NCBI RefSeq assembly: GCF_024298765.1 | Contig: NZ_CP101211.1 | Origin: Escherichia coli | Lineage (GTDB): Bacteria > Pseudomonadota > Gammaproteobacteria > Enterobacterales > Enterobacteriaceae | Strand: one strand, 5' to 3' | Length of the DNA stretch: 64,000 nt | Shown here: piece by piece, positions 1-64,000 of the stretch | How the letters are laid out: each line of letters begins with the position of its first letter | Position numbering within the stretch: position 1 is the first letter of the stretch | Translations under genes and position numbers: made by a program | The notes under the pieces: generated by a model | Databases searched by the model: none | What the model was told of the DNA's origin: nothing | Seen by the model: the letters and a program-made list of their open reading frames with translations, nothing else

Positions 1-421
1 ACGGACCTTACTCATATTCACAACATAACGACAAAGTACAAAGCCCCGATGAAATTCGAGCAACGAGTAACATACATTCTGCTCAACTTTATCCATTATC
101 TGTGGGCAAGTCTGTTCACTAAGCAGAAGCCTTAGCGCTCTATCATTGGTAAGGCTGTAAAATGTCTGCAAAAGGCCCCATCGGTAAATTGTTGGGGCTT
201 TTTCTTTGCGTAGTTCTGATACGGTTTATCCTGTGGAGCATTATGGCCACCAGCCAGCTGGTGACTGGCCAACGCTTTGTATGACGTAGCCTACTCAGGG
301 CAGGCTATTTTAGAGGGACCGATTTTTATCCGGGCTAATTTAGAAAGAGATAATTTGAACTTAGGCGGGCTGACCACCAGCAGAGAGGTAAATCACTAGC
401 CGGTGATATTGACAGAAGTCG

Positions 422-784
422 TCAGGGGTTTAACGCCGGAATATTTTGCCAGGCCTCCTGCAAGGTCTGCAAGACTTCTACAAGTGATAGTGACGGCCAC
501 AGGACTGTTTCCGTCATTATCACTCCAGGTGGCTCGCACTCTACTGGTACCAGAATTAAAACAACACGAGTTCCTTTTACCTGGTAGGCAAGGTTTACTG
601 CCGGTTGGCGGTAGGAGGCCAGTACACCCTCACCATATTGAGCAGGGTTACTTGCCCAGTTCCGCACCATTGCATACACCTGAGGCATATACCGACTATC
701 CAGATCCCCTTTGGGCCGTCTGAACGGCACGATTTCTTCTGAGCGGTAGGTGGTCGTTGTTGTATTGGTTGTCATCTTTGTCAC
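422..784 (-). CDS. hypothetical protein (120 aa)
   Basis: ORF on the same strand as neighbouring genes; no recognisable motif. Confidence 0.3.
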   Translation of the reverse strand: MTKMTTNTTTTTYRSEEIVPFRRPKGDLDSRYMPQVYAMVRNWASNPAQYGEGVLASYRQPAVNLAYQVKGTRVVLILVPVECEPPGVIMTETVLWPSLSLVEVLQTLQEAWQNIPALNP

Positions 785-840
785 CTCCCCTGTTCGTCCA
801 TTTAGAGTTTTAAGCTGCTTTACACATCACACTCAACTGA

Positions 841-1125
841 TTATTTAAGCTGGTCATCGTCTCTGGCCAGCATAGCCCAACCATTCGACTGGTTTTCGCG
901 GGAGTAAGGATTCATTTCAAAATAACTATCTACCGCGTCGCTGTCCGCAACAGAACTGTTGTTAGCTCTCTTTGAACCCTGAACCACTACAGCATCAACC
1001 TCTGCGGCTTTCCCGTTGCGCTGTACCAGGATTTTAACCGTCTTGGGCTTACGTCTTGCGAGCAGTTTGTTGGCGATAAAAAGCACAACAATCCAGGCCA
1101 AAAGCACGTATAAAAATTTATTCAT
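841..1125 (-). CDS. small membrane protein (94 aa, N-terminal TM helix)
   Basis: hydrophobic N-terminus YVLLAWIVVLFIA followed by a basic patch; palindrome motif at 1289 lies ~165 bp upstream. Confidence 0.5.
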   Translation of the reverse strand: MNKFLYVLLAWIVVLFIANKLLARRKPKTVKILVQRNGKAAEVDAVVVQGSKRANNSSVADSDAVDSYFEMNPYSRENQSNGWAMLARDDDQLK

Positions 1126-1288
1126 AATGCCCTCCTTTGTATGTGATTATTATACCTGCTTCCATTGCAGGCCAAACAGGTTCGGTGTATGAAAAATAGA
1201 CTTCTCTCCGGCGTATAGCAATCTACTTACTGATCTGTTTTCGTATCAAACTGTATGGCATAACCGAGGGGCGTACGTGGTGAGTCAG

Positions 1289-1300
1289 AAAGTTACTTTT
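1289..1300. promoter_or_regulatory. AAAGTTACTTTT palindrome copy (candidate operator)
   Basis: exact palindromic core flanked by GG..CC; upstream of 841..1125. Confidence 0.5.
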
Positions 1301-1481
1301 CCGTAATAGTTAATTTCAGATCCTTCTTCCAGTTACGCTTCAGTATAAAACCGATACCCTCTAATTCAGCATCCTTCACGTTTAATACGCTTCACTTTAA
1401 GGCAGGGCTTTTCGGTTGATATGAATTCTTTTTCCGGTTGCTGGACATGGGTTTCATCCTGATAGTTAAAATTGCAGGCTA

Positions 1482-1784
1482 TCAGTCACCACCACCACCT
1501 CCTCCTCCTCCTCCTCCACCGCCACCATCACAACCACCAGCTATGCTATTTTCACCATTACAATCACCTCCGAGGGGGTTCAAATGGCTGCTCCCCTGTA
1601 GATGGTGTCCTTGCCAGATCGAACCCGAACCAGCGCCTCCTGAGCGTCTTTGCTTGCCCTGAGGCAATTGTGCAGGCTCACCAGCACCGGCGGTCCCAAA
1701 AATGTCCCGGGCAATTTTATAAAGAAGGTAAAAAGGTACGCCCAGCATCATAAAAAAGATTACTGAAAATATTACACGTTCCAT
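1482..1784 (-). CDS. small membrane protein with C-terminal poly-Gly tract
   Basis: N-terminal TM segment; C-terminus GGCDGGGGGGGGGGGGGGD encoded by a (GGN)n trinucleotide repeat at about 1485-1540. Confidence 0.4.
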   Translation of the reverse strand: MERVIFSVIFFMMLGVPFYLLYKIARDIFGTAGAGEPAQLPQGKQRRSGGAGSGSIWQGHHLQGSSHLNPLGGDCNGENSIAGGCDGGGGGGGGGGGGGD

Positions 1785-2216
1785 TGATGATCTCCTGTCT
1801 TGTGAGAGACCAGTTATATCAGGGTGATTCAGTATTTCCGTTTAGAAAAGAGTACTAATTTGGCCCTGTTCGATCTTAATTTGCCATCCGGGAAAAAGTC
1901 ATAGGGATAGGCCTGCCAGAGTCAATAACTTCCAGTGATCTGGAGGAGACCCCGGCTCTCTGAGCCCTCATGGATGGTACGGCTTTACCCCCTGTAAACA
2001 GATTCACGTTCCGCAGGACAAACATCGACTACTGACGTCTCATATTTGCTGACGCTAATCCGACGTCTCATTGCCGTCTGCTTGTTTTCTTTAAAGGGTG
2101 TATTAGACGAATATCAAATCGGAATGGTAGGGGATGTGTGGGCACCATGCCCGGCCCTCTTTGAGCATCTGAGAGATTGGAGACCTAGCCGGGTAAGATA
2201 GCTACTTTCTTACGGG

Positions 2217-2585
2217 TTACCCTTCAAATCCAAAGACGAAACGGACGCTGCCGTTCTCCACGTGGAGACGCTTTACTTCTTCGACAAATTCCTGGATCAC
2301 CTCTCCGGCGTTATCGGGTGGTATGGCTGACAAAATTTCTTCCGAAGTCAGCCATGAGTATGAATGTTCACCGAATAAATCATCATCTTCGGACGGTATA
2401 TCATCAGGTAATCCGCGTAATGCGTGGATAAAAACTGCTGATGTGCTCGCCCTTTCACGATCTACATCAAATCCGAGCCAGGCAAAGTGGAGATATGATC
2501 GGTCCCCTTTATAATTGCTTGATAAATTAATCCATTTACCAGGCTTTTCTTCCCTTTGAAATCGCCAGCAGATATCAACGCCCAT
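2217..2585 (-). CDS. hypothetical protein (122 aa)
   Basis: ORF in co-directional gene string; acidic, no recognised domain. Confidence 0.45.
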   Translation of the reverse strand: MGVDICWRFQREEKPGKWINLSSNYKGDRSYLHFAWLGFDVDRERASTSAVFIHALRGLPDDIPSEDDDLFGEHSYSWLTSEEILSAIPPDNAGEVIQEFVEEVKRLHVENGSVRFVFGFEG

Positions 2586-2749
2586 TAAGAAACTCCATTA
2601 CTATCGTTCGTATGAGATAACTATCATTTCAGAATACTATGACTTCTTCCCGTATAGAACTAATCGCTCACGCCAACTGGGCGAAGCCAACCGGTTCCGC
2701 CACTTCGCTCATTGGTTTTTAGGCGTAAGCACTGAAGCCAGTCTCCATG

Positions 2750-3292
2750 CTAACTGGCGAGCCTGCGAAAGTCAGACTCGTTGTTATAAAGCGGCATATC
2801 GTAAGCGGTGTCTGAAATGAACATGCGGATCTGCTCAAGCGTCATGCCACAATGAAAACGGTTTACGCTCACATTGGCCCGGGGGAAGTCAGCACAAAAC
2901 GCATTCAAAACATTTTCATGGACAATGCCAATGTTGATCAACGCAGCTGGCCCGTTGTCACGGAAGGATACGACACGGAATCCCCCATACCAGCCTGAAT
3001 GGGAGAAAAATGAAAATGCGCCGGATGCCAGACCATTAGACAGGTCATAGCGCAATTTCCCGCACAGAGACTGGCTGTCTTTGCTGTACACGCGATTAAT
3101 GAAAATACCGGGACCAACTTCTACCGGCTGCTTGTTGCTTGCTAAACACGGAAAGCCCACCAGCGAAACCTCCCTTTCTCCTGACCAGTTTACCTGATAC
3201 CCGGCAGTGAGAAAGTCCGTCAGTTCTACGCCAGAAAGAGCATTAATGGCCGCGATATCGGTAGTCAAAATATTTACGTTTTTCATATTCAT
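2750..3292 (-). CDS. hypothetical protein (180 aa)
   Basis: ORF in co-directional operon. Confidence 0.5.
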   Translation of the reverse strand: MNMKNVNILTTDIAAINALSGVELTDFLTAGYQVNWSGEREVSLVGFPCLASNKQPVEVGPGIFINRVYSKDSQSLCGKLRYDLSNGLASGAFSFFSHSGWYGGFRVVSFRDNGPAALINIGIVHENVLNAFCADFPRANVSVNRFHCGMTLEQIRMFISDTAYDMPLYNNESDFRRLAS

Positions 3293-3353
3293 CTCATCTT
3301 TATTCTAAAGTGCGTTTTTTGTCTATCAGCCCGAGGATTGAAAATTTGAATAT

Positions 3354-3791
3354 TTAATGTGACAGATAAATACCTGTCACTTTTTCAAAAACAGCCTGTA
3401 ATTGAATATCGAGAGAGTTCATTTTAAAATCCACCAGCTCAGCTTTATTATCGCAAACCAAATAAAAATAGGAGTCAAATGCGTCTGTATCTTCATCTTT
3501 AAAAATACGGAAGGAATTAATTTTATCATGCCCTTCAAATTCGGCATGAATACCATAGCGAACCGAGCCGTCATCGAACTGAACAACCCGTCGTACAGAA
3601 TTAATCCGGACGTACTGTTTTAAGGCCCTCGCGAAATCGGCATTTAACGCCAACGCTCGTAAGATTGAATCAGCGGTTTCATTCTGCTTTTTACGATCGT
3701 ATTCAAATATCCCACAGCCGGTGTTACGAAAGACCGGCTGAAGAGCATTAACCAGGTTGAAGGAATCCACGTTTCTGTCGTTTCTGTACAT
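3354..3791 (-). CDS. hypothetical protein (145 aa)
   Basis: ORF in co-directional operon. Confidence 0.5.
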   Translation of the reverse strand: MYRNDRNVDSFNLVNALQPVFRNTGCGIFEYDRKKQNETADSILRALALNADFARALKQYVRINSVRRVVQFDDGSVRYGIHAEFEGHDKINSFRIFKDEDTDAFDSYFYLVCDNKAELVDFKMNSLDIQLQAVFEKVTGIYLSH

Positions 3792-3835
3792 GAGATATCT
3801 CCTGCCCCTCCGCTATACGAAGGGGCTTGATAGGG

Positions 3836-4132
3836 TTACTGCCAGGCTGCGATCACTTCTTCGCACTGGAAATGAGATAAGCACTGCTGGAGTAGAAGAG
3901 CCAGCACCGCTGTGTTAGGGACGCGATTGTTACACCACGCGTTGAAAAGCAGCTGCCATGGACCGGCATAATACCCGGCCAGTTTCTTTTTTTGTTTAGC
4001 TGTACGGCAGCGGGAAATGGCCTGCTGATAAAGGCTTTCATTCTCATCACCAGCCCGTTTTTGCAGAGTGCGATAAATATACGAATAAAGACTGTCAGAA
4101 CAGTTTGAAGCGTACGCCAGTTGTTTTTTCAT
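3836..4132 (-). CDS. hypothetical protein (98 aa)
   Basis: ORF with AGGAGG RBS; preceded by the TTATTAGCC-N16-TATAAT promoter-like element. Confidence 0.5.
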   Translation of the reverse strand: MKKQLAYASNCSDSLYSYIYRTLQKRAGDENESLYQQAISRCRTAKQKKKLAGYYAGPWQLLFNAWCNNRVPNTAVLALLLQQCLSHFQCEEVIAAWQ

Positions 4133-4175
4133 AATACCTCCTGTTTAGAAGTATTATATGTAAACAGCCTCAGCG

Positions 4176-4187
4176 GCTAATAACCCG
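4176..4187 (-). promoter_or_regulatory. conserved promoter-proximal element (GGTTATTAGCC on coding strand) with TATAAT 16 bp downstream
   Basis: read on minus strand: GGTTATTAGCC gctgaggctgtttaca TATAAT, then AGGAGG and ATG of 3836..4132. Confidence 0.5.
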
Positions 4188-4252
4188 TAGCAATATAATT
4201 TGCATTTTTTCTATTTCTGAAGACGCTTTTTAAATTAATATTTACTGAGTTA

Positions 4253-4531
4253 TCACAACTTATTATTCTTCCCGTCTGCTGTTTTATTAATCCCCCAGTT
4301 AGTAATCACGCCAAGTCGGCGCAATTTTTCACGTTGTTCATAAATAAAAAAATCGCCAAGGCAGTCTTTTAAAACTTCACTATCCTGATATTTTATTTTT
4401 TGAAGCATCCTCGCAACTATGGCGCGTTTCAGGAATATGGCTGCATCAGACTCAAGCATTTGTGAGGACTGTCTGACGGTCTCCTGCATGTCGACGATAC
4501 TGCTGAGCTTTCGTCTGACCACGCTTAGCAT
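4253..4531 (-). CDS. hypothetical protein (92 aa)
   Basis: ORF in operon. Confidence 0.4.
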   Translation of the reverse strand: MLSVVRRKLSSIVDMQETVRQSSQMLESDAAIFLKRAIVARMLQKIKYQDSEVLKDCLGDFFIYEQREKLRRLGVITNWGINKTADGKNNKL

Positions 4532-4715
4532 AGTGTCCGGGAACCGCTTAGCGGCTGAATGTAACCCGCAACAACGTTACGCATTGTTTTACTCACTGCA
4601 ATTTTCCATTTAAGTCTGTTTGTTCCACCAGCTGCTAACATCAGCGTTATTCATCCTGAGGTTTCGCCCGCGATTGACAGATCAGAGGCAGCATGGATGA
4701 AATTGCCAGAGTAGA

Positions 4716-4997
4716 TCACTGCATACGCGAATAGTGGTTTGTATTCAGTTCTGCGTTTGCCTGCTTTTCCAGTGCTGTCATAACCCGGCGGAGCATCGCC
4801 AGAGCCTGAACAGGCGAGCTCCCAAACTGCACTTTCACTTCAGCCGTATCATGATCCTGAATCAGGTCGAGTATATTCACTTCGATCCCTGCCCCGTTTT
4901 CATCTTTTGCCGTGCACTGAATACTTACCCGGGTCACCGAATCCGTCAGGACTGGCAGTGGGTTAGTTTTGTCTACGTTGATAACAGCCTTCTTCAT
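4716..4997 (-). CDS. hypothetical protein (93 aa)
   Basis: ORF immediately downstream of ParB-like gene. Confidence 0.45.
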   Translation of the reverse strand: MKKAVINVDKTNPLPVLTDSVTRVSIQCTAKDENGAGIEVNILDLIQDHDTAEVKVQFGSSPVQALAMLRRVMTALEKQANAELNTNHYSRMQ

Positions 4998-5062
4998 TGC
5001 CCTGTTTCCCCTTGTCCTGAAAAAGTTACCGACCCGTCCGGATGGAGGGGTCGGTCAGAAAA

Positions 5063-6247
5063 TCATGACTGTCCCTTGTTCATCTTATCAGCATGCTTAC
5101 GCAGGTACTCTTTCAGGTCAGCATGAGCGTTGATGATATCGTTCATTTCATCATTGGTCAGAACAAGCGTGTAAGTATCAGTACTGACAGATTCACCTTC
5201 TTTAAGCTTGGCTTCTTCAGCAATACGTTCAAAAATCGGGATCGCGGTGTCTGCAATGACGGTCACAGTCTTTTTGTTCAGAACGCTGGACATGGAAGGT
5301 GCTTTACCTGCCGGGTTCTGTTTAGGAGCGCTGTCCTTTGGAGCTGGAGCCGGTTCCTGTACCGGTGGCGTATCCAGCGTCTCCGTATTGCTTTCATCGT
5401 TCAGTTGATCCGGTACCGGGGTGTTATCGGTAGTATCATCTGCCGGTTGCTCAGCACCGATGTTTTCCGGAGTCTGCGGATCTGCCATGCGCTCTTCTAC
5501 CTTGGCAGCTTTGACGAATTTCAGCGTGTTTTTCGTCGCCTTGCCATAGATGGAGATCGCTTTGTTGATGTTATCTACCGCATCCTCACCGCTGTACATA
5601 TACTCGTCCAGTGCAACGTACATGCTCACCTGATCGCTCACAAGCATGGTCTGTAGTTCAGAAGGCAGGTCCAGTACGCGAACCATCTGGCGAAGATGCT
5701 GCTCTGATTTACCACGTTTTTTTGCCAGTTCCGCAAAGGTCTTAGGCTCTTCTTTATCTTCAACCAGACGCTTAATTGAAAGCGCTTCAGCTACGACAGA
5801 CAGCGCCAGGTTGGAGTTGCCGGTCAGGGTGAAGAGTTCTGCTTTTGAAGCGCTACCGCGAAACTCTTCGCAGCGAATACGAGTAATGCGTTCACGCCCT
5901 TCTGCTTCCAGCTGGCGGTTTGCAATAGCGATGGAACGGATACGGCAAGCCCCCTGACGCAGTACAGGTACGCCATTAACCATCTGAACAACGATAGGCG
6001 TCACGCTGAACGGGTCTTCCATGTAGGCATCGGCCAGGCTGTTCAGGTGTTCCACAACGTGAGGCATTGAATAGTAGAGCTCGCCCATACCGGCCGTGCG
6101 GGTGTTAAAGCCTTCCTGCTCTACAACAACCGAAGGGTCAATGATAAGGCCGTTGCCTTTACGGGCACCGTTACCAGTGCGTTCCAGGTAACCACGAAGG
6201 CTGATTTCGTTGCTGTTGTTTTTTACTTCAGTTTCGATTGCGGACAT
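5063..6247 (-). CDS. ParB-like nuclease domain protein (394 aa)
   Basis: ParB/Srx-type N-terminal box (GVPVLRQGACRIRS, compare paralog VRQGHCRLK at 58095..59258); Pro/Asp-rich acidic linker; two palindrome copies upstream. Confidence 0.75.
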   Translation of the reverse strand: MSAIETEVKNNSNEISLRGYLERTGNGARKGNGLIIDPSVVVEQEGFNTRTAGMGELYYSMPHVVEHLNSLADAYMEDPFSVTPIVVQMVNGVPVLRQGACRIRSIAIANRQLEAEGRERITRIRCEEFRGSASKAELFTLTGNSNLALSVVAEALSIKRLVEDKEEPKTFAELAKKRGKSEQHLRQMVRVLDLPSELQTMLVSDQVSMYVALDEYMYSGEDAVDNINKAISIYGKATKNTLKFVKAAKVEERMADPQTPENIGAEQPADDTTDNTPVPDQLNDESNTETLDTPPVQEPAPAPKDSAPKQNPAGKAPSMSSVLNKKTVTVIADTAIPIFERIAEEAKLKEGESVSTDTYTLVLTNDEMNDIINAHADLKEYLRKHADKMNKGQS

Positions 6248-6315
6248 TTTTGTTCTCTTTTTTGGTTGGTTGTTTAACTGCGCTACAACACAACAATACC
6301 AGGTTCGACATTTTT

Positions 6316-6326
6316 CCTAATAGGTT
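6316..6326 (-). promoter_or_regulatory. CCTATTAGG element adjacent to palindrome, candidate -35 region for ParB-like gene
   Basis: variant of the GGTTATTAGCC element; 16 bp upstream of a TATTGT -10-like hexamer on the minus strand. Confidence 0.35.
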
Positions 6327-6335
6327 GCGGAGAAG

Positions 6336-6350
6336 AAAAAGTAACTTTTT
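6336..6350. promoter_or_regulatory. AAAAAGTAACTTTTT palindrome copy
   Basis: exact palindrome ~90 bp upstream of ParB-like start. Confidence 0.5.
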
Positions 6351-6462
6351 TTAAAAATTTTCCTGAGGCAATACTACTCGATCCGTCCGTTTTAAATCTT
6401 CACAACAGTGGGCCGTTTTTACGTTTAAGCAAAATAACTGGTTCAGAAGGTGACTCAGAGAG

Positions 6463-6475
6463 AAAAGTTACTTTT
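6463..6475. promoter_or_regulatory. AAAAGTTACTTTT palindrome copy
   Basis: second copy ~215 bp upstream of ParB-like start, with the extended form ...AGAAAAGTTACTTTTCCGG. Confidence 0.5.
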
Positions 6476-6662
6476 CCGGTTGTCTGGGCCAGTGATGGGA
6501 GAGTGGCAGGACAGGAATGGCTAAACCGGTGCGGGTCTCTTGTAAGTCGCAGGGGATTCAGGAGATATAGAGGTAAACTGGTACGTTCAGTTTTTGGATT
6601 GAGCCGGGCTTTTGGCCCGGGCTTAAGGAAGCAGAAATTTGAACGAACTGGCAGGTAATGCT

Positions 6663-6839
6663 TTATGCCGCCGACAGCTGGCCGTCAGTGCTTTGCTGTT
6701 CTGGTTTGACAGTTGGGGGATAACCGGCAGTTAGCCGCTGGCATTCCGCATCACAGAAAGCCCTGAGGTTGCTGAAGACGGACTCCATGAAATCAGCATG
6801 AGCATACGAGTCTACAGGACGTGTCTTGTTATCTTTCAT
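6663..6839 (-). CDS. hypothetical small protein
   Basis: ORF (MKDNKTRPVDSYAHADF...); weak support. Confidence 0.3.
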   Translation of the reverse strand: MKDNKTRPVDSYAHADFMESVFSNLRAFCDAECQRLTAGYPPTVKPEQQSTDGQLSAA

Positions 6840-7348
6840 CTTGTTCTCCTCAATCATTATTAAAACCAGCGGATTTAGTTTCTGGCGCTCCATCTGCTGA
6901 CCGGCTTTCCCAGAGAGCAGCGATGTGTCGGGTTCTTTTTCTCATTTTATCGTTTTCATCGGGCCCATCCGGGCGTATAAGAGACCGATTTGGCATGTTT
7001 AGGAAACGTACTGGCGTAATTAAAAGCTGAGGTTGGATTTGGAATAAAAGGATGCTTTTCCCGTTTGTCGGGTCTTTCGCCACCGCTGCACGATGATTCT
7101 GTCAGGCATTCTGCGCCCTCCCAGGCTGCACATCTGGAAACAAGCGTTGGGATGTTCCCTTCCCCTGCTCACCGTAGAAAGATCGGCAAGTCCCGACGGT
7201 CGTTCCGTACGAGCCGGGTCCAAATAATGAATAAATAAAACGCCGCTTCAATTGTATTGACAATAGAAGTCAGGAGGATCATAGTGTCATTCATGGTGCG
7301 GCTTTCGCACCACCGCCCCGGCGGTACCGGGCAGAACTGGAGTACCTC

Positions 7349-8293
7349 ATGAAACTTTCCCGTCAGACGACTTCTGATACTTCTGTTGATGGCCGTTCAC
7401 GCGCATATGCCTGGGGCCGTGTCCATTATTTCATTATCGAACATGCACCAATGGCTGAGCTGGTCGCTATTGACGAGCTGCTGGAAAAAGCTGGCTGGAG
7501 CAATGACGGCTGTCCGAACTATGAGAAAGATGACGAGTTTGGTAATGCTGGTTACAGCTGTGGTTACTGGATCGATATTGACAGCGTGGGAAGCTTCAAG
7601 GCTGACTACAAACGTCTTAAGGGGGAGATTAGTGCGCATATCGCCTCAAAGGCGGCAGAGGTGGAGATCCGCGTACTGGACTCGATGTCCGACAAAGAAT
7701 GTAAAGATGTTGCCTCGGTGGCATCTACTGTTCGCCGTGACTTACGTACGCAGTCCGAATCGCTTCATTCACTGCGTACAATCGTAACGGTTGATCATTA
7801 CAATCCCTATGTGACCACCAGCCGCCCGCTGAGCATTTCCGCCTGGACACTTATCCACGACTGTCTGAAAACAGGCACCATCAATGACGTCTGTTCACGG
7901 TTGAGTTCATTAATCCTGCACTCTGAAGCCGCGATTGCCCGTTGTAAGGGAAGCTCCGACTACTCTTCGGAACACGCTCAGCTATCGTTTTTTGCTGGTA
8001 ACGACTATGTCACCAGACGCACCCTTGTTGATGCAGCTCACGAAGAGGCTCTGCGAATGAACCGCCGCTTTGATGAACGCATTGCAATGAACGCGGATTC
8101 TGATGCCAGAAGGCTCCAGTGCGAATTCAACCTTAGCAACCATGTCGTACAGCGTAGGACCGTTGAATCTGCTCATATCCAGGCACTCAATGAAGACGTC
8201 ACCCGTTCACAGGCGGAACCACGCTGCCCTGGAAAGCTTCTTCTGAATATGACCAGTCATGAGGAAGTGCGGGACTCACTGAGCGCCTGTTAG
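7349..8293 (+). CDS. hypothetical protein (314 aa)
   Basis: first gene of a plus-strand four-gene block; TTGACA-like hexamer upstream. Confidence 0.5.
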   Translation: MKLSRQTTSDTSVDGRSRAYAWGRVHYFIIEHAPMAELVAIDELLEKAGWSNDGCPNYEKDDEFGNAGYSCGYWIDIDSVGSFKADYKRLKGEISAHIASKAAEVEIRVLDSMSDKECKDVASVASTVRRDLRTQSESLHSLRTIVTVDHYNPYVTTSRPLSISAWTLIHDCLKTGTINDVCSRLSSLILHSEAAIARCKGSSDYSSEHAQLSFFAGNDYVTRRTLVDAAHEEALRMNRRFDERIAMNADSDARRLQCEFNLSNHVVQRRTVESAHIQALNEDVTRSQAEPRCPGKLLLNMTSHEEVRDSLSAC

Positions 8294-8389
8294 TCCAGCG
8301 ACACCCCCTGCGGCTCTACTACCGGGCCGCAGTCTGCTCCTGCCCAGATGGTGCCAGTGGTGTAATGAATTTGTTTAATAAGGCTAAGT

Positions 8390-8992
8390 ATGATGAATAA
8401 AGAACAACTAATCGACAAACTGGAACGCGTGGTATGTGGTCAGTACTCCTACGAAATGCAGGAGCTTGCGTATTCGGCCCTCTGCTGCATTAAAGGCACC
8501 CCGGACGACTGCGCTAAGTTCCCTGTTACGCGTCCGCTGCCTGACACCTTAGTGGACGTATGGGACGAAATCGGGCAATACCTTGGCACAGGCAAAGCCA
8601 TTGAAACTCGCAGTTGCGGCGTTTCGCTTCTGCTTCATGGACACTGCTACGATTCAAATCATGTGCTTTACTGGCGCAATGCTGGCGCACTTCCAGCAGC
8701 TTGCGATACGCCACTGGCTGGTGGGTCTCGCAAACTGTTCACCTGCTCAGCCTGTGGAGTGGACGGTCTGGATGAACCACCTGAAACCAGTTGCCACTGC
8801 TGCACAGAGGGGGCCCACTGGGTTGAGAGCAGGCTCTTCACCTCCGGGCAGGCAGACCCTGAAGAATTTAGACCCGTGGCGGTCGTGAAAGAGTGTGCAG
8901 GCTCAACGCCGGATGATCGGCTCATCTGGAGTGTGATTGAACAGCTCAACGGCGAACTGGCGGAAGGCGATAAACTATTTAAGCGACGCTGA
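8390..8992 (+). CDS. Cys-rich hypothetical protein (200 aa)
   Basis: multiple CxxC/CC pairs (CSACG, CHCC); candidate metal-binding protein. Confidence 0.5.
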   Translation: MMNKEQLIDKLERVVCGQYSYEMQELAYSALCCIKGTPDDCAKFPVTRPLPDTLVDVWDEIGQYLGTGKAIETRSCGVSLLLHGHCYDSNHVLYWRNAGALPAACDTPLAGGSRKLFTCSACGVDGLDEPPETSCHCCTEGAHWVESRLFTSGQADPEEFRPVAVVKECAGSTPDDRLIWSVIEQLNGELAEGDKLFKRR

Positions 8993-9045
8993 CAGATCAC
9001 GGCAGCATTTATAACAGACGAACTCCAGAATAATTTAAAGCAACC

Positions 9046-9402
9046 ATGAACATGAAAAAGCCCAAAGCTGCATTACAGAATGCCATGAAAGAAGATGTGC
9101 CAGCTGTGACACAGATTCAGATGCGATCTACGGTTTCCAGAAAGGTTCGCTATGTAAAACAGGCAAATCGAGAGGGTCTGAAATTATCTGAGTGGATGTC
9201 GCGGCATCTCGACGCTGTCTGTGATACCGCAGATGAGATTCATAAAGGCAAACGCTCAACTCCGGTTGCGCCTGGGAAGATTCCCCCAGAGGTATACCAG
9301 GTGATATACGATCAGTGCGGCGGGTTCGTGGAGTGTGATGCTAATGCCCAGGTTATCTGGGAAGCCTGCCGTAATGCCATTCTTAACGGAGACAAAGGGT
9401 AA
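9046..9402 (+). CDS. putative ribbon-helix-helix DNA-binding protein (118 aa)
   Basis: N-terminal strand-helix pattern QMRSTVSRKVRYVKQANREGLKLSEWM; paralog of 35810..36067. Confidence 0.4.
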   Translation: MNMKKPKAALQNAMKEDVPAVTQIQMRSTVSRKVRYVKQANREGLKLSEWMSRHLDAVCDTADEIHKGKRSTPVAPGKIPPEVYQVIYDQCGGFVECDANAQVIWEACRNAILNGDKG

Positions 9403-9432
9403 ACGGCAGGTATCGCCTGTCATTTTACCCTT

Positions 9433-9651
9433 GTGAGGACAATACTGATGAACCATGAGAGCCGAACTGTATACCTGAACACGGCCATTGAGGCCCTGCT
9501 GAAAGCTGAGGCGGCTCTGAACGATCTGGCATTAGCCTATGAGCTTAAACCTGATGAAAAGGCAAGCGCATGCCATCCCAGAACCGGCACACTTTCCACT
9601 GCGTCCCAGGTAAAAAAACTCCGCCGTGTCCTTGAGAAGCAGAAGGTATGA
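9433..9651 (+). CDS. hypothetical protein (72 aa)
   Basis: ORF following 9046..9402. Confidence 0.35.
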   Translation: MRTILMNHESRTVYLNTAIEALLKAEAALNDLALAYELKPDEKASACHPRTGTLSTASQVKKLRRVLEKQKV

Positions 9652-9660
9652 AGGGCTGCA

Positions 9661-9963
9661 TCAGCCAGGCCCGGATATAAATACATGCTCTGCCAGGTGA
9701 GTACCACTGCCCGGTAGCCGAATGATAAGTTTTGATTTCACGGTTGCAATTTCTCCCTCTGGCATCACTGCTCCACGATGCACCCCGATCAGCTTAGCGT
9801 CTGAAAATGAAGATGCACCGGACCTGCATGAAGCGGAACGGTGCCCAGCTGAGTGTTTGTGGGCACAATGAACCGCAATTTCATGATGGGAATGAAAGAT
9901 GGCTGGTGGCCCGCTGATATGAACGCTTACCCTGCATAACGTTACTAACCACAATCTTTTCAC
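9661..9963 (-). CDS. hypothetical protein (100 aa)
   Basis: ORF downstream of hok terminator; weak. Confidence 0.25.
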   Translation of the reverse strand: MKRLWLVTLCRVSVHISGPPAIFHSHHEIAVHCAHKHSAGHRSASCRSGASSFSDAKLIGVHRGAVMPEGEIATVKSKLIIRLPGSGTHLAEHVFISGPG

Positions 9964-9964
9964 T

Positions 9965-10003
9965 AAAAGAAAAAAGGGTTCCTCCGCTTTAGAGGAACCC
10001 TTT
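9965..10003 (-). terminator. intrinsic terminator
   Basis: minus-strand stem AAGGGTTCCTC/GAGGAACCCTT followed by TTTTCTTTT. Confidence 0.55.
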
Positions 10004-10039
10004 CAAAAGGTGCCGATGGCATACTAATCCACACCCTGA

Positions 10040-10063
10040 AAAGAGGGGGGTTGCCCCCCTCTT
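10040..10063 (-). terminator. hairpin at hok 3' end (terminator or fold-back element)
   Basis: stem AGAGGGGGG-ttg-CCCCCCTCT just 3' of the hok stop codon. Confidence 0.45.
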
Positions 10064-10069
10064 TGTCAG

Positions 10070-10228
10070 CTACTTACCGGATTCGTAGGCCAGGATAGCA
10101 AATACCTCCCTTGTTCCGTCTTTCATCCGCAACTCGCAAAGCGAGTTTCGTGTGAGCCAGGTGAATATCAACAGCGTTAAACAAACTATTAATATGCACA
10201 AAACAATGGGTTGGTTCGGCATTTTCAT
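10070..10228 (-). CDS. hok: Hok-family membrane toxin (52 aa)
   Basis: [52 protein letters not shown] closely matches plasmid Hok ([26 protein letters not shown]). Confidence 0.85.
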
Positions 10229-10285
10229 GGCCTTCTTCTCCTTGCATTTAAGCAGGCAAGAGGCTACGCTGTGTGTGACTAGCAT
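10070..10285 (-). CDS. mok: Mok, in-frame N-terminally extended reading frame overlapping hok
   Basis: 71-aa frame with ...KEKKAMK junction as in MokC/Mok. Confidence 0.65.
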
Positions 10286-10326
10286 ACAGGGGCCTCGGGT
10301 TGTACTGACCCCAGAAAGTTGGACAG

Positions 10327-11178
10327 TTAAACACGAGGCATATAGGTCTGATTCCGATATTCAATTGGAGTCAGACCTTTTAATTTCAGGCTAATTCTTC
10401 TGCTGTTGTAGTATTCAATATATTCCGTAACAGCATCCTTCAGCTCGCTTATATTACTGAACTCATCAAGATAAAAACACTCCGACTTTAAGGTTCCAAA
10501 GAAACACTCCACCACAGCATTATCCAGACAATTGCCTTTTCTGGACATGCTTTGTTTAATACCATGTTCTTTAAGGATATTTTGATATCTTCTCATACGA
10601 TACTGCCATCCCTGGTCAGAGTGCAGAACAGGATGCTCGTGAGGATTAAGCTTTTTGAATGCCTGATCGAGCATATTCTCGACCATGTTCATCACTGGTC
10701 TTTCCGAAAGGCTGTAAGAAATAACTTCGTTGTTGAAGAGATCTATTACTGGAGACAAATACAGCTTGCGCCCATTGACTGCAAATTCAGTAACATCGGT
10801 AACCCACTTCTCGTTTGGCCGCGTAGCCTTGAAATCTCTTTGGAGAACATTGGGGGCGGTTTGCCCTACCTCTCCTCTGTAAGAGCGGTATCGCTTGACC
10901 TTAATCGCTGCCTTCAGTGAGAGGATTCCCATCAGGCGCTGAACAGCTTTATGGTTAATCTGTTTCCCTTCTCGATGAAGAGACAGCGTTACCCTACGGT
11001 ATCCGTATCGGCCTCTATTCTCATGATAAATCTCACCAATACGCTTTTTAACGTCCGCATACTTGTCAGGCTTGCTGAGAGCCTTTAGATGGTAATAAAA
11101 CGTACTGCGCGGTATCTCCGCAGCCCTGAGAAGCTCATCAAGAGGATAAAACTGCCTTAGCTCGTTGAGTACTTTCAC
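10327..11178 (-). CDS. insK: IS150 transposase OrfB (InsK)
   Basis: 283-aa IS3-family DDE transposase matching IS150 InsK. Confidence 0.95.
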
Positions 11179-11696
11179 TTTTTCGTGGGATGAGCTAAGG
11201 CTTTCAGCTTTTTTAGATACACAAGCCGCGTTTCAAGAAATCGAACTTGCCTTTCAAGATCCTCAATGCGTCGGTCTTTTGACAGCTCCAATGCTGATGC
11301 CGCTTTTTCTGGATCAACTGATATTGCAATGTTTCTTTTGGTGCCAATCTTGAGCGCGCGTAAACCAGCTTCTCCGCGCTCTTCATAAACCTTCAGCCAC
11401 CTGGCTACAGAACCACTACCAGCAAGCATAAAGTGAGCAGCAGCCTGATTAAGGGACATGTGCTGCTCGATCACCGCTTTCACGACCTTAATACGCAACT
11501 CAGGATCAGCACTAACACCTTTAGGTTTGGGAATTAAACCTTTTTCTCCATGTTTTTCATAGAGGGCAACCCATGTCCTGACCTGGGTTCGGGGGACACC
11601 AAAACGTGCCGAGATGATCCTGTAACCATCATCAGTAGTGAAGTAGTGATTCACGACTTCAAGGCGCTTTTCAAAAGGGTATTTTGGCTTTGACAT
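11175..11696 (-). CDS. insJ: IS150 OrfA (InsJ)
   Basis: 173 aa beginning MSKPKYPFEKRLEVVNHYF, matching IS150 InsJ. Confidence 0.95.
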   Translation of the reverse strand: MSKPKYPFEKRLEVVNHYFTTDDGYRIISARFGVPRTQVRTWVALYEKHGEKGLIPKPKGVSADPELRIKVVKAVIEQHMSLNQAAAHFMLAGSGSVARWLKVYEERGEAGLRALKIGTKRNIAISVDPEKAASALELSKDRRIEDLERQVRFLETRLVYLKKLKALAHPTKK

Positions 11697-11836
11697 ATCA
11701 GGGGCTATTCCATTTCATCGTCCAACAAAATGGGTGCAGTACAGGTTAATTGAAAAATTACTCGGGGCTTTCTGCTTTTACCACAGTCAAACAGTGTTAC
11801 CGCTGGCTGGGGCAAAAGCCTCCAGCACCAGCGTCA

Positions 11837-11863
11837 TTATATCACTCTGCCCTGATCAGCCAA
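11837..11863 (-). promoter_or_regulatory. putative sigma70 promoter (original hok promoter, now separated from hok by IS150)
   Basis: minus strand TTGGCT-N16-TATAAT. Confidence 0.35.
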
Positions 11864-12028
11864 ACACCCTGCCTGCATAAATCATTGATTTATAATTTAT
11901 TTGACATGAGTCACTTCCGGTTGTCGGAGACAGTCTTTTTACACTAAAGAAAAGGGTAACGGGCAGCTGCTTGGTCGGAACATACAGTGCAGTTCCTGCC
12001 CGTTTAATTTCCGGATGCAATGGTAGGA

Positions 12029-12634
12029 TCAGGAGGCACTGGTTCCGTTGATTAGGGAAAGCTTATGTGCCTGAATACGGCTGTATTCGAGATGGGATGG
12101 AATATTACAGATGCGCTCCAGTCGATCATGCAGCCTCGTGTAGGTCAGTCGATGAATACCGGACATTTCATCAAGTAGCCAGCGCTTGATGTAAGGGTTA
12201 CAGGAAAGCCGGGCAAGATCGTCGTCATCCACTTCGTCAAAGAACCAGTACTGCTCCATCGGGACTACCTGAAATATCCACGGCCGGGGATAGTCCCCTG
12301 TGACAACCAAAAACCATGCGAGAAAGCATAGACACAGCTCAACGATCATCAGCATCGAAAATTGCGAATAACTTAGACCAGGCACATAGGGTGAACTATC
12401 CGCAACATACCCCCTGAACAATTCCGCCACAAGGTAGCCCAATAGCGACAAGGCCAGCATCAGGGTCAGGATTAATCCCCCATTAAACGCTACCGAAGCC
12501 TTTTGAACCCGATCAGGTGCTGTCCGGCTGCGATAGTTGGTCACTACTCTTTCTACAAGTGCCCTTATGGCAGCCTGTTCTTTACTGACATCAGCTCCGG
12601 AAAAACCGGACGGGCTTTTATTTAATTCAGTCAT
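12029..12634 (-). CDS. membrane protein (201 aa)
   Basis: two long hydrophobic segments; acidic DDDD motif. Confidence 0.5.
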   Translation of the reverse strand: MTELNKSPSGFSGADVSKEQAAIRALVERVVTNYRSRTAPDRVQKASVAFNGGLILTLMLALSLLGYLVAELFRGYVADSSPYVPGLSYSQFSMLMIVELCLCFLAWFLVVTGDYPRPWIFQVVPMEQYWFFDEVDDDDLARLSCNPYIKRWLLDEMSGIHRLTYTRLHDRLERICNIPSHLEYSRIQAHKLSLINGTSAS

Positions 12635-12849
12635 ACCCCACTCCTGTTATGTGCTCTACTGAACAAACACGTAGATCATACAGAGCTCACGGACGCACTC
12701 CTGCCAGATAAAGGAGGGAATTTGGCTGTAAGACGGTTAGCCAACAGTTCAGGTTATGCGTGGGATCCGGCCAGTCAGAAAGGATTCCGTTATTAACAGG
12801 CAAGGTTAAAGGCAGATGGACGTTGAAATTGTGGATGCTAAAAGGGGTA

Positions 12850-13131
12850 TTACTCTTTTTCCTGCATAGCGGCTTTTTCAGCCCGGGTGGCCAGGCGAGC
12901 ATTTCCGAAAGGTTCACGGACAAGCAGGGGCTTCTCCTTCTTCCAGCCCCTGATAGCCGTTTCTCCAAAACGACGTGGTGCATTGCCGTTCCAGCGAGCA
13001 ATCACATGATTATCATGAATTTCTATAATGACAACGGGGTGGACAATGACCGTTGTAATGGTGGTATTTCCCATTTTGGTACGGGTTACAGACCAAACCT
13101 GCATCCCGGATTCCAGCTGGCTGATTTTCAT
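12850..13131 (-). CDS. hypothetical protein (93 aa)
   Basis: ORF with AAGGA RBS; competing overlapping frames are less protein-like. Confidence 0.35.
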   Translation of the reverse strand: MKISQLESGMQVWSVTRTKMGNTTITTVIVHPVVIIEIHDNHVIARWNGNAPRRFGETAIRGWKKEKPLLVREPFGNARLATRAEKAAMQEKE

Positions 13132-13505
13132 ATTATATCCTTAAGCCAACACGAACTGCGCCACAAAAATTAATGTGGCGCAATTTACCATAAACAATAA
13201 ACATCAGATACCCGTGAAGAGATTTCCCTTTATTTTAAAATTCTTCTGGAGAAAAAATGATATTTCCAGAAGAAGTCAGCGAAATTCAGAAACGGCCATC
13301 ACAATGGTGCTGCGCTGACGCTGGCGTTCTGCCTTGCGCTGCCTGCGGCGATAGATCTATTTTGCGCTGACGTAAGGGCAGTCCTCACGGGTATACCAGC
13401 AGCAGCCGCAAGGTTCGGGCCGGGGTTTTCCGGCAAGTCCAAATGGTTTCATCAAGTCACCTTTTTAATATTTTTAATGGCAAGATACTTCCCTAACACA
13501 TTGTT

Positions 13506-13817
13506 TTATCGCATATAACGCTGTTGCATAAACAGATACAGATAACCCTCAGGAGAAAACATGCAAAGGTTATCAGTGATAACCGCATCCAGATACCGAG
13601 TGTCAGTCTGTAAACGTTTTATCACCAGAAAATGTGCTGCCGCAGCCTTAATGCCAGAACTACCGTTTACAACATTATGTATACCCGCTTCGAATAACGA
13701 ACGAGCATGAATTACCTTTTCCCGGGCCGCTTCGATCTCCGCATTAATAACGCATTGCCGCGCCTGGATGACTGCCTCTCCGGTTAAATCGCGGAAATTC
13801 ATTAGAGATGTGATCAT
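13506..13817 (-). CDS. hypothetical protein (103 aa)
   Basis: ORF in minus-strand operon. Confidence 0.4.
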   Translation of the reverse strand: MITSLMNFRDLTGEAVIQARQCVINAEIEAAREKVIHARSLFEAGIHNVVNGSSGIKAAAAHFLVIKRLQTDTRYLDAVITDNLCMFSPEGYLYLFMQQRYMR

Positions 13818-14039
13818 GATTAACTCTCCAGATTATGTGGAATCATTATAACAACTGGCATCCCGCCACAAATAACCTGAGAAAAATTCTTTGAAATATT
13901 CCTATATATAAGGAATTACAGTCGGAAAAGAAACGATGAAATAGCGCCGACCGCTTAAAATCGATAAATTAAAATGGACGGCACTGGAATGAAAAACTGA
14001 AAGTAGTAAGACCGTAATTATCCTTCACGGATGTAAGCT

Positions 14040-14240
14040 TTATAAGAGGAGTACTGGCAAAGCTTTGCCAAGTACTTCGGCGGTTGTGTCTACGATTTTA
14101 CGGATGTCATCGATCTGCGAAGGCTTATTCAACACCACCGTAAAAAGCTCTCCTTCGTTATCAGCCTGCTCGCAGTTTCCGTATCGGCTCCCGTCGTACA
14201 GCTGCACAATACGTGACATAGAAGACTTTGTTTGTTTCAT
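14040..14240 (-). CDS. small protein, distant member of the PMTLNDLS paralog family
   Basis: weak similarity to 14280..14504. Confidence 0.35.
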   Translation of the reverse strand: MKQTKSSMSRIVQLYDGSRYGNCEQADNEGELFTVVLNKPSQIDDIRKIVDTTAEVLGKALPVLLL

Positions 14241-14279
14241 GGCTTTGCACCTGCTTTTAGGCAGTTTGGTTACTGGTTA

Positions 14280-14504
14280 TCAGAAGCTGGTTTCATGCGC
14301 TTCCGGCTGGGACACGAACTGGTATTTGACGCCGCCAGGCACACCTACTGCTTCGGCAATAGAGTCGCAAAGCCGCGATAAATCATTTAGTGTCATCGGA
14401 TATTCAATATCTACAGAATATAAAGCACCTGCATTTTCAGCATCTTCGATGTTTTTATACTGGGCACTAAATATAGCAATGGTCTGAATTTCGTGGTTAT
14501 GCAT
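14280..14504 (-). CDS. small conserved protein (PMTLNDLS...AVGxPGGxKY family)
   Basis: clear paralog of 20246..20485. Confidence 0.5.
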   Translation of the reverse strand: MHNHEIQTIAIFSAQYKNIEDAENAGALYSVDIEYPMTLNDLSRLCDSIAEAVGVPGGVKYQFVSQPEAHETSF

Positions 14505-14558
14505 GAACCGGTCCTTATTAAATTATAAAAGCCACCCGAGAGTGGCCTGAGTTGAAAC

Positions 14559-14762
14559 TTAAATCTGTGAAGTATTTTTGAGAGATTTTTTGCGATCCAG
14601 ATGCCGGGCAACAATGGTTCCGATAACAAGTAGCATGATGACCGCACTGAAGAAGGTGCTGTCAGGGACGCCCTGGAAAAAATCACTGAAACTGTAAACA
14701 ATAAAAATCAATGCGCAAAAATAGAAAACGATACGAACATAAGGGGTAAAAAACATTTTCAT
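14559..14762 (-). CDS. small membrane protein (67 aa, two TM segments)
   Basis: hydrophobic; first gene after palindrome at 14904. Confidence 0.4.
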   Translation of the reverse strand: MKMFFTPYVRIVFYFCALIFIVYSFSDFFQGVPDSTFFSAVIMLLVIGTIVARHLDRKKSLKNTSQI

Positions 14763-14903
14763 CGGTTGCCTTCCATTCAGGGAGAATTCTCAGTAATTAC
14801 ATCACACCTGAAGAGAAACTATTTTCGTATAAATGAGCATTTTCGACATATCAGAGGGGGGGTTTACTCATAAATGAGGTAGTAAGGGTCACACTTGAGG
14901 TGA

Positions 14904-14914
14904 AAGTTACTTTC
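14904..14914. promoter_or_regulatory. AAAGTTACTTT palindrome copy
   Basis: ...GTGAAAGTTACTTTCCTGG...; ~145 bp upstream of 14559..14762. Confidence 0.5.
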
Positions 14915-14941
14915 CTGGCTGCGAACGAACTATCTCAAATG

Positions 14942-15235
14942 TTAGAGGTGTGCGTTCGCCTTGAGAGCCTCATGCCCTGAGGAGCTCAACTTGAGCCGAT
15001 AGTATAAACCTGGCTCCAGATGGCTTGCTGGCTGGCATAACTCCACGAGGCCGAGCCGGAACAGGACCGGAGAGCTCCTGCACGTCACATCATCAGGATT
15101 CCCCATAAACGTACGCCGTTCTCTGGCCCGTCTGAAATTGCCAGAGATATCATAGACCGTGCCGGATGCCATCCGTCGTAACACGTAAATCTGTGCCATT
15201 GTAAGCTTCTGGGCGGAACTGCTTAAACCTGACAT
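14942..15235 (-). CDS. hypothetical protein (97 aa)
   Basis: ORF. Confidence 0.4.
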   Translation of the reverse strand: MSGLSSSAQKLTMAQIYVLRRMASGTVYDISGNFRRARERRTFMGNPDDVTCRSSPVLFRLGLVELCQPASHLEPGLYYRLKLSSSGHEALKANAHL

Positions 15236-15314
15236 ACCTTCCCCTCCTTATATAAAACAATCCGCCAGCAGCTCGACTGGCGGACAATGTTTGACTGGCA
15301 ACAGCAAGGACATA

Positions 15315-15806
15315 CTATTTAGTGACAAGTTTGATCTTGGTTTCACTCATTCGAAGTCGAAACTCCTGAAAACCCTGCTCTACCGCTAACTCCAGCCACT
15401 CAACGGGAATGGTATAGCTACAATCAGACCCACCCAAAGCGGCATCACAAGCGTAATCCCAGTCCTCATCCAGTTTTGGATTCATCCCCTGGGCGTAAGC
15501 CACAGTATCGCGGGATGCGGGAGAGCCCTCAAGCTCAGCATTAGTGATCAGGTATACACCATGACTGTGCGCGAGAAGCACTTTTGGCACCAGATGTGTG
15601 CTGGCAATTTTTGAGGATGAGGGAAAGAAAACCCTACCAGCTTTACGCGCCTCTTCTTCAGTCTGTCCCTCAGCGTTAAGGAGGGCTCCCCCCGGATAGC
15701 ATGCCGGGTCATAGATCTGATCTGCGGTGACCGAAAACGTTTTTGCGGTGCGAATTTCTTCGATCAGTTTATTAATATCCGCCATTTCAAATACGAGAGT
15801 GGTCAC
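15315..15806 (-). CDS. hypothetical protein (163 aa)
   Basis: ORF. Confidence 0.5.
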   Translation of the reverse strand: MTTLVFEMADINKLIEEIRTAKTFSVTADQIYDPACYPGGALLNAEGQTEEEARKAGRVFFPSSSKIASTHLVPKVLLAHSHGVYLITNAELEGSPASRDTVAYAQGMNPKLDEDWDYACDAALGGSDCSYTIPVEWLELAVEQGFQEFRLRMSETKIKLVTK

Positions 15807-16003
15807 AGGCTTACTCTCCCTCTTCAGTGGACAACATCAGATACTTTGTTGCCAGCAGAAGCTCTCCCACATCCTTGAGGGACAATTCAGCTTTGCCTTC
15901 TACGGCAAGCTGCAAGCGCTGTCGAATTGCATGAACAGAATCTGAAGATAAAGATGCCATTTTGCGCAAAACGGCATTAGCCTTTTCTGGTAATGACTCC
16001 AAC

Positions 16004-16507
16004 TTATTGATAGTGTTTTATGTTCAGATAATGCCCGATGACTTTGTCATGCAGCTCCACCGATTTTGAGAACGACAGCGACTTCCGTCCCAGCCTTGCC
16101 AGATGTTGTCTCAGATTCAGATTATGTCGCTCAATGCGCTGAGTGTAACGCTTGCTGATAACGTGCAGCTTTCCCTTCAGGCGTGATTCATACAGCGGCC
16201 AGCCATCCGTCATCCATACCACGACCTCAAAGGCCGACAGCAGGCTCAGAAGACGCTCCAGTGTGGCCAGAGTGCGTTCACCGAAAACGTGCGCCACAAC
16301 TGTCCTCCGTATCCTGTCATACGCGTAAAACAGCCAGCGCTGACGTGATTTAGCACCGACGTAGCCCCACTGTTCGTCCATTTCAGCGCAGACAATCACA
16401 TCACTGCCCGGTTGTATGCGCGAGGTTACCGACTGCGGCCTGAGTTTTTTAAATGGCGGAAAATCGTGTTGAGGCCAACGCCCATAATGCGGGCTGTTGC
16501 CCGGCAT
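16004..16507 (-). CDS. insB: IS1 InsB
   Basis: matches IS1 InsB. Confidence 0.9.
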
Positions 16508-16701
16508 CCAACGCCATTCATGGCCATATCAATGATTTTCTGGTGCGTACCGGGTTGAGAAGCGGTGTAAGTGAACTGCAGTTGCCATGTTTTACGGCAG
16601 TGAGAGCAGAGATAGCGCTGATGTCCGGCGGTGCTTTTGCCGTTACGCACCACCCCGTCAGTAGCTGAACAGGAGGGACAGCTGATAGAAACAGAAGCCA
16701 C
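16426..16701 (-). CDS. insA: IS1 InsA
   Basis: [30 protein letters not shown]... matches IS1 InsA. Confidence 0.9.
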
Positions 16702-16948
16702 TGGAGCACCTCAAAAACACCATCATACACTAAATCAGTAAGTTGGCAGCATCACCGCCTTTTCTACAGCAGGATACAGAATTTCTGAGTTGGTATTATC
16801 TTCGTCATTATCAAAGATAATTTCAGAATCCATATTGATGTTATCTTCAAGCCAGCTTGAAAGCACTTCAAGTAATGACATCACCTTTTCAATTTGCATA
16901 TCGCCTCCTCTGTTAATGTGAAACAAATATAACAAAGTGGCTTACCCG

Positions 16949-16963
16949 GCTAATAACCTGAGC
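16949..16963 (-). promoter_or_regulatory. GGTTATTAGCC promoter-proximal element with TATATT 16 bp downstream
   Basis: also forms one arm of a long hairpin (TAACCTGAGCAGAAAGTT / AACTTTTCTGCTCAGGTTA). Confidence 0.45.
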
Positions 16964-17414
16964 AGAAAGTTTTCGCACTTTGTTTGAAAACAACTTTTCT
17001 GCTCAGGTTAATGTTAAAGTCGCTGTGTAAAAGATAAAGGGCACTAAAGATGATTTAAGCATCAAACAGACTAAATCGGATTCCGTCTTTTATATCGCTT
17101 TTAAAATAGAATGAATGAAATATAAATTTAGCGTTTATGATTGAACGCTGTAGAGGTTGATTTATCCAGTGATATTCAGTTTGGGGCCTTAAAAAGGTTT
17201 TATTTTGGATTCGAATTACAAAGGGAGCACCGACATTTTTCTGGGGGCTCCCGCAGAGAAAAAGCGGTGAGGCTATGAAGACGAAGAGGAGGTATTCGAC
17301 GAAATACTGTATGGCCACAGGAGAGCTTCAGCACCCATATCCTGCCGTCTCGCTCGCCTGTAATGATTTCAACATGTACAACGTCATACCACGTAGTTGT
17401 ATTTCTCACTTTGT

Positions 17415-17735
17415 TTATGCTTCCTGACACCGTGTGAACGCAATCTTCGTCTGGATGCGTTCATAGATGGAAAACTGCCTTTCAATGGAACCGGCATTAG
17501 ACAGTAATTCATGAAGCTCAGCAGAGTCTGTATCGGGAACGATAGCTACAGAAACTCCATATCTCCGTCCAATTTTGATTAGGTGCGCAAGCTGTTCTTT
17601 TTCGGATTCTGTGAGCATTGCCAGATCTCTTCCGGACACCTGCTCTATAAACGAACCAAGGTTTTTGGGAAAAAAGGGTTCGGCATCAGAGTTATGTGCT
17701 GGGCGCGTCTGCGGCTTATCGAAGCTATTGGGCAT
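17415..17735 (-). CDS. hypothetical protein (106 aa)
   Basis: ORF ~150 bp downstream of palindrome at 17887. Confidence 0.45.
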   Translation of the reverse strand: MPNSFDKPQTRPAHNSDAEPFFPKNLGSFIEQVSGRDLAMLTESEKEQLAHLIKIGRRYGVSVAIVPDTDSAELHELLSNAGSIERQFSIYERIQTKIAFTRCQEA

Positions 17736-17886
17736 GAATAGAACCTATACAGTTAGAGAACTGGAGAATGGATAAAGACTCTATGAAAATCAGTTGTGCT
17801 ACACTCGAATGCTAATCAAGCTTTATGATGGCTTTAGTAGGGATGGCCGTCAACTTAAACCGATAAGAAGGGAGCCATTTATCGTT

Positions 17887-17897
17887 AAAGTAACTTT
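17887..17897. promoter_or_regulatory. AAAGTAACTTT palindrome copy
   Basis: ...GTTAAAGTAACTTTCCCGG... Confidence 0.5.
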
Positions 17898-17914
17898 CCC
17901 GGATGATGCTCTTT

Positions 17915-18142
17915 TTACGAAATAAGTTTCTCACACTCCTGTATAAGAGTCGCCCTGGAACGAGATCGACTGGCTTTGCTTAATGAAGAGCGTAGTTGAT
18001 GTTCATCAACCCCATCAGCGATAAACTGACCGATTTTTGTTTCAAGCCGCTGCATTGCCTCGTAAAGCTTGGCATCCGCATTATTTTTAAGAAACCTCAG
18101 TATATAATCAGCAATAATTTGGACGGGAGTGAACTTATACAT
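17915..18142 (-). CDS. hypothetical protein (75 aa)
   Basis: ORF. Confidence 0.35.
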   Translation of the reverse strand: MYKFTPVQIIADYILRFLKNNADAKLYEAMQRLETKIGQFIADGVDEHQLRSSLSKASRSRSRATLIQECEKLIS

Positions 18143-18369
18143 TATGTATCCTTAAGACGTTGTGTTAAATGATTCAAAAAAATTTATAACCAGACGTAAA
18201 TTATTATACATAAGTAAGCACTTTAGCTAACAAGCTGGAGGAGTGAATTTCGGTTAGCAACTATATTTTAGAAGCTGATTGCTGAATAGACAAAGCCCGG
18301 CTTACCGGGCATTCATTTAATTAGATGCTAGAAATCTGACCCGTCGTCTGACTTTTATTCCAGGCAGAG

Positions 18370-18981
18370 TTAGGAACTAATAATGATGGCCTGGTCAGTT
18401 TGAGGAAGCCGGTTTCCTCTGATAAATGCAGGGTGGTTTAAACGAGAAGAAGAAATGGTCATCGCCAGAAATGTCTCTTCACGCGAACGCAGAAATTCCC
18501 CCCATGAATAGGTTTCCCATACGTCGTGAGAAAGGTCGGATTCCTTTATGTACCGGGATTGCATTGTTGGCTCAAAATCGACAGGGGCTAAACTGTCATA
18601 GGATGGATGAACACGGTACCCCAATCCCTCCTCCGTCTGATGGTATGCATGTGCCAAAAGGACATCGTGGGAGACCAGGTCATAGTCGTTGTCCTGAACG
18701 AGCGTTTTTACGGTATGACTAATTTCCCCAAAGCCGTCTATTTCCCAGAGCGTTATCATTGTGAACTCAGCTAAAGTTCGTGGGCTCTTTACCAGAAAGC
18801 CATTTAATGCTCGTCGCCCCTTCAGCATGCCAACGTGGTAGGTCTTGTTGGGATAGGGTTTCATTGCCACCAGCGAATCAGCTTTAAGCTCAAGTGACAA
18901 TTCAGGGACAGACACGGACATGAGAGTACACTTGTTTTTCATATGGTGAAGAATACGTGGCACAAGATGCAGATACATCAT
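18370..18981 (-). CDS. hypothetical protein (203 aa)
   Basis: ORF. Confidence 0.5.
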   Translation of the reverse strand: MMYLHLVPRILHHMKNKCTLMSVSVPELSLELKADSLVAMKPYPNKTYHVGMLKGRRALNGFLVKSPRTLAEFTMITLWEIDGFGEISHTVKTLVQDNDYDLVSHDVLLAHAYHQTEEGLGYRVHPSYDSLAPVDFEPTMQSRYIKESDLSHDVWETYSWGEFLRSREETFLAMTISSSRLNHPAFIRGNRLPQTDQAIIISS

Positions 18982-19092
18982 TTTCTCCTTTTATGGATAT
19001 AACTGGCAGATCCTCAGCAGCATCAAAATAGTTAATAGACTTTTTTAATTGGTTAACCACTGTTGATTGACTTGTTTTATGTCTCTGAGAAA

Positions 19093-19659
19093 TTATTCGT
19101 TTTGTTTCTGTTCGTTATACTGCTCAAACCAGAAGACGACCGGTTTTACTACAATATGAAGCAAACCAAAACGTTCTGCGGTACGGAAATTCACGCTATA
19201 TGCGCGAGCCCGTTCAACCTGTTTGGTAATTTCATTTCTCATTCCTTCAACACTAAAAGCTCCTTTAAAAAGGTTGCAGGGAGCGCATGATGGAAATAAG
19301 TTTTCTATTGCATGCAGTTCAGGGTGCATAACCTTACCCGTACTTCGGGCAACATGAGTTACGCCGCTGCCGACCGGGGCTCTCACCAGTTCAAAGTCGC
19401 GTCGAACAGGCTCAACATGATCGGCATGCCACCCTTTTTCAGGAAGCTTGCAACCACAATAGGCACAACGCCCCCCAAATTTCATTCGCAGCTCAGCTCG
19501 CTGTATTTTAGAGATCTTATTTTTAGGTTTTGAGAACCTACCATCAGGTGATTCCGCTTTGGATAACTTTGCTGAGGGCTCAGGTAACTCAACTAAATTC
19601 CCGTTGATATTTATCACCTTGACCATATCATTTTCCGCCTTTACTAATCTCACGGGCAC
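19093..19659 (-). CDS. HNH endonuclease family protein (188 aa)
   Basis: CAYCGC...WHADHVEP...H...CAPCN arrangement typical of the HNH zinc-finger nuclease motif. Confidence 0.6.
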   Translation of the reverse strand: MPVRLVKAENDMVKVININGNLVELPEPSAKLSKAESPDGRFSKPKNKISKIQRAELRMKFGGRCAYCGCKLPEKGWHADHVEPVRRDFELVRAPVGSGVTHVARSTGKVMHPELHAIENLFPSCAPCNLFKGAFSVEGMRNEITKQVERARAYSVNFRTAERFGLLHIVVKPVVFWFEQYNEQKQNE

Positions 19660-19871
19660 AGGAGCTGGCTTAAGTAACCGCTGAAGTTAACAGCCACTGA
19701 CTGCCTCTACCCAGACCTTCTGTTTATACTCAATAGGCCACCCCTCTTTATCTGCCCGGATGACGCAATCATTTACCGTGGTGCGTGACCGGATACGAAC
19801 ATCAAGCGGAAGCGAATCGTTATCCACACGAGCCTGTGCCTCATTTAAAATGCGTAAAAACATCTCTTTGG

Positions 19872-20183
19872 TCATTCAGATACCCCCTCAACTTTGCGAA
19901 TTTTGATCAGATGAGGGCGATTCAGTTTACAAAGTTGTTCTGTCGCTTCATCAATCGAATTGAACCGATGAGCCTCTTCGATATTTAAAGTCCAGTATTT
20001 CGCTTTCCCTTCTCCCAGATCGGACTCAAAATAATTTCGCTTTACATCCATTTTTTTAGGCCTGCCATTTATCTTGACGACATTATGTCTGTCATCAAAA
20101 AGAAATTCGTCCCCCTCAAAAGTGATTAATACAAATGGCCCCTCAGGCTTGGAAGTCCGGGGACTTCCCATTTTCAAAGTCAT
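19872..20183 (-). CDS. hypothetical protein (103 aa)
   Basis: ORF. Confidence 0.4.
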   Translation of the reverse strand: MTLKMGSPRTSKPEGPFVLITFEGDEFLFDDRHNVVKINGRPKKMDVKRNYFESDLGEGKAKYWTLNIEEAHRFNSIDEATEQLCKLNRPHLIKIRKVEGVSE

Positions 20184-20245
20184 ACTTCAGCCTCTCGATA
20201 GAACTCATGAAACCTCAAATTAAAATGGACTCACACCACACTGAT

Positions 20246-20485
20246 TCAGTATTCCTCCTGAACCCCATTAGGCTCTGTTGTGATTTCATATTTAATACCG
20301 CCAGGTGCTCCCACAGCGTCCGCGACCGACTCACACAGCAGCGAGAGATCGTTGAGGGTCATTGGGTGTTCAATGTCCAGCGTGAAGAGTTTCCCGGCTT
20401 GCTTGGCGGCTGTCTTGTCAGCATGTTCAGCATTAAAAAGGTATACGGTGTGTTTTTCCTGAGCGGGGGTATTTTGATTTTGCAT
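20246..20485 (-). CDS. small conserved protein (PMTLNDLS...AVGxPGGxKY family)
   Basis: paralog of 14280..14504. Confidence 0.5.
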   Translation of the reverse strand: MQNQNTPAQEKHTVYLFNAEHADKTAAKQAGKLFTLDIEHPMTLNDLSLLCESVADAVGAPGGIKYEITTEPNGVQEEY

Positions 20486-20617
20486 TGATGATCCTTTTGT
20501 TTAGTTCCCCGATTCCGGGGGTGAGTGAATTAATTTAAATTTATATTTGTCTGGTTTAATTAGAACGTTTCCAGGCTATGCGTAAACAGGTAATGCAAAG
20601 GCTGTATCAACAGGATT

Positions 20618-20629
20618 AAAGTTACTTTT
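20618..20629. promoter_or_regulatory. AAAGTTACTTTT palindrome copy
   Basis: ~135 bp upstream of 20246..20485. Confidence 0.5.
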
Positions 20630-20734
20630 CTGGATGCAGCAACGCTTGGACATGATGTCCACATTACATCACGATCAAAGCTAAGTTTTTTTTGTATAAC
20701 CCCTTCATTTTCGTGTGTTTCGCGTTTCAGACGC

Positions 20735-23119
20735 TTATACGACCTGCCTGACCATCCTCATCAGAAGGCGGTTTAACAGTCCTTTCGCTGTCGGGCGATT
20801 GCTATCGACATAGTAAAAACCTGTTTTGGTCGTACCGTGAGCACTGCTCAGCACCCTCAGTTCCCAGATAACGTCACGGATAACGCCGCCATTTTCTGGC
20901 TTAAGGCATTCAGATAAATGGCGCATGAAACGAGCTCTTACGGCACGGTAATAGCGGAACTCCTCTGGCTGGTTAGTATTTTCTTTCACCCGGAGTCGCT
21001 GGTTACACAGAGTTAGAACTGCATCCATCATTCCCGCCTTCAGCTTCGCCTGGATCGCACCTTGTTGCTGTTCCCTCTCACCTTCGAGTAACGTTAAGAT
21101 TCTTTCTCCGAGTGCCGTCTTGTTGTGTACGTGCAACTGTACACAGGCAGCTACGCATGCCCAGAATCTGAACTTTTTTATCTGTCCACGCAATTTCCGG
21201 GCTACAACCTGACGGTATGCAGTATCGCTGAGTATTTTAAAACGCCGACTGGCAACCAGCTCTGGAAGCGACACTCTTTCGCCTATCCCCAGGCGGGAAA
21301 AGGTTTGTCCCCGTTGTGCGAGACGATGATAGACAGCGCCCTTCCCTTTTGAAATTCGGACCGCGCCATAACGAAGAAGATACTGAGCAGCAGTCGTTGG
21401 AGTAAACTCACCGTCAGCGATGCTCTGGCGTAACCCGTCGTATTCATGCCAGATAATCCAGGACGCCGTATCTTCTTCAACAGTCAGCTCATCCTCTTCC
21501 TCGAATGCCACGACGACAGAACTGCTCTCTCCGGTCTTTAGGCTACGTGAAGCCCTGGGGTCAGCCTGCCCGTCAAAATAGGTCATCAGCGGCAACGTAT
21601 CAGTCAGTCCATCATAAGCTGTACCGAACCGGCCTCCGGGCAGTTTCATCCAGAGTGGAGCTGGCATTGGTGTACGGGCCACAGGCAGCATGTCAGGCTC
21701 ATCCTCAAGAAGGTCCAGATCGGCCTCTTCCCAGACTCTGCGATAGATCTCAATTGCCCGAAACGGGCGAGGGTTGAAACAGTGCAACGACCAGAGGAAA
21801 TCAACGTGGATCACGTTTGCTTCATGTACAAGCCGAAATTGTGGCTCAGCCATACGACGGTTATAAGCCGTATCGTCCACCTCGCCGGAAAGTAGCTTTC
21901 TGCGATGCTTTGCCGCACGTCTGGCTTCAACATAATCAAGGCTGCAACAGACATGAAAAAGACGTTCAGTCAGGGACGAAGAAAAGATATTGGGTTGAAG
22001 ACGCACATACCCGCCTTCGAACACTTTACGACCGATATAATCCCGCAGGCTCCAGTCGTACTGGATCTTAGAAAGAAATCGCTGAAGACGACTTAGGCCT
22101 GCCTGATAACCATATTTCTCAGGGTCAGTGCGAAGGAGCGTTTCCATTGAATGGTCAACCCCTACGGCTGTGCAAAGCGAGCACCCATATCTAGCCCCAC
22201 AAGCTGAGGTTCGCGTGGGTTTCTCCGGCGACCAGATACACTCTCCGGTGGCGTCTTTATAAAGCGTTGCCAGGCTGAAGTTATCCGGCATAAAGCTTGG
22301 TAAAGGGAAGCGGGATTCGGAACCACAGGCCATTAGAAAAGACCAGATGTCCTGAGTGCGCCACTCCTTTACTGGATAGAGTTCACCACCGTGCTCAGTC
22401 AGGGTTACTTTCCTCGCCTGCCCTCCCATTTTGAGGATATTTCCGGCCCTTCGGGCACTTTCATCATCCCTGGAGCCCAGCATCAGGCATACCCTGCTTC
22501 GTACGGATGCCGGGGCGTTTTTTAGATAACGAGCTTTGGCCTTGCGCAGGGGGGCGATTTTGTAGTCGGTTGAGCACTGACGGGTTGAAGAATTAGTCCA
22601 GGTCGGAAGTCCACGTCCAGTCAGAATGCGGCCTACCCAGCTCTGCGTAAGAGACGGTTGGGCGACAAGGACTGTGACCGGTAGCTGGTGTTCAGCAATG
22701 AACATTCTAAGCTGGTTGAGAACCTGTGAAGCCTGATAGTGCATCTCAGGGTTTTCGATCAGCGTATCGGACATCTGAATGAAATGATGTTCGCTGATAT
22801 TTGTGCCGTTACGTACTGCCCTGATCAATGCCATCAGAAATAGGTGAAGAAGAGAATGGGAGTCTTTACCGCCACTGTATCCCACGCACATCGTCCATCC
22901 GTCCGTAATAGCCTGATAAATAGCAGATGTGGCTGACGTGACCAGAGAAGAAAGACTCACAGTCTCCTTTTCATCGGTATAGTTCAGATCGGCATCGGTT
23001 GTCAGGGTCTCCCAAACATCAGCCCATTTATCATGTTTCAAAATGGCAGCATTAGCCGCCTCAGGAAAAATAACTTCTGAGGGTAATTCAAGGAATGAGT
23101 CACTTTTTTCAATAAACAT
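20735..23119 (-). CDS. PAPS reductase-like PP-loop protein with long C-terminal extension (IbrA/DndC-like, 794 aa)
   Basis: PP-loop motif GYSGGKDS near N-terminus; size and architecture like IbrA-type PAPS-reductase/DUF3440 proteins. Confidence 0.7.
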   Translation of the reverse strand: MFIEKSDSFLELPSEVIFPEAANAAILKHDKWADVWETLTTDADLNYTDEKETVSLSSLVTSATSAIYQAITDGWTMCVGYSGGKDSHSLLHLFLMALIRAVRNGTNISEHHFIQMSDTLIENPEMHYQASQVLNQLRMFIAEHQLPVTVLVAQPSLTQSWVGRILTGRGLPTWTNSSTRQCSTDYKIAPLRKAKARYLKNAPASVRSRVCLMLGSRDDESARRAGNILKMGGQARKVTLTEHGGELYPVKEWRTQDIWSFLMACGSESRFPLPSFMPDNFSLATLYKDATGECIWSPEKPTRTSACGARYGCSLCTAVGVDHSMETLLRTDPEKYGYQAGLSRLQRFLSKIQYDWSLRDYIGRKVFEGGYVRLQPNIFSSSLTERLFHVCCSLDYVEARRAAKHRRKLLSGEVDDTAYNRRMAEPQFRLVHEANVIHVDFLWSLHCFNPRPFRAIEIYRRVWEEADLDLLEDEPDMLPVARTPMPAPLWMKLPGGRFGTAYDGLTDTLPLMTYFDGQADPRASRSLKTGESSSVVVAFEEEDELTVEEDTASWIIWHEYDGLRQSIADGEFTPTTAAQYLLRYGAVRISKGKGAVYHRLAQRGQTFSRLGIGERVSLPELVASRRFKILSDTAYRQVVARKLRGQIKKFRFWACVAACVQLHVHNKTALGERILTLLEGEREQQQGAIQAKLKAGMMDAVLTLCNQRLRVKENTNQPEEFRYYRAVRARFMRHLSECLKPENGGVIRDVIWELRVLSSAHGTTKTGFYYVDSNRPTAKGLLNRLLMRMVRQVV

Positions 23120-23291
23120 ATATTTTCCTGAACCACGGCATATGCTGCATCACTGATATTTTTATTAGAACTTTAAAATAACTACAGCGCAACCATTTAG
23201 CGAAATTATATTAAATCAAAATCACGCAAATTTAATTCTTAAATAGATTTAAAATAAAAACCCATTGTAATTTAATCTCCCAGCACAGCTA

Positions 23292-23741
23292 TTAGATATA
23301 GGTTGGTGGTGTAATAAAAGCCGTGACATTTGTTTTCAACTCAGACAGCGGAATTGAAGGAGTGTTAAGAGTCATGTCATCACCACAATGGCGTGGTAGA
23401 GCAGAAAGCTGAAATGAATCTTTCATCACCCTAATAACCGGGCATTCCGTACGTGCTGATGGCATTACTTCCCGCAGCATCGCTTCCTGCCTTGTGCTAT
23501 CGCTATGCTTATATTCATCCTGGTCTGTTATTTCTTGAATTTCATCTTCACCACAAAATGACCAGTTAGCGTCATAGAAGTAAAACTCAGTTAACTGAAG
23601 ATCGTTTTTTTTCACGTATGTCGCCAATTTGCGGATACGCTGTTCAAGCATTGTATCTATCCGTAAGGAAACACTTTGCGGAACATCACTTGCAAAGTCA
23701 TTGATGCAAACAACGGTAGATACTATGAATTTATTGGTCAT
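23292..23741 (-). CDS. hypothetical protein (149 aa)
   Basis: ORF directly upstream of the PAPS-reductase-like gene. Confidence 0.45.
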   Translation of the reverse strand: MTNKFIVSTVVCINDFASDVPQSVSLRIDTMLEQRIRKLATYVKKNDLQLTEFYFYDANWSFCGEDEIQEITDQDEYKHSDSTRQEAMLREVMPSARTECPVIRVMKDSFQLSALPRHCGDDMTLNTPSIPLSELKTNVTAFITPPTYI

Positions 23742-23792
23742 GGCAGGCTCCAGGCCACCGGGGGAACCGGTGGCTACGGTTATCAGGCAGGC

Positions 23793-24584
23793 TTATGCGC
23801 CGCAAAGGGTGTCAAGGGAAGGAAGAAGCTTGCTCAGCTTGTCGTAATCGAGCGGAGACAGTTCTGTAACGAGTTCGACCGAAAGACTGGTGTTGTCTTC
23901 TTCACTCAGAATATAGATTCCGTCTTCTGGCTCTTTTCCGGCACATGCCTTCAGTCGTCTGTTAACGACCTCCTGGGCTGAATCCGCTACGTCGCAGCTC
24001 AGGACATAGCTTGCCACATAGCTGCTCTCACCGTGGTAATGCGTCACTTTACACAGAGCATACTGGATACCGGCTTTGTGAGCCTCATTCATGAGACGAG
24101 AAAACTGACAGCCATCCTGGTAATAGTGGGTATCCTTTGTGACCAGAATAGTCATACCCCCAAATTCATCTGTCCGGCTTTTACTGCATGTAAATGCAGC
24201 AGTAATTGTTACCATTTCCGGGAGGTCGAATACCGACAGCACGGCAGTTGTGAGGCAAATTGCATGGTCAAGATCAATAGTCTCTCCATGAAAAACTGAC
24301 AGCCCACTGCTGTTAACTTCTGTTGCGAACGACAGTTCATAATTACAGTCTGGGCAGGATGGTTGCCCAAAGCTCGGCTCTGAAGGGTCATACTCAGGGT
24401 GGTTCTCAATAATACTGAGAATCAGCTTCTCAGTCAGAGAACAATCTGCCAGTGGCTTATCAAGCAAACGCTCACCTTCTGCAATTTCTGCTTCGGTAAC
24501 GAATGTGATTGCTTCTTGTGCCATTTTAGCCTGCTCCTGAGTGCAGGGAATAATAAACGACGCCAGAGTATAATTATCTGCCAC
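23793..24584 (-). CDS. hypothetical protein (263 aa)
   Basis: ORF; promoter-proximal element at 24651. Confidence 0.5.
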   Translation of the reverse strand: MADNYTLASFIIPCTQEQAKMAQEAITFVTEAEIAEGERLLDKPLADCSLTEKLILSIIENHPEYDPSEPSFGQPSCPDCNYELSFATEVNSSGLSVFHGETIDLDHAICLTTAVLSVFDLPEMVTITAAFTCSKSRTDEFGGMTILVTKDTHYYQDGCQFSRLMNEAHKAGIQYALCKVTHYHGESSYVASYVLSCDVADSAQEVVNRRLKACAGKEPEDGIYILSEEDNTSLSVELVTELSPLDYDKLSKLLPSLDTLCGA

Positions 24585-24650
24585 AGTTGACTCCTTGATT
24601 ATTTAATTAATGTATTTGATGAGAAGATCATAACAAACACACTACTACCA

Positions 24651-24666
24651 ACTAATAACCTGAAGT
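24651..24666 (-). promoter_or_regulatory. GGTTATTAGTT promoter-proximal element with TATGAT 17 bp downstream
   Basis: minus strand CTTCAGGTTATTAGTT-N17-TATGAT. Confidence 0.45.
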
Positions 24667-24754
24667 CGTTTTTTTAGAAAAAATATTAAGAAGAATATGA
24701 ACACCACCTCATCTTAAATTAATATTGTTCAGGATTAATATTCATTTTTGCAAA

Positions 24755-24780
24755 TAAAAACCGCCAGACGGCGGCTTTTA
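24755..24780. terminator. bidirectional intrinsic terminator
   Basis: stem CCGCC-agac-GGCGG flanked by A-run and T-run. Confidence 0.5.
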
Positions 24781-24810
24781 TAAAGAGGGAAATATCATTG
24801 GAAGCTGAAA

Positions 24811-25068
24811 TTACTTCACGGCAGGCCGACAAATTACGCGACTGCTGTGAGCTGAAGCGAAACTTGTAGAGGAAACTATAATCACCTTTTCTAAGTCGTC
24901 GGCACTGTCGGCAATATGATGCCGAAAAGCCTCCTCTGCATCACCAGGGGAATCGGCTTCGACCGGGTAGGCCTGATCATCATCATCAAACATAATGCGC
25001 CCGGAAATGAGATAAAGTCGGTTCAAATCTGGCGTCGCTGCGCTCGTGCTTCGTTCGTTCAGATTCAT
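24811..25068 (-). CDS. hypothetical acidic protein (85 aa)
   Basis: ORF. Confidence 0.4.
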   Translation of the reverse strand: MNLNERSTSAATPDLNRLYLISGRIMFDDDDQAYPVEADSPGDAEEAFRHHIADSADDLEKVIIVSSTSFASAHSSRVICRPAVK

Positions 25069-25133
25069 TTTTTCTCCGTCTGTTGCTCGTAAAAAGAATG
25101 ACGCCGGTTTAAAAGGCGTCGCCAGGGTTCAGG

Positions 25134-25460
25134 CTAAAACGCAGGGTTGCCATCGAGGAAGCTCATTGGCTGGCCAATAGCGGATGCCACCCTGAGAATT
25201 TCACCTGGTGTGGCATAGCGCAGCATTTCTGAGCGTCCAAATTTCTGATACTCATCTACTGACATCTTTCTCCACTCGGGGTGAGGATCTTTTCCGCACA
25301 GTGACCAGTTGCTTTCAGAGGAATCACGACGGAGAACGTACACATCAAGCGAGGCTGTAAGCCCGCTTCCATATCCCCGCTGCGCTACAATACGAACCTG
25401 AGAACCATCGTCGCGTTGCAACGTCTGGGTTAATTTCGTGATAGGATCCTGAGAATGCAT
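25134..25460 (-). CDS. hypothetical protein (108 aa)
   Basis: ORF; promoter-proximal element at 25511 and palindrome at 25666 upstream. Confidence 0.45.
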   Translation of the reverse strand: MHSQDPITKLTQTLQRDDGSQVRIVAQRGYGSGLTASLDVYVLRRDSSESNWSLCGKDPHPEWRKMSVDEYQKFGRSEMLRYATPGEILRVASAIGQPMSFLDGNPAF

Positions 25461-25510
25461 GCCATTTACCTCGTTTTTAAAAGAATTACCGTAAGTAAAT
25501 GATACCGAAT

Positions 25511-25524
25511 CGAGAATTCTGGCT
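25511..25524 (-). promoter_or_regulatory. CCTATTAGCC promoter-proximal element with TATCAT 16 bp downstream
   Basis: variant of the GGTTATTAGCC element. Confidence 0.4.
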
Positions 25525-25665
25525 AATAGGTCAGAAGAAAAAATATTGCATATTTTTGAAGTGTAGGATAATGATTAGAATAAAATGGCCTGAATAAATC
25601 GTTAGCTTTAACTCTGCTTATTTCAGAAAAACTCTGAATTAGTAGTGATGGAAAACGACGCGGTG

Positions 25666-25678
25666 AAAAGTAACTTTT
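25666..25678. promoter_or_regulatory. AAAAGTAACTTTT palindrome copy
   Basis: exact 13-bp palindrome. Confidence 0.5.
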
Positions 25679-26302
25679 ACACCGCAATTCAGAAAAAAGT
25701 TTCAGTTAGTCACATTACGAATAACCCGGCTTACTTTCGCATGTGCGTTCCCCTGCATGTTAAAGTAAAGCCCTCCGGGCAGACTCGTCGCCCACTTAAC
25801 GCCTCGCTCAGCCATACGCTTCGGTGTTTCCAGCCAACCACGAGGAATATTGCCCGGAACGTTACCGATAACCCGTCAAATGCATGCTGCTACCCGGATG
25901 CCGCCGGGAATATCGCATTTGGATTCAACAATATGCATGACCTCAGATAAAGCACCATGCCGCTGGACATGATCGCCAATGTGCAACTCGATAGGAGAAG
26001 CCATTTCTGAATCTGACTTCATATCTGTCCACCTTTAATTTAGAAACCGTCTAAATTACCAAATTAGTTAATCCAACAACATCTGTATCACAACCATCAA
26101 TTTGTTTTTGTTGGGTCTATATCGTAGAAACAAGTGAATAATGAATACACTCGTTAATACAGACAACCGGAAATGAATGACTACCTGATTATCTCAGCGG
26201 TATATGCTAAGCCGTTAATATTGCCATTCTCTGGTGGAACCACTGCTAAATGAATAAACCGTTTGTCGCTTCAAACCACTTTATCAAAACCGTTAACTTG
26301 CA

Positions 26303-27553
26303 TTAAGTCCGATACAGTTCGGCGAGCTCATCCAGCATGGGGTTACTCTTATATCCCGGTGCGGCCGTAAAAAGGTTTCGGGAAATCGCCAGCCACTCCA
26401 TGATTTTGTCCGTCGCCAGCCAACGTCTGCCAAGTCGCTCGGCTGCGATGGGGACTTTATGCAAGCCAGCGAAGGGATCTACAACAAGATCTCCCGGCTC
26501 TGTCAAAAACTCAATCAGAAACGCTGCAAGCCTGGTAGGAGACGTTGCACCGTGCAGCGGAAAACCGAGCTCGCGGGCAATGGAATGGCAAAATCTCGTA
26601 TCAGCGCAGCTATTGCCGTAAAACAAAGTATTCTTGGGGATCGTTCCTTCTGTTTTATTTCCAAAGGAACCGCTTTTAAGCTGGTACGCCCCATCACCAT
26701 AAAAGGTCGTGCGATTTTCACCGCCTGCTGCCTGCAATTTTAGATGCTGGTCTGAATGCGGTTGTAGTACACGTAAGTTGTTTGAACGAACCTTACTCGC
26801 ATCATTGGTAAACCACAGCACAGGCTCATACGATGAGCAGAGCTGCACCCGTTGCTTACATGCCCAGTGCGTTGGCGATGGGGGCTTACTGCGATTCACC
26901 CACTGAAGCCTGTCCATGAGCTCAAGCCCCAGCTTGTCACATAATGCCAGTGTCAGACGCTCCAGATACAGAGAACGTGAAGGCCTACCCCTATTAAAGC
27001 TATCTTGAGTGATATTCAATGCCACACTTGCGCCCGGTACAAGCTGTTTCACGATCGGTTCGAGGATACGCAGAAGCCAGTCAATATAAGCCTGCTCGCC
27101 ACGCCCCCCTCCGTGCCCGTAGTCTCTTGAATTTCGAAGGAGGTAAGGTGGCGAGGTCAGGCAAAGATGAATTTGCTCGGTGATATTGCTGAAGAAGGCA
27201 TAGGCGTTTCCAAAAACCGATGCCCCAAGAGAAGTTGAGAAACCGACAACACAGAGCTTTTCCCATGACTCATGCAGGTTTGTTTTCGTCTTAGAGGCGT
27301 ATCTCCAGACGCCCCGTTTTTCTGGAACGCGTTCGATGACCCCGGCCTGACGGAGAGTCTGCTGAAACCAGCGAACCTTATGTTTGACGCCGCTGGTTCT
27401 GGTTTTATCTGACCCAAATTCTTTCAGTTCGTGCAATTCGGCATCCGACATGCCAGTTTTACGCTGCACTTCGCGATAAAGCTCGTCGTTGGTCAACGGC
27501 GATTCGGAGGCAGCGTAGATATGCGCAATTAAGTCCGTATTAATCGTACTCAT
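26303..27553 (-). CDS. orphan DNA methyltransferase, N4/N6 beta-class (416 aa)
   Basis: TSPPY catalytic motif and C-terminal DPFAG...ATD SAM-binding motif; no adjacent restriction endonuclease recognised. Confidence 0.8.
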   Translation of the reverse strand: MSTINTDLIAHIYAASESPLTNDELYREVQRKTGMSDAELHELKEFGSDKTRTSGVKHKVRWFQQTLRQAGVIERVPEKRGVWRYASKTKTNLHESWEKLCVVGFSTSLGASVFGNAYAFFSNITEQIHLCLTSPPYLLRNSRDYGHGGGRGEQAYIDWLLRILEPIVKQLVPGASVALNITQDSFNRGRPSRSLYLERLTLALCDKLGLELMDRLQWVNRSKPPSPTHWACKQRVQLCSSYEPVLWFTNDASKVRSNNLRVLQPHSDQHLKLQAAGGENRTTFYGDGAYQLKSGSFGNKTEGTIPKNTLFYGNSCADTRFCHSIARELGFPLHGATSPTRLAAFLIEFLTEPGDLVVDPFAGLHKVPIAAERLGRRWLATDKIMEWLAISRNLFTAAPGYKSNPMLDELAELYRT

Positions 27554-27721
27554 CAGCCATCCTAATGGGGATACAGTTATTATATCGGCCTGATGGTTGG
27601 AAGTGAGATTACTAAATCAGACCGATCTGGTTTGTTGAAGACTTTGCCAAATCATGCAGCACAGCTGGGCTTGCACAGAGCGAGCCGGGCTCCTTTAGCG
27701 GAGACACCTTCGCAAGTTGGA

Positions 27722-28342
27722 TTAATCAGCCTCAAGATTCTGGAACTCAATGAGCTTTTGCTCACACTCCTCCCTGCCCCACGATCCCTGCCAGTCACAG
27801 ATGTCCCGGTACTTACTTTCCAGCTTATCCATCTGTGCGAGATTAGCTGTTGCGAAGTCTGTCCATATGTCATGCCAGCAAGCGTTGTACGTAACGCCAG
27901 CTGGTGGACAATACTCCATTGCATCAGCATTAATAATTTCAACGCGAAGATCGGTTGCAAACGAGGCTGCAACGAGGTTAATAACATCCTGTTCTTTTTC
28001 GATTACCGTGACATGGGTTACATCGTCTTTCTGAAGAATGGCGTGGAGCACCATACCAAGACCAAGACCATTAATGAGCACCCGCCCGGTGGCTCGCTCT
28101 ATAAAATCCTGGCAGGTTCGGATCTCCATCGGGGTATTGGACATCACCACATCCCAGCCGTTGGACAAGCGGCGATATCTACCGGGCGGGATAAACTCAT
28201 CTGTATTACCAGTACACTCGGCACGAAGGGCGAGGGTCAGCGCCTTATCTGTGGTAATTTCGAAAGTGTCCAGTTTCCAAGTTCCGGACTTGCCGTCTTT
28301 AACGGGTAAATCAGAAAAGCAGCTCTTCATCGAGGCAACCAA
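27722..28342 (-). CDS. hypothetical protein, possible Rossmann-fold methyltransferase-like (206 aa)
   Basis: VLINGLGLGMV resembles SAM-binding motif I; otherwise unassigned. Confidence 0.4.
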   Translation of the reverse strand: MVASMKSCFSDLPVKDGKSGTWKLDTFEITTDKALTLALRAECTGNTDEFIPPGRYRRLSNGWDVVMSNTPMEIRTCQDFIERATGRVLINGLGLGMVLHAILQKDDVTHVTVIEKEQDVINLVAASFATDLRVEIINADAMEYCPPAGVTYNACWHDIWTDFATANLAQMDKLESKYRDICDWQGSWGREECEQKLIEFQNLEAD

Positions 28343-28485
28343 AATTCCAGTAGTTTTGTTACGCTGAACCTACCACAAACCCGCTCTTAATGAAGGCATC
28401 AGGAGCGATAGCGATCTTTGAGGCATCGTTTAAAACAGCGGCATCCTGTAACAGACACCCGATATTTTTTTTAATGCCGCAGGTG

Positions 28486-28743
28486 TTAAAGGTAGCGTTG
28501 CAAAGTTGCAACATCTTCAGGGGCAACCTCCACGCAGCTCCTGACACTGTAGTGATTTTCGCCGTTGTAGTCATAAACCCCACCGTCTTCAAAACTCAGC
28601 TGTTCAACCTCGCCAGCACACTCGGAAATCAGTGCCGTCTGGCAAGCATTTTTCTCACAATCGCTGACGAGTATACGAACATAGCTTTTCTCATGGTCGC
28701 CGTTACGGTTCTGGATCTTTACGATAAAGTGTTTTTCAGACAT
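28486..28743 (-). CDS. hypothetical protein (85 aa)
   Basis: ORF with GGAGG RBS. Confidence 0.4.
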   Translation of the reverse strand: MSEKHFIVKIQNRNGDHEKSYVRILVSDCEKNACQTALISECAGEVEQLSFEDGGVYDYNGENHYSVRSCVEVAPEDVATLQRYL

Positions 28744-28807
28744 TTGTGCCTCCAGCTCAGGTTGAGGTTAATTTAGCGTTGCCCCGGTTCACCGGGGCAA
28801 GAATAAA

Positions 28808-29236
28808 TCAACCCTTAATGAAATTGTGCCCCCAGGTGTTAGGCTTAAATGCCTGCTCTTTGATATATGTTTTCATTACCTTGCAGGTTTTTTTCAGGGC
28901 TTTGGTATTGGCATCGGTTACTGGGATAAAATGGCGAGAATGACGGTTTTCCCGGTACTGCTTATCAGCGTTTGGGTCAATTGCTTCGCTTTGCAGGAGC
29001 CCTTCGTGCCTGCCAATTACTATTACGTAGTTCATTTCACCTGAAACACGATCCGTGAGTAATTGAAGGGAAATATCAGCTGCTCGCGTGGCCTGGCTTG
29101 CAGATATTTTTGCATGCAAGAAAGCCCCCTTTCTGAATTTGGCCGGAGTTAGCCCTGTAATATCCTCAACACTAAAATTAAGTGAGGAAAGAATTGAAAA
29201 TAAGTCGCAGCTAATGACTTCAGTATTATTAGGCAT
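28808..29236 (-). CDS. hypothetical protein (142 aa)
   Basis: ORF; inverted repeat operator-like element upstream. Confidence 0.45.
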   Translation of the reverse strand: MPNNTEVISCDLFSILSSLNFSVEDITGLTPAKFRKGAFLHAKISASQATRAADISLQLLTDRVSGEMNYVIVIGRHEGLLQSEAIDPNADKQYRENRHSRHFIPVTDANTKALKKTCKVMKTYIKEQAFKPNTWGHNFIKG

Positions 29237-29266
29237 TTTACCCGTCCCCGTCCATATTCATGATAC

Positions 29267-29295
29267 GGTAATGATACCAGGTCGATATCATTACC
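29267..29295. promoter_or_regulatory. inverted repeat GGTAATGATA-N9-TATCATTACC
   Basis: perfect 10-bp arms overlapping the putative promoter of 28808..29236. Confidence 0.4.
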
Positions 29296-29330
29296 TAATA
29301 ACTTGGTGAAAGAAAATCTGTAATTTTTAG

Positions 29331-29708
29331 TTAACTAAAATTAATAGTCTCAATACTGCTCAAGAATTCTTTTTTTACGTCCGGTGTAAAAGGTATACGT
29401 TCAATGTATTTATAAAGTGTCGCAAATGTTTTGGGTTCAATGTTTCGGGAGATAATGTCATCAATCGGATCTTCGAACATATTGATAAAGATATCGACAT
29501 GCTGCTCTCCGCTTTCTGATGCCTTTGAAAGAAGACTGACCACTTCAATGTAGCGATTATCCTGCTCTGCAATGAACAACCAGTGCCCTTCGTTAAAGGC
29601 GGGTGCAGCGCTGTAGCGTTTAACAACAATTTCTGAAAGATTATATCCTGCCTGATTCAGCAGATTATTAAAGTTGAGTTGAGTTGAAATCACGTCTAAC
29701 GTTTTCAT
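29331..29708 (-). CDS. hypothetical protein (125 aa)
   Basis: ORF with AAAGGAGG RBS. Confidence 0.45.
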   Translation of the reverse strand: MKTLDVISTQLNFNNLLNQAGYNLSEIVVKRYSAAPAFNEGHWLFIAEQDNRYIEVVSLLSKASESGEQHVDIFINMFEDPIDDIISRNIEPKTFATLYKYIERIPFTPDVKKEFLSSIETINFS

Positions 29709-29755
29709 AAAACCTCCTTTTCATCTGTACTTATTATACTGTTACCCAACCCCCA

Positions 29756-29770
29756 GCTAATAACCTCCCA
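29756..29770 (-). promoter_or_regulatory. GGTTATTAGCT promoter-proximal element with TATAAT downstream
   Basis: minus strand GGGAGGTTATTAGCT ... TATAAT ... AAAGGAGG ATG. Confidence 0.45.
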
Positions 29771-29877
29771 GCAAATTTTCAGAAAAAAAACACCGCCTTT
29801 TATTTAAGATTGAACACATCCTTTTTAAATACCAACAATGATTATGAAACCACAATGTAAGTGAAGCGCCATTATGG

Positions 29878-29890
29878 AAAAGTAACTTTT
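29878..29890. promoter_or_regulatory. AAAAGTAACTTTT palindrome copy
   Basis: exact palindrome ~170 bp upstream of 29331..29708. Confidence 0.5.
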
Positions 29891-30115
29891 GTGCAGCTCA
29901 TAAATTTTATTTATTAGTTACGTTCCTTTGTCTTGTGGTCGAAGTTCATCAGGCGAGGCCTAAGAAGAATATGTGTGGTTTCAGCCAATGCGGTGATCGG
30001 GCATTATAATTTGGTCGGGCTATTATACGTGGGTAAAGGTAGTGGTAGGGAGAGGATCAGGTTAAATTGCATTTTCCCGGTTGCCTTCCCTGGCCTACCG
30101 GTTTCAGGTCAGACG

Positions 30116-31297
30116 CTAAGACCAGCGGTAATACTTAAAGTAGTCCTCATTTACAGCCAAAAACTCCCTTAAACCGTTCATTAATCCCTTTTCAAACGCT
30201 GTAACGATAAACCGGTATCCGTCCAGTGTTTCAATGTAGTAGATCCCGCCCGGTGTTATTCCAACATGCAACACCTCGGCTGTCATCATAAACTGGCCTT
30301 CCGGAAAATCATGCGACAGGTATATAAAACCCGTCGTGGCCGGTGCGGGTGTGGCATTCACTAAGACACCGTTAAACTGCTGCCCGTGCCTCGCCGGTAC
30401 AAGCTCACTTCCCCTGGTTGACTTATCGAGCAGCCCCTTAACATCTTTTTGCTCTTTAGATGAGGTATAGCCCCGCACATCACTCCCATCACCTGGGCGA
30501 GAGCCGGTGCCGACATGTGCAAGACGACGGTAAGCGCTGCGCATATTGATGTGGCAGGATGCCCCGGCTCTACCCTGAAGCCTTACGCCAAAATCTTCGC
30601 AAAGTAATAAAATCTGACGTAGCTGGTGTTCATACACGGACGCAGAAAGTGAAAGGTTGAAACTGGAAAAGGTCAGTTCTAAAACCTTTTCCCGTTTGTC
30701 ATTGAAATGTGCTTCCAGCCTGATGATTGGCTTTTCCGACATTGCAAAAGCTTTGTCCGTTGCTCTGTACCGGCATTCATCTCCGAAACATTCTTCAACA
30801 ACGCTGGCTATAACCGTGTCGTGATCGCCATCTTCCGGAGCTGGCACAAAGATTTCAAATTGTGCCGGTGTCTCCGGCTCCAGCAGAACGGGATATAAAC
30901 GCGGAGAATTAAGCAATGCGCATTCAGAATTAATGAGCTTAACCCAGGCGCTTTTGTCGTCCGGATCCTTAAGCTGCTGTCCAAGGTTATCGCAAAAGTC
31001 TACTATCTGACGGGTATGCTCATCCGTGACTGCACAGATCAGGTTAAGACCATGCGTGGCCATACTCAATTCCCGGGTTCGGGACTGGGAATTGATCGAC
31101 CAGGGGTTAAGTGAAAGCGAAATAGGGCTTATGGAAGGGACGACCGTCTCATTCTGCAAATCTGTAAGCTGGCAGTTCGCAGTAGGCTTCGGGGAAAGGG
31201 TACTAAATATGTAACTTGCCTGTTGTTTAGTACTGGCCTGGATATAAAACATCGCGTCCATGCTTGTATCCCGGGATGAAATTGAAAATAGCTTCAT
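30116..31297 (-). CDS. hypothetical protein (393 aa) immediately downstream of HigB-like gene
   Basis: starts 9 bp after the higB-like stop; no HTH recognised. Confidence 0.5.
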   Translation of the reverse strand: MKLFSISSRDTSMDAMFYIQASTKQQASYIFSTLSPKPTANCQLTDLQNETVVPSISPISLSLNPWSINSQSRTRELSMATHGLNLICAVTDEHTRQIVDFCDNLGQQLKDPDDKSAWVKLINSECALLNSPRLYPVLLEPETPAQFEIFVPAPEDGDHDTVIASVVEECFGDECRYRATDKAFAMSEKPIIRLEAHFNDKREKVLELTFSSFNLSLSASVYEHQLRQILLLCEDFGVRLQGRAGASCHINMRSAYRRLAHVGTGSRPGDGSDVRGYTSSKEQKDVKGLLDKSTRGSELVPARHGQQFNGVLVNATPAPATTGFIYLSHDFPEGQFMMTAEVLHVGITPGGIYYIETLDGYRFIVTAFEKGLMNGLREFLAVNEDYFKYYRWS

Positions 31298-31305
31298 TTT
31301 TAACC

Positions 31306-31602
31306 TTAATGGATGAGCGATTTATAGTCATGTGCTGACAAATGGACATTATGTGCGCCATCATTCCATTCAAAGAATAATCGATACTTAGAGTTTACTC
31401 GAATGGAGGAATAACGGTTTGACGTCATTCTTAAGCGTTCATAACGCAAGCTGTTGGATAATAACTCCCGCTCACTCTGGACATTATCCAGCGTTTCGAG
31501 TCGACACAGAATCGCGTTAATAATTTCAGAAGGAATACCTGCCGTTGTTTTTCCATTACGGAAGAACTTTTCAAGCCGTCTGTCTTTAAATGAATGGATC
31601 AT
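31306..31602 (-). CDS. HigB-family (plasmid killer) toxin-like protein (98 aa)
   Basis: FKDRRLEKFF...IPSEI...SIRVNSKYRLFFEW.DG aligns with Rts1 HigB (FKDKWLEQFY...SIRVNKQYRLIFKW.DG). Confidence 0.7.
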   Translation of the reverse strand: MIHSFKDRRLEKFFRNGKTTAGIPSEIINAILCRLETLDNVQSERELLSNSLRYERLRMTSNRYSSIRVNSKYRLFFEWNDGAHNVHLSAHDYKSLIH

Positions 31603-31651
31603 AGTTCCTCCGTAATAATTGACCTTAAAATTAAATTAAAAGGGCTTTGAA

Positions 31652-32122
31652 TTAATGAATCCCTAAAATGCGGGCGGCGACTGCCAGCTGCTTATCACTT
31701 AACTGACGCTGGTGGGTTAAAGAAGACTTAAGGCTTTCCAGAAAATTATTACTGCTGGATTGCTGGGTGATTGCATCAACCATTTTTTGATGAGATCTGC
31801 ACCATGCATTGAACGCAGAGTTGTGGGCGTTTTCAGTCCTCAAACGCTCGTTTTGCAAGGATGCTGACACTTTGCGGGCAGCTTGAGCATTAATGCGGTA
31901 CAGCGCATTCAGCGTGTAAGCAGTGCGGGTCGTTTCGAGGCTGTAACCCGTGGCTTTACAAGCCATACAGCGACTTCTATAAAAATGCTTACGCTCTCCC
32001 CGACCATTGCATTTATCGCAAAGAATACGAAAAGTATATTCCGCAGTACCTTTTACAGAATCAACACAGCGGATTTTTGCGCTGGAGATTTCAATTCCAC
32101 TGCGATCATAATATTTGGTCAT
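31652..32122 (-). CDS. zinc-ribbon protein (156 aa)
   Basis: CDKC...CMAC cysteine pairs. Confidence 0.45.
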   Translation of the reverse strand: MTKYYDRSGIEISSAKIRCVDSVKGTAEYTFRILCDKCNGRGERKHFYRSRCMACKATGYSLETTRTAYTLNALYRINAQAARKVSASLQNERLRTENAHNSAFNAWCRSHQKMVDAITQQSSSNNFLESLKSSLTHQRQLSDKQLAVAARILGIH

Positions 32123-32174
32123 AATGTGATTCCTCCGGTTAGTTCTGGAGTAATCATGACAGAATGAATCTACT

Positions 32175-32189
32175 GGCTAATAACCTGAG
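32175..32189 (-). promoter_or_regulatory. GGTTATTAGCC promoter-proximal element
   Basis: minus strand CTCAGGTTATTAGCC ~60 bp upstream of 31652..32122 start. Confidence 0.45.
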
Positions 32190-32556
32190 AGTAAATATTT
32201 TAAAAAAACATTGAGAGAGGGTCTGCAAATTTATACACGAAGGATTCAAATATAATTTTGTTTAAAAAATTAAGAGCATTCTGAAGTAAAAGTGCATCAA
32301 AAAGCATTCATGGATAAATCATGTACTGGTGCCAGCCATTTAAACGCGGGCATTGTTCCGGAGTGATTAAACGGTTTAGCATCATAGATTAAAACCAAAA
32401 GGAAGGCGTCCTTCCCGTCTCGGGAATATTACTTTCCCGTTTGCAATTTAAGAGCCACTTAATGAGAAAGTAATAATTAAGTCATGCTCAACTCTACATA
32501 TTACATTGAGGATGGCGTAACAGGGTACGGCATACTACCGCACCCTTCTGAAGAGC

Positions 32557-34947
32557 TTATGTTTGAGGGAATTCTATAGCAAATGTGGCCGTGCCAGATT
32601 GACCACTTACAGCGGGAGTAACGGGATACGTGCGCTCTTCACCATTACCAAGATCCAGTGACAGCGATTTAGTTTCACCAGGCTGGACCGTAACTCCGGC
32701 AACCGTAACGCCGAACTGGGCATTTTTCTGAACAGTCAGGGTTCCGTTTAACTGTCCGGTAATGATAGAACCGTCCTGACGCCGCAACACACTGGTTCGG
32801 ATGATGGCCAGCGGCGTGTTGTCCGTTGCTTTCAGTGCTACGGCTGTGGCCAGCGTCTTGAGATTATCCAGCATAATCAGATTCGCAGGCTGGTAGGTAA
32901 AATTAAGCGTTTTAGTGGTCCGGTTACCTGATTCGTCAATAGCCAGTGCCTCCAGATGATACATCTGTCCCGATTCGTCAGTGTTGGGGAAGATTCTGGG
33001 GTATTCCGGAATAAAGACATCCTTGGATAACGGCGTGAATGCCAGGGTGACCTTTTCAGAGTTAGGTCCACCAGCGAGCTGAAGCGATGTCAGGGAAGCA
33101 TCCCCAGAGGCATCAGTAACGCTTATGCGAAGGTTCTCAAGCCCTTTAACCAGTTTTCCTTCTGCGTCTGCGCCATTAAAACTGAACGCGATAACCGGAA
33201 GCGTTGAGTCAATTTTCAGCGGTGCATTAAGCGTTTTGGTTCCGGTGTTTCCAACAAGATCCGTGGCAGAGACGCTAACCACCGTATAATCCCCGTCCGG
33301 TAGACCAGCGTATGAGAAGGTGGCGTTTTTGGTTTTATAATCGCTTTCACTGACGGTCACAGGCTTCAGCGTGAAAGGTTCCCCCCGGGCATTTTTAAGG
33401 GTGGCTTCGAAAACTTTGGTATCCCAGTAGCTGATGTTCCAGGCGTTGACGCGATCATTATCGGTGGCCGTCATAGTGATTGTCTTGGAGGCCTTGTTTA
33501 CCTGAGCGACATTAACCACCGGTGGGTTGTTATCCCAGATAACCGTAAAATTACCAGCAAGCGCATCGAATATGCTGTCACCATCTTTTCCCGAGTAAAG
33601 GTGCAGATACTCAAATCCTTTGTCACTGGTGTAGTTGAAGTTAACCGTCATCTCGCATGAACTTTGTCCGATAGGTATAGTGCAGAACCAGGCTGCATTT
33701 TTTACCGTTCTGAACTTTTGCACGTATGGTCGGGGTTCAGCGGTTACCTTTATGCGGCTAATGGTGGCGGTTTTAACGCTGATTGAGGCCTGAGTTAACC
33801 ACTCACTGGTATCACTCCGGTACATCTCTTTAGCCACTATCTTCGGGGCTATTTCCATCGCCGGGGCTGGAGTGAAGTTGAGGGAGTTATGATGAATTCG
33901 TCTTACTCCTCCTGCCAGAGTCTGGAATTCATGATAAGTATCCCCCACATTGGGATATATGTATTTGAAAGTATAAATATTATAAGTGCTATCGGACGTC
34001 TGGAAATTCGAGTCCGCCCAGCCATATTTGGAACCGTTAACAGCAGTAAAGTCACTTTTTTTCCTTAATACCCGTACGGAAATAGGGTTCTGGAAGACGG
34101 TCATGCCAGACTGATAAGTGACCCATGATCCGGTAGTGGCGTCCTGCACCTGGATGATATCGTCAGGCTTAACCCGATCAATTACGCTTCGGCGGCTTAG
34201 TTCGATCCTGTTTCCCGCTTTGTCATAAAGGTAGATCCCCACTTTATATTCAGAGCGGTTTTCCGGTGCCAGGGCATTGCTGCTTGCGTCGGCGACTTGA
34301 ACGGTTACGCTACCTTCCACTGTATTAATTTCCGCTGGCTTTTTACGCTCCACTCCAGCGGCATCGGTTATGAAATATTCAGCATTAGCAAGCCCGGAAC
34401 CTTTATCACTCAGTCCATTAAAGACCAGTGCCTGGACGCTGGCGTACTGCATACCGGCTGGTACTGAAGTGAAGATCGCTTCGCTGCCAAAGTTCCACCC
34501 GTTTCTCGTATAACTTATGGTACCCGTTGCCGGAGGCGTTCGGTCAATTGCAAGCGGGTAATCCTGCCGGGAGACCTCCTTCCCTTGCAAGTCGGTAATC
34601 ACCTCTCTGAGGGTGAAGCTATCTTCTCCCATCGCTGGTACGGTCAGAGTCTTGCCGTAATAATCAAAGCCTGTCGAAGATGTGGTACGGTCATCTACGG
34701 TAACCAGGCTGCTTTTCGTGCTCCAGATGAGGCTCCCGTCACTTTTCAGCAGACTGAGCGTAATATAACGGTCCAGACCGGAAATAACGGCAACGTCAAA
34801 GCTCGTTACCGGATTAATCCATACGGATGCAGGCGATACGGTCTTTTTAACGTTCAGGGTATCTTTAAAGCTGAATTCTGCGATTTCAGCGGAAGCTCCT
34901 GCGCTGAAACCTGCAAATGCAATAAGCAGGGCTAGTTTGATTTTCAT
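32557..34947 (-). CDS. secreted Ig-like repeat protein, paralog 1 (~796 aa)
   Basis: Sec signal peptide MKIKLALLIAFAGFSAGASA; repeated D-x-T-P-P domain starts; paralog of 40500..42920 and 48582..51038; start chosen at the internal Met with AGGAGA RBS. Confidence 0.7.
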   Translation of the reverse strand: MKIKLALLIAFAGFSAGASAEIAEFSFKDTLNVKKTVSPASVWINPVTSFDVAVISGLDRYITLSLLKSDGSLIWSTKSSLVTVDDRTTSSTGFDYYGKTLTVPAMGEDSFTLREVITDLQGKEVSRQDYPLAIDRTPPATGTISYTRNGWNFGSEAIFTSVPAGMQYASVQALVFNGLSDKGSGLANAEYFITDAAGVERKKPAEINTVEGSVTVQVADASSNALAPENRSEYKVGIYLYDKAGNRIELSRRSVIDRVKPDDIIQVQDATTGSWVTYQSGMTVFQNPISVRVLRKKSDFTAVNGSKYGWADSNFQTSDSTYNIYTFKYIYPNVGDTYHEFQTLAGGVRRIHHNSLNFTPAPAMEIAPKIVAKEMYRSDTSEWLTQASISVKTATISRIKVTAEPRPYVQKFRTVKNAAWFCTIPIGQSSCEMTVNFNYTSDKGFEYLHLYSGKDGDSIFDALAGNFTVIWDNNPPVVNVAQVNKASKTITMTATDNDRVNAWNISYWDTKVFEATLKNARGEPFTLKPVTVSESDYKTKNATFSYAGLPDGDYTVVSVSATDLVGNTGTKTLNAPLKIDSTLPVIAFSFNGADAEGKLVKGLENLRISVTDASGDASLTSLQLAGGPNSEKVTLAFTPLSKDVFIPEYPRIFPNTDESGQMYHLEALAIDESGNRTTKTLNFTYQPANLIMLDNLKTLATAVALKATDNTPLAIIRTSVLRRQDGSIITGQLNGTLTVQKNAQFGVTVAGVTVQPGETKSLSLDLGNGEERTYPVTPAVSGQSGTATFAIEFPQT

Positions 34948-35081
34948 GGGTTGTCTCCTGATCAGGTTCCCCATGATACTTTTTCAGTGTTCGAGATCTT
35001 TTCGGGAAAATAGCTAATTTTAATGTTTTTCTTTTCTGCCCGGCGGGACTTGTTTTGTTTACGTAAATGCAAAAATACAAG

Positions 35082-35095
35082 AAAAGTTACTTTTT
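35082..35095. promoter_or_regulatory. AAAAGTTACTTTTT palindrome copy followed by TGATAG
   Basis: ~110 bp upstream of paralog 1; extended match to the copy at 51259. Confidence 0.5.
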
Positions 35096-35350
35096 GATAG
35101 GGTTAAAATTAGGTTTTCCCAATTTCCAGAAGCAAGCGAAAGCAGAACTAGCTTAATAGCCATTAAAAACGCCATGCCTATTGATAAATAAAGCTCATTA
35201 CATTTAATGATTAGAGCATTTAAAACTGAATTAGCGAAAGAATTTCGGTTAGCTTTTTATTGCATGAGTGAAACAGTATTAATAATCCGGAGCCATCAGA
35301 ACGTACTCTAAAGACTCCGGTATACAGATATCTTGCCAGTAAAAATGGCC

Positions 35351-35602
35351 TTACTCCTCATCATCCCCCAGCGCTTTTTTGATGGCGCGGCGGCGGGCTG
35401 CATCACCTACACGATATCCGACTGAATATACGTCATTCAACCGGCGCAGAATAAGATTTATTTCCTCATCCTGAATGTAGGCAGGTAAACACAGAACTAC
35501 GTCGCCATCTTCATCATAGACTCGAACAACTTCCTTCTGCCCATCTCGCTCGCGAATAATCTGGACATGCTGAACCCTGGTGTAATCTGGGATTACGCTC
35601 AT
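35351..35602 (-). CDS. hypothetical protein (83 aa)
   Basis: ORF. Confidence 0.4.
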   Translation of the reverse strand: MSVIPDYTRVQHVQIIRERDGQKEVVRVYDEDGDVVLCLPAYIQDEEINLILRRLNDVYSVGYRVGDAARRRAIKKALGDDEE

Positions 35603-35809
35603 TTTAAATATCTCTCTTTAATTGTTGTTACCAGTTAGCTATAAGCCGGTTTATTCAGGTACTCAGTGTTCTGCACAGCAATCGCCTGTTCGTGGATCAT
35701 TAACACTGCTGGGCGGGCTTTAAGGCGCTTGCTGGTGAGAAAACGCTTCACTTCTTTAAGTTCGCTGCCAGCCGACAGCATATTGAAGACATGCTGTTTG
35801 AGACTGTTG

Positions 35810-36067
35810 TTATTTTTGGCCACTTGTTTCTCCATCATCTTTGTACATGGTTGTGTCGGGCTGGCCTGCCAGATCACACACGTTATCCATATGCTTTTGG
35901 ACCCAGTCTGTTAGACCCAGGCCTTCGGCCTTTGCCTGATTGACGTAACGCAGTTTCCGATCAGGGGTAACCCGCATCTGTAGTTGTGCCGTCGCTGGAA
36001 CCGCCTCTTTCAGGGCGTTAAGGCCCCTCTGATCACGGGCCTGATTTGATGGTTTACCGTTTGGCAT
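35810..36067 (-). CDS. putative ribbon-helix-helix DNA-binding protein (85 aa)
   Basis: paralog of 9046..9402 (QLQMRVTPDRKLRYVNQAKAEGLGLTDWV). Confidence 0.4.
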   Translation of the reverse strand: MPNGKPSNQARDQRGLNALKEAVPATAQLQMRVTPDRKLRYVNQAKAEGLGLTDWVQKHMDNVCDLAGQPDTTMYKDDGETSGQK

Positions 36068-36491
36068 CTGAGGTATCGCTCTCCCGGCGAGCGGTGGACG
36101 ACTCTAATTCTTTTGCGATTGCTTTATCTACGGCATCCAGCTGCATAGCAAACTTGATTTCAAGCGAACAGCGTAATGCCTTCAGGGCGCGTTCTTTGGT
36201 GCTGTATTGTGGTATGCCGTTCTGGCTACCATTCATGCCTCGCATGCGGCGGGAGGTTGCATCGACAACCTCTCCCTCTTCCCGTGTGCCGTGAACCGTA
36301 GTTCCGCTCCATGTCGGATAAACAGTGCCAGTGGCGGTGTTGAAGCTCCAGCCGTTTTGGTATTCCCCCGAGACCTCTGGTACGGGCATATCGCGTTCAA
36401 CGCTATAGTCAGACCAGCGTAAAGCGCGGTTTATTCTGGCCTGTGCCACCAGCTCATCATAGGCGGCTTGTTCTTTTTTATTCATCGCCAT
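36054..36491 (-). CDS. hypothetical protein (145 aa)
   Basis: ORF. Confidence 0.45.
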   Translation of the reverse strand: MAMNKKEQAAYDELVAQARINRALRWSDYSVERDMPVPEVSGEYQNGWSFNTATGTVYPTWSGTTVHGTREEGEVVDATSRRMRGMNGSQNGIPQYSTKERALKALRCSLEIKFAMQLDAVDKAIAKELESSTARRESDTSDAKR

Positions 36492-36594
36492 TTAGGGCAA
36501 TCTCCTTAAAGGGGAATTAGGTGTTATATCGGTACGTAAGTGCTTTTCAGGCCTAATCTCTGACAAGGCCTGATGTGCCAGACTGCCGTTGCAT

Positions 36595-37119
36595 TCACCG
36601 TTTTATGGCGGTTGACTGAGCCTCATTAAGAGCCGCAATTAGTTCAGGCGAAGTCGGCTCCAGATTTTTGGAAGCGTTCAGCAGCTCCTTAAGTGAAGAG
36701 ATTTCCTTTGGCTCTACCTGGTTTGCTTCAGGAGCCGTTTTTTGAACTTCATCCAGAGTACGCTGTGCACCGTTATCCAGCACCAGCACACCCCCAGCAC
36801 GAATTTCTGAAATGGTGCGCACCGTATACATCATTTTATCCCAGACACGGCTACCAACCTCGATCCCGGAATCAGCTACTTTTTTTTCATTATGCTTTTG
36901 AAAAATTTCTTCTAACCATGTGGTGAAGCGCTTTCCAAAAGTATTGGCGGCTAAAGAAGTGCAGGAATAAACCTGTTCGACCTGTTTTGTTCCATTTTTA
37001 TCAGTGAATGTAATGAGACCGATTCGTCCACTGTTAACAGTGTAAAAGCGAGGTTGAAAGCCAGCTTTGAGAAGGTTTTCAATAGCTGAAAAAAAATCTT
37101 TTTTGAGCATCGGTTTCAA
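36595..37119 (-). CDS. hypothetical protein (174 aa)
   Basis: ORF. Confidence 0.5.
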   Translation of the reverse strand: MKPMLKKDFFSAIENLLKAGFQPRFYTVNSGRIGLITFTDKNGTKQVEQVYSCTSLAANTFGKRFTTWLEEIFQKHNEKKVADSGIEVGSRVWDKMMYTVRTISEIRAGGVLVLDNGAQRTLDEVQKTAPEANQVEPKEISSLKELLNASKNLEPTSPELIAALNEAQSTAIKR

Positions 37120-37439
37120 GATGGTTTTCCTTTTATGCCCGGTGCCGCCGGGACGGTGGCATTAAATATACGCCATGTAAGTAAATTAATTTTTACCCAT
37201 TTGATTGTCAATACAAACAAAAAATAAACCATGTTTATTATTTTACCAGCGATGCTATTTTAAAGTCCGTCTAAAATAAAAAACCAAAAAGTTAAATTTG
37301 AAGCCATCCTTCCTAAATTCATTTCTTGCGCATATTAGCCCCTGCTTTAAGTATATAATTTTTGAAAAAGTTGTCTGGAGGTTATTAGCTCGTGCATCTG
37401 GATTGTTAATATAAAGCCAACACAGAAAAGGAAAACAAA

Positions 37440-38204
37440 ATGTATAAATTAGTATCTCCTCGTGAACTGACTGAGATTATTACCGGTTTACTGCTTAAAC
37501 CTGAACTCCTTGGTGAGCTGGACTCACCAGAAAAGCATCGGATGTTTATGGCAGATTTAGGCCGGGTGGTGGCAGAACATTGTGGAGGTCTGGTAAACAG
37601 CGTCGTCTTGCCAGGAGCTGAAGTTACAGTGCCGGATGGGTTACCGCTTAACGGCCAGCCAGTACGTTATCTCGGAATCAAAGAGAGCATCCCTCACCTC
37701 CTTGTAGAGCCTGATGCTTCCTTACCTTCGCTCGCTAAAAACGTCTGGATGTATGCAGATCCTGAAGGCTGGAAAGAACATTTTGGAGCTGAGGAAGACT
37801 GCCTTACTCATGAAATGATGCAGCTGTTCCGTAAAGGTATCCAGGCTCTTCAGAAGGAGCATGATACCCCTGAAATTAGCCTCACACTTCAGGACTGGCG
37901 CCTGGAGGAGGAAACACTGAGAGAAGAGGACAGTCAGGCCTATCAGGTCAGCGTTACCGGCCAACATAACATCCACTGTGAAGTTGTTAACAAGGAAGGT
38001 AACCCCTGTTTTGGTGTCATGTTCGAAATCGATCAGGGTGTGCCTGCCTTACACATCAACACCGGCGGGGATATGTTGCTCCACATTCATTGCGCCCATA
38101 ACGGACTCGTTCTGACCCCTGATGCAAGCGGTCAGCGATTTGAGAAGGCTCCCGTTGACCGCTTCGCTTATAACAGCCCATCCCTGCTGTTGTCTGCCGA
38201 CTAA
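37440..38204 (+). CDS. hypothetical protein (254 aa)
   Basis: first gene of plus-strand block. Confidence 0.5.
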   Translation: MYKLVSPRELTEIITGLLLKPELLGELDSPEKHRMFMADLGRVVAEHCGGLVNSVVLPGAEVTVPDGLPLNGQPVRYLGIKESIPHLLVEPDASLPSLAKNVWMYADPEGWKEHFGAEEDCLTHEMMQLFRKGIQALQKEHDTPEISLTLQDWRLEEETLREEDSQAYQVSVTGQHNIHCEVVNKEGNPCFGVMFEIDQGVPALHINTGGDMLLHIHCAHNGLVLTPDASGQRFEKAPVDRFAYNSPSLLLSAD

Positions 38205-38284
38205 CCAAGGCCAAATCTGAATTGTCCTGTTTAAGTAACCAACCCGCTGCCGCCAGGCGGGTAAATCCTCTTAATGGAGTTTTA

Positions 38285-39046
38285 ATGCAAATCTCAACTG
38301 AAGTTCTGAACGTCTTATCTCGCTGCCGTGCTGAAGGGAACTTTCTTTTCCTGGCCGACCAGCTCGACCGCAGCATTTATGTTAAGACAAACAAAGTGCT
38401 GGAAGCTGCCGGTGGCAAATGGAACCGAAAAGAGCAGGCACATATTTTTACGGCGGATGCAGCTGAGCGTATCGAGCAAATCATTCTGACAGGTTCGGTC
38501 GACATCCCACGTGATTTGTTCAATTTCTTCCCTACCCCTGAGAATTTAGTCACAGATATGGTTCTACGCGCTGAACCAGCTGCCGGGGAACGTGTTCTGG
38601 AGCCTGAGTTTGGTGATGGCCGCATTCTGAAAGCCTTAAAACTGGCGGCTCCGGATGCATTGATTACCGGGATCGAATTGAACGATGAGCGATTCCTTGC
38701 AGTGAAGAACGATAGTGTCCTTAGCACAGGGGCCGAGCTGGTGCATACCGACTTTCTTGGGTACCAGCCCGATGAAACTTTTGATGTTATCGTTATGAAT
38801 CCACCATTCCTTAAACGCTCTGACGTTAAACATGTCATGCATGCCATCGCAATGCTCGCTAAGCGAGGTCGCTTACAGGCCATTCTGTCAGCTGGGGTAT
38901 TGTTCCGGGAAGACACACTGACAAAAGCGCTCAGGGAGCGAGTCAAACAACTTGGCGGACAAATTTCGCCTCTTCCGGATGATACATTTAGGGAGTCCGG
39001 AACAAAGGTCAAAACAGCCCGCCTTGAAATTGATCTTCGCCGCTAA
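38285..39046 (+). CDS. orphan DNA methyltransferase (NPPF motif, likely N6-adenine)
   Basis: VIVMNPPF catalytic motif; start taken at the internal ATG with GGAG RBS. Confidence 0.7.
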   Translation: MQISTEVLNVLSRCRAEGNFLFLADQLDRSIYVKTNKVLEAAGGKWNRKEQAHIFTADAAERIEQIILTGSVDIPRDLFNFFPTPENLVTDMVLRAEPAAGERVLEPEFGDGRILKALKLAAPDALITGIELNDERFLAVKNDSVLSTGAELVHTDFLGYQPDETFDVIVMNPPFLKRSDVKHVMHAIAMLAKRGRLQAILSAGVLFREDTLTKALRERVKQLGGQISPLPDDTFRESGTKVKTARLEIDLRR

Positions 39047-39139
39047 CTGACAAGCAACCGGAAAGAAATCTTAATACGAGTAGCCGGTTAAAGTTACCTG
39101 ACCGGCTTAACTGACTAAATCAATAAAGAGTGAACAGAA

Positions 39140-39403
39140 ATGACGCATACTGCCGTTTCTCAGGCTAATAGTGCTTTGCAGCTACCCACGCTGGAGCATG
39201 TCTACGCACTTCTGAAAGCAAATTGTAAACCTGACCGCTTTGACGGGCGTGACGGCCCCGTGTGGGGCCAGGAATACTCGTGGAATCTGGCAAAAGATCG
39301 CTTACAGGATCTGGAGAAATACGGTAAGGCATATGTCTCCCGTCATGAAGACCGTATGGGGGAAGGATTTAGTTTTGGTCCTGACCTGTTAATTATTCGC
39401 TAA
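39140..39403 (+). CDS. hypothetical protein (87 aa)
   Basis: ORF. Confidence 0.4.
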   Translation: MTHTAVSQANSALQLPTLEHVYALLKANCKPDRFDGRDGPVWGQEYSWNLAKDRLQDLEKYGKAYVSRHEDRMGEGFSFGPDLLIIR

Positions 39404-39423
39404 CGCTCTTAAGGCCTGATGAT

Positions 39424-40035
39424 ATGGTAAGCACAACTGGAAAAAATATGTTTTCAAAGCCTATGACCACTTTCACACCAGAACGTATTGAACAAATTTT
39501 GGAATTTTCCGAGGGTAGTAACCCAAGCGAAGCAATGAGTCTTAGAGCTGACGAAGTTGCTGTACTGGCACGTATTGGAAAGGCAGTTATGTCGATTGCG
39601 CCTGTTTATCAGTGCGAGTTTTGCCACCATGACGCAACCGGGCAACTTCAGTGGCACTGGGAAGATGTGAACAAAGCTTTTTATGATAAATACGATCCAG
39701 ACAGACGCGGAAGACGTCGAATCCTCTATACCGCCCCGCCGATGCCTTTAGTTTCGGCTGACCTGCTTAACATGGCTTCATCTGCTATTGAAGACTTGCT
39801 CACTAACAAAGACAGAAGTGGTGCGGGAATGTGGAATGACATTCCAGAACAGCTACGACGCGCAGCAGAACTGGTAATGGATAATAGCCGGGCCGCTGAA
39901 ATAGAAGCGATGCTGATGCGTCTTTATGTAGAATGTGACACCGGTGAGCGCAGAGGCAACGGCAGTCAATCTGGCGTAGCAATGCCTTCGTGGCAAACCG
40001 TTGAAGAGGCACGTGTGTTGCTGGGGGTGAAATGA
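39424..40035 (+). CDS. hypothetical protein (203 aa)
   Basis: ORF. Confidence 0.5.
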   Translation: MVSTTGKNMFSKPMTTFTPERIEQILEFSEGSNPSEAMSLRADEVAVLARIGKAVMSIAPVYQCEFCHHDATGQLQWHWEDVNKAFYDKYDPDRRGRRRILYTAPPMPLVSADLLNMASSAIEDLLTNKDRSGAGMWNDIPEQLRRAAELVMDNSRAAEIEAMLMRLYVECDTGERRGNGSQSGVAMPSWQTVEEARVLLGVK

Positions 40036-40499
40036 TGCAGTTCTCGCCAGGGCAGTTTGTAATTCACAACAAGAAGCGCCTTGCGGAACGAAGGTAGACG
40101 TACTGACTGAGGTTCACTCCCCTCTCGACTGGTGGCGTAATACCGCCAGGTTTTGATTCATATATGCCGTCCGTTAACGCATTTATATCTGTCATACCTA
40201 ATTTATCCTGATTCTTTTTTACACAAAGTAAAAGCATCACTTAATGCGATATGTGGATGCCGATAGTTTCAGGCTAATGTTATAAGTTTTGCAATCGTTG
40301 CCAGTTTGGATACCACAGCAATGTCAGATGTAATTCCAAAAAGAAAGATTTACGTCCTGAACGCACAATAAGGTTTGTCGAAAGGCAAATTATAGATTTG
40401 TAATTTCGAGCACCATATGGAGAAGTTTTTTATACTTTTACGAACATAGTGACCTTTAGGAAAAGCTTAAAATAACACCAAACCTAAAGGGGAATAAGA

Positions 40500-42920
40500 A
40501 TGAAACATCTCGCTTTTATTACTGCTGTAGCCGGACTCGGTATGTCTGTTCAGGCCCCAGCTCAGATATATGAATCGGCCTTTAAGGACACGAACGGTAT
40601 TGAGATCCACGCCCCGTCTTCTCGTCTTATGCTTAATCCGGCATCACCGGTAACTTTGACACTTATTTCAGGTCTTGATCGTTTCGTTAATGTCAAAGTC
40701 ACGAAAGACACTGGAACTGTCATTCTTAATACTACGACTACACGGACGGGTGTATCAGACCGACTAACAGCTGCTGACGGTAGTGAGTTCTACGGCAAAA
40801 AAGTAACTTTGCCTGCTTTGGGTGAAGGCAAATTTGTCGTTCAGATAAACGTGTTAGATCTCAATCAGAAGCCTGTAGCGACCTATAACTATAACTGGCT
40901 AATTGATGTCACCCCTCCAGCGGCAAATGCTCTTACCGCTAATACTGGTTCTGGCTCTACCGCTGGTGACGTGTGGAAGCTTGGATTAGAGGCAACGGGG
41001 CAGTATGACTTCACCTCTTCGGGCGTAAGTGATGCAAATGGTATTGATAAGGGCCTAATATATATTTACAGGCAGGACGGTAGCCTCTACAGCACTACAC
41101 AGATGCAGTATGACGTATCCGGCCAAAAGATGTACCACACTTACTCTAAGAATTCAGTTAAGGGAACCGGAATACCAGACAGCAACCTGGATGAAGACTT
41201 TACTGCAAAAGTTGTTATCTTCGATAACGCAGGTAATAGCCGAACGCTGCCAACTCAAAAATTTCGCTACGACAACACGCTGGGTGAGATGACACTGTGG
41301 GCCGTTCATGATCCAAATACGTCTTCCAGCGTCGTACCCGGGGTTTCTAATTATCCGGCTTACAAAGCCGGTATGGTCGTTAACGAAAACCCTATTCGAT
41401 TAGTCTACCGGATCCCAAAATCTAACTACCGTGCTTATTCAGAAGGTGGGCTTCAGTTCATCAATCAATATTCCGCCCCCAAAGAGATAGCTGTAGACAG
41501 CACTTATGCTTATGTTGAAATGACTCTTCCCTATGGCTCAATTAATGGGGATATGGCTCGTATGGCGAACTTTGGCCAGTGGGGAGGGTATTATCCGTCA
41601 TACAGCCTCGTTCTAAACCCATCTGCAAACCAAACGCCTGCATTTGCGGGTACCTGGGTAGATTTCCTCGATGATAAGGGGAACTGGGTTAAGTGGAAGG
41701 ATTTTGAGAGTGTGGCTTCATCACGACTGCCAATTAAAATTTCCCGACTTCGTTTTAACGTTGAAGCCCGGCCCTTTGCACAGGAGATCGGCGGTAAGGC
41801 GACCTGCACCATTCCGGCAGGAAAAACCTCGTGTGAAGCGCCTGAGACGTTTGATATGGCCTTGGGTACCCAGGGCTACAATAGAATCCTTTACTTCGTT
41901 CGCAGCATCAGCAATCCCATTTTGCGGTCTGAGCAATGGATTATGACACGCTGGAACAATAAACAACTGCCGGTAATAAACTCGATATCATATGACGAGA
42001 CTAACAAGCAGCTGGATGTACTGGCGTCACTTGAAGGCGATGGTAACTGGTTCGACTCGGTCTCATTGAGGGAATTTTATCTTTCCGATAAGAACACCGG
42101 TACCCGGATGTCACCAACAGGCGTAATCAAATCTCGTATCTCAGGTAACTACACGATTGCTTATGATTTATCCCGTCAGTCTGAAGGAAAATACAACGTT
42201 GAGGTCAACATCAGGGACTTCTTCCAGAACCAGACCAATAAAACTTTCGGAGAAATTGCTCTGGATAACACTCCTCCGACAGTGGCCATAACATTCGACG
42301 GAAAGCCGGTAAAAGACGATACGGTAGTGTACGGCCTGGAGAACCTCAGGATCGCTCTGGCAGATAATCTGACAACCCCGAGGATAACCCGTCTTCAGCT
42401 CGTAGGTGGCCCCACAGCTGATAACGTTGAGCTTACGTGGTCACCGGCAGGCAAAGATACATACATGCCTGAGTATCCGAGGCTGTTCCCAAATTTCGAA
42501 CCATCTGAAAATTATTCAATTAGCGTAACAGTTGCCGATAGTCAGTCGAATACCAAAACCTATACTCAGAAGTTCAGTTATCTACCGAATAACCTTGTGC
42601 AGTTACATAATCTACGCACATTGTCGGTCAGTTCACCTCTCAAAACGACAGATGGCGTACCACTTGCGTACCTGTCCACTAACGTTCTGCGTAAGACAAA
42701 TGGAGAAATTGCTAAAGGGGTCCAGAACGCAACGCTGACTGTGCGGAAGGATGCAGCCTTCGGTATTAAATTTAATGGGGCACAGGCGGCTCCAGGCGAG
42801 TCAGTTGAGGTGCAAATAGATATGGGCCAGGGGGATAATCTTCTGTTACCCGTTTATCCTTCCGAAAATGGGAAAGTTGGCACCTCAGAATTCATGATTC
42901 AGATCGACGAGTTGAAGTAA
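40500..42920 (+). CDS. secreted Ig-like repeat protein, paralog 2 (806 aa)
   Basis: signal peptide MKHLAFITAVAGLGMSVQA; D-x-T-P-P domain starts; C-terminus ~55% identical to paralog 3 by eye. Confidence 0.7.
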   Translation: MKHLAFITAVAGLGMSVQAPAQIYESAFKDTNGIEIHAPSSRLMLNPASPVTLTLISGLDRFVNVKVTKDTGTVILNTTTTRTGVSDRLTAADGSEFYGKKVTLPALGEGKFVVQINVLDLNQKPVATYNYNWLIDVTPPAANALTANTGSGSTAGDVWKLGLEATGQYDFTSSGVSDANGIDKGLIYIYRQDGSLYSTTQMQYDVSGQKMYHTYSKNSVKGTGIPDSNLDEDFTAKVVIFDNAGNSRTLPTQKFRYDNTLGEMTLWAVHDPNTSSSVVPGVSNYPAYKAGMVVNENPIRLVYRIPKSNYRAYSEGGLQFINQYSAPKEIAVDSTYAYVEMTLPYGSINGDMARMANFGQWGGYYPSYSLVLNPSANQTPAFAGTWVDFLDDKGNWVKWKDFESVASSRLPIKISRLRFNVEARPFAQEIGGKATCTIPAGKTSCEAPETFDMALGTQGYNRILYFVRSISNPILRSEQWIMTRWNNKQLPVINSISYDETNKQLDVLASLEGDGNWFDSVSLREFYLSDKNTGTRMSPTGVIKSRISGNYTIAYDLSRQSEGKYNVEVNIRDFFQNQTNKTFGEIALDNTPPTVAITFDGKPVKDDTVVYGLENLRIALADNLTTPRITRLQLVGGPTADNVELTWSPAGKDTYMPEYPRLFPNFEPSENYSISVTVADSQSNTKTYTQKFSYLPNNLVQLHNLRTLSVSSPLKTTDGVPLAYLSTNVLRKTNGEIAKGVQNATLTVRKDAAFGIKFNGAQAAPGESVEVQIDMGQGDNLLLPVYPSENGKVGTSEFMIQIDELK

Positions 42921-43022
42921 CTACCCGGAGCCGACAGTAAAACTGACGGCTTCAATTTTACTGCCCTCCTCGACTCCGATCAGCCAGTACGTCTTCAGAG
43001 ATTCGCAAGGAAGAACCGAAAG

Positions 43023-43034
43023 AAAAGTTACTTT
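43023..43034. promoter_or_regulatory. AAAAGTTACTTT palindrome copy (not upstream of a minus-strand gene start)
   Basis: lies 3' of paralog 2 and next to the iteron-like array. Confidence 0.4.
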
Positions 43035-43074
43035 AATCGTACGTTTCCAGCGATGCTTTCAAAAGACAATGCAT

Positions 43075-43377
43075 ACTCGTTGATTACGACAATGGGAGTG
43101 AGTGTCGAACCCCTTGAGTAAGGATACTTGGTAAATATACAGCCCCGGGGATTCTCTTCCTTCAACCGGGGATGACAACGGGAGTGAGTCCGGCAACTCA
43201 CACCTGTTGTCACTTCTCTGACATATCGTCATACGAGCTTACTCAAGCGCATCCACAAAGATGGGATCGTTTTGAATCTAAACTGGTACTGGTTAGCCAG
43301 TCACTTGCATCTACTCCCCCGTCGATATTTAAGTGACAATTGTAGTGATCTGCAATACTGGTGTCTCAGAAACACTG
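43075..43377. repeat. iteron-like palindrome repeats (left part of array split by IS)
   Basis: units such as ATGACAACGGGAGTGAGT...ACTCACACCTGTTGTCAC. Confidence 0.6.
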
Positions 43378-43421
43378 TGTTGTGGTCAAGTTTTTTTGGA
43401 CACGCCGATCAGATGGTAGGG

Positions 43422-44662
<1,241 letters not shown>

Positions 44663-44680
44663 TTAAATTTGACCACAACA

Positions 44681-46312
44681 CTGACGACGGTAGAGACTCA
44701 ATACCCTAACCCCTGACAACAGAAGTGAGCTTAGAGGTGTTACGCTGCTGTCACCTAATGCTTGGGAATTGCCTGACTCACAACCATTGTCATCCGGAGC
44801 TACTGATTAACGTTGAACCGCTGGACTTTAATGACAGTGGTAGTGATGGATAGGCTCATTTCCATTGTCGTCATTTTATCGGACAAGCCTCTTCGTCCTA
44901 CAGGTTTAAGCTGACAATGGTAGTGATTGGATGATCTCACTACTGTTGTCACTCAGTTCTTTGAGCGGACCCTTCCCTCGGTTGGTCGGCATTAACAACG
45001 GTAGTGACTCGATTGGCTCACTGCCATTGTCATCGTGTAAATGACGTACCTTATCAGCTCAGCTGAAAGCAATGACAACGGTAGTGACTCTAATTGCTCA
45101 CTGCCATTGTCGTCGTGTCTATTGAGAGCCTTATCAGTGCACCTGAAAAGCAATGACAACGGTAGTGACTCTAATTGCTCACTGCCATTGTCGTCGTGTC
45201 TATTGAGAGCCTTATCAGTGCACCTGAAAAGCAATGACAACGGTAGTGATTCTAATGGCTCACTACCGTTGTCACCGTGTGTATTGAGAGGATGGTCCAC
45301 TTAACTGGACGTATATGACAATGGTAGTGACTTTAATAGCTCACTACCATTGTCGGTGTGTGAATTGAGAGGATGAGCAGCTCAGCTGTACGTCCATGAC
45401 AATGGTAATGACTTAATGAGCTCACTACCGTTGTCACCCTGTTAATTAAGAGGCTCATCTGCTCTTCTGGAAGGCTATGACAACGGAAGTGACTTGCTGG
45501 GCTCACTGCCATTGTCGCCGTATGAATTGAGAGGATCATCCGCTCTTCTGGATGGCAATGACAACGGTAATGACTTAATAGGCTCACTACCATTGTCACC
45601 CTGTGAATTGAGAGGATGATCTGCTTAACCAGACGGCCATGACAACGGTAGTGACTTTCTGGGCTCAATACCGTTGTCACCCTGTGAGTTAAGAGGTTGA
45701 CCCGCTCTACTGGACGGCCATGACAACGGTAGTCACTTTCTGGGCTCACTACCGTTGTCACCCTGTGAGTTAAGAGGTTGACCCGCTCTACTGGACGGCC
45801 ATGACAACGGTAGTCACTTTCTGGGCTCACTACCGTTGTCGCCATATAGAATGAGAGGAGCATCAGCTCAACTGAACGGCAATGACTACAGTAATGAGCT
45901 GGATGAAGCATAACCATTGACATCTGGCCCAACCGGAAGCCGTATTCGCCAATCCAATCGAGATTCACAATGGCCGTGACTCGCCGCATTAAGTTCCGGT
46001 GTCCTCCCAAAGCTGAACGCACACTCGGAGGACAATGACAATGCCAGTAAGGTACACATCATTACCATTGTCACTATAGCTACCAGAGAAGCCGGGATTT
46101 GAATGTCGATGGTAGTGAGTGGGTCAACTCACTGCCATTGTCACCCCGTTACGATATTTTCCGTTGGATGTACTGGCCAATGAAGTAAAGCGTAGAAACC
46201 GGGTGTTAACAGGTGACTCAGGAGAAAGCGTTGAATTTCGCAATCTCGATCTACATAGGGTGGTAGAGAACAATGACAACGGTAATGACTTTTGACTCAT
46301 TACCGTTGACGT
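44681..46312. repeat. tandem array of about 20 x 81-bp repeats, each with an inverted pair of iteron-like 15-mers (TGACAACGGTAGTGA / TCACTACCGTTGTCA)
   Basis: exact 81-bp periodicity visible (e.g. 45069, 45150, 45231); adjacent units identical or near-identical. Confidence 0.85.
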
Positions 46313-46385
46313 GAAAGAGCGGGCTGGGACTAACGAAAATCGAAGAAGTAATTTAGCACCCGGAGCCTAAACCGCCGGGTTAACT

Positions 46386-47474
46386 TTAGCTGGCGTTGCT
46401 GTTCTTTTTCTGGCTTCGAAGACTACGAATATAGCGCAGTTCTTCAGCGGTTAAATCATGGACGGTAAGAACATCATCGCCGTCAATCGGGTCAGCTGGT
46501 GGGCATAACTCACCTTCTAAAACAGAAGACCCTGAGTTCTCTTCTTCATCTTCAACCACTTCTAAAGGAGGCTGAGTATTGTTCAAATTCAGATCGGGAT
46601 CCCGCTTATGAATCTGGAAGTATACTTTTCCGTCTTTCTTAATTTCGGTGTACTTGAGGTATCCTATCGATGCCAACTCTTCAAGAGCCTTTCTCACGGT
46701 AGCATTCTGACTATTTGCTCGTGTTTTGAGGTTCAGACGATTTTTCAGCCGAGTAAGGGATATCGGTATAGGATTTGGCGGTAATGACTCTATGAACGTA
46801 TAGAGAGCCTGGGCGCTTTCCTTCTTGGCCAACTCCTTAATTGCCTTCAGCTGCATCAAAACCTTATGATCGTATTGATAGAGCTCGAAAATCTTAGGAT
46901 CAACCTGAAGGACAACCTGATCTGATTCCGGGTCTAACAGGGCAGACTGTACCAGATGCGTTGTATAGACTTTGGACGAGTTATTACTGGTGAACGACAA
47001 GGTAACGGATGCTAACCTGCGTAAGGAGGCGTCTATACGTTTTCTGGACGCTGTAGATGAGCGATAATTTTCAGGCGTACATAGCTTGAGGAATTCAGTG
47101 AATTTTAAGCTTATCGTGTCATTGTTAATCGGATGATTGGCATAGGTTCGAATGATGCCCATCCACGTCTTAAAATCTACTGACATATTAAGACGCTCAC
47201 CGACAATTGAAATATTGGTGAACCCCTCGCTCTCCATTAAAGAGAGCGTCTGTAACTCTTTCGTTGCGTCAAAGCCAACCGTTTTATATTCCCGATTTTG
47301 ACGCCCCACACTCTTTGGTGATGGGACGAACAGCCCGAGCCGCATCAAAGCAATAGACTGCACCGTACGGTTGCTGTTAGGACGCAAAATGATGTCTTTA
47401 CCTGATTCTTTCTCTCTAACAGAGAAAGCCCTGGTGACCAGGTCCTGCTGCTCAGTATCTTTCTCTTTAGTCAT
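46386..47474 (-). CDS. repA: RepFIB-family replication initiator RepA (362 aa)
   Basis: ESAQALYTFIESLP.P.PISL.RL..RLNLK and N-terminal NTVQ..ALMRLG.FVP match RepFIB/P1-type RepA; flanked by iterons. Confidence 0.85.
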   Translation of the reverse strand: MTKEKDTEQQDLVTRAFSVREKESGKDIILRPNSNRTVQSIALMRLGLFVPSPKSVGRQNREYKTVGFDATKELQTLSLMESEGFTNISIVGERLNMSVDFKTWMGIIRTYANHPINNDTISLKFTEFLKLCTPENYRSSTASRKRIDASLRRLASVTLSFTSNNSSKVYTTHLVQSALLDPESDQVVLQVDPKIFELYQYDHKVLMQLKAIKELAKKESAQALYTFIESLPPNPIPISLTRLKNRLNLKTRANSQNATVRKALEELASIGYLKYTEIKKDGKVYFQIHKRDPDLNLNNTQPPLEVVEDEEENSGSSVLEGELCPPADPIDGDDVLTVHDLTAEELRYIRSLRSQKKNSNAS

Positions 47475-47599
47475 AATAAGTTATCACTGAATGTGTAAAC
47501 AGATTGGTGAATAGTAAGCCCCAGCGAACTCTATGTCACTGGATGGATCATTGTGATGATCCATATCTGTGCATAAGTTCTACCTAAAAAAACGACTCC

Positions 47600-48250
47600 A
47601 CTCATTAAAACTTGGCAAAAACTCTTTGCATACAATGACCTGCAACTCTTATCAACAACGGATCAGATCAAGTTAAAAAGATCTAATGAAAAGTCACTAC
47701 TATTGTCGCTCTGATCACTACTGATGTCAAAAAACTCATTACCAACGTTATAATAATCACTACTAATGTCAAAATAATCACTACTGTTGTCACTGATCAC
47801 GTCTCAGGCCTTGTGCCGTCTGGCCTGGAGGCAGCGGGGATCTCTTTTGATCTATCAGGAACACTAAGGTACTAATTATTGGAACTACCTTGTGGAAAAT
47901 GGGGATAAATAAATGCTTAGTTCTTATACAGGTCTCAACTTGCCTCCCTGATAAAAACTGTCGTCAAAGCTAAATCACAGCCACAGGCATTTTCGGTGGA
48001 TAAATTTTTGAGAAATAGAAGCATACATGCAGACTCGTGTCGCAAGTAATTGAAAGTAATGATTTATTTAAATAATGCGAGTCACCTTACCTCACAGTGG
48101 AAGTTTAAGTCTAACCTCACTACCATTGTCACTTAAAATCATTACCAACGTCGAAATAGTCTCTACCATTGTCTTTTAAGTCACTCCCGTTGTCACTTAT
48201 GTCGCTACTGTTGTCAGTGACAATGCTCCAGCCCAGTAACCATGCGGCCT
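47600..48250. other. putative iteron-type replication origin
   Basis: two sets of ~5 direct iterons (TCACTACYRTTGTCA, ~21-23 bp spacing) at 47693-47800 and 48116-48228; GATC cluster at 47661-47690; AT-rich spacer. Confidence 0.6.
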
Positions 48251-48452
48251 ACAGCGTACCGGGATCTTCTTTGTACTCTCTGGCACCTTTGGGATCATTT
48301 ATTGGATCTACATGAGGGATAAAATCTTTTGACGATTTCGTAGTGCAGTTATACCAGCGACTTAGCAAGACAAAAGCTGCAATTTAGTGACGAGTTACTA
48401 GTCTGCCCAACAAGAGCAATGCAGAGAAGATATGTGGTGAAATGACCATGGT

Positions 48453-48486
48453 AGTGAGTCTAATCACTACCATGGTCCGCAGTAAG
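48453..48486. promoter_or_regulatory. perfect inverted repeat GACCATGGTAGTGA-N6-TCACTACCATGGTC (iteron-like palindrome)
   Basis: 14-bp arms; sequence related to iterons. Confidence 0.45.
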
Positions 48487-48581
48487 CGTTACTTACGCAA
48501 TGAACGTCGGACTGATTTGCAACAACATGGGCTACGGCGCATCAGAAGGCGGCCGTTGTGCTTCAGCAAAACAGCCCTGCT

Positions 48582-51038
48582 TTATTTTAATTCTTCAATG
48601 TTAATCATGAACTCAGATCTGCCAGTAAGGCCGGATACAGCAGGGAAAATAGGAAAGCTACGGCTGTCCCCGAGCCCCAAATCCAGTTGAAGCTCTTTGC
48701 TTTCACCTGGCATCGCAGAAACGCCATTTACAGTCACGCCGAATGCAGCGTCCTTACGGACAGTAAGCACTGCGTCCTGAAGCCCTGTAGCGATTGAACC
48801 ATCCTTTTTACGCAGCTGGCTGGCATACAGAACAGCCAGAGCAGTATTGTCAGATGTTTTGAGAGAAGCATTGACAGCTAAGGTTTTCAGATTCTCTAGC
48901 CTGACGAGATTGTTTGGAAGGTAGTTAAATTCGACTGAGCTTTCTTTAACGTTGTTCATCTCATCTTTGGCCTGAACTGTGAGAGTGTATGTTTCGCCTT
49001 CATTAAGAGACGGAAAGATCTTGGGATAATTAGGTGCATACAGGTTGTTTCCCAGATTCACCCAAGACAATTCCACCGCATCAGAAACAGGGCCACCGCG
49101 AAGAGTCATACGGCTTAAGGATGGTTTAGTTAGAGCATCGGTGAGCTGTATACGGACGTTCTCCAGCCCATATACTGTTACGTTTTTGCTGATCGGTTTT
49201 CCTTCGTAGCTAATACTTACAGATGGTGCTGTATTATCAACGACAACTGTTTGATAAGGGAGGTTACCGGTATTGTTGAATGTATCTTGGGCATTAATCA
49301 CCACGTTATAACTGCCTTCTGGTACCTCTTTCATGTTGAACTCATACGTGTAGTTCCCAGACGCCATATTTCTACCTGTTTGTTTGCCGGTTACGCTTAT
49401 TTCTGCGTTGTTACGGTTTTTATCTGACAACCAAACTCGATTTACATAAACATGGTCGAAATATGAACCATCTCCAGGTTGATTCACGTAAACCTGGAGA
49501 ATGTTGGTGGTTTCATTGTAATCAAATCCAGTGACGGAGGGACCCAGTGTATGCCAGGCTATATTCTCCCATATAGGGGCAAAGAAGGTTGCTTCGGTGG
49601 TTGACCTTACTTCATAGCCACTATGAAGATAACCGGTAGTGCCATTTATAATATCCTGGGGCAAAGAGACGGTACAGGTTGTTGAGCCAGCTGGAATACT
49701 GCATGTTGCTCCGCCAGTGATTTTTTGATCATATGGCCTGGCCTGTACATTGAATCGGATATTAGTAAGTTTTATAGGCATATCAGATGCCTTGAACAGG
49801 TTCCAGTTTACGCTGTTGAACCATGTTCCATCAGCCTTTTGTCGTTCTATGGGTGAACTTCCCCAAGCCGGACTCTTTACAGAGGCAGGATCCCAGTTGA
49901 GCCAGCTGGCATACTGACCAAGATCTCCTCCAGACCATTGATATGTATTCACAGGTCTATAGTAGTTTCCATCTAAGGCACCCTGTGGCAGCTTAACTTC
50001 CACGTAGACATAGGTGGCATCTTCGGAAAGGACCTGTACTCCGCCATAGTTATTGGTAATGCTCATGCCACCATTTCGATATGGCTTCCAGTTAGTTCTT
50101 GGGATACGTATAACCAACTTGTAGGGGTTTTCCAGCACTGTAAGGCCTCGTTTAAACGGGACGTATCCCGAAGAAATGCCGGGTACAACACTGGTGCTTA
50201 CACGTGAGTCATGAACTGCAAATGGCGTAAATTCTCCCATTTGATCGTCATATAAAAACCGCTGGGGAGGAATGTTAAGCGTATTTCCTGCCAGGTCCGT
50301 AACGATGAAATTGAAGGTGAATTCTTCATCAAGATCACTTGAGGGCATGCCAGCCTGGGTGTTCATATCTTTAATCCACGGATAGAACGCACGTTTATTG
50401 GCTGTGTCATAACTCAGGTTATTGTCGGAGACCACAGAACCATTACTTCGTTTAATGACAAGACGGATCTTGTCAATTCCACTAGCATCCTCAATACCGT
50501 CTGCAAATATAGAAAACTGGCCACTACCGCCTCGGCCCAACTCCCAAAGTGGCCCAGAAAGTACCATGTCGTAACCTGCGTTTTGACTCGGATAAATACT
50601 CTTATAGCGTGGAGGAGTTGTATCAACGATGAAATGATAAGTAGATGTGCTCACTACAGTCTGGCGAATATCCAGAGTTTCATTGACTACAGTAAAGGTC
50701 CCTTCTCCGAGCGCCGGTAGAACCATATCCTTTCCATAGTATTCTGTTCCATCGGCAGCAACGATACGATCTGCAACGCTCGTTTTGGTCGAGACGGAGG
50801 AATACATAACCTTTTTATCGCTGTCTCGTGTGACCGTCACTCGCTCGTACCGATCAAGACCCGATATCAAGTTCAGAGTCAAAACACCAGCGGGATTAAG
50901 ATATGTTTGTGTTGCAGGTTTGATATTCCGAACAGCCTTATTGGTATCTGTAAATGAGTAGCTAAATACCTGAGCATGTGCCGAAGATACAGTAGCAAGG
51001 GCAGTTGCAACCATGCAGCCAATTAGAGTTTTACGCAT
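48582..51038 (-). CDS. secreted Ig-like repeat protein, paralog 3 (818 aa)
   Basis: signal peptide MRKTLIGCMVATALATVSSAHA; D-x-T-P-P domain starts; two palindrome copies upstream. Confidence 0.7.
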   Translation of the reverse strand: MRKTLIGCMVATALATVSSAHAQVFSYSFTDTNKAVRNIKPATQTYLNPAGVLTLNLISGLDRYERVTVTRDSDKKVMYSSVSTKTSVADRIVAADGTEYYGKDMVLPALGEGTFTVVNETLDIRQTVVSTSTYHFIVDTTPPRYKSIYPSQNAGYDMVLSGPLWELGRGGSGQFSIFADGIEDASGIDKIRLVIKRSNGSVVSDNNLSYDTANKRAFYPWIKDMNTQAGMPSSDLDEEFTFNFIVTDLAGNTLNIPPQRFLYDDQMGEFTPFAVHDSRVSTSVVPGISSGYVPFKRGLTVLENPYKLVIRIPRTNWKPYRNGGMSITNNYGGVQVLSEDATYVYVEVKLPQGALDGNYYRPVNTYQWSGGDLGQYASWLNWDPASVKSPAWGSSPIERQKADGTWFNSVNWNLFKASDMPIKLTNIRFNVQARPYDQKITGGATCSIPAGSTTCTVSLPQDIINGTTGYLHSGYEVRSTTEATFFAPIWENIAWHTLGPSVTGFDYNETTNILQVYVNQPGDGSYFDHVYVNRVWLSDKNRNNAEISVTGKQTGRNMASGNYTYEFNMKEVPEGSYNVVINAQDTFNNTGNLPYQTVVVDNTAPSVSISYEGKPISKNVTVYGLENVRIQLTDALTKPSLSRMTLRGGPVSDAVELSWVNLGNNLYAPNYPKIFPSLNEGETYTLTVQAKDEMNNVKESSVEFNYLPNNLVRLENLKTLAVNASLKTSDNTALAVLYASQLRKKDGSIATGLQDAVLTVRKDAAFGVTVNGVSAMPGESKELQLDLGLGDSRSFPIFPAVSGLTGRSEFMINIEELK

Positions 51039-51193
51039 ATGATGCTCCGGGAATAGGTTATAGCCTTATTCTACGGATTCAGCCTACAAGGTCCGGTCGG
51101 ATAAAGTGATAATTTGCCTGTTAAAAGAGACATCAAGTGAGAAAGCAACCAACGTACAGAATGCAAAATGGCGGCAGTGCATCTGGATGACGC

Positions 51194-51207
51194 AAAAGTA
51201 ACTTTTT
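51194..51207. promoter_or_regulatory. AAAAGTAACTTTTT palindrome copy
   Basis: ~155 bp upstream of paralog 3. Confidence 0.5.
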
Positions 51208-51258
51208 GTATCCACTTTTTTGGATTTTAGCCTTCAAAATGAGTATTCAACCAATCAT

Positions 51259-51271
51259 AAAAGTAACTTTT
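51259..51271. promoter_or_regulatory. AAAAGTAACTTTT palindrome copy followed by TGATAG
   Basis: ~220 bp upstream of paralog 3. Confidence 0.5.
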
Positions 51272-51410
51272 GATAGACGCTGCTCCTTTATGTTTGCCAA
51301 TTGTGCTGATATGTTTGTAAATTCAAGGAAGCGAGATTTTAAAAGCATCTGTTGAGTCAAATTTATGTAAAATAACAGGGAAACCATCACTTCTAGGTTG
51401 AGGAAACCCA

Positions 51411-52037
51411 ATGTTATACATGCTCTTATGCTGTTTTCTGATGCTCAACAGTACATTCGTTATGTTCAGAGCAATGTCTGCAATAAGTAAAGGATCCGCT
51501 AAAGAAAACCGGTCTGAAATATCGCTGATAGTCCTAGCAACACTTGGAATCGCATCACCATTCATTGTCGCAATGATTACTATTAATGAAAGTATGACAT
51601 CTAAAACAGTAACAGATTTTTCTTTGGGTGCTCAGTGGTACGGAATGGTTTCAGCGGTAGCGCTAATGGGGTTATATGCTCGACGCGTTTGGAAAGAGAA
51701 GAAGTCCTTATTTACTGGCGCTTTCCTGGCCTCTTCCTTAATGGCCTTTATTTTTACTGACAGCCTTGTTTTCGTATCCCAGAAGGACACCGGCGTTCTG
51801 GCTACTTTCGTACTCGATAAAAACGCTGGAGATATTGATTGTAGTCGCCCGGCTATGATTGTCCATTACAGTAAAGGTGTTCCAACGGACTGGCGTTGCC
51901 CAACCAGTATCATGTTGATGGCGTATTCTTCATATCCTTTTTTACCCTGGCCTGAGTATAGCCATGGTACCAGCCAGTCTCTTACGGTTGTTATTGATAC
52001 ATTTATGGAAAACGCTGTTAATCTCAGCCAAAAATAA
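51411..52037 (+). CDS. integral membrane protein (208 aa)
   Basis: multiple hydrophobic segments; followed by terminator. Confidence 0.5.
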   Translation: MLYMLLCCFLMLNSTFVMFRAMSAISKGSAKENRSEISLIVLATLGIASPFIVAMITINESMTSKTVTDFSLGAQWYGMVSAVALMGLYARRVWKEKKSLFTGAFLASSLMAFIFTDSLVFVSQKDTGVLATFVLDKNAGDIDCSRPAMIVHYSKGVPTDWRCPTSIMLMAYSSYPFLPWPEYSHGTSQSLTVVIDTFMENAVNLSQK

Positions 52038-52043
52038 AAAATA

Positions 52044-52068
52044 AACCTCACTAGTGAGAGGTTTTATA
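52044..52068 (+). terminator. intrinsic terminator
   Basis: stem AACCTCACTAGTGAGAGGTT followed by TTAT. Confidence 0.5.
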
Positions 52069-52130
52069 AACCTGAGCCACCAATCTAATTAACTCTATAT
52101 TTTTGTTTTAGCTTTTTTAAAGATAGACTT

Positions 52131-53186
52131 GGCTTTGTTGAATAAATCGAACTTTTGCTGAGTTGAAGGATCAGATCACGCATCTTCCCGACAACGCAGA
52201 CCGTTCCGTGGCAAAGCAAAAGTTCAAAATCACCAACTGGCCCACCTACAATAAAGCCCTCATCAACCGTGGCTCCATAACTTTCTGGCTGGATGATGAA
52301 GCTATTCAGGCCTGGTATGAGTCGACAACGCCTTCATCACGGGGAAGACCTCAGCGCTATTCTGATCTCGCCATCACCACCGTTCTGGTCATTAAACGCG
52401 TGTTCAGGTTGACCCTGCGGGCTGCACAGGGTTTTATTGATTCCATTTTTACACTGATGAATGTTCCGTTGCGCTGCCCGGATTACACCAGTGTCAGCAA
52501 GCGCGCAAAGTCGGTTAATGTCAGTTTCAAAACGTTCACCCGGGGTGAAATCGCGCATCTGGTGATTGATTCCACCGGGCTGAAGGTCTTTGGTGAAGGC
52601 GAATGGAAAGTCAAAAAACACGGCAAAGAACGCCGTCGTATATGGCGAAAGTTGCATCTGGCAGTTGACAGCAACACACATGAAATCATCTGTGCAGACC
52701 TGTCGCTGAACAATGTGACGGACTCAGAAGCCTTCCCGGGCCTTATCCGGCAGACTCACAGAAAAATCAGGGCAGCCGCGGCAGACGGGGCTTACGATAC
52801 CCGGCTCTGTCACGATGAACTGCGCCGCAAAAAAATCAGCGCGCTTATTCCTCCCCGAAAAGGAGCAGGTTACTGGCCCGGTGAGTACGCAGACCGCAAC
52901 CGTGCCGTTGCTAATCAGCGGCTGAGCGGAAGCAATGCACGGTGGAAATGGACAACGGAATATAACCGTCGCTCGATAGCGGAAACGGCAATGTACAGAA
53001 TGAAGCAGTTGTTGGGAGATTCACTGACGCTGCGTGACTACGATGGTCAGGTAGCGGAAGCTATGGCCATGGTGCGTGCGTTGAACAGGATGACAAAGGC
53101 TGGGATGCCAGAAAGCGTGCGTATTGCCTGAAAATCCAGCCAGCTCCAGGGTCGTTCGCACGAAATCTTATTTATTCAACAAAGCC
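52131..53186 (+). mobile_element. IS903/IS102-like element (IS5 family), no target duplication detected
   Basis: 18-bp terminal repeats GGCTTTGTTGAATAAATC; flanking 9-mers GATAGACTT and CATCTCATC differ. Confidence 0.85.
52163..53131 (+). CDS. IS903-type transposase
   Basis: near-identical over long stretches to IS903/IS102 transposase as recalled. Confidence 0.9.
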   Translation: MKDQITHLPDNADRSVAKQKFKITNWPTYNKALINRGSITFWLDDEAIQAWYESTTPSSRGRPQRYSDLAITTVLVIKRVFRLTLRAAQGFIDSIFTLMNVPLRCPDYTSVSKRAKSVNVSFKTFTRGEIAHLVIDSTGLKVFGEGEWKVKKHGKERRRIWRKLHLAVDSNTHEIICADLSLNNVTDSEAFPGLIRQTHRKIRAAAADGAYDTRLCHDELRRKKISALIPPRKGAGYWPGEYADRNRAVANQRLSGSNARWKWTTEYNRRSIAETAMYRMKQLLGDSLTLRDYDGQVAEAMAMVRALNRMTKAGMPESVRIA

Positions 53187-53447
53187 CATCTCATCTTCTA
53201 ACACGCTTCGGTAAATGGTCTTGGCCGAGAGTGTGCCCGGTAACGAGTACTCAACATAATTGTTTGAAACTCTTACCGATTTAGGGATTTTACCACTGAG
53301 CTGGGTTTCATTCGTTGAAGGCATTACAGTTACTTTAATCACAGTTGCCGGTGACCAGAAATCCTGATAACGCACTTTATGAATTTTATCAGCTCTAAGG
53401 CCTAACGTAAGCGTGCAGTGAGAACCGTATTGACGAAGTGAAGCTGG

Positions 53448-54983
53448 TCAGGCAGGCAGAGTAACCCGCCACGGGAGCAGAGCACCCACCCGGTTCACAG
53501 GCCAGTCGGCGATGACATCAAGTACATGATGCAGATAGCGTTCCGGATCCACGCCGTTTAATTTGCACGTCCCGATAAGACTGTACAGTGACGCACCGCG
53601 CTCACCACCATGATCCGAGCCGAAGAACAGCCAGTTTTTTCTCCCCAGACTGACCAGTCGTAGGGCGTTTTCGGCAATGTTATTATCCACCTCCACCCAG
53701 CCATCTTCTGCATAGCGGGTCAGCGCCGGCCACTGGTTCAGCGCATACCCGAACGCCTTCGCCAGTTCTGAGTGCCTTGAGAGGGTTTTCTGTTTCTCCC
53801 GCAGCCACCCCTCCAGTGACGCCAGCAGCGGCAGCACTTTTTGGTGCCGGACTGCCTGCCGTTCCTCTGCTCTTTTACCTCTGAGCTCCGACTCGATGGC
53901 ATACAGCTCGCCGATCCGTTTCAGCGCCTCCTCCGTCAGGGCTGACGGGGTACGGACGTGAACATCGTGGATTTTTCGGCGGGCATGGGCCCAGCACGCG
54001 GCTTCCTTTATATGGCCGTCGCGGTAGAGCTCGTTGAACCCGGCGTAGGCATCAGCCTGCAGTACGCCACTGAAGCCTGCAAGATGGGTCTGAGGGTGGA
54101 TACCTTTTCTGTCCGGGCTGTAAGCGAACCACACTGCGGGGGCCAGCGCTGATCCGGCGTTGCGGTCGTCTCGAACGTACGTCCATAAGCGCCCGGTCTT
54201 CGTCTTCTTATTGCCTGGCAACAGCACCGGGACAGGCGTATCGTCAGCATGGAGTTTGCCGTCGGTCAGGACATAGTGCTGAAGGGCTTCATCCAGCGGT
54301 GCCAGCAGACGACAACACGCATCCACCCAGCCCGACAGTACAGAACGACTCAACACTACACCCTGGCGGGCATAGATCTCCGACTGGCGATACAGCGGTG
54401 TGTGCTCTGCATACTTTGAGGTCAGCACTCGGGCCAGCAGCCCCGGTCCGGCGATCCCCCGTTCGATGGGGCGCGAAGGAGCCGGGGCCTGAACGATGCG
54501 ATCGCACCGACGGCAGGCATGCTTTTCACGGACTGTCCGGATAACCCGGAAGGCGCTGCGCATCAGCTCCAGCTGTTCGGCGGCATCCTCACCCAGGTAA
54601 CTCAGCGAACCACCGCACTCCGGGCAACACGGCTCAGTCGGCAGCAGCCGCTTCTCATCCCGTGGGAGTGACTCAGGGAACGGTTTGCGGGTGCGGGTCT
54701 GACGCAGCGGGCGCTGCACTGCCGGGTCATCCACCCGGCCGGTCAGCGTATCGCTTTCCTGCTGCAGCAGGTTCAGGTCAGCTTCCATTTGCGCGATACG
54801 GCGGGATACCTTTTCGGAACGACTGCCGAAGTTCATCCGGCGCAGCTTATCCAGTTGCGCCTGCAGATGGTCTATTTCGCGTTCCCGGTTGCTCAGCTTT
54901 TCCTGCAGGGCGTGGATCAACGCTTCCTGTTCGGCCAGGCGCTGTTTCAGCAGAAGGATGTCGTCAGAAGAGGTGTCGTTCAT
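53448..54983 (-). CDS. IS66-family transposase TnpC
   Basis: 511 aa with zinc-finger CPECG...CRRC and leucine-zipper N-terminus typical of IS66 TnpC. Confidence 0.9.
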   Translation of the reverse strand: MNDTSSDDILLLKQRLAEQEALIHALQEKLSNREREIDHLQAQLDKLRRMNFGSRSEKVSRRIAQMEADLNLLQQESDTLTGRVDDPAVQRPLRQTRTRKPFPESLPRDEKRLLPTEPCCPECGGSLSYLGEDAAEQLELMRSAFRVIRTVREKHACRRCDRIVQAPAPSRPIERGIAGPGLLARVLTSKYAEHTPLYRQSEIYARQGVVLSRSVLSGWVDACCRLLAPLDEALQHYVLTDGKLHADDTPVPVLLPGNKKTKTGRLWTYVRDDRNAGSALAPAVWFAYSPDRKGIHPQTHLAGFSGVLQADAYAGFNELYRDGHIKEAACWAHARRKIHDVHVRTPSALTEEALKRIGELYAIESELRGKRAEERQAVRHQKVLPLLASLEGWLREKQKTLSRHSELAKAFGYALNQWPALTRYAEDGWVEVDNNIAENALRLVSLGRKNWLFFGSDHGGERGASLYSLIGTCKLNGVDPERYLHHVLDVIADWPVNRVGALLPWRVTLPA

Positions 54984-55032
54984 AAGCCTGTATTTTACCA
55001 GGCTTATTCTGCGACAACCAGGATAAAGAGCG

Positions 55033-55380
55033 CTACAACATGGTCAGGGATGTCAGTAACCGCTTTGGCTGTCGCCAGTCGATACCTTCCATCAGCATCG
55101 CCAGTTGCGCCGGCGTCAGGAACACTTTGCCATCGCGGGCTGAGGGCCAGGCGAAGCGACCACGTTCCAGTCGCTTTGTCAGCAGGCACAGACCATCGCC
55201 GGTGGACCAGAGCAGTTTTACCTGACTGCCGCTGCGTCCCCGGAAGATGAAGACGTGGCCGGACATCGGGTCATCTTTCAGCGCGGTCTGCACCTTTGCG
55301 GCGAGGCCATTGAAGCCGTTGCGCATATCGGTGATACCGGCAACCAGCCAGATTTTTGTGCCTGCGGGAAGATTTATCAT
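55033..55380 (-). CDS. IS66-family Orf2 (TnpB)
   Basis: 115 aa, typical IS66 Orf2. Confidence 0.85.
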   Translation of the reverse strand: MINLPAGTKIWLVAGITDMRNGFNGLAAKVQTALKDDPMSGHVFIFRGRSGSQVKLLWSTGDGLCLLTKRLERGRFAWPSARDGKVFLTPAQLAMLMEGIDWRQPKRLLTSLTML

Positions 55381-55760
55381 ACAGGCCCCCGCATCAGTTC
55401 GCGCAGGACAGTGCTCATGAGTTCAGCAGAGGGATGAGTCAGTGTTATTTCTCCTCCCCGACATTTTATGTGGCAGGTAGCGGGAGGAGAGCAGGATGGT
55501 AGTTCGAAGGTTGGGAGAGAAGAGCCCGCCTGAAGCTGCACGGGTATCAGGGCAGGAAGCGACGATGAGTTTTTTCGGGGCCGACAGACCCGCCCTTCAC
55601 GCTGCCAGAGCCTTATCCATTTAAAGAGCAGGTTATCATTGACGTCATGTTTCCGGGCCAGTGCGGCAATACTGCCTTCTTCTTCAAGAGCCAGCCTGAC
55701 CAGTTCCATTTTGAATTCAGGGGAATAGTGTTTCCGGGGAAGTCTTTCTTTAGCGCGCAT
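55377..55760 (-). CDS. IS66-family Orf1 (TnpA)
   Basis: 127 aa HTH protein overlapping Orf2 by 4 nt. Confidence 0.8.
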   Translation of the reverse strand: MRAKERLPRKHYSPEFKMELVRLALEEEGSIAALARKHDVNDNLLFKWIRLWQREGRVCRPRKNSSSLPALIPVQLQAGSSLPTFELPSCSPPATCHIKCRGGEITLTHPSAELMSTVLRELMRGPV

Positions 55761-56155
55761 GAGGTGTCCACCTGCAAAATAAGTGGGTGCTTAAGTTACA
55801 GGATCCTGGATTCGGGACCAGACGGTACTCAGACGACGCTTACGGCCTAACCACACATTTCCGGCGATAAGAACAATAAGCAATCCATAAACTGATCGTC
55901 GAATGTTACGCCTTTTAATCACAATGTCCCCCATCCCTCAAATATCATTCTAAATAACTGCACCAGGATATCATGAGCGTAATTAATAGAATTCTTCATA
56001 ACCGGGGTTTTCAGTTGAGTTTGCGGACTCTTTACTTTGCGGTTTCTCACCCTCTAGTTGAGTATCCCTGACAGGCTTGGATTTACCCATGCTCCTCTGA
56101 AAGGTATCCATAACAAACTCAATATCTTCTTCTGGCAGGCTGGTGGGTTGGTTGC

Positions 56156-57847
56156 TCATAGGACTTCCTCTTGTTGAATACGTTCGGCGTACAGGATGCG
56201 AACCGAAACGGTCGTGTTTTCAAACTCGTTCTCAAAAACGTCCATCCATTCCGTCCGGAATTCTTCCCCCAAAAGGTTATCGAGCCCCTGAAGAGATAAT
56301 GGAAGAACGGCTGCTAGAGATCCCCCGGCTGCGAGATGAGATGCAGCTGCCTGGAGATGCAGCCTGGCCCGGTTATCGGCAAAAGGTGGGTTCATCACGA
56401 CATAATCAAACTTCTTCTGTTGATTAGACTTAGACCATGTGAGGAAGTCAGCTTCTGTCGTATCGTATCCCTTAGCCCGGGAGATAAGGCAATTCAAAGT
56501 ATCAAGCTCGATGCCAGTAACGATCACACCGGCAGGGAATGATTTAAGCAAATCCGCATGGCCAATATTAGGCTCCAGGAGGGTATCCCCTTCCCCTGCA
56601 CCAAGCAGGGAAGATACATATTCGCTGATTCGGCAAGATGAAGGGTAAAACTGATGCGATACAATATCAGGCATCTCCCCTATCTGGCCGATGTAACGAA
56701 TAACCTCACACGGATCATAGGAAAATGTCACATCGTATTTTGTTACTGTTGCCCCTAAGAACCGAAGGGTGTCAGCGGCAACACTCGAAGATTTGCGTTC
56801 GGCGAGAGACCCTAAAGATGTCCAGCAACTCCATTTATTGTCCCCGTCATTTTTAAACATCAGTTCAGAAAGCTGCATCCGGGTATCAAAGTCGATGCAC
56901 TGCTTAAGTACAGGGAATGCCTCCAAAGATTTCTTGCTATGAGCCATACGGTCGGCAGGTAATGCCAGCGGTACGATAGCTGATAAAATATTGTTAAGCC
57001 GCTCGGCGATATCAGGGTGGACGTCAATATGCATTGATCCATTTTTGTAAACCCTGAAACGAATACTGTTGCCATCGATGCAGATCCATTTTCTGAACCC
57101 CTCATGTTCGACCAACGCCTCAACCAATGATTTGGTGTTATGGATCGCCTTCACCTGTTCGCCACGGAAGAATGCGCATATAACGCGGAGCTCGCTCAGC
57201 GGTGAAATGCCAGACTCTTTAAAATCCACCCTTAATTTCTGCCAGGGGTATTTAGACGGCTCGCAAACTCCGGTAGTGATCATGCGGGTGGAGAACCCAA
57301 AAGCTTTGTTTGTCTTGTGACTGCGGCTCAGAGACTGGAAGACGTCGTAAACCCTTTCTTTAATAAATTGATTGCGGTCATTAAGCAAAGCAACGACTGT
57401 GCCCACTACAGCGTCAGCTGTGAAATCAGGGATCACCTGAGGCGGCATAATATAACGGTCGGCCGTAAACTGCTTATCCCATTCGTTACGTTTGGCATCC
57501 GACATGATAGGCAAAACATCAGTGAGTGCCATAACGCGTTTCCAGTATTCTGATCTCAGAGCGTTTTCTGCGAACAAAGCATCCGCTTCTGAGATGCTGT
57601 GGTTGTAGCCTGAGAGATAAGAATAAAGTTTCTGGTGATTGTGGGTTTTGAACTGGACAGCCATGAGTTTCAACAAGCAGAGTTCATCATTATAGGACTC
57701 AACAAGATCCGCGATAATGCCGAGCTCTTTGCGCATATCTGGAAGAAATGTTTCAGGAGAGCTAACCACCAGGCTATGAGAGGTTGTTAAAGCCAGTACG
57801 CTGTGACCTGCATTATCGGGTTTAGCTTCAGAATCAAGAGATGACAT
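56156..57847 (-). CDS. orphan DNA methyltransferase with large N-terminal domain (563 aa, NPPF motif)
   Basis: C-terminal VVMNPPF catalytic motif; N-terminal ~400 aa unassigned. Confidence 0.65.
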   Translation of the reverse strand: MSSLDSEAKPDNAGHSVLALTTSHSLVVSSPETFLPDMRKELGIIADLVESYNDELCLLKLMAVQFKTHNHQKLYSYLSGYNHSISEADALFAENALRSEYWKRVMALTDVLPIMSDAKRNEWDKQFTADRYIMPPQVIPDFTADAVVGTVVALLNDRNQFIKERVYDVFQSLSRSHKTNKAFGFSTRMITTGVCEPSKYPWQKLRVDFKESGISPLSELRVICAFFRGEQVKAIHNTKSLVEALVEHEGFRKWICIDGNSIRFRVYKNGSMHIDVHPDIAERLNNILSAIVPLALPADRMAHSKKSLEAFPVLKQCIDFDTRMQLSELMFKNDGDNKWSCWTSLGSLAERKSSSVAADTLRFLGATVTKYDVTFSYDPCEVIRYIGQIGEMPDIVSHQFYPSSCRISEYVSSLLGAGEGDTLLEPNIGHADLLKSFPAGVIVTGIELDTLNCLISRAKGYDTTEADFLTWSKSNQQKKFDYVVMNPPFADNRARLHLQAAASHLAAGGSLAAVLPLSLQGLDNLLGEEFRTEWMDVFENEFENTTVSVRILYAERIQQEEVL

Positions 57848-57978
57848 TTTACCGGTCCTTTAGAAAAAACTTTTACCAGGATAGCAACGTCGCTCAGTAA
57901 CCTAATAGGTTCAGTGACACGAAAAAGTTTTTTATGTCTCTGAATAAAACTTAAAGATGTCAACTCATAGAAAGAAGC

Positions 57979-58005
57979 AAAAAAAAAGCCCCGCATAAAC
58001 GGGGC
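57979..58005 (-). terminator. intrinsic terminator downstream of ParB-like gene
   Basis: minus-strand stem GCCCCG-tttatg-CGGGGC followed by T9. Confidence 0.6.
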
Positions 58006-58094
58006 AAGAACGATACATGGAGGTTTAAAAAAGGCGGGCAAAAAGCCTGAATCCTTAATGACTCTGACAAAACCAGCACTTTGCCAAAAGTAAA

Positions 58095-59258
58095 TTATTC
58101 TGCGTCCGGCTGTGGGTCAGTATCCTGATCGGTCTCTTCCCCTGCCTTCTTAGCATTTTTTTTACGTGGGTATTTTGGCTTCTCACCATTAAGTTTTGCC
58201 TGACGATTCTCCGCACGGCGAAGCTGCTTGTTCTCTGATTCTGTGATCTCTTTTGAAAGATTTCTCAACATCTCCAGAGTACTGCGGTTCAACGTAATGT
58301 TGATTTCTTCGTCAGCACTTGAATCTGTCAGCTCCGGCAATTCAATATCCCCCAGTTTCTGTAATAAGCTGGTGGTGATGAGTTTGACGCCTTCTACGGC
58401 TTTTGTGGCAATAACCGGCGGAATCCGTGCTGGCTTGAAGTCTGAAGGTCTGACTCGTACCTGACCATGTTGGGTTTTTTTCACCGTGATGCCATTCGCA
58501 TCGGCCTGCTCAAGTTCTGCGATCATCTTCTTGATACGTGAAATTGCTTCTGTTTCGCCGAGCTCATCGATCAGTGAAAGCACGTTAACATACGAAATAG
58601 CGTCAGCATGAATCCATTTCTTGATAACAACAGAACAGGTTGTCAGGCGGATAAGAGAACTGATGGTCGTCGGGCTTTTATTTTCACGTTGAGCAATTCG
58701 TTCGAGTGACCAGCCAGCAAGAGAATGTAGGCGACGATAGGACTCGCCAAGCGCAACAGGAGAAAGCGCAAGACCACGGTTACCATCAATGGTCGCGAGC
58801 TCACAGCCAATTTCATCTTCTTTAATCTCAACGCAAAGGATTGTGATGTCATGATCTTCATCACATGCCATCATTGCGGCTTTTAAACGGCAGTGCCCCT
58901 GGCGAACAAAAGGTACCCCATCAATGACACGTACTCGGATAGGGTCTACATAGTCACCTCGAATGTAGGCATTCTTGATGTTGTAGATGTGTTCTTCAAC
59001 CTCAGGGAGCTTATAGTAATCGTCACCCATTCCCATTTCGCGGGAGTTGAAGCCTGGCGTGACCTGAATTACTGAAGGGTGGATAGCCCATGCTTTCTGG
59101 TCACTTACTTCAGTACAAAGTTCAGGGTTTGCATCACGGAACTGTTTAAGCCCAGTGACGTAACGGCCTGTGCCAGTAACTACTGAAAAGGCAACATGGG
59201 CCGTTTTAAAGACCTTGTCATTAGCTTGCTGTGTAGGTTCTGTCAGTAAAACACTCAT
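58095..59258 (-). CDS. ParB-like nuclease domain protein (387 aa)
   Basis: GVPFVRQGHCRLKAA ParB box; paralog of 5063..6247. Confidence 0.75.
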   Translation of the reverse strand: MSVLLTEPTQQANDKVFKTAHVAFSVVTGTGRYVTGLKQFRDANPELCTEVSDQKAWAIHPSVIQVTPGFNSREMGMGDDYYKLPEVEEHIYNIKNAYIRGDYVDPIRVRVIDGVPFVRQGHCRLKAAMMACDEDHDITILCVEIKEDEIGCELATIDGNRGLALSPVALGESYRRLHSLAGWSLERIAQRENKSPTTISSLIRLTTCSVVIKKWIHADAISYVNVLSLIDELGETEAISRIKKMIAELEQADANGITVKKTQHGQVRVRPSDFKPARIPPVIATKAVEGVKLITTSLLQKLGDIELPELTDSSADEEINITLNRSTLEMLRNLSKEITESENKQLRRAENRQAKLNGEKPKYPRKKNAKKAGEETDQDTDPQPDAE

Positions 59259-59334
59259 AGGGGCTCCGTTACATTTTTCTGCTTACTTTCTGCGTAGCGG
59301 GGATACTACCGAAAAAAAAATTCATAATTTTTCG

Positions 59335-59350
59335 CAAAAAAGGTACTTTT
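59335..59350. promoter_or_regulatory. degenerate palindrome variant AAAAAGGTACTTTTT
   Basis: one extra G relative to the core; ~80 bp upstream of ParB-like start. Confidence 0.3.
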
Positions 59351-59606
59351 TGAGCCTATTCTGATTTTTTACAAAAAAAGGTGGCTCCCCATTACTTGTG
59401 ATGGCATAAAAATCGCTTCATAAACAAATACATAAATCCAAAACATAAAGTTCAGGTATAAGTGAGGAAAAATCTTATAAATCCGAAATGCTGAAAGTCA
59501 AAACTGTGCGTCTTAAACAACTTTTTTTTGCTCCCTAAGTTATTAGTTAAAGCCCGTGGTTAGGTACGATACCAGCACCTAAATTTCTCTCTCAGGTATA
59601 GACACT

Positions 59607-60440
59607 TTGACTCGACATCTCAGACACATGCCGATAATCAAATGGGCTGGTGGAAAAACGAAACTGATGCCTTTCATCAGCCATCACTACCCACACGATC
59701 ATAGTTGCCGGTGGGTAGAACCCTTTATAGGCGGTGGTGCCGTTTTTCTGAACATGTTTGCACAAAATGCATTGCTTGCAGATAGCAATCCAGACTTGAT
59801 CAACCTATACAGGACTATTCAAAGACAGAAAACTAACTTTATAAATCAGGTCCAAAACTTGGCGGATAAAACCTTTGTCGAAAAGGACTACTATGAGATG
59901 AGGGACCGTTTCAACAAAACCTGTATTTCTGGTCAATCGCTTCAAAGAGCGGCTTTGTTTTACTCCCTGAATCGCCTGGGCTATAACGGTATGTGCCGCT
60001 ATAACTCAGAAAGAATCTATTCAGTGCCGTGGGGGAAACATACAGAACTGAAGCTTGACCTCAATAAAATAGACTACCTTTCATTTCGTCTTTCAGGTAT
60101 TGAACTGATCACCGCTGGTTTTGAGGAGACTCTGGCCGCAACCGGTGAAGGAGATCAGATTTACTGTGATCCGCCATATGACAAAACAAGCAAAACTAGT
60201 TTTGTCAGTTACGATGGTAAACCGTTCAGCCAAAGCGACCACGTGCTGTTAGCAAATATGCTCGTTGACGCTCACAGAAAAGGCGCTGCTGTTGCGATAT
60301 CAAATAGCCTGACATCATTCACTTTGGGCCTCTATGAAGAGCGTGGATTCGTCATACACAGACTCAGCGCTTACCGATCCGTAGGAAGTAAGCCGAATAC
60401 ACGGAAAACGGAAACAGAAATACTGGCCGTGCTGAAATAG
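59607..60440 (+). CDS. Dam-family N6-adenine DNA methyltransferase (orphan)
   Basis: IKWAGGK N-terminal motif, EPF.GGGAVFLN, NRLGYNGMCRYN and DPPY catalytic motif as in E. coli Dam; true start may be the ATG at 59628. Confidence 0.85.
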   Translation: MTRHLRHMPIIKWAGGKTKLMPFISHHYPHDHSCRWVEPFIGGGAVFLNMFAQNALLADSNPDLINLYRTIQRQKTNFINQVQNLADKTFVEKDYYEMRDRFNKTCISGQSLQRAALFYSLNRLGYNGMCRYNSERIYSVPWGKHTELKLDLNKIDYLSFRLSGIELITAGFEETLAATGEGDQIYCDPPYDKTSKTSFVSYDGKPFSQSDHVLLANMLVDAHRKGAAVAISNSLTSFTLGLYEERGFVIHRLSAYRSVGSKPNTRKTETEILAVLK

Positions 60441-60448
60441 AGTAAATT

Positions 60449-61114
60449 CTAATCAACTGGGCTAATCCATTCCTCAAAAGTTAATACCTCAGGGTAAGTT
60501 CGTTGAACATAAGGTATAAACTGAAGCTCTTCTATTCTCCGGTCGCCCCTCTTTCCTTCGCAAATAAATGAAATGAGTCCTTGCTGAGAAAGGCCAGTAA
60601 GGACGCTCATAAGTCTTATATTTAGACTTTTAAGCTGTAAGTCGTTATTAATGTCCTCCACTTTATGAGAGCTCTGGCCTGAACGTTTAAGATACTCGTA
60701 AACCATGAAATTCGAATTTCGTCGTTTTAACAATTTTTCGGTTATGCATTCCTGAATGAAGTCGCCAAGAGCATCTAAAAGCGGACTGAGAACTACCGGG
60801 AAAGTTAATGTGTAACTTTGAGAAGTTTTAGACAAAGTGAATGAGTTTAGAAAGCTAAAGTTTAGTCTCTTTTTTGAATATGGAACATAAGCGACAAGAG
60901 TAGTCGACATAACAGTAAGTAAAGCTTCAAGATGGTTCACTGTTATTAAAGTGGCTTTATCTGTATTTCTAAGATTATGGAAATCAATAAACGCTACTCT
61001 TGAACGGCTAAGCCAATCTTGTACTTTAATGTCGATAGAAAATTGCGAGATATGATTTGAACATTCATTTTGGGTGATAGGGCATGCAGACGAAAGATGG
61101 TTATGGATTATCAT
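60449..61114 (-). CDS. hypothetical protein (start placed at internal Met so that the palindrome is upstream)
   Basis: long ORF 60449..61306; upstream palindrome at 61202 suggests the shorter start; start uncertain. Confidence 0.35.
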   Translation of the reverse strand: MIIHNHLSSACPITQNECSNHISQFSIDIKVQDWLSRSRVAFIDFHNLRNTDKATLITVNHLEALLTVMSTTLVAYVPYSKKRLNFSFLNSFTLSKTSQSYTLTFPVVLSPLLDALGDFIQECITEKLLKRRNSNFMVYEYLKRSGQSSHKVEDINNDLQLKSLNIRLMSVLTGLSQQGLISFICEGKRGDRRIEELQFIPYVQRTYPEVLTFEEWISPVD

Positions 61115-61201
61115 GCATAGCACAAAAAAAGGAAAACGGCAGGCTGTGGGGCATTGAAAACCGGTTAAAGAAAGCTTAGACGTTTCATATGCGCTTACCG
61201 G

Positions 61202-61214
61202 AAAAGTAACTTTT
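61202..61214. promoter_or_regulatory. AAAAGTAACTTTT palindrome copy
   Basis: CCGGAAAAGTAACTTTTC. Confidence 0.45.
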
Positions 61215-61537
61215 CTTAACGTTGGCTTTGACGATGTTCTTGCATTTTTACAAATGAAACCGAGACCCAGATCATTGTGCATTTTAAAGTCCATCTCCAT
61301 CATCACCTTTTAGCCTTAACTGTATGGTATTGGTATACAAAAAATTAAAATTATAATTAATAAGATTATCATTTTTTTACAATAGAAAAGGTTCTGATAG
61401 AGGAGAATTTAAATGTAAAAGATTTATACTCGCAGATCTTTATGAGGGATAAAACCCATTGCGTAAGCAACAATATTACGTGAGTGAGTCCTAACGACAG
61501 TTAAAGTCTTGGCTCTATATTTAAGCAGCAAAAACAT

Positions 61538-62254
61538 TTAACTGTCTTGGAGTTTATTTAACTTAAAAACTGTTATTGCAGCATAATTTTTCGAATCAAA
61601 TTCATAGAATTTTCTGACTTTTCCAGTCAAATGATAACGTTCACCCAATAAAATGTGATCCTGTTTATCGGCCGTTAAAGCGATCCCGTCATTTCTAACT
61701 TTACCAGTAAATGTAAAAAAATAACTCCCTTTACTTTTTGCGTACGCGGCCCTGACTTCAGTAAATGTTAGTTCAATGCTTATGACCTGGCCGATATTGT
61801 AGCTATGTTTTAAAATTTCTTGTTCATTTTCCGGAGTTTCAGACAACATCACATCAAAAGTTGTAAAGAAACAATCCAGCTGGCGTTCTGTCAAGAAACG
61901 GTTATTGTCTAATTGCGCCAATATACTATTAGAAAACTTAGTGTTAGCCTTTTTTGCTTTCTCAATAAGGACGTGGTTTCTGGATTTCCATGCTTCGAGT
62001 GTTGGGTTAACACGCAGTTCCGGAATGTTATCGAGAAAGGTAATTGGCTCTAGTGCCACTAATTTTTCAATAATGGGTCCAACTGTTTGTACCCCATGAC
62101 ACTTTTCACATAAATCAGCCCCTTTGTGGCCTGTGCCCGCACATTCGTTACATTCTCTTTCGATAGGTGCATAATAATTTCCATCTCCGTTAAGTGATAC
62201 ATTCACTGAGGCTGGTACCATATGACCATCAAGAGTAAAGAAAAGAGATTTCAT
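61538..62254 (-). CDS. zinc-ribbon protein (238 aa)
   Basis: CNECAGTGHKGADLCEKCHG (CxxC...CxxC). Confidence 0.5.
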   Translation of the reverse strand: MKSLFFTLDGHMVPASVNVSLNGDGNYYAPIERECNECAGTGHKGADLCEKCHGVQTVGPIIEKLVALEPITFLDNIPELRVNPTLEAWKSRNHVLIEKAKKANTKFSNSILAQLDNNRFLTERQLDCFFTTFDVMLSETPENEQEILKHSYNIGQVISIELTFTEVRAAYAKSKGSYFFTFTGKVRNDGIALTADKQDHILLGERYHLTGKVRKFYEFDSKNYAAITVFKLNKLQDS

Positions 62255-62451
62255 TTTCGAAACACCTCCAAACGTGCCTCTACGATTGCTACAGCTTCTT
62301 TCACAGTTTTTTCATAGTGGTCATGCCCTTCAGGAAATTGATCAAAACGTTTACCGTGTTCTAACTCTTCCATGTTGCGTTTAAGGACTTCATGAGTTAG
62401 AAGCAAATCACTATAATTATCGATAAGAGTCAGCTTTATAGGTTTAATCAC
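62251..62451 (-). CDS. hypothetical protein (66 aa)
   Basis: ORF overlapping the downstream gene by 4 nt. Confidence 0.35.
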   Translation of the reverse strand: MIKPIKLTLIDNYSDLLLTHEVLKRNMEELEHGKRFDQFPEGHDHYEKTVKEAVAIVEARLEVFRK

Positions 62452-62468
62452 TCAACTAATCCTCGTTT

Positions 62469-63524
62469 TTAATATTCCTTAAGGAGATCTCGAATTTCCA
62501 GAAGCTCTTCTAATTTTGGTTTAGAAACAATGATTGCTGTATTTTCGTCGTTAAGTAAAGACAATAAAATATTTAGCTTTTCATCATTCAAGATTATTTG
62601 AACACCATCATTGGAAAATATTACATTATTACTATTAACATTTTTGAACAAGTGTGCACTATCTCTACCAAATTTTAGTTCTGTTTGAGTATTCGTTATA
62701 GATTCCGTATGTGTACTTTCCACAAGCTCAAGAAATTCAGATTTTAGCCGTTCTGTTTTCTTATGCGAGAGGCGCTTAATACCCAAAGTCTTACGAGTGA
62801 CTGCCGAATTTTTCTTTTCTGGTCCGCCTTTATTTAAGGTGTCTGGTCCTGCTCCAGCTGCATTGTGTTCAGGTATGCCTACAATTTTGCTCGTTGTAGT
62901 CTCAATATTCTTAACGCCAGGTAAGAAACCTTCTATATGTTTTAAAACCATTTTGTGATCGTTGGAATATTTTAACATTATTTCAATGGCGAGCGTTTTT
63001 TTGATTAGATTTAGGCTAATCAAATGTTGAAGCTCTAATGGCATATCAAGGATTTTTAGCATATTACGAATTGCGGTAGTTGATCGTTGATATCGCATTG
63101 CTAGTTCTTCAACCGAATACCCGAGACTAACAGCATGAGCTAATGCATGAGCTTGCCCAACCGGATTTAGCCCATTGCTTCTGTTACCATCGAGGTTCTC
63201 AAGGTATTCTTCAATTTCGTTTTTATAATCGATTAGGATAACAGATAATTTTGGAATATTAGCACCTTCAGAAATTGCTAATTTTAAGCCATGAAAACGA
63301 GTATGACCTTGACGAACTAAATATTTACCTTTTCTTTTTACGACCTTGATCATATCAACCTGCCTTCCTTCCTTAAAGGCTTGTTTGATTGACACAATCA
63401 TCGACTTGACAGGTTCTTGTTCGTAACACAAATCTCCGATTACCGCCTCTCGGGGATTAAATCCCTTTTCAATTTCAACTAGATTAGTATCCACTTCAAT
63501 GACTGTATGTTTGCTGTTGTTCAT
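62469..63524 (-). CDS. ParB-like nuclease domain protein (351 aa)
   Basis: GFNPRE and YLVRQGHTRFHG ParB-box signatures. Confidence 0.75.
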   Translation of the reverse strand: MNNSKHTVIEVDTNLVEIEKGFNPREAVIGDLCYEQEPVKSMIVSIKQAFKEGRQVDMIKVVKRKGKYLVRQGHTRFHGLKLAISEGANIPKLSVILIDYKNEIEEYLENLDGNRSNGLNPVGQAHALAHAVSLGYSVEELAMRYQRSTTAIRNMLKILDMPLELQHLISLNLIKKTLAIEIMLKYSNDHKMVLKHIEGFLPGVKNIETTTSKIVGIPEHNAAGAGPDTLNKGGPEKKNSAVTRKTLGIKRLSHKKTERLKSEFLELVESTHTESITNTQTELKFGRDSAHLFKNVNSNNVIFSNDGVQIILNDEKLNILLSLLNDENTAIIVSKPKLEELLEIRDLLKEY

Positions 63525-63729
63525 ATCTTCCTCCTGTTTACTACATGATACATGAACCTCAAATTTGCCAAATAGGGCTGATACATCTAAAAGGTAAACT
63601 CAAAAAATTTGCTTAATAAAATTAAAATAAAAACTGTCTTGAATAAAACAATGATAGTAGACCCTCGTTCATTTCCGTTTGCGATCTGTAGATATTGTTA
63701 AAGGAGCGCTATTCCTTGTTTTATATGGA

Positions 63730-63960
63730 CTTATCATTGTTTTCAACAGGATAGATCAATTCTTTAGATCACTAAAGATCAATAGAGTTCAAGTAAAGAT
63801 CACGGCATCTTTAACTCATTGATTATAGTGACTTTATGAAAGGATCCGGCATTCGGATGCATGCGAAAAGCATTTGAATGAATAAGGAAGGCATTTACTG
63901 GAATGCTTATGGCATTTAGGTTAATGCGTAAAAAGCATTTGCAAGAATATGTTATAAACA
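63730..63960. repeat. GATC-rich (AGATCA x4) and GCATTT-repeat region
   Basis: four AGATCA within ~60 bp, then five GCATTT in ~90 bp; upstream of ParB-like gene. Confidence 0.4.
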
Positions 63961-64000
63961 GTTTGCCAAATGAAAATCTTATCACCGACGAGTTAAGTTA

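What the first reader, a model, noticed from the sequence alone, without database searches (positions are those of the whole stretch)
14040..20485. Small-protein paralog family (DIEYPMTLNDLS...AVGxPGGxKY) in palindrome-headed operons
14280..14504 and 20246..20485 are clear paralogs, and 14040..14240 is a weaker relative. Both operons begin with the AAAAGTWACTTT palindrome, and one of them leads into the HNH nuclease gene. Conserved small proteins of unknown function duplicated within such an island are good candidates for inhibitors or modulators of host defence proteins.
Basis: seen in the sequence. Interest (0 to 1): 0.4.

Follow-up and report, generated by a model that had tools for sequence, protein, structure and literature searches.

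The report
Orphan small-protein family on IncHI plasmids
Three related genes for tiny acidic proteins of unknown function are real, conserved genes of IncHI resistance plasmids; each family copy nearly always follows a gene for a tiny membrane protein, and the genes sit behind a plasmid-wide 13-bp DNA palindrome, but their role in host defence is still only a guess.

Summary
The window is IncHI2 plasmid backbone, next to transfer region Tra1.

**Observation:** confirmed. A74 (14280-14504) and B79 (20246-20485) are 50% identical. C66 (14040-14240) is a true distant relative. Both operons lie behind the core palindrome AAAGTWACTTT.

**The genes are real.**
- They are under purifying selection between IncHI1 and IncHI2.
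- They occur in 1,299 PLSDB plasmids.
- The inferred R27 orthologues are derepressed 7-14-fold in an htdA mutant, like tra genes.

**The family is an orphan.** It has no Pfam, NCBIfam, PHROG, PADLOC or PDB match. A confident β-α-β-α-β model has no significant structural neighbour. The family is confined to Enterobacterales H-type plasmids.

**New points.**
- In six lineages, and weakly a seventh, a family gene directly follows a ~67-aa two-helix membrane protein gene (14559-14762).
- The palindrome (gAAAAGTWACTTTTc) is a dispersed backbone element: 14 copies against 0.03 expected, 12 of 14 intergenic, and conserved across diverged lineages.
- Two perfect copies precede a ParB-HTH protein gene (5063-6247). 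This resembles a KorB-type regulon.

**Function:** unproven. The best guess is transfer-coupled, stoichiometric binding proteins working with the membrane partner. Anti-defence is plausible but untested.

The parts
14280..14504 (-). A74: family member, 74 aa, pI 4.4. It is the most conserved paralogue, 80% aa identity to IncHI1.
14040..14240 (-). C66: divergent family member, 66 aa, 39 nt downstream of A74.
20246..20485 (-). B79: family member, 79 aa, pI 4.6. It is the first gene behind the palindrome at 20618.
14559..14762 (-). TM67: 67-aa protein with two hydrophobic helices and a basic C-terminal tail. It is the first gene of the TM67-A74-C66 operon. A homologue directly precedes a family gene in six lineages, and a weakly similar one in a seventh.
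14529..14548 (-). GC-rich stem-loop followed by a U-run, between TM67 and A74. A hairpin is present at the same place in R27, L004 and L009, with different sequences.
14903..14913 (.). Palindrome core AAAGTTACTTT, 141 nt upstream of TM67.
20618..20628 (.). Palindrome core AAAGTTACTTT, 133 nt upstream of B79, in the gap after the DndC-like gene.
19872..20183 (-). 103-aa ORF after B79. It matches phrog_30913 (unknown function), E=2.8e-38.
19687..19875 (-). 62-aa ORF that overlaps the previous ORF by 4 nt. It has no family hit.
19093..19659 (-). HNH endonuclease gene in the B79 operon (Pfam HNH 22.2 bits; phrog_2118 E=1.7e-55).
18370..18981 (-). DUF6012 gene. DUF6012 recurs near family genes in L004 and L014.
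20735..23119 (-). 794-aa DndC-like / PAPS-reductase-domain protein. Its gene lies within two genes upstream of a family gene in five of the seven lineages; L014 and L016 lack it.
5063..6247 (-). 394-aa ParB-HTH protein, the candidate binder of the palindrome.
6338..6348 (.). Palindrome copy 96 nt upstream of the ParB-HTH gene.
6464..6474 (.). Second palindrome copy, 222 nt upstream of the ParB-HTH gene.
17887..17897 (.). Palindrome copy heading the operon 106 aa - DUF957 (split by IS1) - DUF3085.
25667..25677 (.). Palindrome copy heading the operon that runs toward the DndC-like gene.
29879..29889 (.). Palindrome copy heading the operon that contains the Mrr_N/N6_N4 methyltransferase gene.

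Best explanation
A74, B79 and C66 are genuine, expressed genes of an IncH-plasmid-specific orphan family. The proteins are about 62-81 aa, soluble, mostly acidic, and fold as β-α-β-α-β.

They belong to a conserved module. A ~67-aa inner-membrane hairpin protein (TM67; a basic C-terminal tail, read by eye in the window's copy) is encoded first. After a stem-loop come one or two family proteins. B79 is a detached extra copy.

Both operons lie behind a copy of a dispersed 13-bp palindrome, gAAAAGTWACTTTTc. This is probably the operator of a plasmid ParB/KorB-like protein (window 5063-6247).

In IncHI1 R27 the inferred orthologues are repressed through HtdA together with the transfer genes. They should therefore be made in a burst in transfer-competent donors and in cells that have just received the plasmid and still lack HtdA.

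I propose that the proteins have no enzymatic activity and act by stoichiometric protein binding, possibly as an A/C hetero-oligomer at the membrane with TM67. In that role they would help the incoming or transferring plasmid, for example by neutralising a conserved host factor such as a defence protein.

Shown: paralogy, conservation, selection, fold class, synteny, palindrome statistics, and regulation in R27 (through an inferred ORF mapping).

Inferred: binding rather than catalysis, the partnership with TM67, the burst on entry, the identity of the palindrome binder, and any anti-defence role.
For: Real genes:
- Between IncHI2 and IncHI1, pN/pS is 0.11/0.80 for A, dN/dS is 0.29 for B, and pN/pS is 0.35/0.85 for C.
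- The family is present in 1,299 of 72,556 PLSDB plasmids, 1,209 of them predicted conjugative.
- All three ORFs are annotated in RefSeq.

Expression and regulation (background):
- htdA mutant against wild type at 25 °C: R0092 12.3x, R0093 14.4x, R0091 5.3x, R0073 7.2x.
- The next upstream genes change much less: R0090 2.8x and R0089 1.8x.
- traI changes 11x.
- There is no such effect at 37 °C.

Not an enzyme or a known family:
- No hits in Pfam, NCBIfam, PHROG or PADLOC.
- No PDB sequence relative.
- The only invariant or near-invariant columns look structural: Ala in helix 1 and the N-D cap of helix 2.
- AF2 model: pLDDT 81, β-α-β-α-β.

Acidity: net charge -7 to -13 for the A and B types.

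Module:
- A TM67 homologue directly precedes a family gene in the window, R27, L004, L007, L009/L018 and L016, and weakly in L014.
- A and C are adjacent in IncHI1, IncHI2 and L009.
- A natural tandem fusion, P0073, exists.

Island context: orphan methyltransferases, a DndC-like enzyme, Hok, Lar and HNH genes.

Palindrome:
- 14 copies against 0.03 expected.
- 12 of 14 are intergenic, P=3e-6.
- Positions ahead of both operons are conserved in R27 although synonymous sites are saturated.
- Double copies lie ahead of the ParB-HTH gene in three lineages.
Against: - There is no direct evidence for any binding partner or any defence system.
- A is far more conserved than TM67 (80% against 28% identity between IncHI1 and IncHI2). 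This is odd if the two bind each other through specific contacts.
- B79 has no membrane partner in IncHI2.
- The A-linker-C model was poor: pLDDT 55, pTM 0.33.
- The R-number mapping in R27 was done by counting ORFs between IS anchors and was not read from the original annotation.
- Palindrome-headed R0104 (2.6x) and R0113 (1.4x) respond weakly to htdA, and the R27 F-operon promoter has no exact copy. The palindrome is therefore not simply the HtdA/TrhRY site.
- The direction of transfer from oriT, and so whether this is the leading region, was not established.
Confidence: 0.35

Rival explanations
1. TM67 is a small membrane-damaging protein, either toxin-like as GhoT or Hok, or a class-II-holin-like hairpin with a basic C-terminal tail. 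The acidic family proteins are its cytosolic inhibitors. The module would then serve post-segregational killing, abortive infection or controlled permeabilisation rather than anti-defence.
For: - TM67 is 67 aa with two hydrophobic helices and a basic tail. It always lies immediately upstream of a family gene.
- The charges of the tail (basic) and of A74 (net -8) are complementary.
- A Hok gene lies in the same island.
- A hairpin between the two cistrons could set their expression ratio.
- The weak fold neighbours are ferredoxin-like, the class to which the GhoS antitoxin belongs (the GhoS fold is from my own knowledge).
Against: - No TA, holin or PADLOC model matches.
- A is conserved at 80% while TM67 is at 28%, unlike co-evolving toxin-antitoxin pairs.
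- B79 has no adjacent membrane gene in IncHI2.
- No endolysin gene is adjacent.
- No DNA-binding domain for autoregulation is present.
- The module is induced together with tra genes rather than expressed constitutively.
Confidence: 0.2
2. The family proteins are accessory or regulatory subunits of the neighbouring plasmid DNA-modification enzymes: the 794-aa DndC-like protein and the Mrr_N/N6_N4 methyltransferase. They would tune self-protective DNA modification.
For: - In IncHI2, IncHI1, L004, L007 and L009/L018 a family gene lies within one or two genes downstream of the ~800-aa DndC-like gene, which itself follows the methyltransferase gene.
- The DndC-like protein matches DndC models at E=4e-38.
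- R0071-R0073 are derepressed together in the htdA mutant.
Against: - A palindrome and a gap of about 250 bp separate the DndC-like gene from B79.
- The A/C pair lies 6 kb away, behind other genes.
- L014 and L016 carry family genes without a nearby DndC-like gene.
- Known Dnd systems need DndA, DndD and DndE, none of which resembles this family (my own knowledge; not tested here).
Confidence: 0.15
3. The module is a conjugation accessory function specific to the H-type transfer system. Examples would be a T4SS substrate, a chaperone or a mating-related membrane factor made in donors.
For: - The family is confined to MOBH/MPF_F H-type plasmids.
- The module lies next to Tra1.
- It is derepressed with tra genes in the htdA mutant, with similar fold changes.
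- TM67 is a membrane protein.
Against: - To my knowledge, published Tra1/Tra2 mutagenesis of R27 did not place essential transfer genes here. I did not check this in the library.
- Most non-tra R27 genes (106 of 170) are also HtdA-dependent, so co-regulation is weak evidence.
Confidence: 0.12
4. The ORFs are chance or decaying reading frames without function.
For: They are short, have no database family, and many truncated or frameshifted variants exist in public data.
Against: - Purifying selection persists across saturated synonymous divergence.
- Order and position are conserved in seven lineages.
- A confident fold is predicted.
- Microarray signals reach 7,103 units.
Confidence: 0.02

Closest known systems
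KorB (ParB family) and its 13-bp OB operators on IncP plasmid RK2
   Same: - A plasmid ParB-HTH protein.
- A 13-bp perfect palindrome dispersed over the backbone, mostly intergenic but also far from promoters and inside genes.
- Copies ahead of the regulator's own gene.
   Different: - The sequence differs: gAAAAGTWACTTTTc against TTTAGCSGCTAAA (the latter from my own knowledge).
- No binding has been shown.
- No Pfam ParB N-terminal domain hit was reported; only HTH_ParB matched.
- Three ParB-HTH paralogues exist, so the binder is ambiguous.
- No KorA or IncC partner was identified.
Leading-region anti-defence islands of conjugative plasmids (Samuel et al. 2024, PMC11541004), including ArdA, KlcA and PsiB
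   Same: - A long one-directional array of small genes next to the transfer origin region.
- Orphan methyltransferases in the array.
- Small acidic proteins of unknown function.
- Expression coupled to transfer.
   Different: - No ardA, klcA, psiB or ssb gene is annotated in the stretch.
- The direction of transfer, and hence leading status, is unknown for IncH.
- No Frpo-type element was examined.
- No inhibition has been shown.
AcaCD / SetCD regulons of the related MOBH elements (IncC plasmids, SXT/R391 ICEs)
   Same: A single short motif precedes many operons across the backbone, including non-transfer genes of unknown function. The relaxase family and mobI-oriT layout are shared.
   Different: - The motif here is a perfect palindrome with no fixed distance to start codons, ranging from about 10 to about 220 nt.
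- No exact copy lies upstream of the R27 F operon.
- The IncH activators TrhR and TrhY gave no Pfam hit.
Small membrane toxin plus protein inhibitor pairs (GhoT/GhoS type V TA; holin with a cytoplasmic antiholin such as T4 T/RIII)
   Same: A protein of about 60-70 aa with two transmembrane helices is encoded next to a small soluble protein. The soluble partner has a ferredoxin-like class of fold.
   Different: - There is no sequence or significant structural similarity.
- Gene order is opposite to ghoST (my own knowledge).
- The conservation rates of the two partners are mismatched.
- Toxicity is untested.

Membership tests
Known anti-defence protein families (ArdA, KlcA/ArdB, Ocr, Acr, Ugi-type DNA mimics) | Sequence or structural similarity to a characterised inhibitor | tested here: not met
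   - No Pfam, NCBIfam or PHROG hit.
- No PDB sequence hit.
Known anti-defence protein families | Demonstrated inhibition of a defence system | not testable with these tools
   This needs conjugation or phage assays in defined recipients.
Leading-region gene island | Genes co-oriented so that the transferred strand is the template | tested here: inconclusive
   The minus-strand block at window 422-37110 is transcribed toward Tra1 and mobI-oriT. This fits only if transfer proceeds from oriT through the relaxase operon, and that direction is not known.
Leading-region gene island | First DNA to enter the recipient | not testable with these tools
   No paper in the library gave the transfer polarity for IncH or IncA/C.
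HtdA / TrhR-TrhY regulon of IncHI1 R27 | Derepression in an htdA mutant at 25 °C but not at 37 °C | tested here: met
   PMC7366339 Table S4 gives R0073 7.2x, R0091 5.3x, R0092 12.3x and R0093 14.4x, with values between about -1.6x and +1.6x at 37 °C. The ORF-to-gene mapping was inferred by counting between IS10 and IS1 anchors.
KorB/ParB-type global regulon | Plasmid protein with a ParB HTH DNA-binding domain | tested here: met
   PF17762 scores 26.6 bits, above the cut-off of 22.6. Caulobacter ParB 6s6h matches at E=1.6e-4.
KorB/ParB-type global regulon | Dispersed palindromic operators, including autoregulatory copies | tested here: met
   - 14 copies in the window and 45 unique sites across lineages.
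- Double copies lie ahead of the ParB-HTH gene in IncHI2, R27 and L016.
KorB/ParB-type global regulon | The protein binds the palindrome and represses the flanking promoters | not testable with these tools
   This needs EMSA or ChIP-seq and reporter assays.
Toxin-antitoxin module | Match to a known toxin or antitoxin family | tested here: not met
   No significant hit for TM67, A74, B79 or C66.
Toxin-antitoxin module | Toxicity of one partner that is neutralised by the other | not testable with these tools
   An expression experiment is needed.
Ferredoxin-like / ACT-type α/β fold | Significant structural superposition | tested here: inconclusive

The most novel reading that the evidence does not exclude
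TM67 plus the A/C (and B) proteins form a previously unrecognised, membrane-anchored establishment or anti-defence module with a new small fold. It is fired in a burst when an IncH plasmid enters a naive cell. It also belongs to an undescribed KorB-like global regulon, in which a ParB-HTH protein binds about one palindrome per 4 kb of backbone, layered on the HtdA/TrhRY circuit of clinically dominant IncHI1 and IncHI2 resistance plasmids.
Probability: 0.15. Interest if true: 0.7.

Novelty: new variant of a known kind. Interest (0 to 1): 0.42.

Why it matters
IncHI2 and IncHI1 plasmids carry mcr-1, tet(X4), ESBL genes and typhoid multidrug resistance. Most of their backbone genes have no known function.

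This family is among the more conserved of the small backbone genes compared between IncHI1 and IncHI2. It is switched on with the transfer genes and has no homologue outside H-type plasmids. It is therefore a defined, testable candidate for a plasmid establishment function.

The dispersed palindrome and its candidate ParB-like binder would add a global control layer to IncH biology. That layer does not appear in the searchable literature. It could explain how more than 100 non-transfer genes are co-regulated.

Tried and rejected
- **Family libraries.** Pfam, NCBIfam, PHROG and PADLOC scans of A74, B79, C66 and TM67 gave nothing significant.
- **Solved structures by sequence.** A PDB profile search gave nothing.
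- **Heterodimer model.** An A-(GGGGS)5-C model built on a 4-row paired alignment reached pLDDT 55 and pTM 0.33, which is uninformative.
- **Fixed -10 element.** I tested for a -10 element at a set distance from the palindrome. There is no consistent spacing, only a minor cluster of -10-like hexamers directly abutting it in 8 of 36 sites. No canonical σ70 promoter lies near either operon head.
- **Palindrome as the TrhR/TrhY box.** Rejected as a simple model. The R27 F-operon promoter lacks an exact copy. Copies sit between convergent genes and inside genes. Palindrome-headed R0104 and R0113 respond weakly to htdA.
- **Rfam.** No RNA family in the window reached its gathering score.
- **Literature.**
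  - The 11-mer appears in no relevant paper.
  - Searching R0092, R0093 and R0073 as words found only reference numbers.
  - The IncHI1 proteomics supplements could not be mapped to these ORFs.
  - The transfer polarity of MOBH plasmids was not found.
- **Species-representative genomes.** The A2 scan found only 5 loci, all Enterobacteriaceae.

Full report
**What the window is.**
- The 6.9-kb stretch around the finding matches hundreds of large conjugative plasmids of Escherichia, Salmonella, Klebsiella and Enterobacter at 99-100% identity.
- The best full-length hit, pECJS-59-244, is typed IncHI2A / MOBH / MPF_F.
- On that plasmid the window starts at the end of transfer region Tra1. Tra1 runs mobI, MobH relaxase, coupling protein, then S49 peptidase and a NERD-domain protein. 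The presumed oriT lies upstream of mobI.
- The window then runs through a block of about 37 kb of almost exclusively minus-strand small genes to RepHI2 and Tra2.
- All three ORFs of the finding are annotated in RefSeq as hypothetical proteins.

**Observation check.**
- A74 and B79 share 32 of 64 residues (E=2e-26).
- C66 aligns to A74 at 34% (E=4e-10) and to B79 at 29% (E=1e-5).
- Against all 1,164 stop-to-stop ORFs of the window, the three find only one another. No fourth member exists.
- The 12-mer AAAAGTWACTTT gives 20 strand-matches against 0.03 expected. The 11-bp core AAAGTWACTTT occurs at 14 places.
- One exact copy lies 133 nt upstream of B79 (20618).
- The other operon is headed by a copy with the exact 11-bp core but G instead of the first A of the 12-mer (14903).
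- B79 is followed by a 103-aa ORF (phrog_30913, E=3e-38), a 62-aa ORF, an HNH nuclease gene and a DUF6012 gene.

**Are they real genes?** Yes.
- tblastn finds A74 in 1,299 of 72,556 PLSDB plasmids. Of these, 989 are at least 99% identical and 271 are 60-80% identical. Nearly all listed plasmids are 170-410 kb, and 1,209 are predicted conjugative.
- IncHI1 plasmids, including R27, have the same three genes in the same order.
- Between IncHI2 and IncHI1 the synonymous sites are saturated, yet the proteins are conserved:

| Protein | Selection measure | aa identity |
|---|---|---|
| A | pN 0.11, pS 0.80 | 80% |
| B | dN/dS 0.29 | 68% |
| C | pN 0.35, pS 0.85 | 48% |

- A is better conserved than every neighbour compared: DndC-like 75%, DUF3085 52%, TM67 28%, and the ParB-like protein 65%.

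**What family?** None is known.
- Pfam, NCBIfam, PHROGs and PADLOC give no hit. A PDB profile search gives none either.
- A profile search of 1.84 billion representative proteins returns only 26 hits at E of at most 1e-3. Most are fragments of the same proteins. Six are more distant small or tandem relatives, P0064, P0066, P0069, P0072, P0073 and P0077.
- A second search with a broader alignment returns 70 clusters. The clusters that carry a source name are all called hypothetical and come from Escherichia, Salmonella, Klebsiella, Enterobacter, Buttiauxella and Yersinia.
- Species-representative genomes hold five loci, all Enterobacteriaceae.
- AlphaFold2 gives a confident model (pLDDT 81). 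It has strands at 7-13, 28-33 and 59-64, helices at 19-24 and 39-53, and a disordered acidic tail.
- Across the whole family the only conserved columns are an Ala in helix 1 and the N-D cap of helix 2, plus hydrophobic positions. That argues against catalysis.
- The A and B types share a nearly invariant segment, (D/E)(I/V)E(Y/H)PMTLNDLSxLC(D/E)S(V/I)AxA(V/L)(G/D)xP(G/N)G(V/I)KY.
- The A and B types are acidic, with net charge -7 to -13 and pI 4.1-4.6. The C types are near neutral to mildly acidic.

**Context in relatives.**
- Contigs carrying the distant relatives are plasmid-like, with the same kind of one-directional array of small genes.
- In five lineages a family gene lies within two genes downstream of an ~800-aa PAPS-reductase-domain protein. 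That protein matches DndC models at E=4e-38. Its gene in turn follows an Mrr_N/N6_N4 methyltransferase gene.
- Neighbours include Hok, Lar_restr_allev, GmrSD_N fragments, DUF4145, DUF6012 and DUF4942.
- Most lineages have two family members.
- One protein, P0073, is a natural tandem fusion of two family domains. This suggests the domains work as a pair.

**The conserved membrane partner.**
- In the window, R27, L004, L007, L009/L018 and L016, the gene directly upstream of a family gene encodes a homologous protein of 66-68 aa (pairwise E down to 2e-21). L014 has a 67-aa ORF at that position with only weak similarity.
- These proteins have two hydrophobic segments. By eye they also share an FSD(F/I)F loop motif and a basic C-terminal tail.
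- In R27, and by position in L004, the B-type or only A/B-type copy follows a 154-aa gene. I examined only the R27 copy (R0072), which has two transmembrane helices.
- A GC-rich hairpin lies between the membrane-protein gene and the family gene in four lineages, with different sequences. In the window and R27 it is followed by a U-run.

**The palindrome.**
- The consensus from 45 unique sites in seven lineages is gAAAAGTWACTTTTc.
- In the window 12 of 14 copies are intergenic, although intergenic DNA is about 25% of the sequence (P=3e-6).
- Ten of them lie 96-227 nt upstream of the first gene of a minus-strand operon.
- The exact 11-mer is present at 4-7 copies per 16 kb in every related lineage examined.
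- In R27, copies sit ahead of the operons that contain the B-type and the TM-A-C genes, despite saturated neutral divergence.
- It is not a simple promoter element:
  - The distance to start codons ranges from about 10 to about 220 nt.
  - No -10 element occurs at a fixed offset.
  - Some copies lie between convergent genes or inside genes.
  - No exact copy lies upstream of the R27 F operon, whereas the R/H divergent region that contains oriT has two.
- No paper in the library contains the sequence in a plasmid context.

**A candidate binder.**
- The gene behind the double palindrome at 6338 and 6464 encodes a 394-aa protein with a ParB HTH domain. Pfam PF17762 scores 26.6 bits, above its cut-off. 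Caulobacter ParB 6s6h matches at E=1.6e-4.
- Its orthologues in R27 (65% identity) and in the L016 lineage (44%) are also preceded by two palindromes.
- Two further ParB-HTH paralogues lie at 58095-59258 and 62469-63524. The first of these is preceded by a one-mismatch copy.
- By analogy with KorB and its OB sites on RK2 (my own knowledge), I take the palindrome to be the operator of this protein. This is inference only.

**Regulation in R27.**
- Gibert et al. (PMC7366339) report that 139 of 181 expressed R27 genes, including 106 non-tra genes, are derepressed at 25 °C in an htdA mutant. HtdA counteracts the activators TrhR and TrhY.
- I mapped ORF numbers by counting. Eight RefSeq genes lie between IS10-right (R0085) and IS1 (R0094/95), and four lie between the DndC-like gene and IS10-left (R0076).
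- The fold changes in the htdA mutant at 25 °C are:

| R27 ORF | Inferred identity | Fold change |
|---|---|---|
| R0071 | DndC-like | 8.8 |
| R0072 | 154-aa membrane protein | 14.9 |
| R0073 | B type | 7.2 |
| R0089 | DUF3085, upstream of the palindrome | 1.8 |
| R0090 | upstream of the palindrome | 2.8 |
| R0091 | TM protein | 5.3 |
| R0092 | A type | 12.3 |
| R0093 | C type | 14.4 |
| traI | relaxase, for comparison | 11 |

- No such effect is seen at 37 °C.
- The step from R0089/R0090 up to R0091-R0093 falls at the palindrome.
- R0104, the inferred ParB-like gene, is high and nearly constitutive: 2,196 units rising to 5,624.

**Most likely mechanism (confidence about 0.35).**
- The family proteins are non-enzymatic binding proteins.
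- They are made with a small inner-membrane partner as part of the transfer-coupled regulon.
- HtdA is plasmid-encoded, so a cell that has just received the plasmid should express them in a burst. This is inferred and not shown.
- Their conserved face (helix 2, the loop and β3 of the A and B types) probably contacts a conserved partner. TM67 is too divergent to be that partner, so a host protein or a conserved plasmid protein is more likely.
- Anti-defence is compatible with the island's content but is unsupported by any direct test.

**Rivals.**
- A membrane toxin or holin-like protein with cytosolic inhibitors: 0.2.
- Accessory subunits of the DndC-like or methyltransferase enzymes: 0.15.
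- A conjugation accessory function: 0.12.
- Non-functional ORFs: about 0.02, contradicted by selection, synteny and expression.

**Comparison and novelty.**
- The proteins fail every testable membership criterion for known anti-defence, toxin-antitoxin or fold families.
- The regulatory layout resembles KorB/OB on IncP plasmids and, more loosely, the AcaCD/SetCD regulons of related MOBH elements.
- I rate the finding a new variant of a known kind. It is an orphan accessory module in a plasmid establishment-type island, under a dispersed-operator regime that appears undescribed for IncH plasmids.

**Limits.**
- All functional statements are inferential.
- The R27 ORF mapping was done by counting.
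- The transfer polarity is unknown.
- The heterodimer model was uninformative.

Noticed in passing
window 5063-6247 (-), 58095-59258 (-), 62469-63524 (-): Three paralogous ParB-HTH proteins lie on one plasmid. The first is preceded by two perfect palindromes. The second is preceded by a one-mismatch copy (AAAGTACCTTT, about 59340). None of the three is annotated as ParB in RefSeq.
   Followed up: partly
window 1289, 6338, 6464, 14903, 17887, 20618, 25667, 29879, 35083, 40800, 43024, 51195, 51260, 61203: There are fourteen copies of AAAGTWACTTT (consensus gAAAAGTWACTTTTc). The element is conserved in IncHI1 R27 and in more distant H-type lineages. Two copies lie in the trhR / mobI-oriT divergent region of R27 (108336, 108821). 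No literature mention was found.
   Followed up: partly
window 20735-23119 (-): The 794-aa protein annotated as a PAPS reductase family protein matches DndC models (E=4e-38). No other Dnd component was seen in the annotated regions, though this was not searched for systematically. It is conserved downstream of an Mrr_N/N6_N4 methyltransferase gene (26303-27553) in all H-type lineages that have it.
   Followed up: partly
window 14529-14548 (-); R27 L025 about 15981-15998; L004 about 6879-6901; L009 about 7937-7964: A GC-rich hairpin lies between the membrane-protein gene and the family gene in four lineages, with different sequences. It looks like a terminator in the window and in R27. Folding z-scores are weak, from -0.4 to -2.2.
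   Followed up: partly
window about 15988-16755: An IS1 insertion splits the DUF957 gene: residues 1-48 lie at 16899-16756 and residues 46-103 at 15987-15814. The gene is intact in pECJS-59-244, and the closest plasmids that align at 89% coverage and 100% identity differ here.
   Followed up: yes
window 19872-20183 (-) and 13506-13817 (-): Two small ORFs in or next to the family operons have phage relatives: phrog_30913 (E=3e-38) and phrog_8549 (E=3e-9). Both PHROGs are of unknown function.
   Followed up: no
A74 residues 65-74; B79 residues 70-79; relatives P0025, P0007: The A and B type proteins end in a low-confidence acidic tail that often terminates in an aromatic residue (ETSF, QEEY, ESDY, EDDF). 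The C types lack this tail. It may be a docking peptide. This was not tested.
   Followed up: no
L014 8001-8468: P0073 (155 aa) is a natural tandem fusion of two family domains. It lies on a plasmid-like contig with a Rep3_N initiator gene, DUF6012, DUF4942 and six palindrome copies.
   Followed up: partly
window 32557-34974 (-), 40500-42920 (+), 48582-51038 (-): There are three genes for large Ig-like-domain proteins. One was scanned against Pfam (Big_3_3, Big_3_2, DUF4165), and the other two are so named in the RefSeq annotation of pECJS-59-244. Two have palindrome copies upstream (35083; 51195 and 51260) and one has a copy 300 nt inside the ORF (40800).
   Followed up: no

Follow-up and report, generated by a model that had tools for sequence, protein, structure and literature searches.

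Organization of the IS1 locus

The window analysed here, a 64,000-nucleotide stretch of Escherichia coli DNA from contig NZ_CP101211.1, contains a complete IS1 element located within a small leftwards-transcribed gene, immediately downstream of which lies a gene coding for a DUF3085 protein. The IS1 transposase genes and the interrupted gene have the same orientation. The features of the region are as follows.

15315..15806, minus strand: DUF3085 gene, 163 aa, GTG start (PF11284, E 6.8e-10)
15811..15988, minus strand: 3' fragment of the split gene, codons 45/46-103 and stop, lacking a start codon and a ribosome-binding site of its own
15954..15977, unstranded: near-perfect 24-bp palindrome ATGCCATTTTGCGCAAAACGGCAT inside the gene, with 2 bp between it and the insertion target; classed as a terminator-like sequence for the minus strand
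15980..15988, unstranded: target-site duplication copy 1, GCCTTTTCT, adjoining the right end of IS1
15989..16756, minus strand: complete IS1, 768 bp, with its left inverted repeat end GGTGATGCTGCC... at 16756 and its right end GGTAATGACTCC... at 15989
16004..16507, minus strand: insB' frame of IS1, DDE transposase domain (DDE_Tnp_IS1, E 1.4e-74, Pfam)
16426..16701, minus strand: insA of IS1, 91 aa (Zn_ribbon_InsA, E 3e-21, and HTH_Tnp_IS1, E 1.7e-30, Pfam)
16444..16452, minus strand: TTAAAAAAC, programmed -1 frameshift motif at IS positions 305-313, intact
16735..16899, minus strand: 5' fragment of the split gene, 54 aa, made up of native residues 1-48, IS1-encoded VMLPTY and a stop; ATG at 16899
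16757..16765, unstranded: target-site duplication copy 2, GCCTTTTCT, gene nucleotides 135-143 (codons 45-48), adjoining the left end of IS1
16904..16910, minus strand: ribosome-binding site GAGGAGG, 4 nt 5' of the ATG of the split gene, read from the sequence

The original prediction, made from the sequence alone, was of a 768-bp IS1 flanked by a 9-bp repeat, and a perfect GCCTTTTCT does abut both ends of the element; the repeat ends at exactly 9 bp, the tenth base being A on one side and C on the other. Repeated 9-mers that are not anchored to the element are frequent, with 17 families in 2.8 kb of the region, and the weight therefore rests on the register of GCCTTTTCT relative to the IS ends, for which the probability of two 9-mers matching by chance is about 4e-6. 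Removal in silico of IS1 and one copy of GCCTTTTCT fuses 16757..16899 and 15811..15988 into a single minus-strand open reading frame of 312 nt including the stop codon, and its product is exactly the predicted protein sequence, although the restored frame codes for 103 aa and not for about 107 as proposed. The start position of the gene agrees with that of the RefSeq coding sequence. The restored protein is acidic, as had been noted, with a pI of 4.4, and its N-terminal 48 residues include 12 acidic and two basic residues.

We also note, at positions 16954-17010 of the window and about 55-110 bp 5' of the gene start, an inverted repeat whose two 15-bp arms (TAACCTGAGCAGAAA / TTTCTGCTCAGGTTA) match perfectly and are 27 nt apart; it could terminate transcription of the upstream gene or serve as an operator.

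The IS1 element

Members of the IS1 family are about 768 bp long, are bounded by imperfect inverted repeats of some 23 bp that begin with GGTRATG, and contain insA (zinc ribbon and helix-turn-helix) and insB' (DDE) joined by an A6C -1 frameshift site, at which frameshifting yields the InsAB' fusion; the target-site duplication is 9 bp, and occasionally 8 bp. The window element is of this length and its terminal inverted repeats are imperfect (GGTAATGAC.../GGTGATGCT...), agreeing at 18 of the first 23 positions. Both transposase frames are recognized (Pfam E 1e-21 to 1e-74), the frameshift motif is present, and the duplication is of 9 bp, with a single GCCTTTTCT at the corresponding site of plasmids in which the site is empty. 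No other copy of IS1 is present in the 64 kb of the window. Several other E. coli genomes contain IS1 copies that match it at 100% identity, but an identity of at least 99% is reached in only 164 of the 9,596 matching E. coli records, and the window element is therefore a minority isoform.

Uninterrupted alleles and the IncHI2 backbone

The original prediction suggested looking for the uninterrupted allele in related replicons, and we searched plasmid records and complete E. coli records with an 831-bp empty-site query spanning the healed junction. There are matches in 1005 plasmid records, with an identity of 99% or higher in 583, and in 251 complete E. coli records, in which 251 of the 254 matched places are on plasmids. 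Many of the matches are 100% identical across all 831 bp, including that in the IncHI2 plasmid pAPEC-O1-R, and the open reading frame is annotated in the empty-site plasmids as a single coding sequence, WP_001165367.1, a "DUF957 domain-containing protein" (locus APECO1_RS27635 in pAPEC-O1-R). The related replicons thus have one gene with one copy of the 9-mer. Two separate genes, which the original prediction had named as the finding that would overturn it, are not seen in them.

The plasmids matching the empty site are typed as IncHI2A/MOBH. The sequences on either side of IS1 are collinear with pAPEC-O1-R, to which they are 99.9% identical, and comparison of the window with the 180-229 kb region of that plasmid gives identities of 99.75-100%, including the segment that carries repHI2.

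The window departs from pAPEC-O1-R elsewhere. There is a 1.44-kb insertion beside the hok toxin gene (10302-11743), which is 99.4% identical to a region of pd14-65 annotated as IS150, and a segment from about 24905 to 53186, including the repHI2 region, is inverted, with one of the breakpoints at an IS5-family element. Additional unmatched blocks are found at about 43378-45074 and at 50678-52130.

Distribution of the insertion allele

Neither PLSDB nor the complete RefSeq E. coli genomes contain the exact junction between flank and IS1, and the allele was located only when draft assemblies were searched for exact matches to the 54-aa fragment. This protein, consisting of native residues 1-48 followed by VMLPTY, is public as P0095 on 25 contigs, with 40 blocks given by the index, and the same insertion allele is present on at least 24 public E. 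coli contigs and therefore marks a plasmid sub-lineage and not one isolate. Contig L009 contains the entire structure of fragment, IS1, fragment and DUF3085 gene with one mismatch in 4,501 bp. L011 (3400-5165) shares the left IS1 junction, whereas the right end of its IS1 is joined to window position 4392, reflecting an 11.6-kb IS1-adjacent deletion (window 4393-15988) in which the DUF3085 gene and about a dozen small backbone genes are gone. This deletion is indirect evidence that the window IS1 remained active after its insertion.

The insertion was originally described as a recent simple transposition. The simple part is well borne out by the duplication, the single IS1 and the collinear flanks; the recent part holds only in the sense that the flanks are undiverged and the insertion in this respect young, as the allele is already shared by the contigs just described.

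The DUF957-family protein

The homology search that the original prediction had recommended for the reconstructed protein was run exhaustively with phmmer against 1.8 billion representatives. Close full-length relatives, with 51-73% identity, are confined to a narrow enterobacterial group, and they too are encoded by single open reading frames of 102-103 aa. Weaker matches cover only residues 8-58 or so, and many of these are chromosomal proteins of 64-67 aa. Two of the relatives, P0044 and P0045, are matched at E values of about 4e-6 to 5e-6 library-wide, and members of the P0045 cluster bear the NCBI name DUF957. In a pairwise comparison, the 103-aa protein and a short DUF957 protein are 51% identical over 49 aa (E 2e-16). 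The conserved DUF957 core corresponds to residues 8-48, with eight invariant residues (W16, L17, D19, N20, F29, D30, S38 and P43). Judged by these similarities, the split gene belongs to the enterobacterial DUF957 family, of which it is the long form found on plasmids.

There is no match of the 103-aa protein to Pfam even at an E value of 10, the DUF957 model being apparently absent from the Pfam copy searched, in which no DUF957 hit is obtained either for proteins carrying that NCBI name (Pfam PF06117). Several other candidate matches were rejected: blaBEL in NCBIfam as spurious (14.9 bits), a PHROGs match (E 0.11) and NsnC in PADLOC (E 0.015) as noise, and alpha-parvin, the sole PDB sequence match, at E 0.39. 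An AlphaFold2 model has four helices and a pLDDT of 79.9, and a Foldseek search of the PDB with this model gave no usable fold match (best E 3.4). Mentions of DUF957 in the literature come down to gene-table entries in two papers. We also considered YpjJ and YeeW as K-12 members of the family and rejected both, as YpjJ is a DUF987 protein and YeeW a DUF5983 protein. The interrupted gene was originally said to code for a protein of unknown function, and this stands as regards function, for which there is no significant profile, PDB or fold match, but the protein is not anonymous, being assigned here to the long plasmid form of DUF957.

The downstream DUF3085 gene

The GTG start codon of the DUF3085 gene lies 4 nt past the stop of the split gene, and the two genes are likely operon partners, as judged from their arrangement. 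The pair is kept, with a 4-nt gap or overlap, in the homologous loci L019 and L022, which are of different backgrounds and in which the two proteins are related to those of the window at 73%/53% and 51%/47% identity. The gene 5' of a Marinobacter DUF3085 gene was also considered as a DUF957 relative, but the match is unconvincing (E 0.021 over 21 aa), and the pairing with DUF3085 is therefore described for enterobacterial plasmids only.

Insertions of IS1 are classically strongly polar, as in the gal and lac operons. Because of this polarity and the 4-nt spacing of the two genes, expression of DUF3085 is probably reduced, by analogy with these operons. Transcription of DUF3085 may also come from IS1 read-through or from a hybrid promoter at the IS end, and a scan for consensus promoters found none at the IS1 end.

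Other insertions at the locus

Additional insertion sequences are present in and near this gene on other plasmids. In L007 (3130-3201), IS26 is joined at the nucleotide identical to that used by the window IS1 (...gaaaaggc|GGCACTGTTGCAAA), and in L008 (1820-3045) a 1,196-bp IS5-family element with a 4-bp target duplication is inserted at the adjacent CTAA. Three IS families (IS1, IS26 and IS5-family) are thus found on different plasmids at one spot, corresponding to window positions 15976-15988 / 16757-16765.

Two other IS1 insertions lie 5' of an intact gene in IncHI2 plasmids. One (L003 2746-3513; window ~16902-16910) is at the ribosome-binding site with the target duplication CGCCTCCTC, and the second (L001 6787-7554; window ~17136-17143) is 237 bp 5' of the ATG, in the loop of a small hairpin and with an 8-bp duplication, TATGATTG. 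They are independent insertions, of isoforms about 95% identical to the window IS1. In the IncHI2 plasmid pOkiPb01707_1 (L024, 1900-3000) an IS1A copy lies just 5' of the DUF3085 gene, occupying the place of the DUF957-family gene, for which there is no longer an annotation; on the other side of the IS1A is IncQ/RSF1010 repA-repC sequence. The arrangement reflects a rearrangement of this locus mediated by IS1.

Origin and consequences of the insertion

We conclude, with a probability of roughly 96%, that the locus arose by simple transposition of IS1 into codons 45-48 of an IncHI2 gene coding for a 103-aa DUF957-family protein, together with the consequences set out below and inheritance within a plasmid sub-lineage. 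The transposition is supported as a simple one by the perfect 9-bp duplication, the presence of a single IS1 in 64 kb, and the collinearity of the flanks with pAPEC-O1-R. By established IS1 biology, a -1 frameshift in the A6C motif would have given the InsAB' transposase, which would have joined the ends of IS1 to the target at a staggered cut of 9 bp, and repair of this cut would duplicate GCCTTTTCT.

The gene is cut after codon 48, yielding a 54-aa product and a 3' fragment without start signals, with presumed loss of the plasmid-specific C-terminal half (residues 49-103), and expression of the translationally coupled DUF3085 gene would probably be lowered by strong IS1 polarity. The IS1 allele has been inherited within the plasmid sub-lineage, and the same copy of IS1 has deleted the adjacent 11.6 kb in at least one descendant. 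The original prediction also held that the gene was inactivated. That it is split is plain, and its inactivation is a plausible inference and no stronger, because the cut falls just past the DUF957 core and the 54-aa product retains residues 8-48; chromosomal members of the family are themselves only 64-67 aa long.

An alternative is that this is not a plain knock-out, either because the 54-aa product is functional or because disruption of the operon is recurrently selected or targeted, with the site acting as a multi-IS hot spot or as an off-switch for a costly gene pair. Retention of the core in a product not much shorter than the chromosomal proteins is consistent with the former, and IS26 at the same nucleotide, the IS5-family element on the adjacent CTAA, the other IS1 copies at the ribosome-binding site and 237 bp upstream, further truncated alleles of the gene, the pOkiPb01707_1 junction, and the palindrome 2 bp from the insertion site are consistent with the latter. 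However, tens of thousands of assemblies were sampled, so that some insertions are to be expected in any dispensable gene of 312 bp, and the fragment cluster is subject to ascertainment bias, as it gathers similar lengths by construction; in a less biased search the breakpoints are scattered over residues 34-83. We regard this alternative as fairly unlikely overall, and a hot spot or selection at the insertion site, taken by itself, as improbable.

An extension of this idea is that the bicistron of long DUF957 and DUF3085 genes is a plasmid establishment or host-range module, and that the site at codons 45-49 by the palindrome is either truly a hot spot for several insertion sequences or an off-switch of this module under recurrent selection. 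The module part is suggested because DUF3085 is reported to show the strongest enrichment of any Pfam domain in conjugative plasmids of broad host range (PMC12826799) and because chromosomal DUF957 genes occur in antirestriction/RadC modules. As a whole, this extended proposal appears distinctly improbable.

The element could also have arrived otherwise, as the end of a composite transposon, through cointegrate resolution, or by recombination between IS1 copies. Cointegrates and adjacent deletions can be formed by IS1, and the deletion in L011 and the joining of IS1A to RSF1010 repA/repC in this gene of pOkiPb01707_1 are examples of such rearrangements at the locus. In the window, however, the sequence on both sides of IS1 is native and has the same order as at the empty site, there is no second IS1 in the 64 kb, and the 9-bp duplication is intact, whereas recombination between different IS1 copies would break such a repeat; the probability of these routes is very small. 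The proposal that the fragments are two separate small genes flanked by coincidental 9-mers draws on the abundance of chance 9-mer repeats in the region, but its probability is negligible, as the 9-mers abut the IS1 ends exactly, many of the roughly 1000 matching plasmids have the fused sequence at 100% as one annotated coding sequence with a single 9-mer, the homologues are also single open reading frames, and the proposal is refuted by the one uninterrupted gene in empty-site alleles.

The preferred reading of a simple IS1 transposition describes an event of an already known kind, a textbook IS1 insertion in a dispensable IncHI2 backbone gene, and the same allele is already public. The DUF957-family and DUF3085 pair is evidently dispensable for plasmid maintenance. 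For annotation, the open reading frames 16735-16899 and 15811-15988 are better described as one IS1-disrupted pseudogene than as two hypothetical proteins, and the junction of IS1 and target is a convenient lineage marker for this IncHI2 sub-clade. Natural IS knock-outs of this kind could also provide ready-made mutants for testing the statistical link, made recently, of the uncharacterized DUF3085 domain to broad host range.

Comparison with known systems

The window element shares with IS1A of E. coli K-12 its length of 768 bp, the terminal inverted repeats, insA and insB' with the A6C motif, and the 9-bp duplication, but it is a different isoform, with 94.7% identity (41 substitutions and no gaps). 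The interrupted gene shares with that coding for WP_001165367.1 its DNA sequence, 100% identical over 831 bp, and its 312-nt coding length, and the neighbours of the two are also the same, with DUF3085 downstream and genes coding for 106-aa, 75-aa and DUF6012 proteins upstream; it differs in that the window copy is broken by IS1 after codon 48.

The chromosomal DUF957 proteins, 64-67 aa long and encoded in integrated islands of enterobacteria, have the core motif L..IL..WL.DN....S.IIFDN-ED.T.S..L.P..E.A in common with the plasmid form, and both forms are carried on mobile elements. The chromosomal form ends in a short basic tail, whereas the plasmid form has an unrelated helical C-terminal half of 55 aa. 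Their genomic contexts also differ, as the chromosomal gene is at the end of a module of antirestriction, RadC, DUF987, CbeA, CbtA and DUF5983 genes, and the plasmid gene is paired with DUF3085, which it precedes among small hypothetical backbone genes; the chromosomal-type context is therefore not found here, although context is no formal criterion for the family. Finally, the arrangement is reminiscent of the classical polar IS1 mutations of gal and lac, in that here too IS1 interrupts the first of two tightly coupled genes, and lower expression of the second would be expected.

What the first reader, a model, noticed from the sequence alone, without database searches (positions are those of the whole stretch)
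20735..25678. PAPS-reductase-like (IbrA/DndC-like) 794-aa protein in an operon of unknowns, without the usual adjacent ParB-like partner
The 794-aa protein has the PP-loop GYSGGKDS motif near its N-terminus and a long C-terminal extension, like IbrA-type PAPS-reductase/DUF3440 proteins. Those are usually encoded next to a ParB-like partner (IbrB). Here the upstream genes in the same palindrome-headed operon are four unrelated hypotheticals (108, 85, 263 and 149 aa), and the ParB-like genes are elsewhere. PAPS-reductase-fold enzymes in mobile elements are linked to DNA modification (for example phosphorothioation) and to phage-host conflict, so this may be a variant modification or anti-defence module.
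Basis: partly seen in the sequence, partly recalled or inferred. Interest (0 to 1): 0.6.

Follow-up and report, generated by a model that had tools for sequence, protein, structure and literature searches.

The report
Solitary DndC-like sulfur enzyme on plasmids
A large, well conserved gene on IncHI2 resistance plasmids encodes a relative of the enzyme that puts sulfur into the DNA backbone, but it stands alone without any of that enzyme's usual partners, belongs to a widespread uncharacterised family of conjugative plasmids and islands, and its target is still unknown.

Summary
The window is IncHI2 plasmid backbone, identical to pG17-1 (NZ_CP079936.1). The 794-aa ORF (20735-23119, minus strand) is real. 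It has the PP-loop G80-YSGGKDS-87 and a PAPS-reductase fold. It is DndC-like, not IbrA-like. It aligns to a genuine DndC with every DndC motif, including all five conserved cysteines, but scores far below the curated DndC cut-off.

It belongs to a distinct long family with a conserved core at residues 60-640. The family is found in 2795 of 72,556 PLSDB plasmids (IncHI2, IncHI1, IncC and others) and in ICE-like islands, and is almost absent from phages. Across 24 loci no neighbouring gene family recurs. There is no DndD/DndE, no other P-loop ATPase partner, and no ParB.

The "five-gene operon" is not one unit. A strong intrinsic terminator separates the 108- and 85-aa genes from the rest. The four small genes are shared only with IncHI1.

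About a third of IncHI2 plasmids have lost the catalytic half, so the gene is accessory.

Best reading: a stand-alone, Fe-S-dependent, ATP-using sulfurtransferase that thiolates nucleic acid. The most likely target is plasmid DNA, as an orphan protective modification. This is unproven.

The parts
20735..23119 (-). 794-aa solitary DndC-like PP-loop/Fe-S sulfurtransferase homologue (RefSeq WP_000469466.1, annotated 'PAPS reductase family protein')
22859..22882 (-). PP-loop motif G80-Y-S-G-G-K-D-S87 (ATP pyrophosphatase signature)
   Evidence: S82, G84, D86 and S87 are invariant and K85 is at least 90% conserved in 137 family members. The motif aligns to GYSGGKDS of a genuine DndC.
22574..22576 (-). 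Codon of Cys182 in the R-x-C-(S/T)-x-x-x-K motif, the first of five conserved cysteines
   Evidence: C182 and K187 are invariant. The motif aligns to RWCTERLK of DndC.
22172..22240 (-). Cysteine-rich segment C294 ... C307-G-A-R-Y-G-C313-S-L-C316 (Fe-S ligands plus the DndC-type cysteine pair)
   Evidence: C313, C316, R310 and G312 are invariant; C294 and C307 are at least 90% conserved. The segment aligns to GEC...SCGNSRFGCWVC of DndC. The meaning of the three Fe-S cysteines plus a cysteine dyad is taken from PMC10853773.
21938..22924 (-). Region homologous to DndC (residues 66-394)
   Evidence: BLASTP gives 32% identity over residues 66-334 at E 1e-26. hhalign of the family profile against DndC gives probability 100%, E 2e-43, query 73-394 against DndC 30-341.
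21200..21937 (-). Family-specific conserved region (residues 395-640), not aligned to DndC; candidate substrate-binding module
   Evidence: Alignment occupancy is 0.73-1.0 up to residue 640. Conserved D395, E398, F428, P486, G504, G585. Modelled with high confidence. No informative fold match.
20738..21199 (-). Variable, basic, all-helical C-terminal tail (residues 641-794)
23120..23291 (-). 172-bp AT-rich intergenic region upstream of the DndC-like gene; probable own promoter region
   Evidence: Sequence. No stable single-strand structure, z +1.2. No promoter passed the simple consensus scan here, so a promoter is inferred, not shown.
23292..23741 (-). 149-aa hypothetical protein (acidic, pI 4.8); IncHI-specific neighbour
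   Evidence: No family hit. Orthologue only in IncHI1. pN 0.25 against pS 0.60.
23793..24584 (-). 263-aa hypothetical protein (very acidic, net -26, 11 Cys); IncHI-specific neighbour
   Evidence: No family hit. Orthologue only in IncHI1. Charge. pN 0.25 against pS 0.75.
24754..24781 (-). Intrinsic terminator that splits the presumed operon
   Evidence: Terminator scan. Sequence. Fold -16.5 kcal/mol, z -4.75.
24811..25068 (-). 85-aa acidic hypothetical protein (separate upstream transcription unit)
25134..25460 (-). 108-aa hypothetical protein (separate upstream transcription unit)
   Evidence: A homologue also occurs about 7 kb from a truncated family member in a Piscinibacter contig.
25656..25691 (-).
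   Evidence: Sequence. Fold -11.6 kcal/mol, z -2.7. It lies downstream of the 48-aa ORF at 25876-26022 annotated in RefSeq.

Best explanation
The 794-aa protein is a catalytically intact, stand-alone member of the DndC branch of PP-loop ATP pyrophosphatases. It is carried as an accessory gene in the backbone of conjugative elements.

Shown: it has the PP-loop, the DndC-type set of five conserved cysteines (three Fe-S ligands plus a cysteine pair), a confident PAPS-reductase-like fold, and a further 245-residue family-specific conserved region. It has no conserved partner gene anywhere in the family.

Inferred mechanism: a host cysteine desulfurase (IscS) loads sulfur onto the protein. The protein uses ATP to adenylate an oxygen of a nucleic-acid substrate and replaces it with sulfur. 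The family-specific C-terminal region would take over the substrate binding that DndD/DndE supply in Dnd systems.

The most likely substrate is the plasmid's own DNA backbone, giving phosphorothioate-type marks. These would act like the orphan methyltransferases encoded around it, making incoming or resident plasmid DNA harder to restrict.
For: Identity. DndC models match at E 6e-34 to 4e-38. A genuine DndC from a dndBCDE-desulfurase cluster aligns at 32% identity with all motifs in register. The profile alignment has probability 100%, E 2e-43.

Catalytic integrity. S82, G84, D86, S87, C182, K187, R217, E220, R224, Y287, R310, G312, C313 and C316 are invariant, and K85, C294 and C307 are at least 90% conserved in 137 diverse members. 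pN 0.15 against pS 0.74 versus IncHI1.

Solitary. In 24 loci no neighbouring family recurs in more than 3. Contexts are arrays of small unknown ORFs.

Mobile-element link. 2795 plasmid records, 2158 of them conjugative. SPI-7-type DnaB is present in three distant loci. Only 8 weak hits in 50,697 phage records.

Setting. Neighbouring ORFs match DNA-methyltransferase models (26303-27553) and HNH-endonuclease models (19093-19659). Further ORFs match methyltransferase models at 27722-28342, 38222-39046 and 56156-57847, or are annotated as Dam (59607-60440).

From the literature: IscS can replace DndA, and DndC chemistry is PP-loop plus 4Fe-4S plus a cysteine dyad (PMC10853773).
Against: Every characterised phosphorothioation system needs a P-loop ATPase and a DNA-recognition partner: DndD/E, SspB/C or BrxC (PMC12914056; PMC10853773; PMC12707154). 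None is present here.

The protein scores far below the curated DndC cut-offs: 118 against 290 bits, and 130 against 536 for PRK06850.

The family-specific region has no recognisable DNA-binding fold.

About a third of IncHI2 records (331 of 990) lack an intact gene. A large sublineage has replaced the catalytic half, so any benefit is conditional.

No experimental report of sulfur in DNA of IncHI2 or IncC hosts was found.

Whether the gene lies in the early-entering region is unresolved.
Confidence: 0.4

Rival explanations
1. The same chemistry is aimed at RNA or a small molecule. The enzyme would thiolate a host or plasmid tRNA/RNA (as TtcA, TtuA and NcsA do) or make a thio-metabolite, tuning host physiology for the plasmid rather than marking DNA.
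Against: Sequence similarity to DndC (E 1e-38) is many orders of magnitude stronger than to TtcA (E 1.6e-3). The DndC-specific cysteine arrangement is kept. No THUMP, PUA or other RNA-binding domain was found. The neighbourhood is DNA-oriented: methyltransferases and an HNH endonuclease.
Confidence: 0.2
2. It works with a partner encoded elsewhere. Candidates are one of the plasmid's distant ParB-like proteins, an unlinked plasmid ATPase, or the recipient's own DndD/DndE. In the last case the plasmid would acquire the host's phosphorothioate pattern and escape DndFGH-type restriction.
For: Three ParB-like paralogues lie in the same window, and a ParB-family gene lies 4 kb from the Burkholderia homologue. 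Known DndC needs partners. Only +/-8 kb around each homologue was examined.
Against: No partner family recurs near homologues in 24 loci. No IbrA-type C-terminal domain was found. IncHI2 and IncC hosts such as E. coli K-12-type strains mostly lack dnd genes (general knowledge, not tested). A 245-residue conserved extension absent from DndC suggests a self-contained protein.
Confidence: 0.15
3. It is a non-modifying anti-defence or decoy protein. It would keep the DndC fold to bind and sequester host factors (IscS, DndD/E, or a phosphorothioate-sensing nuclease) rather than to catalyse sulfur transfer.
For: It sits among small acidic proteins typical of anti-restriction regions. It is dispensable in many plasmids.
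Against: Invariant catalytic residues across more than 130 members that share only 22-30% identity argue for enzymatic activity, not mere binding.
Confidence: 0.07
4. It is an ordinary assimilatory PAPS reductase (CysH), as the database name suggests.
For: The RefSeq name. The fold matches PAPS/APS reductases.
Against: No CysH equivalog appears among the NCBIfam matches at E <= 0.1. Pfam PAPS_reduct matches only weakly, at E 3.7e-5. The protein is roughly three times the length of the solved PAPS/APS reductase chains it matches (203-227 aa). It has the DndC cysteine set. It is carried in plasmid accessory regions.
Confidence: 0.02

Closest known systems
DndC (DptC), the sulfurtransferase of DndABCDE DNA phosphorothioation systems (NCBIfam TIGR03183)
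   Same: PP-loop GYSGGKDS; R-x-C-T/S-x-x-x-K; G-E-C; C-G-x-R-F/Y-G-C-x-x-C; that is, all five conserved cysteines. 32% identity over about 270 residues. The profile alignment covers DndC residues 30-341.
   Different: 118 bits against a curated cut-off of 290. No DndD, DndE, DndB or DndA nearby, here or in 23 other loci. It is 794 aa against about 486. Residues 395-640 are conserved in the family but do not align to DndC. It is carried by conjugative elements rather than defence islands.
BrxP (BREX type 4) and SspD (SspABCD), the other sulfur-inserting enzymes of PAPS-reductase type
   Same: PP-loop PAPS-reductase-type domain. BrxP model matches at E 4.7e-6.
   Different: Much weaker match than to DndC, and no SspD model hit. 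BrxP lacks the DndC cysteine dyad and carries other domains (PMC12839542). BrxP and SspD work with BrxC and SspC ATPases (PMC12914056), which are absent here.
IbrA/YbdN-type PAPS-reductase proteins paired with ParB-like IbrB/YbdM
   Same: PAPS-reductase fold and PP-loop; common in mobile elements.
   Different: No IbrA-type C-terminal domain (DUF3440, recalled from memory) was detected in the protein or in 137 relatives. No adjacent ParB. PHROG 'PAPS reductase' families match only weakly, E 3.5e-13 to 9e-9. The family is nearly absent from phages.
CasCysH, the cysH-like accessory protein of plasmid-borne type IV-B CRISPR-Cas systems
   Same: A PP-loop, PAPS-reductase-like protein on plasmids of unknown function, suspected of modifying nucleic acids (PMC8175902).
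   Different: CasCysH lacks the catalytic cysteines and is tied to csf genes. This protein keeps all of the cysteines, and no csf genes are annotated nearby. Direct sequence comparison was not done.
[4Fe-4S]-dependent tRNA thiolases TtuA, NcsA and TtcA
   Different: Sequence similarity is marginal: TtcA at E 1.6e-3 over 49 residues. The cysteine motifs differ.
Orphan DNA methyltransferases of plasmid establishment and anti-restriction regions
   Same: A single-gene modification enzyme in the backbone of a conjugative plasmid, next to such methyltransferases. IncC dcm genes help the plasmid cross restriction barriers (PMC7498323).
   Different: The chemistry is different. No demonstrated modification or protective effect. 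Its position relative to the leading end of transfer is unresolved.

Membership tests
DndC (Dnd phosphorothioation sulfurtransferase) | PP-loop ATP pyrophosphatase motif SGGxDS | tested here: met
   G80-YSGGKDS-87. Invariant S82, G84, D86, S87 in 137 relatives. In register with a genuine DndC.
DndC (Dnd phosphorothioation sulfurtransferase) | Three Fe-S-ligand cysteines plus a distinct cysteine dyad (definition from PMC10853773) | tested here: met
   Five conserved cysteines C182, C294, C307, C313, C316 align one-to-one with the cysteines of Ruegeria DndC. Which three bind the cluster is not determined.
DndC (Dnd phosphorothioation sulfurtransferase) | Whole-protein score above the curated NCBIfam TIGR03183 cut-off | tested here: not met
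   117.6 bits against a cut-off of 290.4; PRK06850 129.9 bits against 536.
DndC (Dnd phosphorothioation sulfurtransferase) | Gene neighbourhood with DndD-type ABC/SMC ATPase and DndE (and often DndB, DndA) | tested here: not met
   None is annotated within 20 kb. No PADLOC Dnd, Ssp or Brx hits in the neighbours or in ten further window ORFs. No recurrent neighbour family in 24 loci. A genuine dndBCDE cluster serves as positive control.
DndC (Dnd phosphorothioation sulfurtransferase) | Homology over the full DndC length, including its C-terminal third | tested here: inconclusive
   hhalign covers DndC 30-341 of 486. One PADLOC DndC model aligns to query residue 474.
DndC (Dnd phosphorothioation sulfurtransferase) | Produces phosphorothioate linkages in DNA | not testable with these tools
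   Needs LC-MS/MS or iodine-cleavage mapping.
IbrA/YbdN-type PAPS reductase with ParB-like partner | IbrA-type C-terminal domain (DUF3440; recalled from memory) | tested here: not met
   Pfam scans of the protein and of 137 relatives return PAPS_reduct plus only sporadic matches to unrelated families in at most one member each; no DUF3440.
IbrA/YbdN-type PAPS reductase with ParB-like partner | Adjacent or fused ParB/Srx-like gene | tested here: not met
BrxP (BREX type 4) | Best match to BrxP and linkage to brxC, pglZ and brxL | tested here: not met
   BrxP E 4.7e-6 against DndC 4e-38. No BREX genes nearby.
CysH (assimilatory PAPS/APS reductase) | Match to CysH equivalog models | tested here: not met
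   No CysH family among NCBIfam hits at E <= 0.1. Only the fold is shared.
Leading-region anti-defence island of conjugative plasmids (Samuel & Burstein, PMC11541004) | Located in the first-entering DNA next to oriT, on the transferred strand, with single-strand promoters | tested here: inconclusive
   The gene lies about 30 kb from the mobI-oriT region, on the relaxase side, and is transcribed toward it (mobI lies next to oriT in R27 and SXT per PMC10838148). The direction of transfer for MOBH plasmids was not found in the papers read. The upstream 415 nt fold somewhat better than shuffles (z -2.9) but without one long hairpin. No Rfam match.

The most novel reading that the evidence does not exclude
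This family is a single-polypeptide, partner-independent nucleic-acid thiolation enzyme. It would be a self-sufficient DNA phosphorothioation (or related sulfur) 'orphan modifier' that conjugative plasmids and ICEs of clinical importance (IncHI1, IncHI2, IncC) use to protect their DNA in new hosts. Its family-specific 245-residue domain would replace the DndD/DndE scanning machinery.
Probability: 0.25. Interest if true: 0.8.

Novelty: new variant of a known kind. Interest (0 to 1): 0.55.

Why it matters
Every known route to sulfur in the DNA backbone (Dnd, Ssp, BREX type 4) needs an ATPase and a DNA-recognition partner. Surveys of phosphorothioation genes have even required such a partner in the neighbourhood (PMC12914056), which filters out proteins like this one.

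This DndC relative is catalytically intact, strongly conserved and always solitary. It is present in about 4% of sequenced plasmids, including the main IncHI2, IncHI1 and IncC carriers of mcr, NDM and ESBL genes. Either it is a new minimal way of thiolating nucleic acids, or the DndC scaffold has been put to a new use.

If it marks plasmid DNA, it would be an unrecognised epigenetic layer that affects restriction evasion, plasmid host range and sequencing-based methylome studies. It could be tested directly with existing strains and mass spectrometry.

If it proves inert or redundant, as its loss in a third of IncHI2 plasmids might suggest, it is one more accessory backbone gene.

Tried and rejected

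2. PDB sequence search found only the FAD synthase PAPS domain (E 0.007). No DndC structure is available.

3. Foldseek against AFDB50 returned only uncharacterised family members and a few proteins labelled DndC. No functionally annotated neighbour emerged.

4. An Rfam scan of the whole window found nothing.

5. I tested whether the 'palindrome' or the upstream intergenic DNA looks like a single-strand promoter. The hairpin is small. The 415-nt region has z -2.9 but no dominant long stem. The 172 bp before the gene are unstructured. This is not convincing.

6. The search for related loci with the 137-sequence alignment failed because no stretch was conserved enough. A 30-sequence subset worked but gave only 19 loci.

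7. Nine literature searches and eleven papers read (one further look-up, PMC4241021, was not held) turned up no study of this gene in IncHI2, R27, IncC or Rts1, and no description of solitary DndC homologues.

8. I considered whether the basic C-terminal tail is a family-wide nucleic-acid-binding feature and rejected it. The tail is variable, with a median length of 44 aa, and tails of 60 aa or more have median net charge 0.

9. The four small upstream proteins as functional partners: rejected as a family-level association, because they are shared only with IncHI1. A lineage-specific role cannot be excluded.

Full report
WHERE THE WINDOW COMES FROM. The 4.9-kb region is 100% identical to several hundred IncHI2 plasmids of Escherichia, Salmonella, Enterobacter and Klebsiella. 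The coordinates fit the last 64 kb of pG17-1 (NZ_CP079936.1, 264,084 bp; MOBH relaxase, MPF-F), so a window position corresponds to the record position minus 200,084. The Tra1 genes mobI, mobH (relaxase) and traD lie at record 190.8-201 kb, just left of the window. repHI2 lies at window 46386-47474. From about 1.2 kb to 37 kb the window is mostly small, unannotated genes on the minus strand, interspersed with DNA methyltransferases, an HNH endonuclease, toxin genes and IS elements.

THE OBSERVATION. The 794-aa ORF at 20735-23119 (-) exists and carries G80-YSGGKDS-87. Pfam detects PAPS_reduct at residues 78-264, E 3.7e-5. The upstream ORFs of 149, 263, 85 and 108 aa are present. They have no hits in NCBIfam, PADLOC or PHROGs, and the two larger ones have none in Pfam.

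All of them are real genes by comparison with IncHI1. Nonsynonymous divergence is 0.15 for the 794-aa gene and 0.22-0.35 for the small ones, against saturated synonymous divergence of 0.53-0.83.

The operon claim fails. A textbook intrinsic terminator lies between the 85-aa and 263-aa genes: a GC stem followed by a U-run, -16.5 kcal/mol, z -4.75. A 172-bp AT-rich, unstructured spacer precedes the 794-aa gene. The 'palindrome' at about 25656-25691 is a small bulged hairpin with z -2.7. It lies about 185 nt downstream of a 48-aa ORF annotated in RefSeq.

WHAT THE PROTEIN IS. The best family matches are DndC models. PADLOC DndC gives 4e-38, and one of its models covers residues 63-474. NCBIfam TIGR03183 gives 6e-34 and PRK06850 gives 1e-37. 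BrxP is far weaker at 5e-6, TtcA is marginal, and no CysH equivalog appears.

Both NCBIfam scores fall far below the curated cut-offs: 118 against 290 bits, and 130 against 536. The protein is therefore a relative of DndC, not a DndC equivalog.

As a positive control I fetched a genuine DndC from a dndB-C-D-E-cysteine desulfurase cluster on a Ruegeria plasmid. It aligns at 32% identity over query residues 66-334. GYSGGKDS, R-x-C-T/S-x-x-x-K, G-E-C, S-C-G and R-F/Y-G-C-x-x-C are all in register. The family profile aligns to DndC residues 30-341 with probability 100% and E 2e-43. Nothing beyond query residue 394 aligns.

According to the Aravind-lab reappraisal, DndC is defined by a PP-loop, a 4Fe-4S centre held by three cysteines, and a distinctive cysteine dyad (PMC10853773). 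That makes five cysteines, which is what is conserved here.

THE FAMILY. An exhaustive HMMER search of 1.84 billion representatives found 1082 clusters at E < 1e-3 and 232 at E < 1e-30. The top 150 mostly align over query residues of about 55 to 610-640; a minority are shorter fragments.

In an alignment of 137 members that share only 22-30% identity with the query, these residues are invariant: S82, G84, D86, S87, C182, K187, R217, E220, R224, Y287, R310, G312, C313, C316. These are at least 90% conserved: K85, C294, C307, D322, S324, R359, R364, D395, E398, F428, P486, G504, G585. Column occupancy is high from residue 60 to 640 and collapses afterwards. The family therefore has a core about 245 residues longer than the part shared with DndC, plus a variable tail.

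The C-terminal 319 residues, modelled separately (pLDDT 89.7), match only generic helical bundles. In this protein the tail segment 632-794 carries net charge +15, but that is not a family trait. AFDB neighbours are all uncharacterised 'PAPS reductase domain' proteins, the closest from Salmonella Typhi.

CONTEXT ACROSS THE FAMILY. Homologues occur in 2795 of 72,556 PLSDB plasmids, of which 2158 are predicted conjugative.
- IncHI2 carries copies at 98-100% identity.
- IncHI1 carries a 75% identical copy with the same nine-gene synteny.
- IncC carries a 47% identical copy, three small genes downstream of a dcm cytosine methyltransferase.
- Homologues are also found in Providencia, Morganella, Vibrio, Burkholderia and Pseudomonas plasmids.
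- Chromosomal homologues lie in arrays of small genes with no Pfam hit.
- Three distant loci also carry an SPI-7-type DnaB, a hallmark of integrative conjugative elements.
- Only 8 weak hits occur in 50,697 phage records, and the best of those is a Salmonella Typhimurium record of 127.7 kb whose match is the same as in IncC plasmids, not a phage.

I predicted ORFs in 24 loci and clustered all neighbours by BLASTP. Apart from the DndC-like protein itself, no family occurs in more than three loci. The four small upstream genes of the finding are shared only with IncHI1. No Dnd, Ssp or BREX partner was found in ten further ORFs of the window. The three ParB-like ORFs of the window are at least 14 kb away. 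Being solitary is therefore a property of the family.

DISPENSABILITY. Of 990 plasmid records that carry the gene's DNA, 659 hold at least 80% of it in one piece. Most of the rest keep only nucleotides 931-2385 (residues 311-794) at about 98% identity. In one such plasmid the catalytic half and the upstream genes are replaced by a 1091-aa P-loop NTPase-fold gene and a 109-aa gene. The gene is thus accessory, although it is strongly constrained wherever it is intact.

HOW IT MOST LIKELY WORKS. Shown: an intact DndC-type active site, a solitary state, and restriction to conjugative elements. Inferred: sulfur comes from a host cysteine desulfurase. IscS can replace DndA. The enzyme then adenylates an oxygen of its substrate and replaces it with sulfur, and the family-specific region 395-640 supplies substrate binding.

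DNA is the favoured substrate for two reasons. DndC is by far the closest relative. The gene also sits among orphan DNA-modification genes, and IncC dcm genes in the equivalent region are reported to help cross restriction barriers (PMC7498323).

Against this, all characterised phosphorothioation systems need an ATPase and a DNA-recognition partner. No DNA-binding fold could be assigned to the extension. I put 0.4 on nucleic-acid (most likely DNA) thiolation by the protein on its own. RNA or small-molecule thiolation gets 0.2, dependence on an unlinked or host partner 0.15, a non-catalytic decoy 0.07, and true CysH function 0.02.

LEADING REGION. mobI lies next to oriT in R27 and SXT (PMC10838148), so the IncHI2 oriT should be near record 190.1-190.8 kb. 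The gene is about 30 kb away on the relaxase side and is transcribed toward oriT. That orientation is the one expected if the transferred strand were the template. However, I could not establish the direction of transfer for MOBH plasmids from the papers read, and I found no convincing single-strand promoter. Membership in a 'leading-region anti-defence island' is therefore undecided.

COMPARISON AND NOVELTY. The protein works most like DndC but is not a DndC. It is not IbrA-like, BrxP-like or CysH. It also differs from the plasmid-borne CasCysH of type IV-B CRISPR systems, which has lost the cysteines (PMC8175902).

The gene is annotated in RefSeq and UniProt as a 'PAPS reductase family protein', so its existence is not new. 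The searchable literature held no functional study of it and no description of solitary DndC homologues. A recent survey of phosphorothioation genes explicitly required a neighbouring P-loop NTPase, which excludes this family by design. I rate it a new variant of a known kind, interest 0.55. It is a clear, testable anomaly in clinically important plasmids, but there is no direct evidence for any activity, and the gene is often lost.

Noticed in passing
window 26303-27553 (-), 27722-28342 (-), 38222-39046 (+), 56156-57847 (-), 59607-60440 (+): At least five methyltransferase-like genes lie in one 64-kb backbone stretch: a 416-aa ORF matching Type II and adenine-specific DNA methyltransferase models, a 206-aa SAM-methyltransferase-like ORF, a 274-aa HemK/Erm-like methyltransferase, a DUF4942 protein with MADS/MTase-like hits, and a Dam-family methylase. 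None has an obvious cognate nuclease.
   Followed up: partly
window 5063-6247 (-), 58095-59258 (-), 62469-63524 (-): Three paralogous ParB/Spo0J-like proteins (394, 387 and 351 aa) all score below the partition-protein cut-off (29-34 bits against 58). Their roles are unknown, and none is next to the DndC-like gene.
   Followed up: partly
window 23793-24584 (-): The 263-aa neighbour is extremely acidic (net charge -26, pI 4.4) and has 11 cysteines, including a C-P-D-C pair. The neighbouring 85-, 149- and 79-aa proteins are also acidic (pI 4.6-4.8). This composition recalls DNA-mimic anti-restriction proteins, but there is no homology to support that.
   Followed up: partly
L031 (NZ_CP071024.1) 2081-5890, replacing window about 22190-25700: In a large IncHI2 sublineage, mostly from Enterobacter and Citrobacter with many human or hospital isolates, the 5' third of the DndC-like gene and the upstream small genes are replaced by a 1091-aa 'P-loop NTPase fold' gene plus a 109-aa gene. 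The remaining 3' part is annotated as a hypothetical protein.
   Followed up: partly
window 18370-19659 (-): An HNH endonuclease (188 aa; PHROG 2118 at E 2e-55; weak PtuB-like hits) and a DUF6012 protein lie just downstream. They are conserved in the same order in IncHI1, where the HNH gene is as constrained as the DndC-like gene (pN 0.15).
   Followed up: partly
window 32557-34974 (-), 40500-42920 (+), 48582-51038 (-): Three genes of about 805-818 aa annotated as 'Ig-like domain-containing protein' surround the repHI2 replication gene (46386-47474).
   Followed up: no
window 24811-25460 (-) and L030 881-1255: The 108-aa protein has a homologue about 7 kb from a truncated DndC-like match in a Piscinibacter genome. 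This is the only hint of any association outside IncHI plasmids, and one locus is too little to interpret.
   Followed up: no
window 20246-20485 (-) and L009 10110-10334 / 16208-16363: The 79-aa acidic protein just downstream of the DndC-like gene has two paralogous copies in the IncHI1 locus.
   Followed up: no
window 30116-31297 (-) and 31300-31600 (-): A 393-aa gene is annotated 'flavin reductase family protein' but had no NCBIfam or PADLOC hit. It lies next to a RelE/ParE-family toxin gene. The annotated length of the flavin reductase gene differs between IncHI2 records (948 against 1146 nt).
   Followed up: no
PADLOC model PDLC03333 ('Type II methyltransferase'): Residues 65-334 of the protein match positions 35-301 of a 544-position model labelled as a Type II methyltransferase (E 7.5e-23). 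This suggests that DndC-like domains fused to DNA methyltransferases exist in REBASE-derived data. No such fusion was seen among the 137 family members scanned.
   Followed up: no

What the first reader, a model, noticed from the sequence alone, without database searches (positions are those of the whole stretch)
29267..29295. Perfect 10-bp-arm inverted repeat overlapping the putative promoter of 28808..29236
GGTAATGATA-N9-TATCATTACC lies immediately upstream of the start codon region and overlaps an AGTTATTAGGT promoter-proximal element. It looks like a dedicated operator for a local repressor.
Basis: seen in the sequence. Interest (0 to 1): 0.3.

Follow-up and report, generated by a model that had tools for sequence, protein, structure and literature searches.

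The report
Chance dyad inside an IncHI plasmid promoter
The perfect inverted repeat is real, but it sits inside the core promoter of a small IncHI2 plasmid gene and is not conserved in related plasmids, so it is more likely a by-product of promoter sequence than a repressor binding site; what is conserved is a recurring promoter motif, GTTATTAG, placed 18 bases upstream of the -10 box.

Summary
GGTAATGATA-N9-TATCATTACC is at 29267-29295 exactly as described. A perfect 10-bp-arm repeat with a spacer of 20 nt or less appears in 72% of shuffled windows, so it is not remarkable on its own. The window is IncHI2 plasmid backbone. The repeat lies in the 94-bp gap between two minus-strand hypothetical genes (125 aa, 142 aa). 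Read on the minus strand, its downstream arm is TGgTATCAT, an extended -10 element, and its upstream arm abuts GTTATTAG. Comparison across IncHI2 sublineages, IncHI1B and IncHI1 shows GTTATTAG, its 18-nt spacing and TATnAT are invariant. The dyad drops to 9/10, 8/10 and 3/10 with no compensating changes. GTTATTAG-N18/19-TAnnAT recurs at 9-10 gene starts on the replicon (11 sites against 0.27 expected) and in other IncHI groups. Only this member carries a dyad. The dyad occurs nowhere else on the 272-kb plasmid. No neighbouring protein shows a DNA-binding family or fold. It fails tests for a RepHI2 iteron, a Fur box, a terminator or a stable RNA hairpin. Verdict: the repeat overlaps a real promoter, a dedicated operator is unsupported but not excluded (about 0.2), and the conserved GTTATTAG promoter family is the more interesting feature.

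The parts
29267..29295 (.). Perfect inverted repeat GGTAATGATA-N9-TATCATTACC. It spans about -31 to -3 of the inferred promoter of the 142-aa gene.
   Evidence: Unique on the 272-kb replicon even allowing 3 mismatches. Not beyond chance for a 64-kb window.
29271..29276 (-). -10 hexamer TATCAT, the first six bases of the repeat's downstream arm on the minus strand.
   Evidence: T1 A2 T3 A5 T6 are invariant in all 14 distinct sequences compared. Position 4 is C, A or T, and the pEC-IMPQ lineage has the consensus TATAAT.
29278..29279 (-). TG of an extended -10 element (TGgTATCAT).
   Evidence: Present in all IncHI2 sequences and in IncHI1B, absent in IncHI1 (AGg). TGn also precedes the hexamer in most sibling promoters.
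29295..29302 (-). GTTATTAG, a conserved -35-region motif 18 nt upstream of the -10 hexamer (about -38 to -31).
   Evidence: Invariant at this promoter in IncHI2, IncHI1B and IncHI1, except for one IncHI2 sublineage (L012), which reads GCTATTAG. Recurs at the same spacing at other gene starts.
29262..29266 (-). Inferred transcription start, about 7 nt downstream of the -10 hexamer, giving a 5' UTR of about 28 nt.
   Evidence: Inference from promoter geometry only. No transcript data were available.
28808..29236 (-). 142-aa hypothetical gene driven by this promoter. The product is basic (pI 9.3) and confined to IncHI plasmids.
   Evidence: No Pfam, NCBIfam, PHROG or PDB sequence match. AF2 model pLDDT 63 with no significant fold match.
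29331..29708 (-). Upstream 125-aa hypothetical gene. The product is acidic (pI 4.7).
   Evidence: AF2 model pLDDT 74, beta-rich, with no significant fold match.
29733..29764 (-). Sibling promoter of the 125-aa gene: GTTATTAG-N18-TATAAT, with no dyad in its spacer.
   Evidence: Conserved in pEC-IMPQ and IncHI1B.
4153..4184 (-). Family member GTTATTAG-N18-TATAAT upstream of a 98-aa ORF.
13845..13876 (-). Family member GTTATTTG-N18-TGtTATAAT (one mismatch in the 8-mer) upstream of a 103-aa ORF.
16926..16957 (-). Family member GTTATTAG-N18-TGtTATATT upstream of a 54-aa ORF.
24627..24659 (-). Family member GTTATTAG-N19-TGtTATGAT upstream of a 263-aa ORF.
32153..32184 (-). Family member GTTATTAG-N18-TGtCATGAT upstream of the 156-aa Cys-rich basic protein (31652..32122).
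37381..37412 (+). Family member GTTATTAG-N18-TGtTAATAT upstream of a 254-aa ORF.
59539..59570 (+). Probable family member GTTATTAG-N18-TACGAT upstream of a D12-class (Dam-like) DNA adenine methyltransferase.

Best explanation
The repeat is a lineage-specific, probably fortuitous dyad embedded in the core promoter of the 142-aa IncHI2 backbone gene. Read on the minus strand the layout is GTTATTAG (about -38 to -31), an 18-nt spacer, TGg, and TATCAT (-12 to -7). Its downstream arm is the -10 hexamer plus the four bases that follow. The functional, selected elements are the sigma-70-type extended -10 and the GTTATTAG motif. That motif defines a family of at least nine promoters on this plasmid and is conserved in IncHI1 and IncHI1B. 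Transcription would start near 29264 and give a short leader to the ATG at 29236. Shown: the sequence, its position, the conservation pattern, the recurrence of the promoter architecture and the uniqueness of the dyad. Inferred: that these sites are promoters, since no transcript data were available; that GTTATTAG is read by a dedicated factor or by RNA polymerase with a helper; and that the dyad has no regulatory role.
For: (1) Conservation follows promoter elements, not symmetry. Across 12 IncHI2 sequences the dyad has five allelic states (10/10, three different 9/10 forms, 8/10). No pair changes on both sides. Pair 8 is broken in 6 of 9 distinct sequences and pair 7 in 2 of 9. (2) In IncHI1B and IncHI1 only 3 of 10 pairs remain, yet GTTATTAG, the 18-nt spacing and TATnAT are intact. 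Pairing there is no better than shuffled controls, with 54 of 500 shuffles reaching it. (3) The only variable hexamer position is position 4 (C/A/T), the least constrained position of a -10 element by established knowledge, and one lineage has the consensus TGaTATAAT. (4) GTTATTAG-N16-20-TATNAT occurs 4 times in the window against 0.01 expected. The relaxed architecture with the exact 8-mer occurs 11 times on the replicon against 0.27 expected, maximum 3. Members sit 52-75 nt upstream of a start codon that usually has a Shine-Dalgarno sequence. (5) Spacers differ completely between members, and only this member has a dyad of 8 bp or more. (6) A perfect 10-bp dyad is expected by chance in a window of this size. 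(7) The arms are not significantly better conserved than the rest of the gap: 18/20 against 47/65, one-sided Fisher p = 0.087. The dyad-free sibling promoter keeps its spacer about as well.
Against: The dyad is perfect, spans exactly -31 to -3, and is the classic position for a repressor that occludes RNA polymerase. Within IncHI2 the outer six pairs GGTAAT/ATTACC are kept in 8 of 9 distinct sequences, and real operators tolerate one or two mismatches. Restricted to this 94-bp gap such a repeat is improbable by chance. The 142-aa product is basic (pI 9.3) and of unknown fold, so autoregulation is not excluded. All promoter assignments are inferred from sequence and conservation. The tool's own sigma-70 scan did not call this site because the -35 region is non-canonical.
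Confidence: 0.66

Rival explanations
1. The repeat is a genuine dedicated operator that arose within IncHI2. A dimeric plasmid-encoded repressor, possibly the basic 142-aa product acting on its own promoter, binds the two arms and blocks RNA polymerase. This would be gene-specific control layered on a GTTATTAG-type promoter.
For: Perfect dyad covering -31 to -3. The outer GGTAAT/ATTACC pairs are kept in nearly all IncHI2 sequences. The arms are 90-95% identical between sublineages against about 70% for the rest of the gap. The dyad is unique on the replicon, as a dedicated site would be. The 142-aa protein is basic.
Against: About 400 plasmids of the pEC-IMPQ lineage carry two adjacent broken pairs, and three other alleles break one pair each, never compensated. 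The dyad is absent from IncHI1 and IncHI1B, where the gene and its promoter are conserved. The conservation excess is not significant (p = 0.087) and is explained by overlap with promoter elements. No DNA-binding family or fold was found in any gene within about 3 kb. The dyad is expected by chance at window scale.
Confidence: 0.2
2. The repeat acts at the RNA level, as a hairpin in read-through transcripts from the 125-aa gene. It would serve as a terminator, attenuator or processing site, or, together with the outer pairing TTATTAGG/CCTAATAA, would mask the start codon of the 142-aa gene.
For: The minimum-free-energy fold of 29215-29335 (minus strand) uses both the repeat and the outer 8-bp pairing. 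The L012 substitution A>G would keep a G-U pair.
Against: The fold energy is ordinary: -24.5 kcal/mol, z = -1.18, and 27 of 200 shuffles fold at least as well. The stem is A/T-rich, has no U-tract and gets no terminator call. No pair changes on both sides, and pairs 7 and 8 are simply broken in most sequences. The structure is absent from IncHI1/IncHI1B.
Confidence: 0.04
3. The arms are binding sites for a factor known from elsewhere: RepHI2, because the arms share GGTAATGA with the plasmid's iterons, or host Fur, because each arm matches a Fur-box half at 9 of 10 positions.
For: The shared 8-mer core with iterons at 45.1-48.5 kb. The arm similarity to GATAATGATA and TATCATTATC comes from my own reading of the published Fur consensus.
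Against: On a matrix built from 39 iteron half-sites the arms score -8.3 bits against 16-29 bits for real iterons, and about 1,000 window positions score as well. GGTARTGA alone is expected about 4 times per window by chance. The best Fur-box match is 10 of 19, equalled or beaten at 1,277 window positions, and nothing in the region reaches 9 of 14 on the 7-1-7 model. The half-sites are 11 nt apart rather than 1.
Confidence: 0.02

Closest known systems
Dyad-symmetric repressor operators that overlap a core promoter (for example the KorA operator over the -10 of IncP promoters, or LexA, TetR and lambda cI operators)
   Same: A perfect 10-bp-arm dyad that covers the spacer and -10 of a promoter, placed so that a bound dimer would exclude RNA polymerase.
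   Different: Both half-sites are not conserved among orthologous promoters. No cognate DNA-binding protein is identifiable nearby. It is a single site. The 9-nt spacer puts half-site centres 19 bp apart. No functional data exist.
Extended -10 (TGnTATAAT) sigma-70 promoters
   Same: TGgTATCAT in the window and TGaTATAAT in a sister lineage. T1, A2 and T6 are invariant. There is no canonical -35. The distance to the start codon is suitable.
   Different: In place of a degenerate -35 region there is a strictly conserved 8-mer, GTTATTAG, at a fixed 18-nt distance. A plain extended -10 promoter would not need it.
Plasmid or phage promoter families marked by a shared motif at a fixed position (IncP KorA/KorB operators, IncN/IncW conserved upstream repeats with ArdK/KorA, IncA/C AcaCD boxes, the T4 MotA box at -30)
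   Same: One short motif recurs at the same position in many backbone promoters of one replicon, and it is conserved across related Inc groups while the spacers diverge.
   Different: The sequence GTTATTAG matches none of those motifs (recalled from memory, not tested). It is not palindromic beyond a weak GGnTA-T-TAnCC. The factor that reads it is unknown. I found no description of it in the held literature.
RepHI2 iterons of the same plasmid (TGACAAYGGTARTGA)
   Same: They share the 8-mer GGTAATGA and often occur as inverted pairs.
   Different: The informative TGACAA part is missing, the matrix score is -8.3 bits, and the spacing differs (N13 against N6-N10 between cores).
Intrinsic (Rho-independent) terminators
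   Same: An inverted repeat just downstream of a gene (the 125-aa ORF).
   Different: The stem is A/T-rich with only two G-C pairs per ten, the loop is 9 nt, there is no U-tract, the stability is ordinary, and there is no covariation.

Membership tests
Dimeric-repressor operator at a promoter | Dyad symmetry of the site | tested here: met
   10/10 complementary arms with a 9-nt spacer.
Dimeric-repressor operator at a promoter | Overlap with the core promoter or transcription start | tested here: met
   The repeat spans about -31 to -3 of the conserved GTTATTAG-N18-TGgTATCAT promoter. The promoter itself is inferred, not mapped.
Dimeric-repressor operator at a promoter | Both half-sites conserved in orthologous promoters | tested here: not met
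   Pairing is 8/10 to 9/10 in the other IncHI2 sublineages and 3/10 in IncHI1B and IncHI1. No compensating changes occur.
Dimeric-repressor operator at a promoter | A cognate DNA-binding protein encoded nearby or elsewhere on the element | tested here: inconclusive
   Genes within about 3 kb give no HTH, RHH or other DNA-binding family. The AF2 models of the 142-aa and 125-aa proteins (pLDDT 63 and 74) have no significant fold match. The 142-aa protein is basic. The models are too weak to exclude binding.
Dimeric-repressor operator at a promoter | Mutation of the arms changes expression, or a protein protects the site | not testable with these tools
   Needs reporter fusions, gel shift or footprinting.
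Sigma-70 extended -10 promoter | TG one base upstream of a -10 hexamer with T1, A2 and T6 | tested here: met
   TGgTATCAT at 29279..29271. TG is kept in 4 of 5 lineages, and T1 A2 T3 A5 T6 are invariant.
Sigma-70 extended -10 promoter | Position and orientation suitable for the downstream gene | tested here: met
   Same strand, with the hexamer ending 34 nt before the ATG at 29236. Sibling promoters place the start codon 52-75 nt after the motif.
Sigma-70 extended -10 promoter | Mapped transcription start 5-9 nt downstream of the hexamer | not testable with these tools
   No transcript data are held, and the literature searches found none.
GTTATTAG-type IncHI promoter family (defined here) | GTTATTAG 18 (rarely 19) nt upstream of a TAnnAT hexamer, directly upstream of a gene start | tested here: met
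   29271-29302 matches exactly. It is one of 4 strict matches in the window (0.01 expected) and one of 11 on the replicon (0.27 expected).
GTTATTAG-type IncHI promoter family (defined here) | Flanking consensus yTCAG-GTTATTAG-C and an upstream T/A-rich tract | tested here: inconclusive
   This member reads accaaGTTATTAGgt and so lacks the flanking G and C. IncHI1B and IncHI1 read ccggGTTATTAGg/c. A T-rich tract is present.
Intrinsic terminator | G+C-rich stem followed by a U-tract | tested here: not met
   No terminator call at the repeat. Fold z = -1.18.
Fur box | A good match to the 19-bp consensus GATAATGATAATCATTATC or to the 7-1-7 motif | tested here: not met
   The best match is 10 of 19, with 1,277 window positions as good or better. 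Nothing in the region reaches 9 of 14 on the 7-1-7 model.
RepHI2 iteron | Match to the full iteron TGACAAYGGTARTGA | tested here: not met
   -8.3 bits against 16-29 bits for true iterons.

The most novel reading that the evidence does not exclude
GTTATTAG-N18-(TGn)TAnnAT marks an undescribed IncHI-wide regulon. A plasmid-encoded factor would read GTTATTAG in place of a -35 element and coordinately switch an array of small backbone genes next to the relaxase module. These are mostly proteins of unknown function plus orphan DNA methyltransferases, possibly establishment or anti-defence genes. It could act as a class II activator or sigma-appropriating factor, or as a global repressor. In the IncHI2 lineage the inverted repeat would add a second, gene-specific operator on one member. 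The very basic Cys-rich 156-aa protein (31652..32122) has such a promoter itself and is one candidate reader.
Probability: 0.3. Interest if true: 0.55.

Novelty: new member of a known kind. Interest (0 to 1): 0.27.

Why it matters
As a putative operator the repeat matters little. It controls, at most, one hypothetical gene, and the comparative evidence argues against a conserved role. The surrounding result is more useful. IncHI1 and IncHI2 plasmids are major carriers of multidrug, colistin (mcr) and carbapenem resistance, and most of their backbone genes and regulation are uncharacterised. A strictly conserved promoter signature shared by about ten backbone genes across IncHI groups gives a concrete handle for finding the factor that controls this gene array. 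Candidate approaches are pull-down, reporter fusions and motif mutation. It would also help annotate promoters and operon boundaries in hundreds of sequenced resistance plasmids.

Tried and rejected
(1) RepHI2 iteron membership. This was prompted by the shared GGTAATGA core and by the post-hoc pattern GGTARTGA-N4-16-TCAYTACC matching only the repeat and the iterons. It was rejected by a matrix built from 39 iteron half-sites, which scores the arms at -8.3 bits.
(2) Fur box. This was prompted by 9/10 similarity of each arm to a Fur half-site. It was rejected because the best match is 10 of 19 and the geometry is wrong.
(3) Terminator or RNA hairpin. Rejected.
(4) A regulon built on the dyad. 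No second dyad exists on the 272-kb replicon even with 3 mismatches. The mild excess of single half-sites (25 against 14.6) appears to come from iteron-related sequences, but I did not tabulate this.
(5) The only sigma-70 hit of the consensus scan on the minus strand (29254..29225, TGGACG-18-AATAAT). Its -10 lies inside the coding sequence, after the ATG, so it cannot serve this gene.
(6) Identifying a local repressor. Pfam, NCBIfam, PHROGs and PDB sequence searches, plus AF2 with Foldseek, gave nothing for the 142-aa and 125-aa proteins. The homologue sets are shallow, so the models are of modest confidence.
(7) Literature. Searches for IncHI2 transcriptome or promoter work, the R478 backbone, the 8-mer itself, the IncHI leading region, and R27 TrhR binding returned nothing relevant.
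(8) pSTM6-275 as a collinear reference for the 45-kb region. It is not collinear there, so NZ_AP023198.1 was used instead.
(9) A single-stranded-DNA promoter of the Frpo type. Considered and dismissed by reasoning only: a 10-bp stem pairing -31..-22 with -12..-3 cannot mimic a duplex with both -35 and -10.

Full report
**Observation.** The + strand reads GGTAATGATA (29267-29276), CCAGGTCGA, then TATCATTACC (29286-29295), a perfect 10-bp-arm inverted repeat with a 9-nt spacer. It lies in the 94-bp gap between two minus-strand ORFs, 29708..29331 (125 aa) and 29236..28808 (142 aa). On the minus strand the gap reads ...TTTCACCAAGTTATTAGGTAATGATATCGACCTGGTATCATTACCGTATCATGAATATGGACGGGGACGGGTAAAATG. 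The description is therefore accurate. It is not statistically remarkable, however. In 200 dinucleotide-preserving shuffles of the window, perfect 10-bp-arm repeats with a spacer of 20 nt or less occur 1.15 times on average, and 72.5% of shuffles have at least one. The half-site is not enriched either: 7 matches at <=1 mismatch against 3.97 expected.

**Context.** The window is IncHI2 plasmid backbone. The 1.8 kb around the repeat is at least 99% identical in about 595 plasmid records and 80-90% identical in about 420 more, mostly conjugative MOBH/MPF_F plasmids of 200-370 kb from Escherichia, Salmonella and Enterobacter. All four genes around the repeat are annotated as hypothetical. The window aligns to the last roughly 64 kb of pMTY18780-1 (NZ_AP023198.1). 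It starts just after the mobI-mobH-traD transfer module and runs through a long array of small minus-strand genes to repHI2.

**Comparative test of the dyad.** I collected the orthologous gap from 12 IncHI2 sequences (alignment A3), from IncHI1B (pRHBSTW-00435_2) and from an IncHI1-like Shigella plasmid (alignment A2). The 142-aa protein is 46-49% identical in the last two.
- Read on the minus strand, the arms are GGTAATGATA/TATCATTACC (10/10) in the window type.
- One sublineage has GGTGATGATA/TATCATTACC (9/10).
- Others have GGTAATGTTA/TATCATTACC (9/10) or GGTAATGCTA/TATCATTACC (9/10).
- The pEC-IMPQ type, about 400 plasmids, has GGTAATGCTA/TATAATTACC (8/10).
- IncHI1B and IncHI1 keep only 3/10.

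In the formal pair count on A3, no pair changes on both sides. Pair 8 is broken in 6 of 9 distinct sequences and pair 7 in 2 of 9. On A2, pairing is no better than shuffled controls, with 54 of 500 shuffles reaching it. Between the window and pEC-IMPQ the arms are 18/20 identical against 47/65 for the rest of the gap. That difference is not significant (one-sided Fisher p = 0.087). It is expected anyway, because the arms overlap promoter elements.

**What is conserved.** Three things never change across all these lineages:
- GTTATTAG;
- an 18-nt distance;
- a hexamer TATnAT, which is TATCAT, TATAAT or TATTAT.

A TG sits one base upstream of the hexamer in four of five lineages. So the downstream arm of the repeat is an extended -10 element plus four more bases. 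The upstream arm begins at the last base of GTTATTAG. The single variable hexamer position is position 4, which established knowledge of sigma-70 promoters says is weakly constrained. One lineage has improved it to the consensus TGaTATAAT at the cost of dyad symmetry. With the hexamer at 29276..29271, the start of transcription is inferred near 29264, and the repeat spans about -31 to -3.

**A promoter family.** The same layout occurs upstream of the neighbouring 125-aa gene: GGTTATTAG-N18-TATAAT, then AAGGAGG and ATG.
- The pattern GTTATTAG-N16-20-TATNAT has 4 matches in the window, all on the minus strand, against 0.01 expected. No shuffle reaches 4.
- On a 272-kb composite of the replicon, the exact 8-mer followed at 17-19 nt by a TAnnnT hexamer with at least 4 of 6 matches to TATAAT occurs 11 times, against 0.27 in first-order Markov simulations (maximum 3).
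- Nine sites in the window are promoter-like: 4184-, 13876- (one mismatch), 16957-, 24659-, 29302-, 29764-, 32184-, 37381+ and 59539+. Each lies 52-75 nt upstream of a start codon, usually with a Shine-Dalgarno sequence.
- They share a T/A-rich tract upstream, the flank yTCAG-GTTATTAG-C, unrelated spacers, and usually TGn before the hexamer.
- The architecture is conserved at orthologous and further promoters in pEC-IMPQ, IncHI1B and IncHI1 loci.
- The genes driven are proteins with no known family plus a D12-class DNA adenine methyltransferase.
- I found no description of the motif in the held literature.

A strictly conserved 8-mer at a fixed distance from a sigma-70-type -10 suggests a dedicated reader: an activator or appropriator at the -35 position, or a global repressor. 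This is inference.

**Is the dyad part of that family, or of any regulon?** It is neither. Among the members only this promoter has a dyad of 8 bp or more in its core. One other has a 7-bp pair. The dyad has no second copy on the replicon even allowing three mismatches.

**Other readings tested.**
- RepHI2 iteron: the window contains a large family of inverted repeats at 43.1-48.5 kb, with consensus TGACAAYGGTARTGA. They occur as 21-bp direct repeats and 81-bp units flanking repHI2. The finding's arms share only GGTAATGA with them. On a matrix from 39 half-sites they score -8.3 bits against 16-29 bits for true iterons.
- Fur box: the best match is 10 of 19, equalled or beaten at 1,277 window positions.
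- RNA hairpin or terminator: the fold gives -24.5 kcal/mol, z = -1.18, with no U-tract and no terminator call.
- Local repressor: the 142-aa, 125-aa, 85-aa, 393-aa, 206-aa and 156-aa neighbours give no DNA-binding family in Pfam, NCBIfam or PHROGs, and the first two have no PDB sequence relatives. AF2 models of the 142-aa protein (pLDDT 63) and the 125-aa protein (pLDDT 74) are beta-rich alpha/beta folds with no significant Foldseek match in the PDB. The 142-aa product is basic (pI 9.3) and the 125-aa and 85-aa products are acidic. This is weak negative evidence, because the alignments are shallow.

**Conclusion.** The 'dedicated operator' reading is not supported. The symmetry is lineage-specific and decays without compensation, is not needed where the gene and promoter are otherwise conserved, has no identifiable binding protein, and is no more than chance provides at window scale. 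I put about 0.66 on a fortuitous or non-essential dyad within a GTTATTAG-type extended -10 promoter. I put about 0.2 on a genuine IncHI2-specific operator, and a few percent on the RNA-level and known-factor readings. The GTTATTAG promoter family is the more noteworthy outcome and needs transcript mapping and reporter tests.

Noticed in passing
window 43086-48477: A large array of RepHI2 iterons (consensus TGACAAYGGTARTGA). There are 21-bp direct repeats at 47694-47778 and 48117-48181 upstream of repHI2 (46386..47474, minus strand). About ten 81-bp tandem units at 44919-45840 each carry an inverted iteron pair, and there are isolated inverted pairs at 46277-46308 and 48444-48477.
   Followed up: partly
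window 43422-44662: An IS3-family element (HTH_Tnp_1 ORF 44297..44662 and rve integrase ORF 43422..44300) is inserted inside the iteron array. Iteron-like sites lie on both sides of it (43086-43350 and 44681-44848).
   Followed up: partly
window 28766-28813 (core 28779-28800): A G+C-rich perfect hairpin, TTGCCCCGGT-tc-ACCGGGGCAA, starts 8 nt after the TGA stop of the 142-aa gene, in the 64-nt gap before the 85-aa gene. No T-run follows on either strand, so it is not a canonical intrinsic terminator. It may be an mRNA-stabilising or terminator-like element.
   Followed up: no
window 29226-29233 and 29294-29301: An 8-bp perfect inverted pair, TTATTAGG/CCTAATAA. The GTTATTAG promoter motif is complementary to codons 2-4 of the 142-aa ORF (ATG CCT AAT AAT). 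It is kept in IncHI2 (with TCTAATAA in pEC-IMPQ) but not in IncHI1. It is probably chance, and it would only pair in read-through transcripts.
   Followed up: partly
window 31306-31602 and 30116-31297: A HigB/RelE-like toxin gene (Pfam PF05015, E = 5e-18) is followed 9 nt later by a 393-aa ORF instead of a recognisable HigA antitoxin. RefSeq names a shorter 315-aa version of that ORF 'flavin reductase'. I found no Pfam, NCBIfam or PHROG support for any family.
   Followed up: partly
window 31652-32122: A 156-aa very basic protein (pI 9.8) with CxxC...CxxC motifs. It has weak matches to the DnaJ zinc-finger domain and to a PHROG of Q-like antitermination proteins (E = 0.002). It has its own GTTATTAG promoter and is a speculative candidate for a nucleic-acid-binding regulator of the array.
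   Followed up: partly
window 1-38000 (record NZ_AP023198.1 about 208.3-246 kb): A roughly 35-kb array of some 45 mostly small, mostly minus-strand hypothetical genes lies immediately next to the mobI-mobH-traD module. It includes orphan DNA methyltransferases, a PAPS-reductase-family protein, HNH endonucleases, a Hok toxin, and DUF957 and DUF3085 proteins. This resembles a plasmid leading or establishment region. Eight of the GTTATTAG promoters lie here.
   Followed up: partly
window 32557-34974 and 48582-51038: Two large bacterial Ig-like domain proteins (805 aa and 818 aa, the latter with Big_3_2, Big_3_3 and DUF4165 domains), of the kind reported as needed for IncHI conjugation (PMC6764697, seen in the search listing only, not read).
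   Followed up: no
window 9973-10064: Two adjacent perfect inverted repeats, AAAGGGTTCCTC... at 9973-10003 and AAAGAGGGGGG... at 10040-10064. They were found in the window-wide repeat census and are possibly back-to-back terminators.
   Followed up: no
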